Shown in pieces: positions 1 through 64,000 of a stretch of 64,000 nt of DNA. This stretch comes from Sminthopsis crassicaudata. Lineage: Eukaryota. The position numbers and the translations under genes were made by a program. Each line of letters begins with the position of its first letter. Within the stretch, counting starts at the first letter, position 1. The notes under the pieces are model-generated. The model had not been told where the DNA came from and searched no databases. It was given only the letters and a program-made list of their open reading frames with translations. The stretch covers positions 162,276,937 to 162,340,936 of the forward strand of contig NC_133617.1 of assembly GCF_048593235.1 (NCBI RefSeq). Reading direction: 5' to 3'.

Positions 1-429
1 ATATTCCATCACATTAATATACTATAATTGTTCAGATATGCCCTAATTGATGGCTACCCCCTTAGTTTCTAATTCTTTGCTTTCACAAAAAGAACTGCCA
101 TAAATTTGATTATCTGTATGGATCTTTTTCCTCTTAATTTGATATGTTGGGGTGTAGATCTGTATATCAAAATGGGTCACTTGGGGAGCAGAGTTCCAAA
201 TTGTTTTCCAGAATATCTGACTTAATTAATTGTTCTACTAATAGTATATTCATGTGCCTTTTTCCCCTCTATAGCTCCTGTGGCTTTTTTCAGTTACCTT
301 TTTTGTCAATTTTACCAATCTTAGGATTTGGGAATGGGACTTTCTCTAATAGTAATTTGTATCATTTTCCCCCCAAACTGCTGTTGATAGCTCGGTTATT
401 TTCTTAGAAAACTGTAGTTTTCAATGAAT

Positions 430-1290
430 GAAATTCAAGCTGTCTATAGTCATATAAAAATGTTCCAAATCACTATTGATTAGAGAAATGCAAATTGAAA
501 AAATTCTGAGGTACTACCTCATACCTCTCAGATTGACTAATATGATAGAAAAGGAAAATAACAAAAGTTGGAGGGGATGTAGGAAAATTGGGATATAATT
601 GCACTGTTTGAGCTGTGAACTGATTGAATCATTCTGGAGAGCACTTTAGAACTATGCCCGAAAGACTGCGTATATACTCTTTGACTAGAAATACTACTAC
701 TAGGTTAGTATCACAAAGATTTCAAAGAAAAAGGGGAAAAAACATTTTGTAGCAGCTATTTTAGTGGTGGCAAAAAAATTGTTCATTGAGGAGATGTCCA
801 TTAATTGGAAATGGCTGAACAAGTTTGGAATGTGATTTTGATATAGCACTATTGTGCTATAAGAAATGACAAGCAGTTTGCTTTCAGAAAACCTAGAAAA
901 ACGTACATGAATTGATAAAAAGGGACCAAGAGGATATTGTACACAGTAACAGAAATATTGTACAGTGATCATCTATGAACAACTTAGCTATTCTCAGCAA
1001 TAGACACTTTTTAAGGGCTTAACATGTAAAATACTATTATGTACCTCCAGAGAAAGAACTGATGGAGTCTGAGTGCTGATCAAAGCATACTTTTTTAACT
1101 TAATTTTTCTTATTTTTTTCTTTTTGTTTATGTTTTCTTTCACAAAATGATAAATTAGGAGAATGTTTTGCATAACTATGCATGTATGATACAAAATGAA
1201 CTTTTTACCTTCTTAGAAGAGAAGAAGAGGAAGAGAATTTGGAACTCTAAATTTTAAAAAATAATTGTTAGAAATTTTTACATGTAATTG
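430..1290 (+). mobile_element. Old LINE-1 3' fragment (ORF2 end plus 3'UTR); another L1 piece lies in reverse at about 20-410
   Basis: Marsupial L1 ORF2-end motifs such as aaatcactattgattagagaaatgcaaatt and ggagcactttagaactatgccc, with an A-rich tail. Boundaries approximate. Confidence 0.7.
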
Positions 1291-2481
1291 GAAAAAATAT
1301 TAGAAATCTGTCAGTTCGTATCCCTTGACCATATACCAACTGGGGAGCCTCCACATTTGTTAGCCCATTTAAAACAGATTACAGTAATGCTCTGAAGTTA
1401 AGAGTCATGTGCTATGACTAATTTAGACAGAAAAGACAGATAGATACATCATCTTACTTGCTAACTAATTGAGTCAGAATTAGACTCTTCAATTTGTTTG
1501 TTAACTACAAGTAACTGAGTCAGAGTTAGACACCAAAATTCCCTTGAAAGCCTTGCCTATATTAAGAACAAGGGACAGGCCTGGGCCTGGAAAGGAATGT
1601 AGAAGGGGTTCCCTCTGGTGACTAATGTAGTGTTTAAGGACAGCCTGGATGTAATGCTTCCTCAATATCCATGTGTTAAATTTTATCTTGCTCTACTGCT
1701 CCCGACCACCCTAGTCAGTATAGTATGTTTTAACAGGAAATAAGATTGCAAACCAGTGGTTATGTACAAACTGTCCTAAATAGCAAAGGAGCATAATTTA
1801 TGAATTATTTCATGTATTAACTACAATTCACATTGTGATAAAGGAAAACCATCTGGATGATTTTTGTCAAAATGCTGGCCCTGTGATATGTGAATCCCAG
1901 ATAAAATCCAGATATTCACAGAGCTATCCCAGTAGAATATCAAAAAAATACCAATAACTTTGAGATGTTGACTTTGAAGTCTTACCAATAACTCTGAGAT
2001 GACTTGGATATGTTAATGAACAAGGTAACACAGATAAAGGTTTGTCTGTTTCCCTCCAAAAAAACTGTAAAAATGAGACTTCAAAAACCTGTCCATACTC
2101 CCATTCCTACTCTTCAACCCCACCACAACCTTCTTCCTTTTGCATCAACACCATGCTCACTAGTGCAGTTTGAAGCAAATTTTTAAACTTTTTTTTTTTT
2201 CTGTGTGGGTGTTCTTTTGCAATATGGCTAATGCAGTAATATGTTTTGCACGATTTAACATGTATAATCAATATCATATTGCTTGCCTTCTCAAACAGGA
2301 GGGGAGAGATAAAAGGCAGAGAATTTGAAATTAAAAATTTTAAAAATAAATGTTAAAAATGTACATGTAATTAAGAAAATTAGTTAAATAAATATATTTT
2401 TTTAAATTGAATAATGAGCCATATGCAGATTTCCCACCAACCTGAAGTATTTATTTTGGTCTTGTTGTTCCCTTTCCCTAG

Positions 2482-2595
2482 TTTCCCTTATATTGGTTCA
2501 GTGTGCCTGCCATCATGAAAGGCTGGATGGACAGAGTCCTTTGCCAAGGATTCGCTTTTGAATTTCCAGAATGCTTTGACAGAGGCTTCCTCCAG
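2482..2595 (+). CDS. NQO2: NQO2 (NRH:quinone oxidoreductase 2) internal coding exon, 114 nt
   Basis: ag|TTTCCC...CTCCAG|gtatgt encodes FPLYWFSVPAIMKGWMDRVLCQGFAFEFPECFDRGFLQ. It matches the flavodoxin-fold quinone reductase motif and the 114-nt human exon. Upstream exons lie outside the window. Confidence 0.95.
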
Positions 2596-5385
2596 GTATG
2601 TTCAGTGGATTATGCTATTATCACAAGCTTTGACACAAGGTCTGGCACTACAGGTTTTTAAATGTTATTTTTCAAACAAATGTCTGTTGTTTTCATCATT
2701 GGACTCTCTCTGTTGCTTGTTAATCGTTTTTTTTTTTCTTTACCACTTTCACAAAGAATCTTACCTATTACCTTACTGAAAAGATTGAGGTCACATAATA
2801 CCAGCTCCCTGAATTACCTTTTTCTATATACCAAAACTTTTCTTAATTTTCATTAACCTCTCCTTCCCTCCTGTTTCAGAAGGGGAAGATTTCTTCCTCT
2901 CCCCAAACTTGAACTACATTCTAACATCTCTTCTCCCTTTTAATACTAAGGTTCTTGAAGATGTACCCTAAGTCTCATTTTTTACATTTTTAAAAAAATG
3001 TGTTTTATTTTTAACTTATGGAATAATACAAGGATTTCCATAACATAATATAATTTTTAAAAGATATATGAAACTTCTTATCTACTGACTACAACTTGCT
3101 GTTCTTTTTAAATATATAATAAAAGTATGTAGATTTTTTATTCCCCCTTCCCCCACTAGGTATCATTAGATGCATATAATGCATATATATGCAAAATTAT
3201 TCTATATGTTTCTGTTTATAAGTTTTTCCTTTGGTGGCAAATAGCATCTTTCTTCATATGTGTTTTATTTTTTTAATTTGTGTATTTATAATACTTAAAA
3301 TGGCTTATTCACTCAAAGTCATTCTTCAAACAATATGCTGTTACTATACACAATGCTCTCTGGGTTCTGCTTATTTCATTCTTCATCACTTCTTGAAAGT
3401 TTTCTATGCCTTTCTATTGAGCTCATCATTTCTTATAGCACAGTAGTAGTCTATCACAACCATATACTACAACCATTCTCCAGTTGATGAGCATCCCTGC
3501 AATTTTCAATTCTTTGGAGACTTTTTTTCCTAAAAAACTATCACTGTCCTTCAATCTCCCTTTCTCCCGAAGCACTAAAATAGACTAAACAGAGCTCAGA
3601 AAGTTTTAGAAAATGAACCTCCTAACAGCCTCTCATCGCTCCTCTTAATCTGCTGATCATCTCATTGATGAAGGGAAGAGGAAACTGAGGACTCAAGTCA
3701 CTGTCTACTTCCCTCCTCACTATTTGGTAGAACTCCCTCATCTACAGTTGCTATGGAATCACCCACCTGGGATCAGGTGACTACCCTCTCCTGGACACTC
3801 TCACCTCAATCATTCCCCAAATCATTCTTTCCATCTCCAAAGACCAGAGTTTTCTCTATGCACATACTAAATCACTCCTTTCTCTGGGTGCCCCCTGCAA
3901 AGGTCCCTGGAATTAGACACAAATGCCAGCTTTCCAACCATGCTCCTTCCACCATTACACCCAGACTGGCTTCATAACTTTGAACATCACCAATCTTAAG
4001 GCTACTTTTTTACTGCATCTCTGTCTCCATAAGACCTCTGATTGTAGACATGATGAATAGGGCCAATGAAGTTTGATCCAGTTTCAAGTTCAGGGGCTAC
4101 TTCAGGGGCTACCTCACATAATAGGATATAGTGATTCCTACATGTTCCTACATCCCTGCTCTTGAGAGACCACATTACCCCACTAATGAGTGAGAATTTT
4201 TACAGTTTAAATTGTAGACTTTAAAATGCATTACTGGAACATACCAACATAAACAAAAGTGAATAAGTGAAGACTTAGCATGTGTAACTTATTGAAATGT
4301 CATCTCTTCATGATATAAAATGTTGGTCCAAGTTTCCCCTCAGTGATCTGACTGACTAATGATAATCATAAAATACATTTAGTATTTACATGGCACTTTA
4401 AGATTTGCAAAACAATTTTCGTATATCATCTTATTTGATTCTCACTTATCCTTAGTTACAAAAAAGGAAACTGAGGCTGGGAAAACTTCAATGATTTGCC
4501 CAAGGTCTTAATAGCTATTAATTGAATAAGGCAGGATTTGAATTCATGTTTTCCTAGTTATCTAAGCTAAGACACAATGACATCATTCAAACAGAATATA
4601 GATAAGTATATGGTAAATATAAATTCCAAATCAATTAATTAGCATTTATTATAAACTGCCTCCTTTGTGCCAAGCACTCTTTCTAAGTGCTAGAGATACA
4701 ATAAGAGGCAAAAGACAGATACTGCCCTAAAGAATTTACAATGCCTTTTCTTTTTCACACTGGAACTGGGAATTCATTGGATGGGGATTTCCCTCTAAGA
4801 AGACTCCTACTAAAGTAGATCATCTTCTTTGAAACTTAGAGTCTTAGAGAGTTGTCAAAGAAGATTCTTGAGGTTCAGATACCCAGGTTCACACAGCATC
4901 AATACTTGAACCCAGGTTTATTGGTTCAGTTTCTCTGTGTTGTGTTTCTCTTTCCTTAAAATGTAACTTAGTTGACATATAATTTCTCCTGGGACTTCTT
5001 TTTAAGTTTTACCTCCTTGTGTTCCTAGATCAAACACCATACGAATTTGATTCATATTTGTTGAATTAAATTTGTTGAATTGAATCAATTAAATTTTTTC
5101 TTCTACTTAATCTCTAAGAAAACAAAAAGTCTAATTCAGATCTTGAGGTAAGACATGCATGTCCCATTTGGCACAGGAGTACATTTTGGAGTTGTAAAAA
5201 GGGGCCTTTTAAGATAGTGTTGAAATTCAGGCAGATATTTCCCACAGAATTCTTTTGATGGTGGTCTAAAGCATTATTCATGCCTTATATGTGCTAAGGA
5301 TGAAACAATCCTTGCTCTCAAGGAGTTTCCAGTCTACTTAGGGGAAGGAAAGGGAACTGGATACACAGAGAAGTAGATGCAGAAT

Positions 5386-6034
5386 TGTTACAAAAGAGAC
5401 AGTGGGTGAAGAACTGACCTGGGAGTTCGGAACCACTGATCTAGAGCTGATCATCTCTGGTGCACACAGAACTAGGCAGCACATCACTTAAACTCGCAGG
5501 GCTGTAGTCCTGAGACCAAGAGTAGCAGATTAAGAGCCAGTCTACCTTAGTAGGTGGGATTCCTTTAAGAAGAAAATAACAGATTTCATTAGAGAAAAAA
5601 AAAAATCTTAAAAAGTCACTGCCGGGAAAAGACTCCTGCCTTCCAAGAAGTCCTCCAGCTTGAGATGCCTGAGAGCCAGAACTGAGTCACCTCTGGAAGC
5701 TTCAGGAGTGGTGGAAGCCAGTCCAAAGGCTAGGGCCTTTCCTTTCCTGTCAGCTGGGAGAAATTTTCCCATCAGTCTTTTATCTAAATTACATGCCCAG
5801 CAGACACACACATACCATATGGGAAGATAAAAAAGAGCAGCATTGGGTCTGGAGTTAGTGGAGTCTGGGCCAGAGTTGGGACGGCAACCTGGAGGAGGAG
5901 TCTGGATTGGGGAAGGACAAGAGCTGGAGGAGATTCAGAGCTCCCAAGAAACCTGCTCACAGAGAAAAGATTTTACAGAAAAGAGATCTCCTCCCAGAGA
6001 AGGATTACAATTGAGAGACAACAGGACCCTTACA
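5386..6034 (+). mobile_element. LTR-like sequence; its 3' part is related to the LTR at 9185-9540
   Basis: Shares a GATAAAA TATA-like box, agagttgggacggca and the terminus gagac(a/g)acaggacc(c/t)ttaca with the downstream LTR. The start (tgttaca at 5386) is tentative. No TSD or primer-binding site found. Confidence 0.55.
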
Positions 6035-6289
6035 TTTGTTTTCAGGAGTACCTTTTGCAACTGCAGCCTCTCCCTCTGATTGTCTCTTCCCAGAACCTCC
6101 ATTCTAATTATGATGCTTAAACCAATAATGTCCTCATCCCTTTTTAGGTTGTGCTTCTAACTCTCGGGTTTCCTCTACAATGCTCCCTTACTGGCCACCT
6201 TCATTACTTCTTTCCATATCACCATTCTTCACTTTTTAGCTTTTATGTGCTGTTTTCCTACATTAGAATGTAAACTTGTTAATGGCAGG

Positions 6290-8900
6290 GCTGCTGTTGA
6301 AGGCCTACCTGCACTTTCACCGGTTCCTATTCAATGGAAGACTGATTTACCAGTGTGGGTGAAACAGTGGCCCTTAAGAAGTGATAAAATTCAGGCCTTA
6401 TTAGACATAGTGCAAGAACAACTTGACCAAGGACACTTGCAGCCTTCTCTAAGTCCTTGGAATTCCCCAGTATTTGTGGTAAAAAAGAAATCTTGGAAAA
6501 TGGAGGATGTTAACTGATCTAAGAAGAGTAAATGAACAGATGGAAACTATGGGAACTCTTCAGCCTGGACTTCCATCTCCAAAAAGTTGCCAAAAAGAAT
6601 GGCCTCTTTGGGTTATAGACATTAAGGATTGTTTCTATTCTATCCCTCTAGATAAGGAGGATATGAAAAGATTTGCTTTTTCAGTGCCTAGTGTTAATTT
6701 GGCTGAGCCTTATAAAAGATATGAATGGACAGTTTTGCCACAGGGAATGAAAAACAGCCCTACTATGTGCCAAATGTATGTTGCTGCTGCTCTTGCTCCA
6801 GTAAGAAAAGCATTTCCAAAAGTAATATTGTTACATTATATGGATGATATTTTGGGATGTGCACCTGAGGAACAAATGTTAGAAGCATGTCTACAAAAGA
6901 CCATGGAAACACTAAAGTACTACAAACTGCATATAGCTACAGAAAAAATTCAAAGACATGCTCCTTTTCAATATTTAGGATATGAAGTATATCCTAAGAC
7001 ACTCACAGTACAAAAGCTTTCTTTAAGAACAGAGAAGTTGGACACCTTAAATGATTTCCAAAAATTAATAGGAGATACCCAATGGATGCATCCAGTGTTA
7101 GGCTTAACTACCAATCAACTACAACCTCTATATGACATTTTAAGGGGAGACAGTGCTTTAAATTCACCACGCCAGCTTACAAAAAAAGCACAAGAGGCTT
7201 TGAGAGAAGTTGAACTTGCTTTATCCAATGTGGTTGAAAGAGTCACTCAAAAACCCTTGGAAATATCAATTTTTGCTACACAAGAAACACCCACAGCAGT
7301 TCTTCATCAAGGAGACAGTGTGATTGAGTGGGTGAACCTCCCAGCACAACCAGAACAAAGCCTGACTCCTTACCCAGTGCTTGGGGCTAGAATTTTATTA
7401 AAGGCCAGTAAGTGAGCAGTACAATTATCTGGGATAAGTCCTGAAAAAATATACACATTCTATACTAACACACAAATTAATGTATGCTGTGAGACCATCC
7501 CAGAATGGCAAATTTTATTGTCCACAGCTCCAAATTTTGCACATAGATCTCCATTAAAGATAACCCGGCTACTGCATAATTGGCGATGGATTTTTGAAGA
7601 AAAGATTTCTAAGGCTCCTCTTAAAGGACCAACAATCTTTACAGATGCCTCCAAAGAAAATATTTATGCTGTATACTCTCATGATTTAACCATAAAGAGA
7701 GTAGTCAGGACTCCTTTTCAGTCCACTCAGCAAAATGAATTATTTGCTATCATGCTAGCTCTTACTTATTACCCAGGAGATGTAAATATAATTACTGATT
7801 CAGCCTATTCAGTAGGTATAAAACAAAGAATTGCCACAGCCCAAATAAAATTTGCAGCCTCTAATATTTATCAGCTCTTTAAGGAACTTCAAGAGCGAGT
7901 GAGAAAGCATCCAGGTAAGAGTTATATCTTGCATGTCCACCCACATAGTGGACTTCCAGGTCCTATTTTTGATGGAAATTCAAAGACAGATAGCCTTCTA
8001 ACCATGCTGGCCAGTACTCCTTTATTTCAGGAAGCACAAGAATCTCATTCTAAATATCATCAGGCTGCTTGAGCTTTATGTTTACAATTTGGAATAACAA
8101 GAGAAGAAGCTAGGAGCATAGTAAAAGCCTGTACAGCTTGCCTTCCATGATCCTACACTCCTTCCAGGGAAGAATCCTTGTGGTTTGAGACCCAATGAAA
8201 TCTGGCAAATAGATGTGACTCATTATAAATCTTTTGGTCGTCTGTCTTTTATCCACGTGGTGGTAGATACCTTTTCAGAATTCACTTTTGCAGTGCCAAC
8301 AGCAAAAGAGACAGCCTGAGTGGTCACTGAATTCCTTATTCAAGCATTTGCAATTATTGGTGTGCCACAAGAAATAAAAACAGATAATGGACCTGCATAT
8401 ACGTCTAAACATTTTGCACACTTGTGCACAATATAAGATTTTACATACCACAGGCATACCCTTTAATCCTCAAGGTCAGGCAATAGTAGAGAGAAGAAAC
8501 AGAGACATTAAGACACTCCTCCAAAAACAAAAGAAAGGGGGAGCCACTGGTAACCCTAGAGAACTTCTAAATTTAGTTCTCCATACCATTAATTTTCTAA
8601 TTTTTGACAAAGATGCACTGGCTACGGCAGACAGGTTTTATAACCCACCAGAAGGGCAGTGTCCAGTGCGAGCATCTCCACTGTCCTTAGATAATCTCCA
8701 GGTGATGCGGAGAGACCCAGAAAGTGGTGAACGGAAGGGACCAGATAGGTTAACTGCCTGGGGGAGAGTGTTTGCTTGTATTTCTTCAGATGGAGAAGGA
8801 ATCAGATGCGTGCCAACGAGTCGTATTTGCCTTGTCCATCAGAGAGAGAGAGAGAGAAAGAGAAAGACCTCAAAACAAAGGAGAAAATCTAAGAATATCT
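6290..8900 (+). pseudogene. pol: Defective betaretrovirus-like (ERV2) pol: RT, RNase H, integrase
   Basis: RT N-terminus [27 protein letters not shown] and YMDD (6837-6848); RNase H IFTDAS; integrase H..H..CxxC, WQIDVTH, KTDNGPAY and PQGQAIVER. Frameshift near 6492, in-frame TGA at 7413, 8070 and 8317, and further frameshifts in integrase. Confidence 0.95.
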
Positions 8901-9184
8901 GACACTGAAAGAGCATGGCTAATAAGAAGACTGTTAAAGAACTTTAAAACCAGCAGGAATCATTGGATTTTCTAACACAAGATGAAACTAATGGACAATG
9001 GACTTATGGACATTTATAAATTCTCAATTTATGATCATGTTATTTGTTTTATCACTTGTAGCATGTGTTATGTTACGATGTATTTATGTAATTTATGTAA
9101 TTATGTGTAATACCTCCCATATTGATGGATTTATGTTTCAAGGTCATGACCACCCTATGTTCTAAATCAAAAGAAAGGGGGAGA

Positions 9185-9540
9185 TATTAGGTCCTTACTA
9201 AGTGCTAAGTCGGTACTTAACAATTCTCTGTTCACACCTTTGGTTCTGGCCTTTAAGGGGAGTTTACTCCTTTGAACTTCTGAGGAGGAGTTTACATATG
9301 GAAAGGAGTTTACACAACCTTTAAAAGGAGCAAATTCATTGGTTGAAGTAATTTTTCCACAAGCCCCTGAGTTCTTACACGCTCATTCTCTGGGAGGATA
9401 AAAGAAGACAACATTGAGCAAGGAGCTAGTCTACTCTGGGACAGAGTTGGGACGGCACTCTGGAGGAAGAAGGGTCGAATCTGGCATTGAGTTGAGATGG
9501 CAGTCCCAAAGGACAACTTAGAGACGACAGGACCTTTACA
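9185..9540 (+). mobile_element. 3' LTR of the ERV (356 bp), preceded by a polypurine tract at 9169-9184
   Basis: AAAAGAAAGGGGGAGA is followed directly by tattagg (TG to TA relative to the 9899 copy). Contains an ATTGG box and GGATAAAA, and ends TTTACA. Confidence 0.85.
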
Positions 9541-9898
9541 AATCTGGACCTTCACATATATATAATGTGCACACACACGACACATATACATATACAAATA
9601 CCATACATGTAGACACATACCACAGACACATAAAAATAATTATACTAAAGTATAATAAAAGTAATAAGGATATATATCTGAATAACAAAATTCCGCCATG
9701 AAAATAAATTTATTTACTTTAGTTAACTGAATTGTGTTTTATTATAAAAGTCCTTGAGATTTTTGTAGAGAAGAAACTATACCATTTATTAAAGTGATCT
9801 GAGCTTGAACTTACTCTTTCTATATTATTATATACACTTGTTATGGGCTATTATCACTGCATCTACTATTGGTTTCCCTTTGTGAAAACATTCTTGAT

Positions 9899-9973
9899 TG
9901 TTAGGTTCTTACTAAGTGCTAATGAAATAATGAGATATTAGGTTCTTACTAGGTGCTAAGTCGGTACTTAACA
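9899..9973 (+). mobile_element. 75-bp micro solo-LTR with 6-bp TSD
   Basis: CTTGAT [TGTTAGG...CTTAACA] CTTGAT. The sequence matches the start of the LTR at 9185-9222. Confidence 0.85.
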
Positions 9974-10171
9974 CTTGATGGCAGAATTTTTAATTTTATC
10001 CCTTTTTCTATGGAAGCTTAAGGGTAGAAAGAAGATCTCAAGTTAATTAAAATCTCTAAAGTTAATATGACATTTCTTACCTTGAACTAAATATTTCTCA
10101 TTAATATTTCTGTTTTTGAAAAATCAGTTTTTCATATATTCATATATTCATTTTCTTGTATTCTATTCCAG

Positions 10172-10273
10172 AACAAATTAGCCCTCATTTCATTCACCAC
10201 TGGAGGTGATGCTGAGTTGTACTCCAAAACAGGACTCAGCGGTGATATTAAATACATCTTGTGGCCCCTACAG
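10172..10273 (+). CDS. NQO2: NQO2 coding exon, 102 nt
   Basis: ag|AACAAA...CTACAG|gtaaac encodes NKLALISFTTGGDAELYSKTGLSGDIKYILWPLQ, including the TTGG FAD-binding motif. Size equals the human exon. Confidence 0.95.
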
Positions 10274-11205
10274 GTAAACGTACTATTACTACTGTACATC
10301 ACTGCCACCTTATCACACTTCACCTCCTGCTACTCCTCTGAGTAGAAAGACAAGTCATTTCTTCAAGAAACTGCATGAAAAGCAGGATTTAGGAAATTTT
10401 GAATATATCAATCAGCCAAGTAGTTATTAAGCTTTTATATATAGTAGCAAATCTGGAATTGAGCCTTACACAAAGTAAATAAGATGCCTAACAAATATTT
10501 GAAGAATAATGTAATGAATCTAAAGATAAGAAGGGGGAGAGAGATCCCTTGGGCATTTCTCTAGGAACTTCTTTCCTAGTCCACATCCATTCATCAAAGG
10601 TTATTCTTTAGAGCCAGTCAGTGGGTCAGTTCCCAAATCTACCCAGCTGTAGCATTACTTAGATCAGAGGTATCACACACACAGGCTATATGAGGTTCAC
10701 AACACTCCTGAGTGCTGCCACAAATAAATTGAATTGTAATCGAACTGAGAAATACTTAACAAAATCAATAAAAATTCAATAAATCAGATGTTAACCTGTG
10801 GTTTTCTAAGTGGCCCACAGGGATCTTTATATATGTGATTTAGTGGCTTCTGTTTCAATTTGAGTTTGATAATACTGATCTAAGTAACCACATATTCCAA
10901 TTTTATTTTCACAGATACCAAAAGTTTCCTAATCTATTTTGCCCACCAAAAAGTATTTGAATTTTTAAAATAAAAATTGTAAATATTAATTGCTGATAAG
11001 ACTTCCTCTGAATTAACATGCCATCTAAAGGTTTAAAGGTTGTTCATTTGTTTTCTATGAATTTATGGCTATCAAGACGTTTTTGCCTCTTCCACTGATG
11101 TTTCAAAGCTTGAGATCTCCCTCACATTAATTCTAAGAGATTGTCAATTGGGTTGAAAAGTGGGTCATATTTCTGATGGATTTCTTTTTCACTTTCTGAG
11201 TCTAG

Positions 11206-11379
11206 CATGGTGTGCTGCATTTCTGTGGTTTCAAAGTCTTGGCCCCTCAGGTCAGTTTTGCTCCTGAGTTCTCATCAGAAGATCAGAGAAAAGAGATGGT
11301 GGAGTCTTGGGCAAGAAGACTAGAGACCATCTGGAAAGAGAAGCCTATAAACTGCACTCCCTCCTGGTACTTCGAATAA
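11206..11379 (+). CDS. NQO2: NQO2 terminal coding exon
   Basis: Encodes HGVLHFCGFKVLAPQ...KPINCTPSWYFE*. The metal ligands HxxxH and the C-terminal Cys, plus the short C-terminus, indicate NQO2 rather than NQO1. Confidence 0.95.
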   Translation, partial: HGVLHFCGFKVLAPQVSFAPEFSSEDQRKEMVESWARRLETIWKEKPINCTPSWYFE

Positions 11380-11462
11380 TAACATCTGGTGTTATGTGTA
11401 ATGTTCTTTCCCTTTTTTGACATTGTGAGTAGCCCATGATTTGGAGACAATCTGTTATAATC

Positions 11463-11468
11463 AATAAA
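11463..11468 (+). terminator. NQO2 polyadenylation signal
   Basis: AATAAA about 85 nt after the stop, followed by a T/GT-rich tract. Confidence 0.65.
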
Positions 11469-12106
11469 GCTACAAAATCCACTTACCAAATGAATCTGAG
11501 ACTTTTTTTGTTTTTTATTGTTATTGCATTATTGATATATTTTAATATTTAATAATTTTAGTTAATGTATTTTAATATGTTAGAATATTTTAGTAAGGTA
11601 CAGCTGGGCAGTACAATGAATAAGAGTGCTAGACCTGGAGTCAGAAAGAATTGTCTTACAGAGCTAAAATCTGGCCTCAGATACTAATTGTGTGGCACTT
11701 CATTCTGTTTCCTCATCTGTAAAATGAGCTGGAAAAGAAAATGGCAAACGCCAATGTCTTCACCAAGAAACCTCCAAATAGGATCACAGAGAGTTAGGCA
11801 TGAATGAAAAAGGCATGAAAAATAATAGCTAATTGAAGAGTCTGCAATTAATATTCCCTTCAAATATATAGACCTAAAAGTTCTAGGAATAGTTTTGGAA
11901 GGTGAGAGAAGAAATGAGAAGAGTCCCATGCAAGAAAGGGAGACGTCACACAGAGCAACCATGGTGGAGAGCCTTGATAGAATATATAGGTAGTAGCATC
12001 CCAGGCTAGGTCAATAGTTAAGTGATTTAACTCTTCCCTTCTGCAATGGGAAATGACCTCACCTCCTTAAACTAGTAAATGGAGGAGATGTAAGAAATGC
12101 TTCCTA

Positions 12107-12461
12107 CACATGGCTCTTCTCAACAGTGAGGTGATTCAGGCCAATTCCAATAGACTTGTGATGGAGAGAGCCATCTGCATCCAGAGAGAGGACTGTGGGG
12201 ACTGAATAATATTATCACTTTTTTTGTTGTTCCTTGCATTTTGTTTTCATTCTCATTTTTTTTCCTTTTTGATCTGATTTTTCTTGTTCATCATAATTGT
12301 GGAAATATATGTGGAGGAATTGCATATGTTTAACCTATATTGGATTACTTGCTGTCTAAGGAGAAAAATTTGGAACACAAGGTTTTGCAAAAGTGAATGT
12401 TGAAAACGATCTTTGCACATATTTTGAAAATAAAAAAGCTATTATTTAAAAAAGAAAGAAA
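12107..12461 (+). mobile_element. 5'-truncated L1 3' end with 15-bp TSD, inside LTR-like sequence
   Basis: AAGAAATGCTTCCTA at 12092-12106 and 12462-12476 flanks an L1 3'UTR ending in AATAAA and an A-rich tail. Confidence 0.75.
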
Positions 12462-13186
12462 AAGAAATGCTTCCTAGGCAAGCCTGTTTCTGGGATCAGG
12501 CTGCCTCCTGATTAAGTTCCTCTTTTGGAGGCTTTTACCCACATTCAATTTCAGCTCAGCAGCCAATAAAAACTTATCTTCAGCGGTGTGGTAAGTGACA
12601 GGAAAATGTCACATGCTATGAACTAGGCTGGGCTCCTCCATTCGACATCATTTATAGGCTTCCAGAAGCAGCTCACCAATACTCTCCTAGCTGCCACCAC
12701 CTGGAGGGGCTGGCAGCCCACACTTTGAGGATACAGTTACCACTGGCCAACTTGCTGAGATGTGCAGTTCAGCTGAAAAGGGCGTATGGGCAGTGAAGGG
12801 GAAGATATAGACCTGATAGAGCTGAGTAGAATATTTTAGTTACTGTATGTGACCCATTGGGTAAATCCCTCTCTTTTCCTCTTCTGTAAAGTGGGGCTAA
12901 AGCTAACACCTCCCTCCCAGAATGGTTGTGAGGATCAAGTGTTATATTTATTTGCATAGTAAGCACTAGATAAACATTAGCTTTTTTTTTTTTTCCAGGA
13001 GCTTGCAGTCCTAGGCACTTGGGGAGTATGAGAATGTAAGAGAGAACATAGGAAGAAGTCTTGGAAATAGTCAAAGAACTCCCCAGCAGCCACCATTGTC
13101 TGTTCTACTCCCAACCCAGAAGCTCTCTCCCTTATTCCTTATTTAATTAAAAAAAAGGGAGCCTGTATCCTTTCACTCCCTTAGAC

Positions 13187-13379
13187 CAGTAGTTCTCAAA
13201 GTGTGGTCCAGAGAATATCAGGAGTCTCTGAAATCCTTTAGAAGGTCTACAAATTCAAAATTAGTCTTTATACTAATATAGTAAATATAAATATAACCGA
13301 CATGAACAAAGTCTTTGGATAGATCATCAGTAATTTTTGACAGTTAAAGAGACTGAGAACAAAAGTTTGAGAATCACTG
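13187..13379. mobile_element. hAT-Charlie/MER5-like MITE (related copy at 32212-32416)
   Basis: Terminal inverted repeats cagtagttctcaaa / tttgagaatcactg; 8-bp TSD ccttagac / ccttagat. Confidence 0.8.
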
Positions 13380-13711
13380 CCTTAGATATAAGTTTGATTT
13401 TGGTTGAAAAACTTCCAATTCTGTTTTCTCACTGACTCTTGTGAGTTGGATAGATGGTGAGATGGGCTGTGGGATTGGACATACTTTGCAGAGCTGACAA
13501 CCCATGAGTATCAAGTAGAAGGACTTGGGGCGGCAGGTGTTCACAATGCAGCTATGCAATCATGGAGCCCTTTGGTAGAAACTTACCATATTTTAGTTCC
13601 AGCCCCTCTCCCCACACATGAATACACACAAATCTCCCATTTGTGAGTTCAAGCTCAGGAGAGGGAGACATAAAATTATTTAGACATAAAAGAGGTCTTG
13701 GAAATCAAACA

Positions 13712-14557
13712 TAGGCATTGTGGTTTTATTGTGCTTTAAAGATACCATGTTTTAACCAATTTAACAAAAATGTAACTCTGCATTGAACACGTCTTTCTAA
13801 ACCATTTTTCCAAAACTATCTGCTCATCGTGTCTCTGAGTCACATTTTGGTGATTTTTGCAATAATTTAAACTTTTTCATTATTTTTATGTCTTTTATGG
13901 TGATCAGTGATCTTTGATGTTATTTTTGTAATTATTTCAGGGCACCAGAAATCACACTCACAAAACATTGGAAATTAATCAGGAATTATTGTTACGTTCT
14001 GATTGCTCCACTAACCAGCTATTCCTCCATCTTTCTGCTCCTCAGGCCTCCCTATTCCCTAAGACACAACAACATTGAAGAATATTACATAAACTAAATT
14101 ATTAAAGCAATGGCAAGGTTTGAAGGGCTTTATTCCAATTTTGAAAGAAGTTATACTGTGGACAAAATCCTATCAAACAGTATCACATGCTACAGAAAAA
14201 TCTTTTGTGAAAAGAAGTCAATTAATTTAGCAATTACCATTTTTGTCTTTAAGAAATTGTCACAGCTACCACAGTCTTCAGCAACCACAATCCTGATCAT
14301 TCAGCAGCCATTGAGGCAAGATCCTTCACCAACAAGATTTTGACTCCCCAAAGGCTCAGAGATGGTTAGCATTTTTAGGAATAAAGTATTTTGTAATTAA
14401 GGCATGAGTCTTTTTTAGACATGATACTATTACACATTTAATAGACTACAGTATAATGTAGACAAAACTGTACTGGAAAACCAAAGAAATCATGTCACTG
14501 GTTTTATTGCAGTATTTCCTTTATTGCTGAACCAGTCATACCTCTGAGGTATGCTTG
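13712..14557 (+). mobile_element. Internally deleted Tigger1-like (TcMar) DNA transposon
   Basis: Termini taggcat...ggtatgcttg followed by TA. The 3' part matches recalled Tigger1 consensus (gaggcaagatccttcacc, aatagactacagtata, ttttattgc). A degraded transposase C-terminal ORF lies at 14110-14343. Confidence 0.75.
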
Positions 14558-16195
14558 TAAGTTGGTTGTATTTCTGGAAATCATACTGATTGGTTAGGTG
14601 ATTCTGGTCAGGTTATTTTATTTATTTTTTTTTTTTTTGCTTCTGATTTATTTATCTTTACAATGTGAACAGTCACAAGACCAGTGACTAGGTAATTGCC
14701 CACTACACTACATACCATTTGTCCTCTCTGATGTGAGGACAGCACTATGATGGCCTGTTTCTCAGAGAAGGGGCACTCTCTTCCAAGAGTGCTGAAACAG
14801 GAAGGATGAATCACACTTTGCAAAACTTATAGTAACAACAGTAGCTCTAATACTAGTCACTCTTGAAATTTTGCACTGAGAGTGAGCTAAGTCAGTGGAC
14901 AGAGCATTAGACTTGGAGTCAGAGAGATCTGAGTTCAGTTGCAACCTTAGACACTTATTAACTGTGAAACATTAGGCAAATCTTTTAATTTCCCTCTCTG
15001 CCTTAGTTTCCCTGTCTGTCAGATGGGATAATAATGACACTGACTTCCCAGGGTTGTATGAGGATAAAACGGGATAATATTTGCAAAGTATTTTGCAAAC
15101 CTTAACACATATTAATGCTAGCCATTGTTATTGAGTAGCTAGGTGATTCCATGAATAGAGCCCTGGGCCTAGAGTCAGGAAAACCTGAGTTCAAAATAAG
15201 CCTTACATACTAGCCGTGTGACCCTGAGCAAGTCACTTAACCTGTTTGTTCCAATCCACTGGAGAAGGAAATTACAAACCATATTAGTGTAAAACCACAT
15301 GTACAGTACTGGTATGCTATAGTCCACAGAGTCACAGAGTTAGACATTACTGAACCATATTATTACTTGATGTTGTAGAGTATTGCCAAAATATATTTGA
15401 TATATAGATATATACATATATGTATATGCATACAAACCCTATATAAATATACATATATACACAGATGAATGAATACACATATAAGCTATACATACATACA
15501 TGTATACACACACACATAGCATCTTTGCTTTATGGTACTAATAACTGTGATTATGTATTATGCATTGTGTGTTGTAAATGGCATTAGACACATCCCTGGC
15601 CTTGCCACCTTCATCTGTAAAAGAAAGAAATTGGACCAAATATTATTTTCCAGCCTTATGACACAAATGACTTTCTATTCTATGACACATAGAATGTGTC
15701 ATGAGTCTGGAAATGGCAATTGGATTATCTAGTAATTTATAGATTTAATACTAGAAAGGGCTTTAAAATTATAGATTTGGAGCTTGGTGGGGTCTCAATC
15801 AGAGGCTTCCATTTTACTATTAAAGAAAATGACACTCAAAGAGGGCAAAAGGTGAGAAGTAGAACTGGGATTAAAACCTAGATAGACTAAGTCCAAATCC
15901 AGAACTCTTTCCATGACTTAAGTAGCATTAAGATAAAATTAATTTTCAAGTTCTAAATAGTCATTACTAGATGAGGTACTTGTGAAAGGGCTTTGGAAAA
16001 AATTAATATTTACAGTTATCAAGGGATTTTAAGTCCTATGCATTAAGCCTTTCCTAGATCCAAGATTGTTTTTAAAACATTAATGGAGAAGATGTTCTGT
16101 TATTCTATGTGCTACGGATCAGAATTTATTTTTGTCTAATTATGGAAGTGGAACCTAGTTAGACTCAATATCTGTTGGATACAATAAAAGTGAAG

Positions 16196-16513
16196 TTTTC
16201 TTTTTTTTTACTCTATTATAGCTTAGCTTTACTATCCTCTCAAGTAAAATTTAACCATAATAAGAATTTTAAAACAAGCTTTTTTTCTCTCTTAATTATT
16301 ATCCCCTAAGCGGAAATCCCAGGATCTGTTCTCCCCTTATTTACTTAAAAAATAAGACCCTCTTATTTGCCATAGGTGCCCTTATCATTTCATTTAGCAC
16401 TACTTCATAAATGAGCCATGTGATGTTTTTATAGTTGGGAAAAGTCACATTCTTAAAACTAAGCTGTCTATTGCTAACGCTGGGCAAAGTTTATATATAT
16501 ATATATTATATAT

Positions 16514-16553
<40 letters not shown>

Positions 16554-17180
16554 GTATATTACATGCTATTTTGCTCCTGTTAGAAGTCAGCACACTATAC
16601 AAGTAGAAGAGAGATGATCTAATATGGTAATAGCTCATCCAGTAATTTTCAGTAATAGGATAACAGAACCAATCTCCATTCCTGTTCCCTTTGGCAAATA
16701 GACATGCTCAAAACTGATTCAGAATGTTAGAAAGGCAGGATTAGGTCCACATCATTGTCCCATAACAGAGAAGTGTGGCCCCCTCCAATGAGAATGAAAT
16801 AACGTATAATATGGGATGTATTTCACCCTCAATGCTGAAGTCTCAACCATAGTTCTGCAGAAAGCAGAGAAGTGTGCCCTTAGGGACTTTACCTGAGGTC
16901 AGGGATAGATAGCTTAGGGAGATAAGTTTTCCCATTTACCAGAATAATACATGGCTCATTTATGAAGTTGGAAGTAAATGAAACAATATTTGCATCTATG
17001 GAAAATAAATAGGGCTTTGATTGTTTTTAAAGGAATTAAAGGAGCAATAGGTTCTAGGTTTTTAACTTAGTGGGAATAATTGAGAGAGGAAAGCACATAG
17101 TGCTTATTTTAAAATCCTAATTATGGTTTACTTTTACATAAGAGGGAAGTGAAGTATAATAGAGTTAAAAAAAAAAAAAA
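16196..17180. repeat. Long imperfect inverted repeat: arms 16196-16490 and 16886-17180
   Basis: Perfect 20-bp core acttcataaatgagccatgt (16402-16421) versus acatggctcatttatgaagt (16949-16968). By eye the homology continues along both arms. Confidence 0.85.
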
Positions 17181-18249
17181 GAATTTCAACAAAAATGAAA
17201 AAAGAAGCCCTGTAATTTTTTTCTCACACGATTGTTTTTATTGTAGCCACCCGATATTTAGAGTAACTAGCTTCCACTTCCATTAAAAGATAAATTTCAG
17301 CACCGGAGCGGGTGCACACACACACCTTGAATAGACTCTAAAATGGACTGTGAAGTGGGCCCAGGACTGAACAAAAGGAGAAAGTATTTTAATAACCACA
17401 AACTCCCCTTGAAACAGAGATTAGTCATTAATGTTAATATTCTCACCATTAGAAGAACTAGCTGTTAACTCGTGCATTACCATTACAGTATTACATACAG
17501 TGAAATTCACATTTCTGTAATGTTTGACTTCTGACAATTTCAAAAACAAACAGAGTTCCAATAGCAGATTCAAAGTTATTTTTTCACTGACGTGGGGCGT
17601 TTGGAAAAAAGAGAAACTGGAGCAAGGCAGTGGAAGGGACGGTGCTTTGACAGCCCAAGTAGGGACAGGTGAGAAAAAGGCATTAGGGGGTCCAATATAG
17701 TTCCTGAATCCTTTGTTGTTATTGTTGTTGTTGAAACAATATATAAATGGCCAATTTATATAAATACAAATAAATAACCAATTTAAGGTTAGTTAAAATG
17801 CTTGTTCCAACTTTTGTGAGATTTGTAATGAAATCACTTGGAGCATCCAAGATTTTCACGGGCTTTTAAGGGGACCAGAGATAGTTTTATGAGGGATCGC
17901 AAACTCGGACAGGGAAGAATGCATCTTAATGTTCATTAACTTCCACCTGAAACTTAGTTTTTCCTGTTATTACTTTAAAACATTAATCTGAAAGGGGGGG
18001 GGTTCATATTCCTCATTAGATTACCAAAGTTTAAAACATTTAATTTGGACAAAAACCCACCTGTCGAATGTTCTGATATAAATGACATCTTTTTTTTTCT
18101 CTTACATATTAAGAGAATTTTGCTTTTTTTAAAGAAAGTGTCAAACAAAATTATTACCCACTAAGTTGAAAACCTAGTTTATTTGTAAAACAAACAAACA
18201 AACAAACAAAAACCTGTCGTACTGTCTGTGCGTCTTTACTTAGCACTAC

Positions 18250-19221
18250 TTTTCTGTGTAGTGATACAGTATTGCTTTTCGCGAAGTAAATAAAATCGGC
18301 GCGGATAAGGCGGTAACCATTGGTGTTCCCAATATGTAAATGAGATACGTTTCCGTGAAATATTCCGCGGTCCGGTCCACTTTGGGCGGGGAGTTAGTCA
18401 CTTGTCCCTCGGTATAAAAGTTGTAGCGGCTGAATGCGCGCAGGACCTCGGAAGCGCCTGGCACGTCCCTGCAGTTTCCCGGCTTTTTATCCTGCATTGT
18501 TGCCCATCCACACCGCAGTGCCCCCGCACTTAGTCCGTGCTCCCAGGTTCGGAAAGCTCCCCACAGCGTGTCACCTTTCCCCACCGCGCCTCCCCCGCTG
18601 TCACAGACTCGCCGGACCCTCGGAAAAGCCAGGTGAGCGGGGCGGGCTGGACGGGACGGGGAGCTCCAGAATCGGCCTTTGCTGGGGCCTCTCGGGGCCC
18701 CACATACCCTCCCTCTTTCTTTGGGAGCTTGCCCCCCCCTCCCTTTACTACTATTGCAGTCCCGGAGTTTATATGGGCGGGACTCGGGGGTCACTCCCAA
18801 TCACTTCCTTCTCGCTCTGGGCTGGAGAGAGGTTTATTTTGACACGAAAAAGAAACTAACTTTTCCCCAAGTTGCGACTGCGCGGGTTCAGCCTGCCTTA
18901 TGATTTTATTAATGGCGAGTTTCTCAGCAACATCTCGTGCCATTGCTGCCTTTCTGGGTCGGAGCGGGACTTTTCAGAGGCCTTTGGTCTTCAAACAGAA
19001 GGATTGACTCCACGACCCTCGAGGTGAGTTCTGCCTCGTTCCGGGAAGCCGGGGAAGCAGCGCTCCTGGGCCAGGTTAGGGTCTGGGTTCCCTGGGCAGG
19101 AGAGGCGGTTCGTGGGGCCGATCTAGTCGGGTCGGATGGAACCTCTTCCAGCGCTCCGGCGGCCGTGGACTTATGCTTGCCGGAGAAGATCTGAAAATGC
19201 CAGGTCCTCTTGTCTGACCGT

Positions 19222-19263
<42 letters not shown>

Positions 19264-19330
19264 CAGGAACGACTTGCAGTTCTGTTCGTCTGTCTCAGTC
19301 TCTGTGCCTGTGTCCGCCTGTATCCGTTTC
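18250..19330 (+). promoter_or_regulatory. RIPK1 CpG-island promoter
   Basis: CpG/GC-rich stretch in AT-rich surroundings, with CCAAT boxes, GGGCGG, TATA-like GGTATAAAAG at 18411, and strong donors at 18633 and 19024. Confidence 0.85.
18440..18632 (+). other. RIPK1: Probable non-coding exon 1 of RIPK1
   Basis: Downstream of the TATA-like box; ends at CAG|GTGAGC. The start is an estimate. Confidence 0.6.
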
Positions 19331-19726
19331 TTCCTCTACATATGTGAGAATATATTGCTAAAATACAAACGTGTAGAGGAAAGAAGCTGTATTTGACTGA
19401 GCGAGCTGTCCACACCTGGGTATCCAAAAAGTGAATCGGACTGTAGGCGACACTCTAGTCCGAGATACTTCCTGTTGAGGAGGGGACTCTGTGTGGGTTG
19501 TAAGGATGGGTGTGGGCTGGGAAGGATAGAAGCTGGGTGCTGCCTCGTCTTCTGGGGAAGGTTGGGGTGGAGTAAGAGGGGAAGGAAAGTAGGTGCACAG
19601 AAGGTGTGGTCCAAGTAGTTCCTAAATGTTTAAGTCCCAGTTAGGCAAAAATAAAACGTTGCGATATGACCGACTTTTTCTTCTCTTACAAGTAGATATA
19701 TTTTGCTTTTGGAAAGTGAGTTATTG

Positions 19727-19762
<36 letters not shown>

Positions 19763-20554
19763 CTATTTTGCAGCGCTTAGAAATGAGAGATAAATGAGTG
19801 TTTAAAGATCTGTTGGTTATCTTAATATATTGTGGCATTAGCAATAGAATTTCCACCCAGACTTTCACTTAGAATGTTTTATTCAACAAAAGTTATGGCA
19901 AGTTGTTATGAATCAAATTAGGATCTTGGCTCTGTTTGAGGCACACTGTTTTATAGACCACCATTCTTTCCCACTAAATGTTATTCTCCTTTACCAGTTG
20001 GAAAAACTAGAGCACAGAGCCATCAAATGAATTTCTGAATAGCTGGGTTGACCATGGGCAAGTCACTGTAACTGTTTCCAGTTAAGTTTCCTTATCTGCA
20101 AAATGGAGATACTGAGGGAAATGGGATTGCATCAGGGAAAGTGCTTGGTAAACTGTTAAGTGCCATGTGAATGTGAGCTATTATTTATTTACTATTTATT
20201 TCCCTAGCCTGGATTGAATAAACAGTTGGCCTTGAAACTAAAGGAAAACCTAAGTCCAAGTCCCTCCTCTGACACATACTATCTGTGTGACTTTGTACAA
20301 TTCATTCCAAGATTCTCAGTTGGCTTTGATAAATACTTTTCCTCACCCTGAAGCTCCTATACCAAATAAGAAGTCTGATCCTTATCCCTATCTCTGTGTC
20401 CATATTGAGATGCAGGGATCAATGAAGCAATCAATAATCATGATAATAGCTGACAGTTATATAGAACTTATCGTGTACCAAGCACTGGTGCTAAATATTT
20501 TAGTTTTGATCTCATTTGATCCTGACAACAATTCTGAGAGATAAGTGCTAGTAT

Positions 20555-20696
20555 CGGGGCAGCTAGGTGGCGCAGTGGATAGAGCACCAGCTTTGAATTC
20601 AGGAGGACCTGAGTTCAAATTTGGTCTCAGACACTTAACACTTCCTAGCTGTGTGACCCTGGGCAAGTCACTTAACCTCAGCCTCAGGGGAAAAAA
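20555..20696 (+). mobile_element. WSINE1-type marsupial SINE with 16-bp TSD
   Basis: ggggcagctaggtggcgcagtggatagagcacc...A-tail, flanked by AGATAAGTGCTAGTAT at 20539-20554 and 20697-20712. Confidence 0.85.
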
Positions 20697-21591
20697 AGAT
20701 AAGTGCTAGTATTAATCGCATTTTACAGAAGAGAAAACTGAGGCAAATATGTAGTAAGTAACTTACTCAGGATCATAAAGCTAGTATGTGAGGCTGGATA
20801 TGAACTCATTCAGTGCTCTATCATGAACCAAAACTTGAGAGTCAGAAGATCTAACTGTAATGTCTAGGCTCAACTACTTGTGATCTTGGACAATTTGTTT
20901 AATTTCTCTGATTTTTCTTATCTGTAAAATGAGGATCATACCTATTCCACAGAATTATCACAAGATTCAAATGAGATAATGTGTGTAAAAATATCTTATA
21001 ATTACACACTGCTTTCCAATTATGTTATATTAAATAGTTTTGTGGCAGCGAGTCAGCACAGTGAATAGAGTACCGGGTCTGGGGCCAGAAGGACTCATCT
21101 TCTGAGTTCCAATCTGGCCTCAGAGACTTCCAGGCTGTGTGACTTTCGGTAAATCACTTCACCCTGTATGCCTTACCTACAAACTGAGCTAGAGAAGGAA
21201 AAGGCAAATCACTCCAGCATCTTTGCAAAAAAAAAAAAAACCCAAACAGGGTCACAAAGAATGAGAACAACAGAACAAGAGATTAATTAACAGGATCACA
21301 AAATCCAAATTGGAAGAAAACTTGGATGTCATCTAGACTCTAAATGTAGTATTTTCTGTAAAGCTCTTAATCTTCCTGGGTTTCAGTTTTAACATGGGTA
21401 AAATAAATAAAGACTGGATTCCCCTGGGGTGCTTTCAGTATCTAAATTTGGGGGCCTAGATTTTTGTTCTTGATCCTATTAGAGCCCCCATATTAAGAAT
21501 CTTTTCTTATAACATTCCCAATTAGTTGTCTCTTGTAAGGACTTATTGTACTCTGTCAAGGCAGGTCATTCCACTTTGGGATAACACCAAT

Positions 21592-23202
21592 TTTTTTTAT
21601 TATTAATTTTTATAATTATAACATTTTCTTTGACAGTACATATGCATAGGTAAAAAAATTTTTTTTACAACATTATCCCTTGTACTCTCTTCTGTTCCGA
21701 GTTTTTCCCCTCCTTCCCTCCACCCCCTCCCCTAGATTTGCAGGCATTCCCATACATATTAAATATCTCATAGTATATCCTAGGTACAATATATATGTGC
21801 AGAACCGAATTTTGTTGTTGCTGTTGCAAAGGAAGGATTGTATTCGGAAGGTAAAAATAATCTGGGAAGAAAAACAAAACAAAACAAAACAAAAAAAACA
21901 ATGCTCACAGTTTACACTCATTTCCCAGTGTTCCTTTTCTGGATGTAGCTGATTCTGTCCATCATTGATCAATTGGAATGGGATTAGCTCTTCTCTATGT
22001 TGAAGATATCCACTTCCATCAGCATACATCCTCATACAGTATCATTGTTGAAGTGTATAATGATCCTCTAGTTCTGCTCGTTTCACTCAGCATCAGTTGA
22101 TGTAAGTCTCTCCAAGTCTCTCTGTATTCCTCCTGTTGGTCATTTCTTACAGAGCAATAATATTCCATAACCTTCATATACCATAATTTACCAACTATTC
22201 TCCAATTGATGGACATCCGTTCATCTTCCAGCTTTTAGCCACTATGAAAAGGGCTGCCACAAACATTTTGGCACATACAGGTCCCTTTCCCTTCTTTAGT
22301 AGTTCCTTGGGGTATAAGCCCAGTAGTAGTATGGCTGGGTCAAAGGGTATGCACATTTTGATAACTTTTTGGGCATAATTCCAGATTGCTCTCCAGAATG
22401 GTTGGATTCTTTCACAACTCCACCAACAATGCATCAGTGTCCCAGTTTTCCCTCATCCCCTCCAACATTCATCATTCTTTGTTCCTGTCATCTTAGCCAA
22501 TCTGACAGGTGTGTAATGATATCTCAGAGTTGTCTTAATTTGCATTTCTCTGATCAATAGTGATTTGGAACACTTTCATATGAGTGGAAATAGTTTTAAT
22601 TTCATCATCTGAAAATTGTCTGTTCATATCCTTTGACCATTTGTCAATTGGAGAATGACTTGATTTCTTATAAATTAAAGTCAATTCTCTGTTTGTTTTG
22701 GAGATGAGGACTTTATCAGAAACTTTAACTGTAAAAATGTTTTCCCAATTTGTTACTTCTCTTCTAATCTTGTTTGCATTGGTTTTGTTTATACAGAGGC
22801 TTTTTAATTTGATGTAATCAAAATTTTCTATTTTGTGATCAATAATGGTCTCTAGTTCTCCCTTGGACACAAACTCCTTCCTCCTCCACAAGTCTGAGAG
22901 GTAAACTATCCTATGTTCCTCTAATTTATTTATGATCTCATTCTTTATGCCTAAATCTTGGACCCATTTTGATCTTATCTTAATATGTGGTGTTAAATGT
23001 GGGTCCATGCCTAGTTTCTGCCATACTAATTTCCAGTTTTCCCAGCAGTTTTTGTCAAATAATGAATTCTTATCCCAAAAGTTGGGATCTTTGGGTTTGT
23101 CAAACACTAGATTGCTATTTTTATTCACTATCTTGCCCTGTGAACCTAACCTATGCCACTGATCAACTAGTCTATTTCTTAACCAATACCAAATGGTTTT
23201 GG
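21592..23202 (-). mobile_element. Young 5'-truncated L1 (ORF2 C-terminus, 3'UTR, poly-A) with 14-bp TSD
   Basis: TSD GGGATAACACCAAT at 21578-21591 and 23203-23216. ORF pieces 22535-23215, 22195-22434 and 22019-22216 translate as the L1 ORF2p C-terminus. Confidence 0.92.
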
Positions 23203-26200
23203 GGGATAACACCAATGTTTAGGAAAGATTTTTTTTCTTTCTTACTTCCAGCCTAATTCTCTCTCTCTAGACTTTTGTATACATTATTCTTAGTTTTGAC
23301 TTCTGGTATCCAATATCCAATCTCTTTTCTCCCTGGCTGCCTTTCAAAAACTTGAGAATGACCACACTCACTGCTATTAAGTTTTCTCTTCCCCAAACTA
23401 AACATCTTCAGCTTCTTTAATCAATATTCTTATACCATTATCTTCCCTTAGCCATTTAGTTGCCCTCCTTTTTCTAGCTTGAATCCCTTTTAAAATATTA
23501 TCTACAATACAACGTATTACTCTATGATTGAAAACATAGTAGACTTCCCCTTCTCAAAGCTTCGTATTTCCTGAAATGTTCATCTCCCTGTAAAGTTTTC
23601 TATGATCATTTAAACCCAATTTTACCTATATGAAAATGCAGAGTATGGAAGAATATAATTTATCTTAGGCCCACTGAAATCTTCTCTAGGGATAGCCCTG
23701 AGTATTATGAACATAGCCAATACGAAAATATGATTGAATTTAGATGTCTTTACTTTTAATATTCCCCAGTTTATGGGAAAAAATGAAAGCAGTTTGGTAA
23801 AATTAAATGGAAATGTTTTGATAAAGTTCTAGGTACTACAAAGTAATATCTTTGTCACATGGTTCTAAACACTAAAATAATAATGTATTGGCTAAAGTTG
23901 CATCAAAGGACCCTTAATGTAAAACAGTTATTTGTCAAGTATGGATCAAAAAGTAGAATTAGGAACCTGACAAAAAGAGAGGCCCTTGAAGAATACAGGA
24001 TAAGAATTTTTCTTAGAGTGGTAGCCTGGAGAAAAACCTGTTTTCAAAGTTTTTGCTTTGTCTTAGAATTTAAATAAGAGTCTTGGATACATACTAATAA
24101 AAACTTTGTTCAAAGTTTGCACCATATTGACACTGACTAGATCTTCCAGGCAAGGGCTTGTTGACAACTTTAGTTATAATTTTCTTGATGTATTGAGAAT
24201 GAGGAAGAATTGCCTCACTATACAAGGGTAAGAGTAAAACTGAAAGTATAAAGAAATGAGGAATTCTAAAAGATTGAATATACAAAGATTTTCAGTGATT
24301 TTTCTATCCTGAATGATCTGTGGTTTTTTCCTTCCTGCTCCTCTCCTCCTTTACTCCTTTCCTTCCTTTGTATTTCTATCTCTCTCTCTTTCTTTTGATT
24401 TCATTCTCCATAATAAAATAATATCATTTTTGGTATGCAGAAATGACATTACTGATCTCCCATGAATTAAGCATGCATTTTTTCTTTATTTTCATTTTTG
24501 TTTTTAAATAGATTTTGTTGCTATTTTATTTTTATTTTTATAGTGCTTGTTTCCTTCTGTATTTCTCTACCCCTTTTTAGAAAGCTATCCATTATGAGAA
24601 ATAATTTTTAAAAAAGAAAAACTTTTTTTTTAAGCAAAATCAATCAATACTTTTGGGGGAAAAAAATCTGGCATTGAATGCAGTGTTCCACAACCATGAA
24701 TCTCTACCTCTTCAAAGAAATGGGCAGGGAGTAGATATTTTCTCATATTTTTCTCTGTGGTACCACGCTTGGTTGTTTTATAATTTCACATAATTCCACT
24801 TTGATTGTTTTGTGATCTTTGTTTTTTCATTTCATTCTTGCAATCTTTGTGTATACTGTTTTCCTGGTTCTGTAAAGCATGTTTTAATCATCTTTTAGGA
24901 AAAAGTGGTGAAAAACATTTACAGAAGTGGATACCCTTTTCTGTGGGCAGCTTAACTTCCCTTTGTAACAAATGGCAAGAATTTACAAAATATTTTGCTA
25001 GGATAATCTCTGGCTACCTGATAGCATAAATCTAACATACTACTTCAGGACAGAAACTATTTTAACTCATCATTATATCTTCCATTGTGTTTGAGATTGC
25101 AGAAAGTTGAAAACTGAAAGGAAAAAAAAAAAAGGTCCTGGCTCTCAGTAAACATTTAGGGAATGAATATACAAATCCTTATCTGCTACTGATTGAGCTA
25201 ATTAACTCCCCTAAACCACTGCTTCCAAACTGGTGAGTTGCTATGTGCTGGTGCATACTATTTATCCCATATGAACATTTTTAAAGGTTACAGTAGTACA
25301 TGAAATAGAATATTTTTGGTAGAATACTGTGTTTAGATGAGTGGTGGATTAAAATATTAAGCTATAGAACCGCCGCTATTTAGATCTTAATCTTTTCTAC
25401 AGGCCCATACACAACTGTCAATTTCCTGTACATATAGTAGAAGTGATGTCACGTTGGCGTTCAGTCCTGAAGGAGTGGTTCTGAATTCATTTCAGTGGCA
25501 TTCAGAGCTTGGTCTAGCATTCCCAATCTGTTTTAGGATGATCTGGGTTTCAGGTGCAAGTGCTTCTCAGTGGGTGTACCTCTTGAATTTCTACTTCTTT
25601 CCATTGGCAGTTAGGAAAACAAGGTCTAAGGTCAACCTCTAACATTCGCATACTGTCTGTGTGACTTCTCAGTGCTCTGTAAACAATTCTCAGAGATTAT
25701 GAACTGGAGAGAAGGATGCTTACTTATACTGATAGAGAAAGACCCGTCATCTTGGAGCTCCCTAGTCCAATGAAAGCAGAGGTCCAGTCTGTATTTTTTT
25801 ATTTATTTAGAGGAGGATAGTGGTTGATAGTAGATATCAAAATCTGCCTTCCATCTCTTAGATTCTCAAGGGTAGAAGAAAAGCCCCTATATGTATATGT
25901 CATATGATTTGCACATCTTAGAGTATATTTATTCTATTTTAGGGCATGGCAGCTTCTGACCCCAAGGAGCATTATATTTATAGAAGCAGGAATCTTTGCA
26001 AAAGTAGTATGTTTAAGACTTTTGAAGTTGACAATTCATTTCGTATTAACAAGAGAAAAGTTGCTTCTAGAGAGATACGCTACTGAAGTTTGGAGTTTGG
26101 AGTTATTATATAAAAGAAAGCAATCTAATCTAATTTCTAACTAGGTTGAGAACAGTAATCCTTTTAATAATATCATTCCTAGAAGGGTCATATTTATTAC

Positions 26201-28230
26201 TCCATTTACAATCCCTGTGATTTCCCAGACTAAAACACCCTTGCCAGCCACCCCTCCTCTGAAAGTGTTGTCTTCTATTAGAATATAAACTCATAGGGCA
26301 GGGACAGTCTTCCTTGTTTGTATTTTAGACAGGTCTTGGCATTTAACAATTTTTTTTTCTTCTTTCCTTCCTTCCTTCATTTTATTCATTTATTTCTGCT
26401 TGTAGGAAGGAAATTATTTTTCATTTTTTCAGCCTTCTGTAACTCTAAGATCATATGCATGAATGTAACATTTTACTAATTTTGTTTCATTTGATAATCA
26501 TTATCTCTTACAACAACCACGGAATACAGATAGTACAAATATTGTGGTTGATGCATGTTTAGATGAGTGGCCCAAAGTCAGTTAGCTAATAAGTGGCAGA
26601 AGTCACAGAAGAACCCTGACCATTTCACACTAATGTTCTATGCTCTTTGTTGTATCATGCTGCCACATTAATTTAAATCATAAAATTAGTATATCAAAGG
26701 GTCTTTGTTTAGTAATCTGGGGGCAAATTCACCATTTCTCAAAATTCTGGGAAACTCATCCAAGTCCTGTAAAGCAACAGTCATAAAGCAGAAGTTGAAA
26801 TTAGGGGGCTAGATTTAGTGACTGTTTACTAAATTCTTTTTTTATTTTAAATTATTAATATGCAGTATTTTGTGGCATGTCTTTTCTTTAAAAAACTAGA
26901 AACTCATCTACAATAATATTTAAAAAATAATCTAAATGACTCGATTAGAAACAATTAACATAACTAAGATGCTACCTCACATCTATCAGATTGTGTAATA
27001 TGACAAAAGGAAAATGACAAATATTGGAAGGGGGAGTGTGAAAAAAATTGGGACACTAATGTACTTCTAGTGATATTGTGAACTGATCCAACCATTCTGT
27101 AACTATGCCCAACAGATTATTGCTGTTGTTCAATAGTGCTTGACTCTTTCCGACTTCTTGGACAATACTGTCCATGGAGTGTCTTGGCCTAGATATTAGT
27201 GGTTCGCCATTTTCTTCTCCAGTGAAGTAAGGCAAACAGAAGTCAAGTGACTTTCCCAGGATCACACAGGTAGTGAGTGTCTAAAGCTAGATTTGAACTC
27301 AGGTCCTCCTGACTCCAGGACAAGCACTTATCCACTGAAATATTTAACTGCTCCCAAATGGTTGTATAACTCTGTATATTCTTTGACTTAGCCAATGCCA
27401 CTAGTGGGTCTGTGTCCCAAAGAGATTTTTTTAAAAAGGGAAAGGATCTATATATACAAAAATATTTGTATTAGCTCTTTTTGTAGGGCTTAAGAATTGG
27501 AAATTGATGGGATACTCATCTTCCTCCTCTAACCTTCCTCCTCTAACTTAGCTCCGAGGTGGGCAAGGAATAGGCTAAGGTAATGGTAAGTTCTTTAGTC
27601 CCTGAGGTAGGGCTGAGATGGAGGAGGGGCACAAGGAAGAAAAGACCTTCCCCTGTGATATGCTGAAGTGGGAGAGAGTGCTGCTCTATTCTGGGTAGAG
27701 TTGTGGAATGCCAAATTGTTCTCTCCCTGGTTTTCCTAACTCAAATCTGGCAGTAAGCTGGGGAGACGGGGAAGGGATGCAGACAAGGTGGAGCAGCAAT
27801 CACTCTGATATGGGAACCAGGATGACTTAGAAATTCCTGATTCCTTAAGGTAAATTTATCTCCATAGGTTCAGGCTACTAGGATAGGGACTAGATTCCTG
27901 GGCTTAAACAGAGTAGTTCTTTTTGCTTTTTAAAGGGTAAAGCTCTAAGCAGATAATATGTAGAGTTGGTGGGAGAAGATTTTAATAGCTTTGACCATCT
28001 CAGCCCCCCCCCCCCCATCAGCAGGGATGGTCATCTAGGAGTGGATACAATTCTCACGCAATCATAGCATAGTGTGGGTAAGTCTCTAGGATTAATAGTA
28101 GTAATAAGGTTAGTGAGACTTTTTAGTCAATAGATAAGACATCAGCTTTTCCCTTTCTCCAAATAACCTTTGAAAACATTTCTGACCTCTTCCTCTAGTT
28201 TTATTTGTTGGGCTTTTTTCCTTTCTCTCT

Positions 28231-28268
<38 letters not shown>

Positions 28269-29449
28269 TGGTTAGGAAGAGATTTGAATAGCATTTACAA
28301 ATCTTTGAGGGAATTATTTGCTTTTTATTGCTCAGCTCTCTAGTAAATTTCTTTTTCCTGATTACTATCTAGAAAGGTAAGAGAGGGAAAGGACCTCACT
28401 GAAGATATATGACTTCACATCCTTGTGAAGAAGTGAGACACTATGAGACACTAATTCAGTTTGATCCACCAAGCATTTATTAAGCTCCCACTATTTGCCA
28501 GATACTGTTACAAGTACTAGAAATTAAAAAAAAAACAATAAAAGAAATAGTTCCTATCTTCAAAGAAAGAATTTAACATTCATTAACACATGATCCTGGT
28601 ATTATTTAATGAATATGGATTCTGAAGGATTTCAAGTTTCCATGATTTTCAGAGTACATTAAGCAAAAGCACAAAGAAATGAGCAGAACCAAGAAAGTAT
28701 ACAGTATACAGTATACTTTCAGTATACAGCAATATTTTTTTAACAAGAAGTTTGAATGACTAAGTCATTTGGCTATTATGAATACTCAAATTAACTACAA
28801 ATGGCATGTGAAAGAAGACACAATCTGCATCCAGGGAAAAAACTGATAAATAGAAGTATGTATAAAATAATTCTTATATAAACACATATTTATGTCTCAT
28901 GGTGGGATAAGAGGAAGAAATAAAAGAAATTTACATTTTACACAAATTTACATATTTTATTCTACAATATAACTTTATATTTAACTTTGCATGATATAAC
29001 TATCATATTTAAAAGAAATGGCAGGTTATACATAATATATTTGCAGTTTTATGTACAATCATTTATTCTACTATGTTACAGAAATGCTTAATTTATGAAA
29101 TAAAATGAAATTTTTAAAGTAGAATTAATTAAAAATATTTAAAGCATACAGAAATGATTCACATACCATTTTTGTATTGTTATTCTCATTCATAGGTCTT
29201 GACATACAAAAAGAAAACTTTGTCTTAGCTGGTCTCTACAATTAAAAGTTTAGAATGTAAGTAACATTAGATGATCTACCAATATTCTTGGGATAGAGTT
29301 TGAGTATTGTGTGCAAATCTGGGAGGGTGGCCTCATATTCATAAAGTGGAAAGTATCTAGAGAAGGGCAGCCAGGATGGTAAAGGACATTGAGACCATGG
29401 GTGTGAGCATCTCTTTTTTTTCCCTAAATATTTCTATTTTACCAGTTAC

Positions 29450-30210
29450 AGTTGTTTTTAAAACTTTGAGTTCCAATTCTCTCCCTTCCTTTCTACCCTT
29501 ACTAAGAAGGCACATGTAAAGTTATGCAAAACATTTCCATGAAAGTCGTGTTGTGAAAGAAAACATAGATCTCCCCCCTCCAAAAATACAAACAAAACCT
29601 ACAAGCAAAATAAAGTACAAAAAGAAAAAAAAGAATATAATATGCTTCAATCTGTATAAGACACAAGCAGTACTTTCTCTGGGTATAGATAGCATTTTTC
29701 ATAAGTGTTTCAGAGTAGTGGTGGATCATTCATTGTATTGCTGAGAATAGCAGTCATTCACAGCTGACCATTCAATAATATCACTATTACTTTGTACATA
29801 ATACATTGCACTTTGCTTGAGTTCATGGAAGAATTTCTGAGAGCATCCTGCTCATTATTTTCCATAGAACAATAACATTCCATCATAATCACATACCACA
29901 ATTTATTCAGCCATGCTCCAATTGATAGGCATCCCTTAATATCCAATTCTTTGCCCTGAGAAGAGAACTTCCATAAATATTTTTGCACATATAAGTCTTT
30001 TTCCTTCCTTTGTTAAATCTCTTTTGGGATTCATGCCTAGTAATGGTATTGTTAGGTCAAAGGACATGTATAATTTTATAGCCTTTTGGCCATAGTTCAC
30101 ATATTTTGATCATTTGTCGATTGGGGAATGGCTCTTCTTATTATTATTATTTTTTAAATAAATTTGTCTTAGTTCCCTATACATTTGAGAAACAAGGTCT
30201 TCATCAGAAA
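29450..30210 (-). mobile_element. Older L1 3' fragment
   Basis: Reverse-strand ORF2-end peptide (CLSIGAWLNKLWY) and 3'UTR. Boundaries approximate. Confidence 0.7.
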
Positions 30211-31783
30211 TGCAGTCCTTAGGAACTGGAGGAGCTAGCATGTAGAAGAGGACTCCCTCTTAGCTCCAGAAGGCAGAACTAGAATTCAGGGATGGAAGTT
30301 TCAGAGAGAAAGATTTCAAAGTGATTTGAGGAAAAACTTCTTAACTTTTAAATCTACCCCAAAATAGATTGGGCTGCCTTAGGAAATAGTGAGTTTTCCC
30401 CTGAATGTAGGCAAAAATTAGAAGACTGCCTGCTTGAGATAATATATGGTGGGGGAGATTCTTATTAAAACATGGGTTAGACAAAGTGATCTCTGAGGTG
30501 AAGATGGGAAATGTGTATTTATTTAGCTTCTAGTGTATGCCATCCCTTGTGTTAAATGTATGATATTTGTACAGCAGCCCAATCTGTTTTTACATATGGA
30601 GAATATGGAGAAAGTCAAAAGTATAAATCTAAATGATTAAAAAGAAGAACACAAAAGAAAATCTCTGAAAGTTGTTAGAACTAATTATTTGGGCTAGAGT
30701 ATGTTCTTAAATATGTGAATAGTTATTATAAAGGTAGTTACCAATTTTTTTTTAATCACCTGCACTGAGAACAGAAGCAATTGGCTTAAAACAGAATGGA
30801 ATATTTAAGTTGAATATAAGAAAGAATTTCTTTACCACAAGAATTGAGAAACTTCCTCTTCTTTTTAGAAATATTCTTAAAATCATATTTTTCCATCGTG
30901 GCTTTCACATTTTTCTAGTAATCAAAAGGCTATATTCAGAGTCAAGGAACCCTGGGTTGATAGCCAAGCTCAGATTATTCAAATTCTGCCTTCCTTGGAG
31001 TAAACCACTTAATATATCTGAGCTTCAGTTTTTTCACCTGTAAAATGGGAACACTGTCTTTTTGTGAGGAATAAATAAAATAGTATAGGTAAGATTTTTT
31101 TTTACAAACTTTAAAAAAAATGTCAGCTATTCTTGTTATTATTTTCACCATCAGCAATGAAAATATGGATAACCTAAAATGTGGCAATGGACCTAAAAGC
31201 ACTTATTCATCTATTTTTTCCTCTTTGTTTATCTTACAAGAATCTCTCTGCAAAGAACAAAGTCAGAATATTTTAGATTAAAATACTTGTTTCTGTTTCC
31301 TTAATATAGCTTGATAAGAAGCAAAAAAGAGAAATAATAGCTAGCATTCATATAGCTAAGTAAGTAAGGCTCATCCAATGAACATCCTTTGATCATGGAA
31401 TAAAACTTGATTACTCTAGGTCCAAAATTGTAAATTACTTATAAGATAACGATGTCACCTTTCAGTTCTTTTTCACTTATGATTATTATCCCATTTGAGT
31501 TCCCCCCTTCACAGATATGAGAGACTCAAACAAATCAGATCCCTGTTGGAACTCTCTTTTGAGTTTCTCATCCAGGAGGATTTGACCTTTGCCTGAAATA
31601 CTTGGACAGTTTCCTATCACTCAAAGAAAATAAGTTAGAAAAACATTTTTAAAAGATGAAACTAGAGCCTCCTGTGGTTCAAAACAGCACAGGTAGTGTG
31701 AACATACACCTTTGAAAGTGGGTATTAAATATCACTATTGTAAACATAATGGTTTTTCTCTCCTTTCTTTGCAGGTTGGAATT

Positions 31784-31992
31784 ATGGTAGAGAAAGAACT
31801 ACATTTTCCAAAGGACTGTGCATCTAAAAGAGAAGCAGACATGTCTTTGAATGAGATGGAGATGAAAACTGATGATCTGTTAGAGAAGGAGCAAATAGAC
31901 AGTGGAGGATTTGGGATGGTATCCTTGTGTTTTCATAGAAATCATGGGCTTGTCATTCTGAAAAATGTATATACCGGACCCAAGCGCACTGA
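31784..31992 (+). CDS. RIPK1: RIPK1 coding exon 1 (exon starts 31775): kinase G-loop and catalytic Lys
   Basis: Encodes [69 protein letters not shown]; donor GA|gtaagt, phase 2 as in human. Confidence 0.95.
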
Positions 31993-32825
31993 GTAAGTTG
32001 GCACAATGAAAAAGTGTGTTAGTCAAATCAGGGTTTTAAGGAACAAAGATAAAGTATCATTTAGCTTGTCTAATTTTAGGGTTTATTGAAAGATGTTTAA
32101 GCTCATACAACAAGGATACAGGATGTATCCTGGTCTAGTTAGATTCCCATGTTTGTCTGGCCAATGAAAATAAAGTCACACACAGACTCAGGAAGTTTTA
32201 TCTGTCTATATCATTGGTTCTCAAAATATGATCCAGAGAATCCTGGGAGTCTCTGATACCCTTTCAGAGGGTCTATAAATTCAAAATTAGTGTTTTTTTA
32301 TTTTTAATACGGTAAATATATATAAATATAATCTATATAACAAAAACTCTTTGGAGAGATCCTTAAAATTTTTTAACAGCATAAAAATTATGAGAACAAA
32401 AGTTTGAGAACCACTGAATTCTAGACAATCACTAGATGGCCCATAGAGATTAGAGGTTCTATAGTTTTTTAATGAGGTTGGGGGAGGAGAGAGGAAATGG
32501 GATGAGGGGAATGAAACAGACAAACACAGAGGAAGAAATGAGAGAGAAAGACAACAGACAAAAAAAATGTGGGCGGGGGAGGAAGAGAGAGCCAGAGATG
32601 GTGGGGAAAAGACACAGGAGAGTGGAATAGCCACAGATAATGGAAATGGCAAAGATGAAGAGCCAATAAAGGAGATTGAAAAGGAACTAAATAAGAGAAA
32701 AATAACATAGCAAAGTCACAAAACCCCAGAACACAAAGTATTTAGGAGGTGAAGATGATCAACCTACTTTTCACAATTCTGATGAAAACCAAGTGAAGGT
32801 GCAAGACGACTATCTTAAAATACCC

Positions 32826-32856
<31 letters not shown>

Positions 32857-33404
32857 AGAAGAAGGAGGAGGAGGAGGAGGAGGAGGAGGAGGAGAAATTC
32901 TTTCACTTGTATCCATTGGTAAGAGGTTTGGTGATCTAACACAGGGATTCAGAACCATTTTTGTGTCACAGACCTCTTTGGCAGTCTAGGAAAGTCTGAT
33001 GGACTCTTTTTGAAGTATTTTTTTAATTGTAATTGAAAGAAATACTCATTTTTGTTAGAAGATATTAAAAATAAAGATATAGTTTTTCCCCCATCCAAGT
33101 TCATGAACTTTTTGAAATCTATTCATAGATCCCTAATGATCCATAAACTTTAGAGTAGGAATCCATGGTCTAACAGAGAGGAATTGTATGTGTGATGGGA
33201 GTTTAATAAAATTTTATTCTAGGACTTGATGTAGTTTTCCAAATAAGTTAATTACATGACTTCTCTTTCATATTCCTCATCTCATTCATTGGAGCCACAG
33301 GAGAAGAATTGTTTAATCCAAGGAATAACATTGAAAGTAGGTTTTCTCCTATCACCTTTTATATAATGGTTATAGAAGGTGTTTTCTCTGGCACTTGTCT
33401 AGAC

Positions 33405-33588
33405 CAGCGCTTCTTAAAGTTTTTCTACTCACGACCCCTTTTTGCTTGAGAAATTTTTGTGTGACCCTGGGTATATAGGTATATAAATCAAATATTTACT
33501 GGTAATAAATCACAATTTTGTGACCCTCCCCCCACATTCAGTTATGAGACCCCATAAGGGGTCACAACCCACAGTTTAAGAAGCTGGG
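33405..33588. mobile_element. hAT-type MITE
   Basis: Imperfect terminal inverted repeats cagcgcttcttaaa / tttaagaagctg, with NNNTAGAN-type flanks gtctagac / atgtagaa. Confidence 0.6.
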
Positions 33589-33685
33589 ATGTAGAACAAT
33601 ATTGAGTTCCAGTTGATGACAGAGTTGTTACTCTGGGACACTAAAGCAGAACTTAACTCTCATTGGCATGTTTCTCCTCCAACAG

Positions 33686-33839
33686 CTATAATACTGCTCT
33701 ACTTGAAGAAGGGAAGATCATGCACAGGCTGAAACATAATCGGGTAGTGAAGTTCCTAGGCTTTATTTTGGAAGATGGGAATTATTCTCTTGTAATGGAA
33801 TATATGGAAAAGGGAAATCTAATGAAGGTGCTGAAGACA
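33686..33839 (+). CDS. RIPK1: RIPK1 coding exon 2 (154 nt)
   Basis: Encodes [51 protein letters not shown]; cag| and |gtaagt. Confidence 0.95.
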
Positions 33840-34138
33840 GTAAGTAAAGAGCTTCTTACACACATATTTTTGTAGATATTGTGGTTGAGCTTTTGTGATG
33901 ATTTTCCATTATGGTCATTTTGGTAGCTTTTTTGCATGTAAATTGACCTAGAAATTTCTTAAGTTTGTTTTTTTTTTTTTTCCCTTAACAATAAAGTTTC
34001 CTCTATAGTATTTCAGAACTACAACTGCCTTTTAAAAGTACAAATATTTTGATTCACTTATGAAAAACCTTTCTGAAACTTTTTCTGACAATCCCAGCTC
34101 ACAGTGAATAATCTTTCTCTCTTCAAAACTCCCATATC

Positions 34139-34284
34139 TGAGGTGGCTAGGTGACACAGTGGTTAGAGCACCAGCCCTGAAGTCAGGAGGACCTGAGTTC
34201 AAATGTGCCCTCAGACACTTAACACTTCCTAGCTGCGTGATCCTGGGCAAGTCACTTAACCCCAATTGCCTCAGCAAAAAAACC
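34139..34284 (+). mobile_element. WSINE1-type SINE with 12-bp TSD (similar copies at about 36817-36960 and 57290-57398)
   Basis: AACTCCCATATC at 34127-34138 and 34285-34296. Confidence 0.8.
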
Positions 34285-37282
34285 AACTCCCATATCATAT
34301 ATTACCCATGTTTTTCATTTGGTACTAAATTGTGTTGTTTGTTCCTTTTTAATGGGCATACACCTATCTGTCTAATTAAACTGTGAGCTCCTTGAGGGTA
34401 GACACTGTACCTCACTATCTAGTACAGAGTTCTCTATAACATAAGGACTCAGCAAATATTTATTAGGTTATTAATCATGTAAATCAATACTCTGAATCTT
34501 TCAACCATGTTTTCTTGGTGTGGATTTTCTCTCCATCAACAGAATACATAAACGCACTTCAATGTCTTATGTAATACCATAGCCAAAATTTTCATCACCT
34601 ATTAGCTAACCTTAAGATGATAAGTTGTAGATGAACAGGGTAAAATAATAGTATAACAGATGTATCATAAGCTAAATGAAGGACCGTTTATTTTATGCTA
34701 AGTATATGGCCTTACTTGTTCTAATTGGATGGGATCAGTGTCAGAAAATATTGCCCCTTTTACCCTTCTCTGGTTTATATTTTTAAAGTAAAGTAAAGTA
34801 ATTTTTTATGGTTTTTGTCTATCTTAGATCCCTAACTTATGCATTTCTTAAAGTTTAATGAGAATACTACATCAAATTCTCTGAAAATTGGTTTTCAGTG
34901 TATGGTATGGGAAATGTAACCATGAAGAAACTAGATTGTTTTTTCATAAATGTTTCAGTTCAATCAGTGTTTGGAAAATTCTTGCTGTGTATATTAGTAT
35001 ATTATCTCAGGCACTGAAGGAATGACAGAGTTTTGACATGATCCCAATCCCACAAGGAAGGGACATTCTAGCAAGGGGCTGTGATAGCCAAGTAACTGTA
35101 GCATTACTGAATGCCTGATACACACATTGAAGAGATGTGAAGAAGAAGATGATCAGGAATGACTTCATAGAGGAGAGGGCCTATGAGTTGGATGTTAAAA
35201 GATAGGTAAGAATTCATTTGAGAAGTGCATAAAGGAGAGATGTTTAGGAAATAGTATTAAGAAAGAAAGAGTGGAAATTCATGTGAGTTTTGGGGGACAG
35301 GATATAGTCCAGTTGGGATCCATAACATAGTATATGAAGGGCAGAAATGTGAGGGAAATCTGAATGGGTTGGTGCCAGATCATGGAGGATTTTTAAATAC
35401 CAGCCAAAGGAGTTGGAACTTCATTCTGTACAAAGAAGGGAACTACTGAGGATTTTTTGAAGGGGCCAAAGAATGAGAAGCCTAGCTCTTTTATTTTGTA
35501 AGTAACATGAAGAATAGAATAGGAGGTGGGAATAGGAGAAGGGAGAAAAAAGCTGTAACAGGATGTCTTGTTTGGATGCTTCTCTGATAGTAGCTGGAAA
35601 TCATTGTTTCCACCCAGCTGGTAGTAACGAGAATGGAGAGGGGCAGATACATCCAGGAGATGCTGCAGAGGTGCAATACTGATGAGTATTATTCTCCAAA
35701 GTCATCATTTCAGAGAGAAGGTGTTGCTATACTAACTTGTTTCATTGATGTTGCCCCTTTCAATACTGCTTTGGAACTCTGCTGCATTTGGAATTCCAGC
35801 TTACAGATCTCATAAGAAGGTCAGCCCTGTTGCTTTGTAGTGAGACCTTTGACAAAAATAAACAACAAACAAAAAAGCCAGGGATCACTAACCTCATTCA
35901 TTAAATTTAGCTCTGGAGGACTTTTAGCTGTTCCCCAAAAACAAATCCATTGTCACATGACAAGAATTTCAAACCCAAGAATGGGCAAAAGAATATGGTA
36001 CACATTGTCATTCTGAAACAGAAGTTCCAATGATGTTTGGATCATTGCAAGCATCATTGGAATACTGTGTTTGCATAGCCTCCTAACACAACTGCTTTGA
36101 AAGGGACAACAATGACTTGAGTGAATTTTAGAGAAATTTTTAAAGAAAAGAAGAAATGTTTTATTACTATGATTGGTTATAAGAATATACCAAAAGGAAT
36201 TCAAATTTTATAGCTTGTTTTTTCCCAGTAATATTTTATGTGGCTTATTTGTTAAAGAGTTGCATACCTTCATAATCACCTATATAATTCCTTTTATTGA
36301 TCAGACCTCTTCTACATTAATATTCACTAAATAGCATAGTGTGGCAGACAGAATTCTGAACTTCAAGTCAAAAGGATCTGGGATTCAAGTTGTCTGATAT
36401 ATATTAGACATATAATATAAGACTATATATAACCTCTTTGAGTCTCAGAATCCTCAGCTGTAAAATGGGATAATGGTAGCACCTACCACACAAGACTATT
36501 ATGAAATTATATGGAGCATATTATGAATGTCAGCTTTTTAAAAAATGTTTTGAAACAACATAGACAAAGTATTAACTTAGTATTACATTGTTGTGATACT
36601 GTGGTATACACACACACACACACACACACACACATACTCTGAAAATCTATAGAGAAACTTTAAAAAATTTTAGTTCTTAAAGTAAAAGTAAAAATAAAAT
36701 TTTTGGTCTTTGTAACAATTCATAAACATTAAAATTTCAGCATATAAAGAACAAGAAAATTTTATGTGAAGCTATCAAAAACATGTTGAAGCATCAAAAC
36801 TCATTAATTAAGTTAGAGGCAGCTAGATGCTCAGTGGCTAGAGCACTGGTCCTGAAGTCAGAAGGACCTGAATTCAAATGTGGCTTCTGGCACTTGACAT
36901 TTGCTAGTTGTGTGATCTTGAGCAAGTCACTTAACCCCAGTTACCTTGCCAAAAACAAAAAAGCACATTAAATTATGTGTAAAACCATAGGGTTTTTTAA
37001 AAAGTATATAGTAATTTTAATATGGTAGTAACAAAATTGCCTTGTTTGTGTCACCTTAAGAGAAAATTTTCAAGGAAAGGGGAAATTTTTACTATTACCA
37101 TGTTATAAGAATGTCGCAAAAATAATTCAAATTTTCAGGATACTGTTAAAGGGGTAGATACAATCACGGTGATTAAATGGTACCATTTTTACTGCATTGC
37201 TCTTCAAAGAACTGATAATTATAGTCTTGTCTTGTCTTTTTGTTTCTTTATTTACTAGAACTCTCTGTCATTTTTGTTTTAG

Positions 37283-37420
37283 ATTAGTATCCCCTTGTCT
37301 GTGAAAGGGAGAATCATTCTAGAGGTCATTGAAGGAATGTGCTACTTACACAGAGAAGGTGTAATTCACAAAGACTTAAAGCCGGAAAACATCCTTGTGG
37401 ATAATGACTTTCATGTTAAG
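37283..37420 (+). CDS. RIPK1: RIPK1 coding exon 3 (138 nt): catalytic loop
   Basis: Encodes [46 protein letters not shown]; size equals the human exon. Confidence 0.97.
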
Positions 37421-39551
37421 GTGAAGATGGAGCTCACAGAATGCTGGAATCACTCTCTCATGCAATCTTTCTACTCTGGTCTGTATATGTCTTCTGTGTG
37501 CTGAAAGCAATGTCAGCATACAAGATATCAGGTGGTTATAGTTTAAAAAAAGAAAAGAAAAATAAATAAAAAGAGAAAAGAAAAATAAAAGATTAGCATT
37601 GTGGAATTGGAGGATAAAATATTCACTACTATTTCTTACACTGATTCCAGGTTAAGAGCAACATTTATTAGTCTTTCTGGTCACACCAAAATTATATGGA
37701 TTTTCCTAAGCAGAGATAAAACTGTTCCCTTTGACTTTTCATTTGTACATTTTTGTTTCTCTCCTATTTTCCCTTTTTTGTGTTTTCTTTCTGATTTCTG
37801 TATTTTCTTTACTGTCTCCTGGATATGTCCTCAGGGTATCTCTTGCTGAATGAAACTTCTGGTTATGTGTAGCAGTTTATATCAACTGACCAGTGGAGAT
37901 TATTGGGGGAGAAATATAAAGTACACACCCCCCCAGGTCATTTGCTAGCTACTCAGACAGGAGGTCTATTGAAAAGAAATTTTTTTCTTCCCCCTAGAAA
38001 TTTCTGAATAACATAAGGAAAAAGTAGAAAATTTTAAAAGGTTTTTTTTTAATCCTTTCTTTGATCCTAGCAGAAAGTGCCTTTAGCTTTTTTATATGTG
38101 CTTTGGAATTTTTTACAGAAATTCAGATAAAAGAACAAAAGGAAGAAATTAATTTCCAAGATACATTTCCAAAGTAATTTCTGGATTCCTAAGAAACAGT
38201 GGAACATTGTAGTATGATGATAAAGAGTTCTAAGTGTAGAGCCAAAGGGTCTTGGTTAAAATTCCAGTTCTGACATTTACTGCCTATATGACTTTACACA
38301 TCTTGAATTCACTTTCTTTATTTACTTTATATTAATCTTTCCTATATTTAAAATGAGAAGATTAAGCTAGATGTCTTCTCATATCTCTTTCAGCTCTAAA
38401 TCTATGACAGTAAGCCAATAATTTATTATTGACAGTTTTCATTTAGATAAAGTAGTCAGGACTTTTTAAAGGTAATTTTAGTAGTTAAATTTTCCTAAAT
38501 AATAAACCTTTATCTGAATGCTATAATTTTTAAAAATTCATTTTGTTTTCCTTCGTTTTCAAAGAGGACCAATGACGTCACAGAGTTATGTTTTGACTTG
38601 CTCATGAAGTGGATTTAAGTTAGGCAGAGCTGTGCAAAGTCCTCAATCTCACTCTCTCTGTCTGAGTCATTGAAGTTCAGTGGCAGAACAAAGATTAAGA
38701 TGACCTGCAGTAGTCCAGAATATATTGGGTGACTTTGGCATCTTGTTTGCCCAGCAAAGTTCTCAATGCTCCCCAATGCTGCTTCAATTGCCTTCACATG
38801 GTCATTGGGGGGAAACTTGTTCTTGGAGCCACAAGTGAGATTTTGGTGAAGGTAGATACCAAAAGTGGGTTAACAGCCTTGAAAAACGTTCAGCAAACTC
38901 TCCTACCAGATATATTCCTGCTCCCTGAACACCTCATACACCACAGCAGCTAGATGATGAAGTGGATAGAATACTCAGCCTGGAATCAGGAACATTCTCC
39001 TGAGTTTAAATCTGGCCTCAGACATTTATTAACTGTGACCCTGGACAAATCACTTGACCCTGTTTTGCTTCAGTTAGTCATCTGTACAATGAACTGGAGA
39101 AGCTAATGGCAAATTATTTCACTGTCTTTGCCCAAAAAAAATCTCAAATGGAGTCAAGAAGAGTTGGACATCACTGAAAAAAACAACTAAACAACAACTT
39201 CTGACTCTAAATCTAGTGCTATTTCCTCTATACCATATTTCCTCATATTTCTAAAAATTAATCTATCTGTAATGACTTGTATAAAACTAAAATTTTCTTC
39301 AAGATTTCATATTGCCTTTCTTAATACAACATTTACTAAGCATTGTATTAGGTAATGGAGATACATAAATGAAAAATAACTCAATCTCTGCTCTTGAGCT
39401 TACAGTCTAATAAATGATACAACATATACACACACACATATAGAAACACATACATTTATACATACACACACACGTACATACATGTCACTTTCCAAGATTA
39501 CCTCACTTATGTATCCTGTTTTCTGATCTCTGGTTTTGCCTTCTTTTGCAG

Positions 39552-39813
39552 ATAGCAGATCTTGGTGTTGCCTCCTTTAAGACTTGGAGCAAACTGACTA
39601 AAGAGGAAAACAACAGGCAGAGGAAAATAAATACTGCTGCTAAGGGGAACGCTGGCCGTTTAAGTACCTCAGCTGAGGCAAATGCTGGCACCCTGTTGTA
39701 CATGGCTCCAGAACACTTGAATGATGTCAACGCAAAGCCCATTGACAAGTCAGATGTGTACAGTTTTGCTATAGTGCTCTGGGCAATTTTTGCAAACAAG
39801 GAACCATATGAAA
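39552..39813 (+). CDS. RIPK1: RIPK1 coding exon 4 (262 nt): DLG motif and activation loop with an 11-aa insertion
   Basis: Encodes [15 protein letters not shown]...[37 protein letters not shown]. It is 33 nt longer than the 229-nt human exon. Confidence 0.97.
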
Positions 39814-40855
39814 GTAAGACATATGTAGGAGAATATCATATGATTAACCCAAATTGTCCCATGATATTAAGACCTTTAAAATTGCTAAATATTAAGATCT
39901 TTGGAAAATCAGTTACAATTTGAAGGAAACCTGGGCTAAAAATAAAAGATTCATAGAAGAAATCCTAATACTTCATCTAAACCTTGCATGGGATCTTTAA
40001 AGTCATCAACAAAAGGGGATTCATATATTTATTTAACACAACTTGAGCAAACTGCTGTGCTAATCTCTGAAGGACAGAAAGATGTATAAAACATAATTCC
40101 TATCCTCAAAGAACTTACAATCTAGGAGAGGTATAAAACAAAACAGGCACACCACAGAACAGCCTATCATTAGATGTTCTGTTGCAGAAAAAAAATAATG
40201 GAAATTGACAGTTTGGGAACTACAAACTAACTTTTTAGGGGTGCCAGCTAGTAGGAAGGGGTTGATTTTTTGGATTTTGGATTTGAGCTTTTGGATTGAA
40301 CTAGTCTGGATATAATGGTGAAAGTGAGTAGAAAATAACATAGGAAAAGAAGGTGCAATATATCTGTGGTGTCTCTGGTGTTGAAGCCTGAGTTTTTATC
40401 CCTTATGTTATCATTAATGCTCTTAGATATCTATCTGTTCGTATTGTTCCAAAGTCCATACATAATGTGTATCAGAACAATGAAGTTGTGATTAAATCCA
40501 GCTTATCCTATTTGGATTGTACTAACTGAGCTTGTTCTCAATTTCCCATCCCTAGTAAAGAATGCTCAGTTGTTATTAGAGATATTTAATGTAGGGAAGG
40601 TGATCTCCCCCTTACTGGAAGACTTTGAAAAGGGGCACAATGACCATTTCATGAATCTCACTTGTTTTTTCATTGAATTTATAGAAATTTATAATGGTAA
40701 TGGAGGATAGAATGGGAATTGTTCCTTGATTTCAGAACCTTACAGTATAAGGAGATATATACATAAGATACATATATGCATACCTACACACACACCAATA
40801 CACAAACTAGGTAGAAGAACTAAAGAAACCTCTTGAAGAGGGTGAAAGAGGAGGG

Positions 40856-41612
40856 GACAAAAGCTGGTTTAAAACTTAACATCAAAAAAACTAAAATCTT
40901 AACAACTAGTTTCATCACTTTCTGGTAAATCGAAGGAGAAGAAATGTAAAGTGTCAAATTTTGTATTCTTGGGCTCAAAGATCAGTGTAGATGGCAACCA
41001 CACTTATGAAATTAAAAGATGCTTGCTTATGGCAAATCTGGGCAGCATCCTAAAAGACAGATGTAATTTTGCCAACAAAGGTCTGATTTGGCAAAGCTAT
41101 GATTTTTCTGACTCATATCAGGAAGACCTGAGTTCAAATTGAACCTCAGAGACTTATCTTGGGAAAGTAACTTAACCCTGTTTAACCCAATTTCCTCATC
41201 TGTAAAAAGAACTGGAGAAGGAAATGGCAAAGCACTTCAGTATTTTTGCCAATAAAATCCCACAAATGGGTCACAAAGAATCAGACATGACTGAAATACC
41301 TGAATATTATAGCTGCAAGAGTTGGATAGTAAAGAAAACTGAATGCCTCAGAATCACTGCTTTGAAATCATGGTGCTAAAGAAGCCTTTTAAGACTCCCT
41401 TAGACATCAAGGAGATCAAATCTGTCAATACTTAAATAAATTAGTTAAGGAAATTCCCTAGAAGGTCAAATATTTGAATTGAAGCTTTAATATTTTAGCA
41501 ACATAATAAGAAGACGTGACATTGGAAAAGACCCTGATGTTGAGAAAGATTGAAGGAAAATGGAAAAGGAGACAGCAGAGGATGAGATGGAAAGATAGTG
41601 TCATAAAAGCAA
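40856..41612 (+). mobile_element. BovB-like RTE LINE 3' fragment, interrupted by a SINE at about 41110-41300
   Basis: Matches recalled BovB 3' consensus (tgaaattaaaaga, ttgccaacaaaggtc, ttggaaaagaccctgatg, cagaggatgagatgg). Confidence 0.75.
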
Positions 41613-42533
41613 TGAGAAGTAGTGGATTCCTCTTCACTGGATATATTTGAAGAGAGACTGAATAACCATTTATTGGGAGATAGAGGGAATTCTTGTTCAG
41701 GCATGGATTGGATGGCCACTCAGATTCCTTGAGACTCTGAAATCCTGTAATTCTGGGATGTTGACAGAAAGTATCCTGTGAAATTTAAGGAGTAAAAACC
41801 TGCTTTTAGCTAGGGCAACCTAATAAGCAATAGGTGGCATCTGAGATAGACTTCCCAGAAAGGAAAAGAATCTTCACAGGCAGAAATGTGGAAGGAAGAT
41901 CTCCCATGTATAAAAGATGGTCTATGAAAATGTCAAAAAGATGGGAAATGGCTGGTAGTCATGTCTAGAGAATTGCATACTATGTGAAAATAAATTGAAC
42001 AAAAATATGACTTGAAAGAGAAGTTGTAGAGGACCTTGAATGCCACCCTAGCTCGTTTTGTATTTTATCCTAAAAATTAGTAAGCCACAGGTAACATAGT
42101 ACTATTCTCTATATTATATTATATTCTCTATATTAGGAAGATTATTTCAGTACTATGGAGATCACGGTGTGGAGCTGGCCTTGGATTTTTGAAGTTTCTG
42201 TTAATGGATCAGAAATTTACTAGTCTTGCTAGTATAGATAAATCATTGCTCCCAGTTAAATTTTGAGAACTTAGAAGGAAACATGAGTGATAATAGTGTA
42301 GCTGGGAGGTAGAAGCCTTGAGATATCTCATTCCTTAAAAAGATGACCTATAAAATTCCTTCTAACTAAGGGATACTCTTAAGTTACTCTATGCCATTGT
42401 AGAAATTAAAAGCAATTCTTGGTACAGATAAAGGTAGAAACTTTGTTTACATATCTTCCTTTGACTATGAGCTTTGCCATGAAGGAAAACTGGAGCAAGA
42501 AGGGCAATGATGAAGCTTATCTTTGCCTTTCAG

Positions 42534-42683
42534 ATGCTATTTGTGAACGACAAATAATAACATGCGTTGGAAATGGAAACAGACCAAATGTGGCAGAAAT
42601 TGCTGAAAAGTGTCCAAAGGAGATTATTAATCTCATGGTACGGTGCTGGAATGGGAATCCAAAAGATCGACCAACCTTTAATG
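42534..42683 (+). CDS. RIPK1: RIPK1 coding exon 5 (150 nt)
   Basis: Encodes AICERQIITCVGNGNRPNVAEIAEKCPKEIINLMVRCWNGNPKDRPTFN; size equals the human exon. Confidence 0.95.
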
Positions 42684-45086
42684 GTAAAATATCTATGAAT
42701 CTAGCTATACCCATACAAAGATTTTTAGGAATGCTGCTGATAGGAGCTCAGAAAATCAAGTCCAAAATTCTGAACAGTTTCAAAGTGACTTTCCAAATCT
42801 TTTAAAATGACTTTTTTTAAGCATTCAAAATAACAAAGCCAAATATCTCATTTCTATCCTTTGTCTCTCTTCCTTCCCCTAGTGTGTTAAACATGTGTTT
42901 GACAAGTGACAAGTGCATAACTCAGCATATACTGTACATTAGTGTGTTCAGCTGATATAACTGCCAAGTAAAAGGGCTGGAGTCCCTGCTTTTGAAGAGT
43001 CATAATGATACTGTGAAACATAAAAACGTTCTGTGACTGATTCTGATCTTCATGAAAGACAGAAGTTTTTTTGATTGGCTGTAGTTGTAGAATGGGGACC
43101 GTCTTCAAAAGGCCTCCTGCTTTCTCATTTGGAGTTCTGATCTTGGTTTGATTTCTTGATCATTGGCATGCGTGAGTGACAATGATATAAGAGGAGAACC
43201 CTAGACTCTCTCTTGTAGCCTAGGAATACAGGTTCAAGTTCTTTGCCTGCTGTGGTATTTGTTCTTTTTCATTTTAGGTGAAGGAAGTTGAGGGCTGTGA
43301 CTTTTGTGAGTTTCAGACAGTCAGTAGAGCAAGCTATCCAAGGTGTAGGTGTTCAGAAGGCCTGCTTTCCTGACTTTTTGAAATACCAAAGACAGTAGCC
43401 TCCAATTTCCTGCTTCTCAGGGTATCAATGGGTTAACCTCAAAGCTTGGCCCTGGTCTAGGGAACAGGATTCCCAGGCCAAGGTCTTTCCCCTTATAAAA
43501 GACTTTCTCTGGCCCAACACTATCAACAAAAAAAGTCAGATTATGAGTAGAGGTTGCTCATCACTATCAACAAAGAAGTGAGTTCCTGACCAAGAAAGCA
43601 AGAGGCCATTGAACAAATTGATGTACTCTGTGTAGGCTTTATAGGACAGACTTATTGGCAAATCCCATTATACTTGCATTGTCTGTGTGTGTGTATATGT
43701 GTGTGTGTGTGTACACGTTCAGTTTAGAACAAGAATATACATTGGAGAGAGGAGCAGGGAAGGAATAGAAATGAATAAGAGAAAGCCTCATTGAGAAAGT
43801 GGTACCTGTCATGGAGGAAGGGAAGTTATCAAAAGGAGTTGAAAGGGGGAGGCAGGAGGACAAAGGCAGGCAGACTTGTGAGAATGATCAGAGACAGAAA
43901 GATGGGAGAGAGCAGGATAGAATGAGTAGTTCTTTTTGATAGGAAAGCAGGGCAAAAGTGTAGAGAATATATGATGATAATAATAATAATAGCTAATAAT
44001 CCTTAATATGTGCCATGTAAGTGTTTATAACTATTACTTTATTTACATTATTATCTTATAACATCCCTGGAAGGGAGGTCCCCATTTTACAGATAAAGAA
44101 ATTGAGGCAAACAGGGGTTGTTATATGCTCAGGGTCATACATCAAGTAAATATCTGAGGCCATAGGCTACCAAGTATTGGATTGTAGCAACTCAAGAGCC
44201 TTTGTCACTTCCTAGAGATTCTTCCTATCTAGTCTGTGATCAATTTTCTTATTCTCTTTATCACAGAACTATTTCCTTTTATTGTTTTGTTTTTTCTAAT
44301 CACTCTTTAGGAGCATTTCCCCTTGTAAAAATGACAATCATTACTTTTACTTTTGTAAAACACTGGTCAGTGAAGAACACTGATGAATGGCAACATGAGG
44401 AATAAAGGCTTAATCAAGCAAATAGTGAGAAGCCAGTGAAGCTTTTGAGCAGAAGATTGCTATGATCAGAGCGATACAATAAGGGAAATTTTATTGGGCA
44501 GGTAGAGAAAGATGAGTTGAAGAAGGGAAAGACAAAGGCAGGAAGAGCCCTAAGGAAAGGAAAATCATTTCAGGGATAATATAGAAGAGAGAATGGATCC
44601 AAGAAAAATTGGAGGAAGAAGGGGATAGATTCACAAGCAACTTAGCAATCAGTTAATAAAGAGTGACTTCCCTTCTCACTTGTCCACACAGAATTCTTAA
44701 TCCTCTCTTTGCTTTTGTACATTGAACAGTGTCTTCTTGCTTTGTCATCAAGGATACATAGTTCCCAATCATTTGAAGCAGTAAATCAAAATAAGAAGTG
44801 CTGAGTCAGTCTGCTCTGATCTATGAAGGGGAATCTGGGAAAAACAATACCAACCCAAGACCTTGTGCTTCCTAGAGCCTCCTAGCATGCTTTATGTCCT
44901 GTCTAGTATATTAACAACTCTTTTATTAATTTTCTTTACTAAGGAACTATTTCCCACCCCAACCCCCATTTCCAATGAACTCTATAGTCACTTCAGGGTC
45001 AATTCACTTTATATAGATAACAAATCAACATTTTTACTCTTGTGTTACAAAATGTTAAAACTTTTAAAAAAAAATTTTTTTTACAG

Positions 45087-45163
45087 AAATTGACCAAGAA
45101 TTCAGACCTTTATACCTTGAACAATTTGAAAAAAAGGTAGAAGATGATGTAAAGAACTTAAAA
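45087..45163 (+). CDS. RIPK1: RIPK1 coding exon 6 (77 nt)
   Basis: Encodes IDQEFRPLYLEQFEKKVEDDVKNLK; cag| and |gtaagt; size equals the human exon. Confidence 0.93.
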
Positions 45164-45345
45164 GTAAGTAGTTTAGTTGATGTATAAAAATGGGAATTTA
45201 TGTAACATATTTGTATGCTTAAACATAAGTAAGGAGGGATAGCATTACTGTTTTTATAGTTTTTCCCAAGCACTTCATCTTGGTGATAACAAAACATGAA
45301 CATTAGCAGCTAAGTTTTCCTTTGTTTTTCGTATTATGTGTGTAT

Positions 45346-45354
<9 letters not shown>

Positions 45355-45403
<49 letters not shown>
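45355..45403. repeat. (TG)n microsatellite; other simple repeats at 16491-16555, 19224-19262, 32826-32895 and 58748-58820
   Basis: Read directly from the sequence. Confidence 0.95.
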
Positions 45404-45408
<5 letters not shown>

Positions 45409-45559
45409 ACATAAGGAAAAGAGGATCAAAGAAAGAATGAACCCCTCAGCTCAGGGTGGATTAAACAATTAAAATGGAAAGGAAAATCTAAGAGCGGGAC
45501 AACTTTTACTCTGTTTCTGCTTTCTTTTGGTCACAATCTTTGGACCAGAAAGGATAGAC

Positions 45560-46800
45560 CAAAAAATGGGTAATAGGGAGTTGAAACTCAAGATAAGTAG
45601 AAAGATAATAATGTCTAGCTGCTCTTGATGACCAAAGTAAACTAGATCCTTGGATACTGAAAGAACTGGTAGCTGTAATGACTGATCCATTGTCAGTGAT
45701 TTCTGAAAGATGGTGAACAGCAGGGGTACTCATGCCTGAAGAAGGATAAATGCTGTCCCAATTTTCAAAAAAGTGAGCTGTTGAATCTGCAAATTACAGA
45801 CCCAAGAGCTTGACTTCAATGACAATGAACCTTTTACTGAAGTTATGGTTCGAACATCTAGTAAAGGAAGCAATGGTCACAGAGAATGATCAATATGTCT
45901 TCATCAAGAATAGAATCATGCCAAACCAACCTTCATTTTTTGACAGGATTCCTCAGGTCAGAAGAATGCTACAGTTACAGTATCTCTAGATGTCAGCAAA
46001 GTATTTATAAAACTTTTCACGTTGTCTTTATGGAGAATATGAAAAAAGTAGACTAGATGATAACATAGTTAGCTGGATTCAGAATGTGCTAAATTGCTAG
46101 AAAATATTGCAAGCTGAGGTTGCATGATAAAGTGGAGAGAGGACTGAACTTAGGGTAGTTGGATTCAACTTCCTACTCTAACAATTCTTAGACAGTTGAA
46201 TCTGGGTAAGTCATTTAATCTTCTCTGTGTTAGTTTTTTCATCTGTAAAATAAAGACGATAACAATTCCCAGCCTATTTCATAAAATTCTTGCCAAGAAA
46301 ACATTTTGCAAACTTTAAAATGCTACATAAATGTGAACTGTTGCCATTATTATCATTCAGAGTTCAGTGTCAACTTTGAAAGAGATCTTTATTAGAATAT
46401 CCCAGGGATGGTCTTTGGCTTAGATGATGGCACACTTATCATGTTTATAGATAACACAGAAATGGAAGGCATAGCTAACACATTAAGTGGCTAAATCAAG
46501 ATCCCAAAGCATCATGACAGTTTAAAACAAAGGACTAACTCAAATATGGTGAAATTTTATTATAGTACTTTACAAGTTCTAGTTAGAGATTAACTGACTG
46601 TGAAAAAGATAGGGGTTGGGTAGAGTAATGGATTGTATTCTTAATATAAATCAATAAATAGTGTGTAATGAAGTCTTAGGATATGTGAAAAGATAAATAG
46701 TGCAGGTAAGAGCCCTACTGTATTCTGCCCTGGTCAGACAACACTCTAGGGTATTGTGTTCATTTCTAGGTGCAACCTTTTAATAAAGATACTGACACTA
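45560..46800 (+). mobile_element. Ancient L3/CR1 LINE fragments
   Basis: CR1 RT-region motifs (aaagaactgg, tgtcccaattttcaaaaaag, tctgcaaattacag). Boundaries approximate. Confidence 0.6.
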
Positions 46801-46849
46801 TCTTCTGGGAAGACAGTAGAATAGGTCAGAATATTTCAAGCTCTCCAGA

Positions 46850-48150
46850 CTTCCTCCACAAGCAGAACAAAATTATACTTCATGGTGAACAGAGACTGAT
46901 GGAAAAAAAAAAAAAAGTAAGACTTGAGGCAGAATAGGAGTCCTCCAGACCCTGGGAGCGAAGTGTAAACAATTCCAGGCTGACTCCACCAAAACAGCAA
47001 GCTATCCTTGGGATAACTAGGTTTGGAGGTAGTCTCTGTCACAATCTCAAGAACTTTCACTTCTGGGGTAGCCTGGAGAGTCAAGGGTCTGAGTCGGAGA
47101 AGACTAAAGGAACCTCTGCTGATTAAGAATGTCAGGCCCAGTTGTGCTTCCAAGATTCCGCCTCAGACAAAGAGGAACCATCCAAAACCTGGGGAGTACA
47201 GAAGCAGTGGGGCAGGGATGCTGCTGGCTGTAGGCACTTGCAGGAAGGTGGATCAATTGGTTTGGGATTCCAAGATAGGGGAGAGAGTTGAAGTGAAGCC
47301 AGAAGCACCATCTTCTCTACCCAGGATTAAAGGAGGTTAACACTAATACTTTCCATTAAAAAAAATAAATAAAAATAATAAGCAGGCAAAGGGGAAAGAA
47401 TCTAACCATAAAGACTTACTATGGAAATAGGGAAGATTGAAGTTCATAGAAGAGGATATTGAAGTTAAAAAAAAGTCTTTCCTATACCAAAGAGTAATGT
47501 TAAATGGCTCCCTGCCCACAAAGAATTTGCAGAGGAAAAACTAAAACAAATAAATAAATAAATAAATAAATAAGAGCTACCCAAGAAAAACAAGTAGATT
47601 ATAAAAAAAAAATCTAACCAAATAGAAAAGGAGATACAGAGTCTTAGAGAAGAATGTAATTCTTTAAAAATTAGAATTGAACAAGAAGAAGCCAATGAAG
47701 CTATGAGACCAAGAAATAAAACAAAAAATAATGAAAAAATACAATAGAATGTAAAACATAAGAAAAACAACATAACTATGGAAAACAGATCAAGAAGAGA
47801 AAATATTAAGAATAACTGGCCTACTTAAAAACTGACCAAAAAAAGAACCTTGATACAGTAATGCAAAAATTAATCAAAGAAAATTGTCCTAGAATTATAG
47901 AAACACTAGGGCAAAGGAGAAATAGAAAAAAAAAAAAAATCCACTAATCACCACCTCAAAGAGATCCTAGATGGAAAACACAGAGGAATATTATTGCCAA
48001 ATTTCAAATACTCCTCCCCCCCAGACCAAAGAGAAAATCCTACAAAAACAAAACAAAACAAAACAAACAAACAAACAAACCCAATTCAATTCAAATATGC
48101 TGGAGCTGCAAATAGAATTGTAGAAGATTTATCAGCAGCTACAAAAAAGA
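46850..48150 (+). mobile_element. L1 5'UTR/ORF1 fragment, 3'-truncated
   Basis: Degenerate ORF1p: coiled-coil region, tccactaatcaccacct, attgccaaattcaaa, FKYAGA. Ends about 45 nt before a RIPK1 acceptor. Confidence 0.7.
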
Positions 48151-48193
48151 CTGCAGATCCTGAAATAATTTGTGTTTTGGGCTTTTTCTGTAG

Positions 48194-48284
48194 GAAGCAT
48201 ATCCTGCTCCAAATGAAGTAGTGAAAAGGATGCAGTCTCTCCAGATTGATTCAGTACCAGTGCCCCCAAGCAGAACAAATTCAG
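48194..48284 (+). CDS. RIPK1: RIPK1 coding exon 7 (91 nt): MK2 site and caspase-8 cleavage site
   Basis: Encodes EAYPAPNEVVKRMQSLQIDSVPVPPSRTNS (human KRMQS320LQLD324). Not in the ORF track because it is short. Confidence 0.95.
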
Positions 48285-49801
48285 GTAACTTCCAGGATAC
48301 TTGCAAGTCATTTCATTTGTGCTTTCACTCATTCACTTAACTAACATTTGTTGAGGATTCACTATTTGTAAAATGGTTCTCAAGACAAAGCAAGATACAG
48401 AGAAATGTAATAGTTGTTCTCTGCCCTCAAAAATTCTTCATAATCTTCTCAGGGAGTCAAAATGTATACACAAAACTTTAAATAAAAACAAAGAGTTATC
48501 AGAAGCAGAATGTGACTAAATTTCAGATAAATGGCACAGATGATAAGAGTATATCATTACTGCCACTTCTTAAGATTGTGGTATTTGGGAGTAAAACTGG
48601 CTGAAGTCAGCTTCCTATTTATGAAAGACTCCCTGACCTTTATCAGCCATAGTAATGGAATCAGTGGAAAAAACACATTCATAGAAGGAGGCTGACTTAG
48701 AGAGTATTCTCATAGCATAGCATCTACAGACTTTGACCACATTTTCATCACAGACCTCTTCATACATGCTTGACTTATGGGTGATAGAAAAAATGGACTT
48801 CCTTTTCCTCAGGAATGCAAATAGGATAATTCCCCTGACAGTGTTCTTGAAGGGATGGCACAGAAATATCCATTGGGAAGGATGAACTTTATTGTTGCCC
48901 ATAGATGCTTTTCTCAAACCCTATTCTCATATTTGAATTCTGCAATTCAAAAAAAAAATGTTATCAGTTCACCAACAATATGATAGCAGTTCTGCCTTTG
49001 TCTACTTCCCTAAAAAATGTTGACCACAAGAACTTCAGCCAGAAGGGTTATATCAAAGCTGCTGGCAAGCAGAATCCTCCCAAGCCCATTTTATGGGGCT
49101 GCATGTCCCGCACCTGCCCTCTCAACCTCTAGGCCTTGTCACACTTCTCTTTTCTTGTTGTGTTCTCTACAGGCCCCATGTGACCTTAACTTAGCTGGCA
49201 AAATACTGAGGTTTTGAAGATATTTTCACAACCACTCTATAACTACATGTTACATACAAGATGTGAATTATTTCTTGTCATAGAAATGCTTATGAGCAAG
49301 GTTATAAGGAGAATAAATGATCTCGTTGCAACATTTATTTAGAATAATGGATGGATGAAAAGATGTTTTGATTTTAAAAAAGAAAAAAAAACCTTTAATT
49401 GTGGTAACTTTCCTCCTTTTTCCTCACAACTAATAGAAATAATTCCTTGGTATTCCTCTTTTAACTGGGGTACTTTTATTTCTGGATTTCTCTTTATATC
49501 ATACCCTTCCCCTTAGATATGAATTATCATTTGTTATCTCTCTTAATTCCTATGGGAAAGAAGAGACTCATAGACTTCTTATAATTGTTTTCAAATTTTT
49601 CTATGGTGTTTTGATAAGATTCAATGACATAATGATGGTGAGATTCATTTGAGATAATGTACATAAAGCACTTGGCAAATAAACGAAATTTTTATGTAAA
49701 TAGCAACTGTTATTATTTATGACTTTGTTAAGATATTCCATATTTTTAAAAATGTATTGAGAAGCTTTCATTTAATACTTCTGTTTCTTTCCATGCTACA
49801 G

Positions 49802-50365
49802 AACAGCCCAATTCACTCCATAGCTCTCAGGAACTCAGGACTAGTTGTGTTGATGAGTCCATGTTTGCTCCCTGCCCTGACAACCAGCCAGAGGAGAGTG
49901 AGATCTCTCCTGAGGCCCTCATTCTACAAAGCAAGCTACAGGAAGAGGCAAACTACCATCTTTTTGGCAGCCGAATGGATAAGGGGACAAATGACCACCT
50001 TAGATATCTTGCAGCTAAAAGAGAAGAAGAAAGGAGACGAAGAGTCTCCCATGATCCTTTCACAGTGGCACCTGTTCAACCTCAGAAGTATGAGTTTCAT
50101 CAGAATACTTTTATTTCTGAGGGGGGCTCCTGTCCTCCCAATGCAAACAGTCATAGCAATCTGTTACATCAACCAGCAGCGCTACCTACCCCATTACAAG
50201 TACCAATATTGAATAACCATCAAGTTTTTGGATCAAGGTCAATAGATCCAAGAGCAAGCAATATGTATGGAGTAAACCTAAGCAGTGTAGCTACCCCCTC
50301 TAAAATACCTGTTCCTGAGTCTACCACAGGAGCAAACATGCCAACTCTTCCATTTGATGCAATAG
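49802..50365 (+). CDS. RIPK1: RIPK1 coding exon 8 (564 nt): intermediate domain
   Basis: Encodes QPNSLHSSQ...LQSKLQEEANYHLFGSRMD...REEERRRRVSHDPF...IPVPE; phase 1 at both ends. Confidence 0.95.
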
Positions 50366-52665
50366 GTAAGAAATTCAACTTTTTGACTTGGACTCTCTTA
50401 TCTGGTTCTTTCCTATGTCTAGTAGTTTCCTGAAAGTAAAGTTGACACTTTATGACATATTCTATGTCTATTATGACATATTCATATGGATAGCAATTAT
50501 CTTTTTAACATTAGTTTTTTAGGATGGCAAGACAGTCGGGATCCAGTGAGTCGCCCAAGGTCAGACAGCTAATAAGTGTCTGGGGCCAAATTTGAACTCA
50601 GTCCATGCTCACCCTTCTCTTTTTATTATTTGGCAAATGCCAAGTGCACAGAACCATGAATTGGCTACTTAGAGTAAGGATTTTGGTCCAAAAGAATTTG
50701 TTAAGCAGAGATTCTTAACCTAGCATCCATTAACTTGTTTGTTTTTTTAAATATATTTTGCTAATTATTTCAATATAGGGCAACTGGGGGGCACAGTGGA
50801 TAGAGTGCCAGGCCTGAAATTAGGAAGAATCATCTTCCTCAGCATAAATCTGGTTTCAGATATTTAATAGCCGTATGACTCTGAGCAAGTCATTTAACTC
50901 TGCCTGCCTCAGTTCCTTATCTGTAAAATGAACTAGAAAAGAAAATGGCAAACCATTTAATGTTTTTGCCAAGAAAACTCCAAATGAAGTCATGAAGAAT
51001 CAGACAGGACTAAAAATAATGGAATAATAAACAACAATTTTAATATAATTGATTTCCTTTGTAATTCTGTGTATCATATTTTTGCACTTAATAGAATTAT
51101 TCTATTAAAAGGTCCATAGGCTCTACCAGACTGCCAAAGGAGTCTATAACCTGCCAAAAAAAAATTAAGGATTCCTGCTTTTTTTTTTTAGTTTTTTTTT
51201 CTTTTCTTATTTTTCCCTAGTTTTTAAACATTTTTATTTAAAGTTTTAAGTTCCATATTTTAGCCCTCCTTACTTCCTACTTCCCTGAGGTGTTAAGCAG
51301 ATATTATGTAAAACATTTCCATATTAGACATTTTGTACAAGAAGACTGGAATAAAAGAAAAAGAACAAAAGTGAAAAATAGCATGTTTGAGTCTATATTC
51401 AATCAATATCAGTTCTTTCTCTAGAGCCGAATAGTATACTTCATCATTAGTCCTTTGGAATTGTCTTGAATCACTGTATTGCTAAGAATAGCTAACTCAT
51501 TCACAGTTCTTCATGGAATCATGTTGCTATTAATGGGTACAACATTCTCCTAGTTCTTTACTCCACTTCACTTCACTATGCATGATGATATGCATCAGTT
51601 CATATAAGTTTTTCCAAGACATCCTGCCTGTCATTTTATAGTACAATAGCATTCCATTACAATCATATTGTTAGTTATTCCCCAGGCATCACTTCAGTTT
51701 CCACAAAAAGTTGTTAATTTTTTTTTGTACAAATAATTCTTTTTCCCTCTTTTTATTGGATGTTTTTGGGATATAAACCTAGCAATGGTCTCGTTGGATT
51801 AAAGGGTGTGTGTATGTATATGTATATAACCCTTTATAGCCCTTTGGGCATAGTTCCAAATTGCTCTTCAGAAAGGTTGGGTCAGAAGAACTCCTATTTT
51901 AGAAAATTTAAGATCTCCTCACTTCATGCTTTATGGACAAAGACAAGTGATTATTTTTAAGAGTTCTAAGCACAGTTTTTTTTAAATGGAGAAAGCTTAC
52001 AAATGGCAGTCATCAAAAAGGATACACTAAAGCACATCTTTGTATGTGGTATACTTTGTACTTCCACATTGCAAAAACCAAGAATCACTATCCTAGAGAT
52101 AACAATATTACAAGTAAGTAATATACGTCAAAAAATTATTTATCTTCTAAAACCTGTTCTGCAAGTCATATATGAGCACAGAAAAGCCTAAATATGTCCA
52201 TTCTCTCTTATTCCTTTGGACTACTTCTTCCTATTCTAGTTGGATTCATTAGTAAAATAATTTTTTCCATAGATATCTTATGGAACTTAACAAAATGTAA
52301 AAGTAATTCAAGTTGTTGAAAATTGTCTCGTCTAGAGAACAGCTGTAGATACTTATTTGCTAAATATTGCTTTTATTATTTCTCCACACTGTATTTTTCT
52401 TTGGCCTCTGGGAAGCTTTGGCTTATAAATTCTTGATCTTGTGTTCTTATGGGATTGTATATTTAGTGCTAAGAAGCACTTTGATAGCTATCTAGTTCTT
52501 GCTAGTTGGCGTTATAATTTTCTCATTTTTATAGCTTGAAATATTTAAATATATTTTAAATATATAATAATAACAAATAAGAAAGGATTTGCTATGTTTT
52601 TATTTTTGTCTCCTGAAGGTAAGGAGTAAGACTTAGATTTTGTAATTTTTTTTGTCATTATACAG

Positions 52666-52743
52666 GCCAAATAAGAGGCACATCACCTATGAGAAAGAAT
52701 TTCGCTTTTGTTCATCCAAATCCTGTACCTCCAACAGGCCTAG
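52666..52743 (+). CDS. RIPK1: Candidate extra RIPK1 exon (78 nt, symmetric phase 1, in frame)
   Basis: T-rich tract plus tacag|G and TAG|gtaaca; open frame (G)QIRGTSPMRKNFAFVHPNPVPPTGL. No equivalent in the human exon set. No transcript evidence available. Confidence 0.55.
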
Positions 52744-53909
52744 GTAACAATTATAGAATTGACAACAGATCCTGACAGTCTTCGGGAGAAGTGACTTGAT
52801 TCTAATAATATTCATCTTTAAATATTTGTCAGTATTTCCTTAGAAATTTAATGGCTTCTATTAAGTGATACCCAGTTGTACCTCTCTTGTACCCTGCCTG
52901 CTGTAGTCTTTGAAAGAACAATATGAACATTAATTTGCCCATCTCAGAACCACTGCAAATTTCCTCAGAGCCATATTAAGTATTTCATATTTTCAAATGG
53001 CAGCAATAAGGGGTTTAAAAGAGAATCATATAGAAAAGATATCGATAATTACAAACAACTATAAGATAAAAAGCTTCATTCAGAGTTTATCATTGTTGAC
53101 TCTAAGTTCTAATTTTCTCATGTGCTAAAGTTTGAGTATATTCTGGGTGTTTTTTTTTCTATAAGACTTTGCCTAAGAATTTACTTGCTATAGTCAGAGT
53201 TCTGCCAGGTTGCATAAATTTTGAAACAATATCTATTTCATAGTCAACTTGGCCTCCTGGAAACAATTTTCCATCCTGCTTCCCAATTCGAACTTTTTTT
53301 TTCTTTGTCTTTGCTATTCTTAAAAACATTTAATATTTTGCCTTAAAAGTGTTTAAAAGCCTCAGCATAAAGATATTTTGCCCTTTAAGACTGTAAGAAG
53401 ATGGCTGCCTTCCTATTTTTATATTTGTAAATGAGGAGTGGTAGACTTCCTATATTGAACTTTTTTCAAAATGTCCAGTCAATATCTGCAGAACTTTTTA
53501 TAGCTGGTGCTCTAAAAAGATGGTACAATATAATGTTCTTTGCAAAATAATCCTATTGAAATGTTCTTTGTGCTTTCAGTTGGGATACCTGGGGTAAGTG
53601 TTGATAATTCACTAGATACTAAAATATACAGGGTAAGCATGTCAAATATTATCTAAAGTTAATTTTTACTGACATTTTAAAGTTTTTGCCTTCCCATTTC
53701 TACTTCACTTGTATTAATTAATAAGATAATGATGATAAAGGTAACCTAACTATTTTGGGAGAGTTATACAAAATAAGAAATTTAGTTAGACTTTTCCCCA
53801 TGCTGTGCTTTCCCACTTACTTTAATTTATACGTATAATAAATTATACATATTTAACTTTGTTTACTTTTCCCTCCTTCCTCATTTCCCCAAACTTGTTT
53901 TCTCTTTAG

Positions 53910-54050
53910 AAAACTACAAATTCATCAATAGCACCGGCATTCAGTTTGGAAACAATAATTACATGGTTTTTGAAGAAAGCAGTCTGCCAATTGAAATCAC
54001 ATCTTCAAATATGCAACAAGAGCCAGAATCCAAATATCTACATATATTTG
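53910..54050 (+). CDS. RIPK1: RIPK1 coding exon 9 (141 nt): RHIM
   Basis: Encodes NYKFINSTGIQFGNNNYMVFEESSLPIEITSSNMQQEPESKYLHIF (human KYTIYNSTGIQIGAYNYM...EEPAAKYQAIF). Confidence 0.93.
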
Positions 54051-54696
54051 GTAATATCTCTTTGAAGAAATCTTTTCCCAATTTCTTAAGGTTTTCTCTT
54101 TTAAGATGGTTGGAATTTTAATACTCACTTTATTTACCTGTCTATTGTGATCTTTTGAATAAGATAGTAGCCAAGGTTGGAAAAAAGTAGTAAAGAATGG
54201 ATGACAGTAATAGCCAAGGCCTCTTTGATTCAGTTAGGGAGAAAAGAAAAAGTCAAGTCAACTTGCTTTTATGAAGCACCTACTTAGTGCTAGGTGCTGT
54301 ATTAAACACTAGGGAGACAAAATAGAGGCAAAAAAAAAGTCCCCCCTTTTAAGGAACTCTAGTCTAAGGGGGGAGATAAAATATAAACTGCATATAAACA
54401 GGATATATATACAAGATAACTTAGAAATAAGCAAAAGTAGTTTTCTTTTCCTTTCAATACCTTTCTAGGTTCAAAGAAAGAGAATTTGGAAATATTTCCT
54501 TTCTCCCTTCCAACATAAAACTCTATGTCCTTAGCATAGAGCATCTTAGAATGTTAAATTTAAGCTATAAGGGACTTTAGAGCTCAATCATTCTAGCTCC
54601 CTTCCTTAACCTGAGCTAGATTATTAGTTTTACAAGGCTGGGGAAGTTGTTTTTTTGGAATATTTTATCTAGGTGTTTCTCTTTTTCCTTTGGTAG

Positions 54697-54983
54697 AAGA
54701 TAACACTAGTCTGCTTGGTAAACATCTGGACCCAATAATAGACAATCTTGGAAAAATTTGGAAAAAATGTGCTCGAAAGTTGGGCTTCACTGAATCTCAA
54801 ATTGATGAAATCGACCATGACTATGATCGAGATGGACTGAAAGAAAAGGTTTATCAGATGATCCAGAAGTGGTTGATGAGGGAAGGCAACAAGGGCGCCA
54901 CTGTTGGAAAGCTAGCCAGAGCCCTCTATAAGTGCCAGAGAATAGATCTTCTTGCCATTTTGGAATCTGTAAGCCAAGACTAG
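54697..54983 (+). CDS. RIPK1: RIPK1 terminal coding exon (287 nt): death domain
   Basis: Encodes [54 protein letters not shown]...SQD*. Confidence 0.97.
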
Positions 54984-55382
54984 CCCGATTAGGGTAAATT
55001 AAAAGAAATCAGTGCAAATGCCCCTTTTAACAGTGCAAAAAATTGTGAAGTATGCTGTCTGAATGACAGTTCTCTGAGGTCATCTGAGCCCAGCTGCATT
55101 CGGACTGTGCAGTGTCACCCATTACCCGTCTTTCTACAGGGTGAGTGATAGCCAGCCTGCAGGAAAGAGAAGCTTGTATGTGCAATAATCCTAACTCCTT
55201 AGCACTAATTTCATCTCCCTATGATACTTTAATAGGAAAGGAGCTGAGGTGGCACTAACCTCATCTTATTTGAAATGTGTACCAATCAATTTTTGTTTTA
55301 TATGAAATTTTTTACTCCGGTCTGTAAAAGTAATTTGAATTCAGAAGTGGGCCAACCTATTCTACTGCCTTAAGTATGCTAC

Positions 55383-55388
55383 AATAAA
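55383..55388 (+). terminator. RIPK1 candidate polyadenylation signal
   Basis: First AATAAA about 400 nt after the stop, followed by T-rich sequence. Confidence 0.55.
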
Positions 55389-55967
55389 ATCATTTTTATC
55401 TTATTTCTTGAATTTGCTTTATCAATCATGGCGTTGGTGTGAAGGAAGATTTCTTTTAACAATTATCTTGTCATTTGACATAATGTAAGAGTTAAAAAAA
55501 GGAGAGTTTACCTTCTTAAACCCAACTAATAAGAAAAAGGTTGAAGTTTTTAAAAACAAAGATGAAGTTAAGAATAATGAAAAGTTAGGGAAAAAAGAAA
55601 ATTTGGAGAGGGGTAAATGGCTAAATGACTTTACAACTCTTCACAAACACTTTTATCTTCAAATATGCCATTTACCTAAAAGCTTGGTATTTTGCTCAAG
55701 TGAATATAGCAATCTGACTGAAGAAATTTGTAGAATAGAAATCAAACTTTTAGTTTTATGCTCTTACCTCCATACTTTATCATTAGTAAAATGTAGTTTT
55801 TAAAAAAAAAGAGGTCTGAGAAGATTTTTTACTGCATAGTCTGACCTGATTCAAATGTTCTACATGTAATAAATATCAGATGAGACAGGAAAATGAGGGT
55901 AAGAGATCCCTTCTGGTGATGTCTTAGATTCCTTGAGAAAGTCTGTGTCAAAAGGGGATATTTTCAT

Positions 55968-56432
55968 TTAAAAGACAGCTTGTTAAGACGACAGCTTCTT
56001 TGTGGGCAAGGACCTGTCAGAACTATTGCAAAGGTGGGTTAACACTGAGAATATATCTTCATCAGCTTTCTTAGTTGGCAGGGTCCTGTTTAGGAATTAG
56101 CAAAGGTGGATTAACACTGAGAAGAAAATATCTTCATTATTGGAAAAATCCTGTTAGGCTTTAGCAAAGATACAGTTCAGAGTCCTCTTTTATTAGCCTT
56201 CTGAGGCCTTCTGGGGTTTGCCCAGTCCCCCCTGAGCTGGGAGCAGTTCAAGGGACTAATCTTCAATTCAATAGAGGGTAGTGATTATTTCCGTGGCCAA
56301 GATCTCCAATTAAATGAAATTACTTATCATGAATGGGTGTGGCCCCTTCCAGGGTTTGAAACTCAGGAATTCCCCCCAAAGGAGGATGCAATTTCAGGGC
56401 TCCCTCAAAGGTTAAAGGGGACATAATTTACA
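55968..56432 (-). mobile_element. Probable solo LTR with internal 72-bp repeats
   Basis: One end is TTTACA (TGTAAA on the - strand), with a possible 4-bp TSD TCAT (55964-55967 / 56433-56436). The other terminus is non-canonical, so the boundary is uncertain. Confidence 0.5.
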
Positions 56433-57398
56433 TCATCCATAACTGGTGAAAATGTTACAATGGGAGCCTAGGTAACTCCACAACATACTATAAGCTTCAA
56501 GACCCATTCTGCTATTACTCACTGAGACTAAGAACAGAATGGAATTGCAGGGAGTTCAGGTTTATGGATTTCATTAGTATAGGGTTGACAGGGTACTGGG
56601 ATTGAATCCAAAATATATTTGGGTTGCTGTTGTATAGCTTAGATCATCTCTAAATCAAGAGGCAAAGATTTTATTATTTTGCTAAGTTCCAAAAAGAAAT
56701 TAATGATTAACAAGAGGAAAGGGGGAAATAACTTGAACCATAAGGCTGGCAAAGCTCTTAATGAACTAGCAATTAAAGGGGAAGGAAGGGTTTACATAAT
56801 AAAAAAATAAGAATTGATATTTATATCTTGGACTGTGGAATTCAACAAGGATCCACATAAGGACAATATAATTCTGTTATTGCCTCTCCTTTCTTGCCTC
56901 AGAATAATTAATATATAGTAATGATAGGAATTTAACTAGGGCCAATTGCAACAAAGATCCACTTAGGGAGGTTTAAATTCAACAAAGGCTGTCTCCTATC
57001 AGTCTCTCACCCTGTGCCCACCGGGGGCAACCAAGGACCTGGTCTTTTACTGGAGTCTTATTCACCCCATCCCTCTCTAAATACAAATCTGCAACTGCTG
57101 TGTAATTTATCATCTGAAAGAGTGATCCCCATTAAAGGGAGAGGGGAATGTGTCAGAGACAGGACTTGACATGTTCTAAGAATCAAGTTTTACATATTTT
57201 CAATATTTTTAAAAATTGTTTTCCTTTGTGATTGTGAGCTAGAAAATCAATTTCACTTCCAGACTTTATTTATTTATTTTGCTTGGGGGGGAGGGGGGGA
57301 GGCAGTTGGAATTAAGTGACTTGTCCAGGGTCACACAGCTAAGGCATATTTGAATTCAGGTTCTCCTGACTCCAGCCATTGCACCATCTAGCTGCCCT

Positions 57399-58033
57399 TG
57401 ATGAGGTATATATGAACCAAATGATGAGGTAAATACCTAATGGGGTATATACCTCAATAGGATTAATTGAGGTCTAGTGGCAGGATTCAGGGTACAGGGA
57501 GTCACACGGAACTCCCCTGCAACCCCTTAGTATTCAACGCAAGGATACAAAGTTAAATCAGGTCTAGTGGCGGCGAGAGTCCCCTGTAAATGAATTTACA
57601 GGCCGAAAACATAGATGGGTAAAAAGATGTTTATTGCCAGGTTTGGAAGCAAGGTTAAGTTCTGGTTAGTAAAAGGCATTAGATAGAGGAAGATATACAC
57701 CGGAAGCGGCGGGGACAGAGAATCTCTGATACAAGCATCTTGGCTAGCATCTTTCAAATCTCTGACCCAAGATAATTCTAGCTTTGCTGTTTTTATCTGC
57801 TTGAAGAAGCCATATGGGCGGAACTCAGGTTAATTCCTGATTTTTGTTGGGTTTTCAGATAGTTGGGGGTTGGGTTATCCAAGCCAGCTCAGATGGGGGG
57901 AGGGTGCTGGGTACAGCCCAAACTGGCTCAGATACGGATCTTTTCCCCTAGAAATGCAAAAGGGTTATTTTGACCAGATCTTGTCCCAAAGGTAGATGAG
58001 ACAAGGAATCTTAAAGGGGCTACACCCGCAACA
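57399..58033 (-). mobile_element. Solo LTR, class I (gammaretrovirus-like), 635 bp
   Basis: On the - strand TGTTGCGGG...CCTCATCA, with a GATAAAAA TATA-like box, AATAAA and a perfect 4-bp TSD CCCT (57395-57398 / 58034-58037). Confidence 0.85.
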
Positions 58034-58745
58034 CCCTGACATTTTAAATTTTAGATACTATAATGTCATGGCATTTCAATGACCAAAAAGTGTTCAGCAT
58101 ATATGATGTGAAAGGTAAAAGAAAACAATTTTACTTGGATCAAACTGAAGACCTTGAACTATTAACCACCTTAACTTGAAAAAATTGATTTCCCTAAACA
58201 GCATCAACCACCTAGATCTAAAAACTTTATCTGGTAGAGCTCTATACTGATTATTATCACCCATTATTGGCCCTCTCTCAACCAAGATTTGCCAGTATGT
58301 CCAGAAGGAAAGTATTCCATAGCATCTAACCTCCAATCTCCTCAGGAACTTTCCTGACAGCAATGCTCCTCTCTTCTCCTTCATTTCCCTCCCTCAACAC
58401 CAGTGATCTCAAGATTTCAGGAAAATGAAAAATAGCTCATTTTCACCAGAAATTGGGAATCTCTGACATAAAAAAAGATGTTGTACATATTTACTTTAAA
58501 AAAAAAAAACAGTTGCACAAGAGCAAGTCAGAATTAATGTCAGTGACTGAAATAATAAGGTAATGTCAGTGGCCAATTGGGCCCACTGATTTCTTCTGGC
58601 ACAGCTTCCAGGCTAAAGTAGCTGTGAGAACTGCTGATGATTTTGCACAAAGGTTTTTGGGACAGAATCAGAAGCCCAAACCAATATACATATACATACA
58701 TGATCCATCCCCTCAAAAGAAGAGAAAAAAACATTGTAAAATGGG

Positions 58746-58825
<80 letters not shown>

Positions 58826-61779
58826 TTTTCCTTGCTTGCTTTGATACTATTACATTTCCAGGAGAAAAGTTTTAAAATGTTCATAAAAGTAAAACACTAT
58901 TAATAAAAAAAACAAGCCACACTTATTAATTCTTTAAGATTACAAAGCACTTCACATATTGTATTATGTAGTTAATATTGTAAATTAACTGAAGTTTCAT
59001 TTATAAAAAGGCAAAAAACAAGAGTGAGCTTAGTGCCATAGGGTACTTTTCTCTATAAGACCAGAATGAAAAAGAGGATACTGACCAGATTAGAAAATAA
59101 AGAGTACAGGAAGATCAAAATATTCAACACATATTATTAGGCACTTGCTGTATGCTAGGACATAAATGAAATAGTCTCTGCCCTTAAGGAGCTTACAGTT
59201 GCATGTGAATTATTTGGGACAAGCAATAATTTTTAAATGGTTTCATTTTGTGCTAGCAGTAGTGACATTTATAATTCAGAAAAGCTGATCACAACCAGTT
59301 GAAACTAAATTGAGTTGGTTTTTCCACCTTTATTGGTCCTTTGTTATCCTAAGGTGAGATTTTGTACTATAGACAAATTATTTTATTTTTCTGTTTTTAA
59401 AAGTGATTTTTAGAGAATGGATATTAAAGAAAACAAAAAAGTTACAGTAATTAAAAATTATACTTCAATGATATGAGATATTGCAACAGCTGCTGGTATG
59501 GGGAAGTGAAGCATTTTCATAATTATACAAACTCATAATGAAACAGAATTAGTTATATTAAAGTTCAGAGTCAAGTATGGTCAAAAATGAAAAACAATAC
59601 TAGGAACTGACAGACTGTTGCTATGAAACATCCTGATTAGCCATCAGAAAACAATAAAAGATTTCCTGAATGACCTCTTAGTTGAAATGGTTGTATTAAT
59701 TCCTCCACAGTGAAGCATGGATTTCCTCAATCTGGAAGAATAGCTAGAAGAACAGTAAAAATAACTTCTAATCATGTCTAGGAAAATAAAAAATATTTTT
59801 TCATGACCAAGACAAAAGAACTGGAGATTTGAAAATAAAAATTTTTACTGAAGAAACTCACTTTTCATCTTTTCATTGAAGGCTACACCAAAACCATTGA
59901 CAGAAAAAATCCAGATGAATTGTTATCTTCATTCGATTATAAAACATCACTCCAAAATATTTGGGATTTTAGTCTTTTTTTTTTTTTTTTTACTTCTAGT
60001 GGACCTGGAAAACATGTTTCTGTTGAAGAAATGATAAAATGAGAAATACATTGCTATATTAAGCAGAAGTGTTCCAAAATTAGAGAATTACCCAAATAGA
60101 GATTTAATGCCTTCTCTCATGTAATACATAATGAAATATTTTTGTTTAAGAGATGGACATAAACATTCTTCCAACACCTGGGAATTCAAGTCTGACTGAA
60201 ATCCCATTGAAAACCACTTGTTCTAAACATAGGAATTTGGGTTTGTTTTTAAATTATTATTCCTACTAGTGAAGTAAAGATTTTTGTTTTAATTGTTTAA
60301 GAGGAAACCAAGAGGAAAAGATTATAAGTAGAAATTCTGATGTTTAAATGTCAGTAGTTGCAAAGTAATTCAACTTGTACTTAATGTTCGTAAGAAATCT
60401 AAAAACCAAAAAAAAAAAAAAAAAGTAAAACCCTCAAAAATCAAAAACCAAGTAAACAAAAACTTATAGGCATTTTGAGAATTTACCTAACAAAATGCAT
60501 ACAGTAACTACATAACTGCAATTACAAAATAATTTACAAATTATTTTGGCACATGTATAGAATGCTCTACTGATGCAATTTTATCATGTGAGAGGGCTTG
60601 GACAGTCTCCTTCAGCTAGAGTTGTAGTGATGTGTAATGGAAATTACTTGGAAAGAACAACATGAATAGACATTTTTTAACTAATACCAATTTGCTAACC
60701 ATATTGAGAGAAGAAATCTTTGTATTGATTGGGTAGCTTGATATATGAGTATAGAATTTAAGGGGAGATAAGCTTTAAAAAGGACTAAAAGCTAAAGAGA
60801 CCCCGCTATTATTTTTGGCTGGCCAGCTCTTGGTTTAACTCCTTTGCTCATGAAGATTACTTTGCAGGTTGTGTAGATGACTGATTATATAGGAAGTGTA
60901 AAGGGAGAGATTGGAAGCAGAGAAAACAATTAGACCATTGAAAAAATAAAGATGGGGCAGCTAGGTGGCGCAGTGGATAGAGTACACTTAACACTGCCTA
61001 GCTTAAGTCACAACCCCAACTGCCCTCAAAAAAATAAAGACAAGAGATTATGTTCAAAACTATTTGTTGTAGCAAAAAGCTAAAAGTGGGTTCATGCAGT
61101 TTGAGATATGAACAAATGATAGTATAAAAATGTAATGGGATATTATTGTTATGAGAAATTTTTAAATGGGATGGATTTAAAAAAACCGGAGACACCTAGT
61201 TCCCAACGGGAGAGTTCATTCATTCTGCTGTCTGGAGTATTCTAATCTGCGTAATTTCTGATTTCTGTTCTAGTCCAGAACTTGGACAGATTCTGGGATG
61301 GACTTTTGCATAACTATCATTTAATGGGAAGGGAGTCTTGTCTATAATCAAGATATTACAATCAATATATGATGATGGACTCTGATGGATGTGGCTCTTC
61401 AGCAATGAGGTCATTCAGGCCAATCCCAAAAGCCTTGTGATAGAACCATCTGCATGCAAAAACACTTTTTTTGTTGTTTTCTTTTCCTTTTTGATTTTTT
61501 TTTTTGTGCAGTATGATAAAAGCTGCTTAGAATAATTGCACACTTTTAACCTTTATTGTATTACTTGTCTAAGGGAGAAAGAGAGAGAAAAATGGAGAAC
61601 GCAAGGTTTTATAAGGTTGAAAACAAAAAAGAGGTAAAAGTCAAACTATTTTAGTTTGAGCCTAAAAATCATTCCCCTAGATTAACAATATCGAGGGGGC
61701 CAAATACACAGAAGCCCCGGATTTCTTTAGTACAGCGGGGCAAATATCTGTTACTCATGCAGATAGGCACCAATTCAGA

Positions 61780-62830
61780 AATTTTAGTATAGTTCCGCGC
61801 TCAGACTTTAAGTGCATCGCTCGGGATCACAGCCAGTACTCTCTGAGGCGGGACTTGGGCTCAAGGAGCGCTACCCCCAGGCCGCTGCATCTGCTTCCCC
61901 AAGCTGCTGCTCATTGGCTACGTACTCCCTTTGTATCATACTCTATCTAGCTGAGTGTAAAATTCTTAAGGCGCTTAATTCTATTTAACAGTGCGAGTAT
62001 ACAGTCACGAACACCTTTCTCTTCGAAAACGTTCCCGGAAAAGAGACGGGGCGTGAAGAGGGTGCCTAAGGTTAAGTCTGCCACATGACCCTCCCGTTTC
62101 CAGTTCATTCTTTTCCTTCCGGTGGTCATAAATAGATTCATATGTTAATGAGCTAGAAAAAAAAAAAAAAAAGCTTTCCCGAATGGAAGATAATGGCCGT
62201 GACTTAGCAGGGAACAAAAAAGGGGGATTTAAAAAAAAAAAAAAAAAAAAAGCCAGGAAAGGCCAAACTCCGAAGACAGGCCAGCCTGTTTGCAACTTGT
62301 CTAACTGGGCGGGCTTACGTTTAGATTAGTTTGTACTGGAGGTGTTGAGGAATAATGGATGTCTCCTGCCTAGATAACCAGATGGGGGCGGAGCAGAGAC
62401 CAGTTGGGAGGAGGTGCCATGCGCATGCGTTTTAAGCAGAACCTGGCGCAGACATGGCGGCAATGGTTAACCGGGCCTCCCTTCGGCTGCGGCTCCTCGT
62501 CTCCTGGCTAAAGCCCCGAGCCGTGGCTGCAGCCGCCTACGGGTAAACACGCCTGCCTTCTCCATAGTTAGGGACAAGGAGAGGGTTTTGCCGTTTTGGG
62601 GCTGGGGGGGACAGCGTAGTACCTGGGGTTAGGGGCTTCCTTCCCTTTAATCTCTCCCGATTGTGTATAGTTATGGGGGGAGGCGGCGGAGAGCCCTACG
62701 CATGCGCGGTGAGGGAACTTGCGCCCTAGCCTGCTTTCCGATTGGCGTAGCCGCGGAAAGGGAGAGACCTCCCCCCACCCCCACCCGCTTGTGCTCGTTA
62801 GTGAACCTTATCCGTGTTCATTTTAGCTGG
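61780..62830. promoter_or_regulatory. BPHL CpG-island promoter
   Basis: CpG-rich, with an NRF1-like TGCGCATGCG at 62420-62429 and CGCATGCGC near 62700, ETS CCGGAA and GC boxes. Confidence 0.8.
62454..62542 (+). CDS. BPHL: BPHL (valacyclovir hydrolase) exon 1: mitochondrial targeting peptide
   Basis: Encodes MAAMVNRASLRLRLLVSWLKPRAVAAAAYG, ending GG|gtaaac in phase 2. Resembles human MVAVLGGRGVLRLRLLLSALKP...AAAFG; synteny after RIPK1 supports the call. Confidence 0.85.
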
Positions 62831-64000
62831 GCTTTTCTGACAGCAAAGTGTGTTGTTGCCTAAGGGGAGAAAACCTTGGATCTTGTTTGCATTTTAGATT
62901 GTAAGTTCCTTAAGAACAGGGGCCGTTCACTTACATTCCCAGCCTAGTGCCTGACACTTAGATGCTTAATAAAGTGCTTGTTGGCTGACTGTCCCTTGGA
63001 CCAGACGTGTAATTTAAGGCTCCCTTTCTTTGCCGTAAGACCCGAGCCAGTCTAGCTCTAGAGCTCTGATTTAGGGAAGAGGCGAAGGTCTGTGTACTTG
63101 ACCGTGGTCTTGTGTCCCGTGACCCAGAGGAGGAAATGAAATGGATAGTTTATTTTGTTTGTTTTTGTATTTCTACATTAATTAACTACAAAGTATCAAG
63201 TATTCTCTAGAGCCATGGAATCTAAAGCAGTTTAGTGAGATAGGCATTTTACTTCTTTTTAATGGTATTTTATTTTTTCAAATATATGTAAAGATAGTTT
63301 TCCAGTATTCATTTTTGTAAAAAAAAAAATTTGTGTTCTAAATTTTTCTTCCTCCCTCATCCCCCAAATAGCAAACAATCTAAATATATGCAATTTTTAA
63401 AAACATGTTTCCATATTTGTCATTTGCACCAGAAAAATCAGACCAAAAGGGGGGAGGGGAAAGCATGAGAAAAACAAAAACAAAACAAAGCTTGATACAC
63501 GGATTCTCTCTGGATGTGATTGACATTTTCAATCCCAATTCTGTTGGAATCACCTTGCATGTGATAGGCATTTTAACCTAAATAAAAGAAAAGATGTCTG
63601 AGTTTCTTCCCAGAGGAATTATGGGGTTAACTGCTTCTTTTTTTTTTTTTTTTTTTTGCAAGTAATGATACCATGTTAATAATTATGTCTTTTGATGTTC
63701 ATTCTTTCAATCTTTCAGTTATATTGACTTCTTGATCTCATGGACCATAGCATATCTGCCCCTTCTACACTCCCTCTCAAGTCTGTCCAAGCTCATGTTC
63801 ATCTCTTCTGTGACACTTTCCATCCATCTCAACTTATGCTGTTCCTTTTTCTTTTTCCTTCAATTTTTCCCAACATCATTTTTTTTTAAACAGCGGAATA
63901 CCTATTTTGCACTGGAAGAAGCTGAGATTAGGAGAGGTTAAATGACCAGGCAATGTCTGAGCCAGAATGCTAAAGAAGGCTTATCACTACCTGTCTCTTA

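What the first reader, a model, noticed from the sequence alone, without database searches (positions are those of the whole stretch)
39624..39689. 11-aa tandem duplication inside the RIPK1 kinase activation loop
Seen: two adjacent 33-nt units, aaaataaatactgctgctaaggggaacgctggc ([11 protein letters not shown], 39624-39656) and cgtttaagtacctcagctgaggcaaatgctggc ([11 protein letters not shown], 39657-39689), 21/33 nt identical by my count. They make the exon 262 nt versus 229 in human. Known: this loop lies between DLG and APE and carries S161/S166 (autophosphorylation) and T189 (TBK1/IKKe inhibitory site), all retained here. It also shapes the necrostatin allosteric pocket. Inference: an old, retained duplication that added three Ser/Thr behind an Arg just before the T189 equivalent. 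It could alter activation, substrate access or inhibitor sensitivity in a lineage reported to lack RIPK3/MLKL.
Basis: partly seen in the sequence, partly recalled or inferred. Interest (0 to 1): 0.8.

Follow-up and report, generated by a model that had tools for sequence, protein, structure and literature searches.

The report
Marsupial RIPK1 activation-loop 11-residue duplication
The cell-death kinase RIPK1 of a dunnart carries a real, transcribed 11-amino-acid tandem repeat in its flexible activation loop; the repeat arose before living marsupials diverged, was lost again in at least two lineages, and looks more like a tolerated loop extension than a new regulatory device.

Summary
Two adjacent 33-nt units (39624-39656 and 39657-39689) match at 21/33 nt. 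They lie in a 262-nt RIPK1 exon that is 229 nt in platypus and Dromiciops. Human RIPK1 aligns with an 11-residue gap exactly there.

The window encodes a protein identical to the Sminthopsis crassicaudata RefSeq RIPK1 model. RNA contigs from three studies contain the whole exon, spliced at GT..AG.

The insert is present in 10 of 12 marsupial species sampled, including the didelphid Gracilinanus. It is absent from Monodelphis, Dromiciops, platypus, every eutherian sampled, and the sampled sauropsids, amphibians and fishes.

The second unit of Gracilinanus matches the second units of Australian species (7-9/11) better than its own first unit (5/11). This points to one stem-marsupial origin followed by two exact-unit losses.

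The insert evolves roughly 7-14 times faster at the protein level than the rest of the exon, and AlphaFold2 predicts it to be disordered. The S161, S166 and T189 equivalents are retained in the dunnart. The "Arg + three Ser/Thr" pattern is dunnart-specific.

The most likely reading is a weakly constrained extension of the disordered loop tip. A regulatory role is untested. I found no paper describing the duplication. Interest is moderate to low.

The parts
39624..39656 (+). Repeat unit 1 ([11 protein letters not shown]). It is the slowly evolving copy, orthologous to the single unit kept by Dromiciops.
   Evidence: 30-33/33 nt identical to unit 1 of Sarcophilus and koala, and 29/33 to the single Dromiciops unit.
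39657..39689 (+). Repeat unit 2 ([11 protein letters not shown]). It is the faster evolving copy and sits directly before the T189 equivalent.
   Evidence: 21/33 nt to unit 1. It is 24-30/33 nt to unit 2 of koala and Sarcophilus. Gracilinanus unit 2 is 7-9/11 aa identical to Australian unit 2.
39552..39813 (+). RIPK1 coding exon 4 (262 nt), running from IADLG to EPYE. It covers the activation segment and kinase subdomains VIII-IX.
   Evidence: Splice joints 37420|39552 and 39813|42534 are seen in RNA contigs of three runs.
39558..39566 (+). DLG motif (human D156-G158 equivalent), the start of the activation loop.
   Evidence: Read from the sequence and from the alignment to human RIPK1 chains.
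39573..39575 (+). Codon of the S161 equivalent (Ser).
   Evidence: Alignment to human RIPK1 with native numbering. This position is Phe in didelphids and Ala in platypus.
39588..39590 (+). Codon of the S166 equivalent (Ser, in WSK).
   Evidence: The column is invariant in 35 vertebrate RIPK1 sequences (W179 and S180 of P0348).
39690..39692 (+). Codon of the T189 equivalent (ACC, in [10 protein letters not shown]), immediately after unit 2.
   Evidence: G213 and T214 of P0348 are invariant in 35 vertebrate sequences.
39705..39713 (+). APE motif, the end of the activation segment.
37283..37420 (+). RIPK1 coding exon 3, containing the catalytic loop HKDLKPEN.
   Evidence: It is joined to exon 4 in RNA contigs.
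42534..42683 (+). RIPK1 coding exon 5.
   Evidence: It is joined to exon 4 in RNA contigs.
31784..54983 (+). Whole RIPK1 coding region, 11 coding exons. The spliced product is identical to the Sminthopsis crassicaudata RefSeq model XP_074126678.1.
   Evidence: 697 of 697 residues are identical from residue 20 on, and the 19-residue N-terminal extension is encoded directly upstream.

Best explanation
A 33-nt in-frame tandem duplication, most likely from replication slippage or unequal exchange, arose in the RIPK1 activation-loop exon on the marsupial stem lineage, before didelphids and Australidelphia split. The two copies have since diverged to about 64-70% nt identity. One copy was later removed exactly in the Monodelphis and Dromiciops lineages.

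The duplication lengthens the DLG-to-APE segment from 41 to 52 residues. The extra residues sit in the tip of the loop. That tip is the only fast-evolving part of an otherwise strongly conserved exon. It already varies by indels across vertebrates, and it is predicted to be disordered.

The catalytic motifs and the S166 and T189 sites flanking the insert are untouched, and the insert is in the mature mRNA.

Shown here: that the duplication exists and is transcribed, which species carry it and that the units are orthologous (from which the timing and the two losses follow), its relaxed constraint, and its predicted disorder.

Inferred: the duplication is a tolerated, weakly constrained extension of a flexible loop. 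At most it modulates loop dynamics or adds optional Ser/Thr acceptors. It is not a required new regulatory element and not a response to the loss of RIPK3/MLKL.
For: Existence and identity:
- Searches place the units and identify the gene.
- Pfam finds kinase, RHIM and death domains, and the top 50 PDB fold matches are all human RIPK1.

Transcription:
- Contigs in runs X3, X8 and X12, from three studies, span exons 3-4-5 with no changes.

Distribution:
- The loop is 52 aa in Sminthopsis, Antechinus, Sarcophilus, Macrotis, koala, wombat, Petaurus, Notamacropus, Trichosurus and Gracilinanus.
- It is 41 aa in Monodelphis, Dromiciops and platypus, 41-43 aa in the eutherians tabulated, and 40-45 aa in sauropsids, amphibians and fishes.
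- The Dromiciops genome lacks exactly 33 nt.

Single origin:
- Gracilinanus unit 2 is 7-9/11 identical to Australian unit 2 but only 5/11 to its own unit 1.
- Gracilinanus and Monodelphis are close sisters in the gene tree, with 100/100 support and branch lengths of 0.03-0.05.
- dS between units 1 and 2 is about 0.9, against 0.27 between dunnart and koala for the rest of the exon.

Weak constraint:
- dN of the insert is 0.04-0.13 against 0.006-0.013 for the rest of the exon. Omega is 0.2-0.7 against 0.02-0.05.
- Two lineages lost a unit.
- The composition is dominated by A, N, K, T, G and S.

Disorder:
- pLDDT is below 50 for residues 196-212 of P0348, while the domain folds well with pTM 0.82.
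- The literature describes the human loop as flexible and unresolved in crystal structures (PMC8169668).

No link to necroptosis loss:
- Birds (reported to lack RIPK3 and ZBP1) have a 41-aa loop and a felid (carnivores are reported to lack MLKL) has 42 aa (PMC12119088).
Against: The length has stayed at exactly 11 residues in 10 lineages over the whole marsupial radiation.

Several insert columns are invariant or nearly so: Leu, Ser and Thr at positions 2-4 of unit 2, and the A-N-A-G ending.

Omega is below 1. These three points allow for some function.

The rate estimates rest on 22 codons and three species, so they are noisy.

AlphaFold2 disorder is a prediction, made with a 35-sequence alignment.

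No experiment was done, so an effect on autophosphorylation, on TBK1/IKK-epsilon access to T189, or on inhibitors that contact residues 174-181 (Nec-34; PMC8169668) cannot be excluded.

The absence in Monodelphis was seen only at the protein-model level (two annotation sources), not in DNA.
Confidence: 0.62

Rival explanations
1. The duplicated unit is an adaptive, marsupial-specific regulatory module. It would add phospho-acceptor sites or a docking element next to T189 and so retune RIPK1 kinase activation or checkpoint control in a clade that has lost RIPK3, MLKL and ZBP1.
For: - The duplication and the reported loss of RIPK3/MLKL/ZBP1 both characterise marsupials (PMC12119088, PMC5900707).
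- Thr at position 4 of unit 2 is invariant, and Ser at position 3 is present in 9 of 10 species.
- The length is conserved and omega is below 1.
- The insert abuts T189, an inhibitory TBK1/IKK-epsilon site (PMC11275223). It also follows the stretch equivalent to human residues 174-181, which contacts Nec-34 (PMC8169668).
Against: - Two marsupial lineages, which by the published reports on marsupials also lack necroptosis genes, removed a unit.
- Birds and carnivores lost necroptosis genes without any loop expansion.
- dN of the insert is about ten times that of the flanking exon.
- The Arg and the third Ser/Thr are lineage-specific.
- The region is predicted to be disordered.
- The co-occurrence is a single evolutionary event (n = 1).
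Confidence: 0.2
2. The duplication arose twice independently, once in the Gracilinanus lineage and once in the ancestor of Australian marsupials. Under this view, Monodelphis and Dromiciops simply keep the ancestral single unit.
For: It needs two events rather than three on the species tree. The Dromiciops unit is entirely unit-1-like, and the Monodelphis unit is mostly so.
Against: - Gracilinanus unit 2 shares Leu, Ser and Ala (positions 2, 3 and 8) with Australian unit 2. It is 7-9/11 identical to those units but only 5/11 to its own unit 1.
- Gracilinanus and Monodelphis proteins are separated by only about 0.08 substitutions per site. That is far too little time for a new copy to diverge at 6 of 11 residues.
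- It would also require the same length, site and register twice.
Confidence: 0.04
3. The extra 33 nt is an assembly or annotation artefact, or is removed from the mature mRNA.
For: None found. Logan contigs can hide rare isoforms (tool caveat).
Against: - The same 262-nt exon is present in independent genome assemblies of Sarcophilus and koala, and the insert is present in the RIPK1 proteins of ten marsupial species.
- RNA contigs from three studies contain it unchanged.
- No GT..AG pair could excise 33 nt as an intron.
Confidence: 0.01

Closest known systems
[quoted passage not shown] PDB 4ITH, 4NEU, 6C4D
   Same: It is the same gene by orthology, with kinase, RHIM and death domains. The exon is about 83% identical outside the gap and aligns end to end. 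HKD, DLG, APE, S161, S166 and T189 are all present. The predicted fold matches human RIPK1 kinase domains (E = 6e-33; TM by target 0.86).
   Different: The DLG-to-APE segment is 52 residues rather than 41, because of the duplicated 11-residue unit directly before T189. The RHIM core is IQFG rather than IQIG. The host lineage is reported to lack RIPK3, MLKL and ZBP1.
RIPK1 of Monodelphis domestica and Dromiciops gliroides (marsupials without the second unit)
   Same: These are close orthologues. The Monodelphis protein is sister to that of the insert-bearing Gracilinanus. Loop flanks are identical and the single unit is unit-1-like.
   Different: They have a 41-residue loop and, in Dromiciops, a 229-nt exon. 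They act as natural 'revertants' and could serve as controls in functional tests.
Small loop-tip indels in RIPK1 of other vertebrates (turtles, crocodilians and Latimeria +4; Hymenochirus +5; Tamandua +2; a felid +1)
   Same: The position in the activation loop is the same, the inserted residues are likewise polar or small, and the flanks are conserved.
   Different: Those indels are shorter. They were not tested here for being duplications of the neighbouring residues. The marsupial insert is the longest seen and is a recognisable tandem copy.
Internal tandem duplications in kinase genes (e.g. FLT3-ITD in leukaemia; PMC10251898)
   Same: Both are in-frame tandem duplications of a short coding segment within a kinase gene.
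   Different: FLT3-ITD is somatic, lies mainly in the juxtamembrane region, and is activating and pathogenic. The marsupial RIPK1 duplication is germline, ancient, fixed, in the activation loop, and has no demonstrated effect. This is an analogy only.

Membership tests
RIPK1 orthologue | N-terminal Ser/Thr protein kinase domain | tested here: met
   Pfam Pkinase E = 1e-48 over residues 35-307 of P0348, which is identical to the window's product. The top 50 PDB fold matches are human RIPK1.
RIPK1 orthologue | Catalytic motifs intact (HKD catalytic loop, DLG, APE) | tested here: met
   HKDLKPEN is in exon 3; DLG and APE are in exon 4. H150, K151, D152, D170, L171, G172, A219 and E221 are invariant in 35 vertebrate sequences. 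Kinase activity itself was not assayed.
RIPK1 orthologue | RHIM in the intermediate domain | tested here: met
   Pfam RHIM scores 20.6 bits against a cut-off of 20, at residues 581-595. The core is IQFG. The match is only just above threshold.
RIPK1 orthologue | C-terminal death domain | tested here: met
   Pfam Death E = 3e-20, residues 630-712.
RIPK1 orthologue | Groups with RIPK1 of other vertebrates in a species-like tree | tested here: met
   The gene tree recovers monotreme, eutherian and marsupial clades with 100% support. The best hits are all named RIPK1.
Tandem (internal) duplication | Two adjacent units of equal length that are more alike than chance allows | tested here: met
   21/33 nt here and 20-23/33 in Sarcophilus and koala. 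Only two loci in the 64-kb window reach 21/33 at this lag.
Tandem (internal) duplication | Outgroups carry a single unit, and the length difference equals one unit | tested here: met
   The exon is 229 nt in platypus and Dromiciops and 262 nt in dunnart, devil and koala. Human RIPK1 shows an 11-residue gap.
Regulatory phosphorylation element of the activation loop | Conserved phospho-acceptor in a kinase consensus, with phosphorylation observed | not testable with these tools
   Thr at position 4 of unit 2 is invariant in 10 species, but the Arg at -3 is found only in dasyurids. No phosphoproteomic data were available.

The most novel reading that the evidence does not exclude
The stem-marsupial duplication created a second, diverged copy of the segment that precedes T189. 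That copy would act as a clade-specific regulatory element, either a decoy or extra phospho-acceptor or a spacer that alters access of TBK1/IKK-epsilon to T189 and loop dynamics. It would re-set the threshold for RIPK1 kinase-dependent death in animals where apoptosis is the only RIPK1 death output. Monodelphis and Dromiciops would then be natural loss-of-element variants.
Probability: 0.15. Interest if true: 0.6.

Novelty: new variant of a known kind. Interest (0 to 1): 0.35.

Why it matters
RIPK1 is a major drug target, and its activation loop carries the sites that switch it between survival signalling and cell death.

Marsupials offer a natural variant with a 27% longer loop (52 against 41 residues) in a background reported to lack necroptosis. 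They also offer two natural revertants, Monodelphis and Dromiciops. This is a ready-made comparative system for asking how far the length of the disordered loop tip affects autophosphorylation, checkpoint phosphorylation at T189, and allosteric inhibitor binding.

There is a practical point too. The opossum, the usual laboratory marsupial, is not representative of most marsupials at this site.

If, as I think most likely, the insert is nearly neutral, the value is modest. It would be a clean, datable example of a coding tandem duplication with later exact reversal, and a warning against reading function into lineage-specific Ser/Thr.

Tried and rejected
- Tandem Repeats Finder on the exon found nothing. 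The copies are too few and too diverged, so I counted identity at a lag of 33 nt directly instead.
- The 87-aa exon searched against 50%-identity cluster representatives returned no marsupial representative.
- A search with a bat RIPK1 listed only eutherians in its 120 rows.
- Marsupials were reached only with a profile of coelacanth RIPK1 plus window exons 1-4. Alignments that also included the later exons were scrambled by MAFFT and were dropped.
- No DNA could be fetched for Gracilinanus, Monodelphis, Macrotis, Notamacropus or Trichosurus because the files were too large. Three protein look-ups failed: two because only the longest isoform is indexed, one for an entry held only in UniRef. 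Nucleotide analysis is therefore limited to dunnart, devil, koala, Dromiciops and platypus.
- A different duplication register, with the unit ending in G-x-L, gets no support at the nucleotide level. The six bases after each unit match at only 1/6, by my reading.
- Alternative splicing that removes 33 nt is rejected. No such joint or deletion appears in the RNA contigs, and no usable splice sites exist.
- Five literature searches found no description of the duplication.

Full report
**Observation.**
At 39624-39656 and 39657-39689 the + strand carries two adjacent 33-nt units. They encode [11 protein letters not shown] and [11 protein letters not shown] and match at 21 of 33 positions. Scanning the whole window at a lag of 33 nt, only two places reach 21/33: this one and an unrelated spot at 48023-48030. 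Tandem Repeats Finder reports nothing, which is expected for two copies at 64% identity.

The units lie in an exon bounded by ag|ATAGCA and GAAA|gtaaga, at 39552-39813, which is 262 nt. Its 87-residue translation aligns end to end with residues 154-229 of human RIPK1 crystal constructs (E = 2e-29). The alignment has a single 11-residue gap just before the G-T189-L motif.

**The gene.**
All eleven coding exons of RIPK1 are in the window, from 31784 to 54983 on the + strand. The product spliced at canonical sites is identical over 697 of 697 residues to the RefSeq model XP_074126678.1 of Sminthopsis crassicaudata. The model's 19 extra N-terminal residues are encoded directly upstream. The window is therefore fat-tailed dunnart or something indistinguishable from it, and the insert is already part of a public predicted protein.

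Pfam finds kinase, RHIM and death domains. An AlphaFold2 model of the kinase domain has human RIPK1 structures as its top 50 PDB matches.

**Transcription.**
I laid Logan contigs of four RNA runs on 37200-42750. Three runs, from three different studies, each have one contig of 2.0-2.6 kb carrying exon 4 and exon 5 in full; in X8 and X12 it also carries all of exon 3, while the X3 contig reaches only 28 nt into exon 3. There are no differences and no gaps. The joints are GT..AG at 37420|39552 and 39813|42534. No contig omits bases inside the exon. Contigs can miss rare isoforms, but the main mRNA contains both units.

**Distribution.**
A profile built from coelacanth RIPK1 plus window exons 1-4 retrieved marsupial RIPK1 proteins. 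A second search with the dunnart protein showed ten marsupial clusters and no more.

| Group | DLG-to-APE length |
|---|---|
| Sminthopsis, Antechinus, Sarcophilus, Macrotis, koala, wombat, Petaurus, Notamacropus, Trichosurus, Gracilinanus (a didelphid) | 52 |
| Monodelphis, Dromiciops, platypus | 41 |
| Eutherians tabulated | 41-43 |
| Birds, lizards, turtles, crocodilians, amphibians, coelacanth, lungfish, ray-finned and cartilaginous fishes | 40-45 |

At the DNA level the exon is 262 nt in devil and koala and 229 nt in Dromiciops and platypus. The Dromiciops assembly lacks exactly 33 nt, between two near-identical AA(C/T)GCTGGC ends.

**Dating.**
The units are orthologous across species.
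- Unit 1 copies are 30-33/33 nt identical among dunnart, devil and koala.
- Unit 2 copies are 24-30/33 nt identical.
- Unit 1 against unit 2 is only 20-23/33.

Gracilinanus unit 2 (HLSTTAKANAG) is 7-9/11 identical to the unit 2 of Australian species, but only 5/11 to its own unit 1.

A gene tree built without the loop tip places Gracilinanus and Monodelphis as close sisters, with 100/100 support and branch lengths of 0.03 and 0.05. It recovers monotremes, eutherians and marsupials as expected. A recent independent duplication in Gracilinanus could not have diverged at 6 of 11 residues in that time.

Synonymous divergence between the two units is about 0.9. Between dunnart and koala it is 0.27 for the rest of the exon (only about 8 synonymous sites, so this is rough).

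The simplest history is one duplication before the didelphid-Australidelphian split, followed by two later losses of exactly one unit.
- The Dromiciops unit is unit-1-like throughout (29-30/33 nt).
- The Monodelphis unit is 9/11 unit-1-like, with one unit-2-like residue. That fits unequal exchange but does not prove it, because platypus has the same residue.

The first codon of unit 2 is CGT or CGC (Arg) in dasyurids and TGC (Cys) in koala. It is Cys in wombat and bilby and His in four other species. An ancestral CGC changed by CpG transitions would explain this pattern. This is inference.

**Constraint and structure.**
By Nei-Gojobori counts, the 22 insert codons have dN 0.04-0.13 and omega 0.2-0.7. 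The other 65 codons of the exon have dN 0.006-0.013 and omega 0.02-0.05. Unit 2 changes faster than unit 1.

Some columns are fixed: Thr at position 4 of unit 2, and the A-N-A-G ending. Others take three to five states. The residues are mostly A, N, K, T, G and S.

AlphaFold2, with a 35-sequence alignment, folds the domain well (pTM 0.82). It gives pLDDT below 50 to residues 196-212 of the dunnart protein. That stretch runs from the fifth residue of unit 1 to the tenth of unit 2.

Published work describes the human loop (Asp156-Glu196) as flexible, fast-exchanging in HDX, and missing from crystal structures (PMC8169668). The solved chains have 247-286 modelled residues, most from constructs of 287-313 residues, which is in line with this.

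The S161, S166 and T189 equivalents are present here. S166 and G-T189 are invariant in 35 vertebrate sequences. T189 is reported as an inhibitory TBK1/IKK-epsilon site, and S161 and S166 as autophosphorylation sites (PMC11275223, PMC12462663).

'Three Ser/Thr behind an Arg' is specific to Sminthopsis. Devil and Antechinus have RLSTA. Other species have C or H in place of Arg, and V, M or T in place of the third Ser.

The necrostatin pocket is lined by the DLG-to-S161 end of the loop (PMC8169668). The insert is more than 30 residues further on. It does follow the stretch equivalent to human 174-181, which was reported to contact Nec-34 (PMC8169668). An effect on that inhibitor class is conceivable but untested.

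**Interpretation.**
What is shown is a real, transcribed, stem-marsupial tandem duplication in the disordered, indel-prone tip of the RIPK1 activation loop. It has weak sequence constraint and two natural reversals.

From this I infer that it is most likely a tolerated loop extension with at most a modulatory effect (confidence about 0.6).

The main rival is that it is a clade-specific regulatory element linked to the reported loss of RIPK3, MLKL and ZBP1 (PMC12119088, PMC5900707, PMC9573974). Conserved length, a few fixed Ser/Thr positions and omega below 1 keep this alive. It is weakened by the two losses within marsupials. It is also weakened by the 41-42-residue loops of birds and a felid, groups that lost necroptosis genes as well. 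I give it about 0.2.

Independent origins and artefact are nearly excluded.

**Novelty.**
Five full-text searches found papers on RIPK3/MLKL loss in marsupials and on RIPK1 evolution, but none that mentions this duplication. The sequence itself is already in public protein models.

I rate it a new variant of a known kind, of moderate-to-low interest. Its main use is as a natural system, with built-in revertants, for testing what the length of the loop tip does. It is also a caution that the opossum is atypical of marsupials at this site.

Noticed in passing
window 39573-39575 (the S161-equivalent codon) and the related proteins P0285, P0354, P0293: The S161 position is the autophosphorylation site that also hydrogen-bonds Nec-1s in human RIPK1. 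It is Ser in the dunnart and other Australidelphians. It is Phe in both didelphids (DLGVAFF), Ala in platypus, Thr in coelacanth and Cys in many sauropsids. So this 'key' residue is not conserved outside eutherians and Australidelphians.
   Followed up: no
window 53939-53950: The RHIM core is IQFG in Sminthopsis and in both didelphids. It is IQVG in Antechinus, Sarcophilus and most other marsupials, and IQIG in wombat, platypus, eutherians and crocodile. The third core position therefore varies within marsupials, even among dasyurids.
   Followed up: partly
window 52666-52743: The 78-nt in-frame exon before the RHIM is needed to reproduce the RefSeq dunnart RIPK1 model exactly. It is therefore an annotated coding exon rather than an unannotated extra. 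RNA support was not checked here.
   Followed up: partly
window 31784-31840: An upstream in-frame ATG in the first coding exon adds 19 residues ([19 protein letters not shown]) before the Met that aligns with residue 1 of the bat and coelacanth RIPK1 queries. The RefSeq model uses it. Which start codon is used in vivo is unknown.
   Followed up: no
window 39042-39151 and 41160-41269: Two direct copies (74% identical) of an interspersed repeat sit in the introns on either side of exon 4. They draw very high summed contig depth (about 1,200-10,000) and many chimeric joints in the RNA runs. They probably belong to an abundant SINE-like family.
   Followed up: partly
window 6483-7412: A 310-residue open frame on the + strand has a reverse-transcriptase-like sequence (YMDD-type motif region), upstream of RIPK1. 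It is probably part of a retroelement pol gene. I only observed it.
   Followed up: no
window 48023-48030: This is the only other place in the window where sequence 33 nt apart matches at 21/33 or more. It lies in the intron about 165 nt upstream of exon 7. I did not examine it.
   Followed up: no
related proteins: The same loop tip carries smaller length changes in other vertebrates: +4 in turtles, crocodilians and coelacanth, +5 in Hymenochirus, +2 in Tamandua and +1 in a felid. It appears to be a general indel hot spot in RIPK1.
   Followed up: partly
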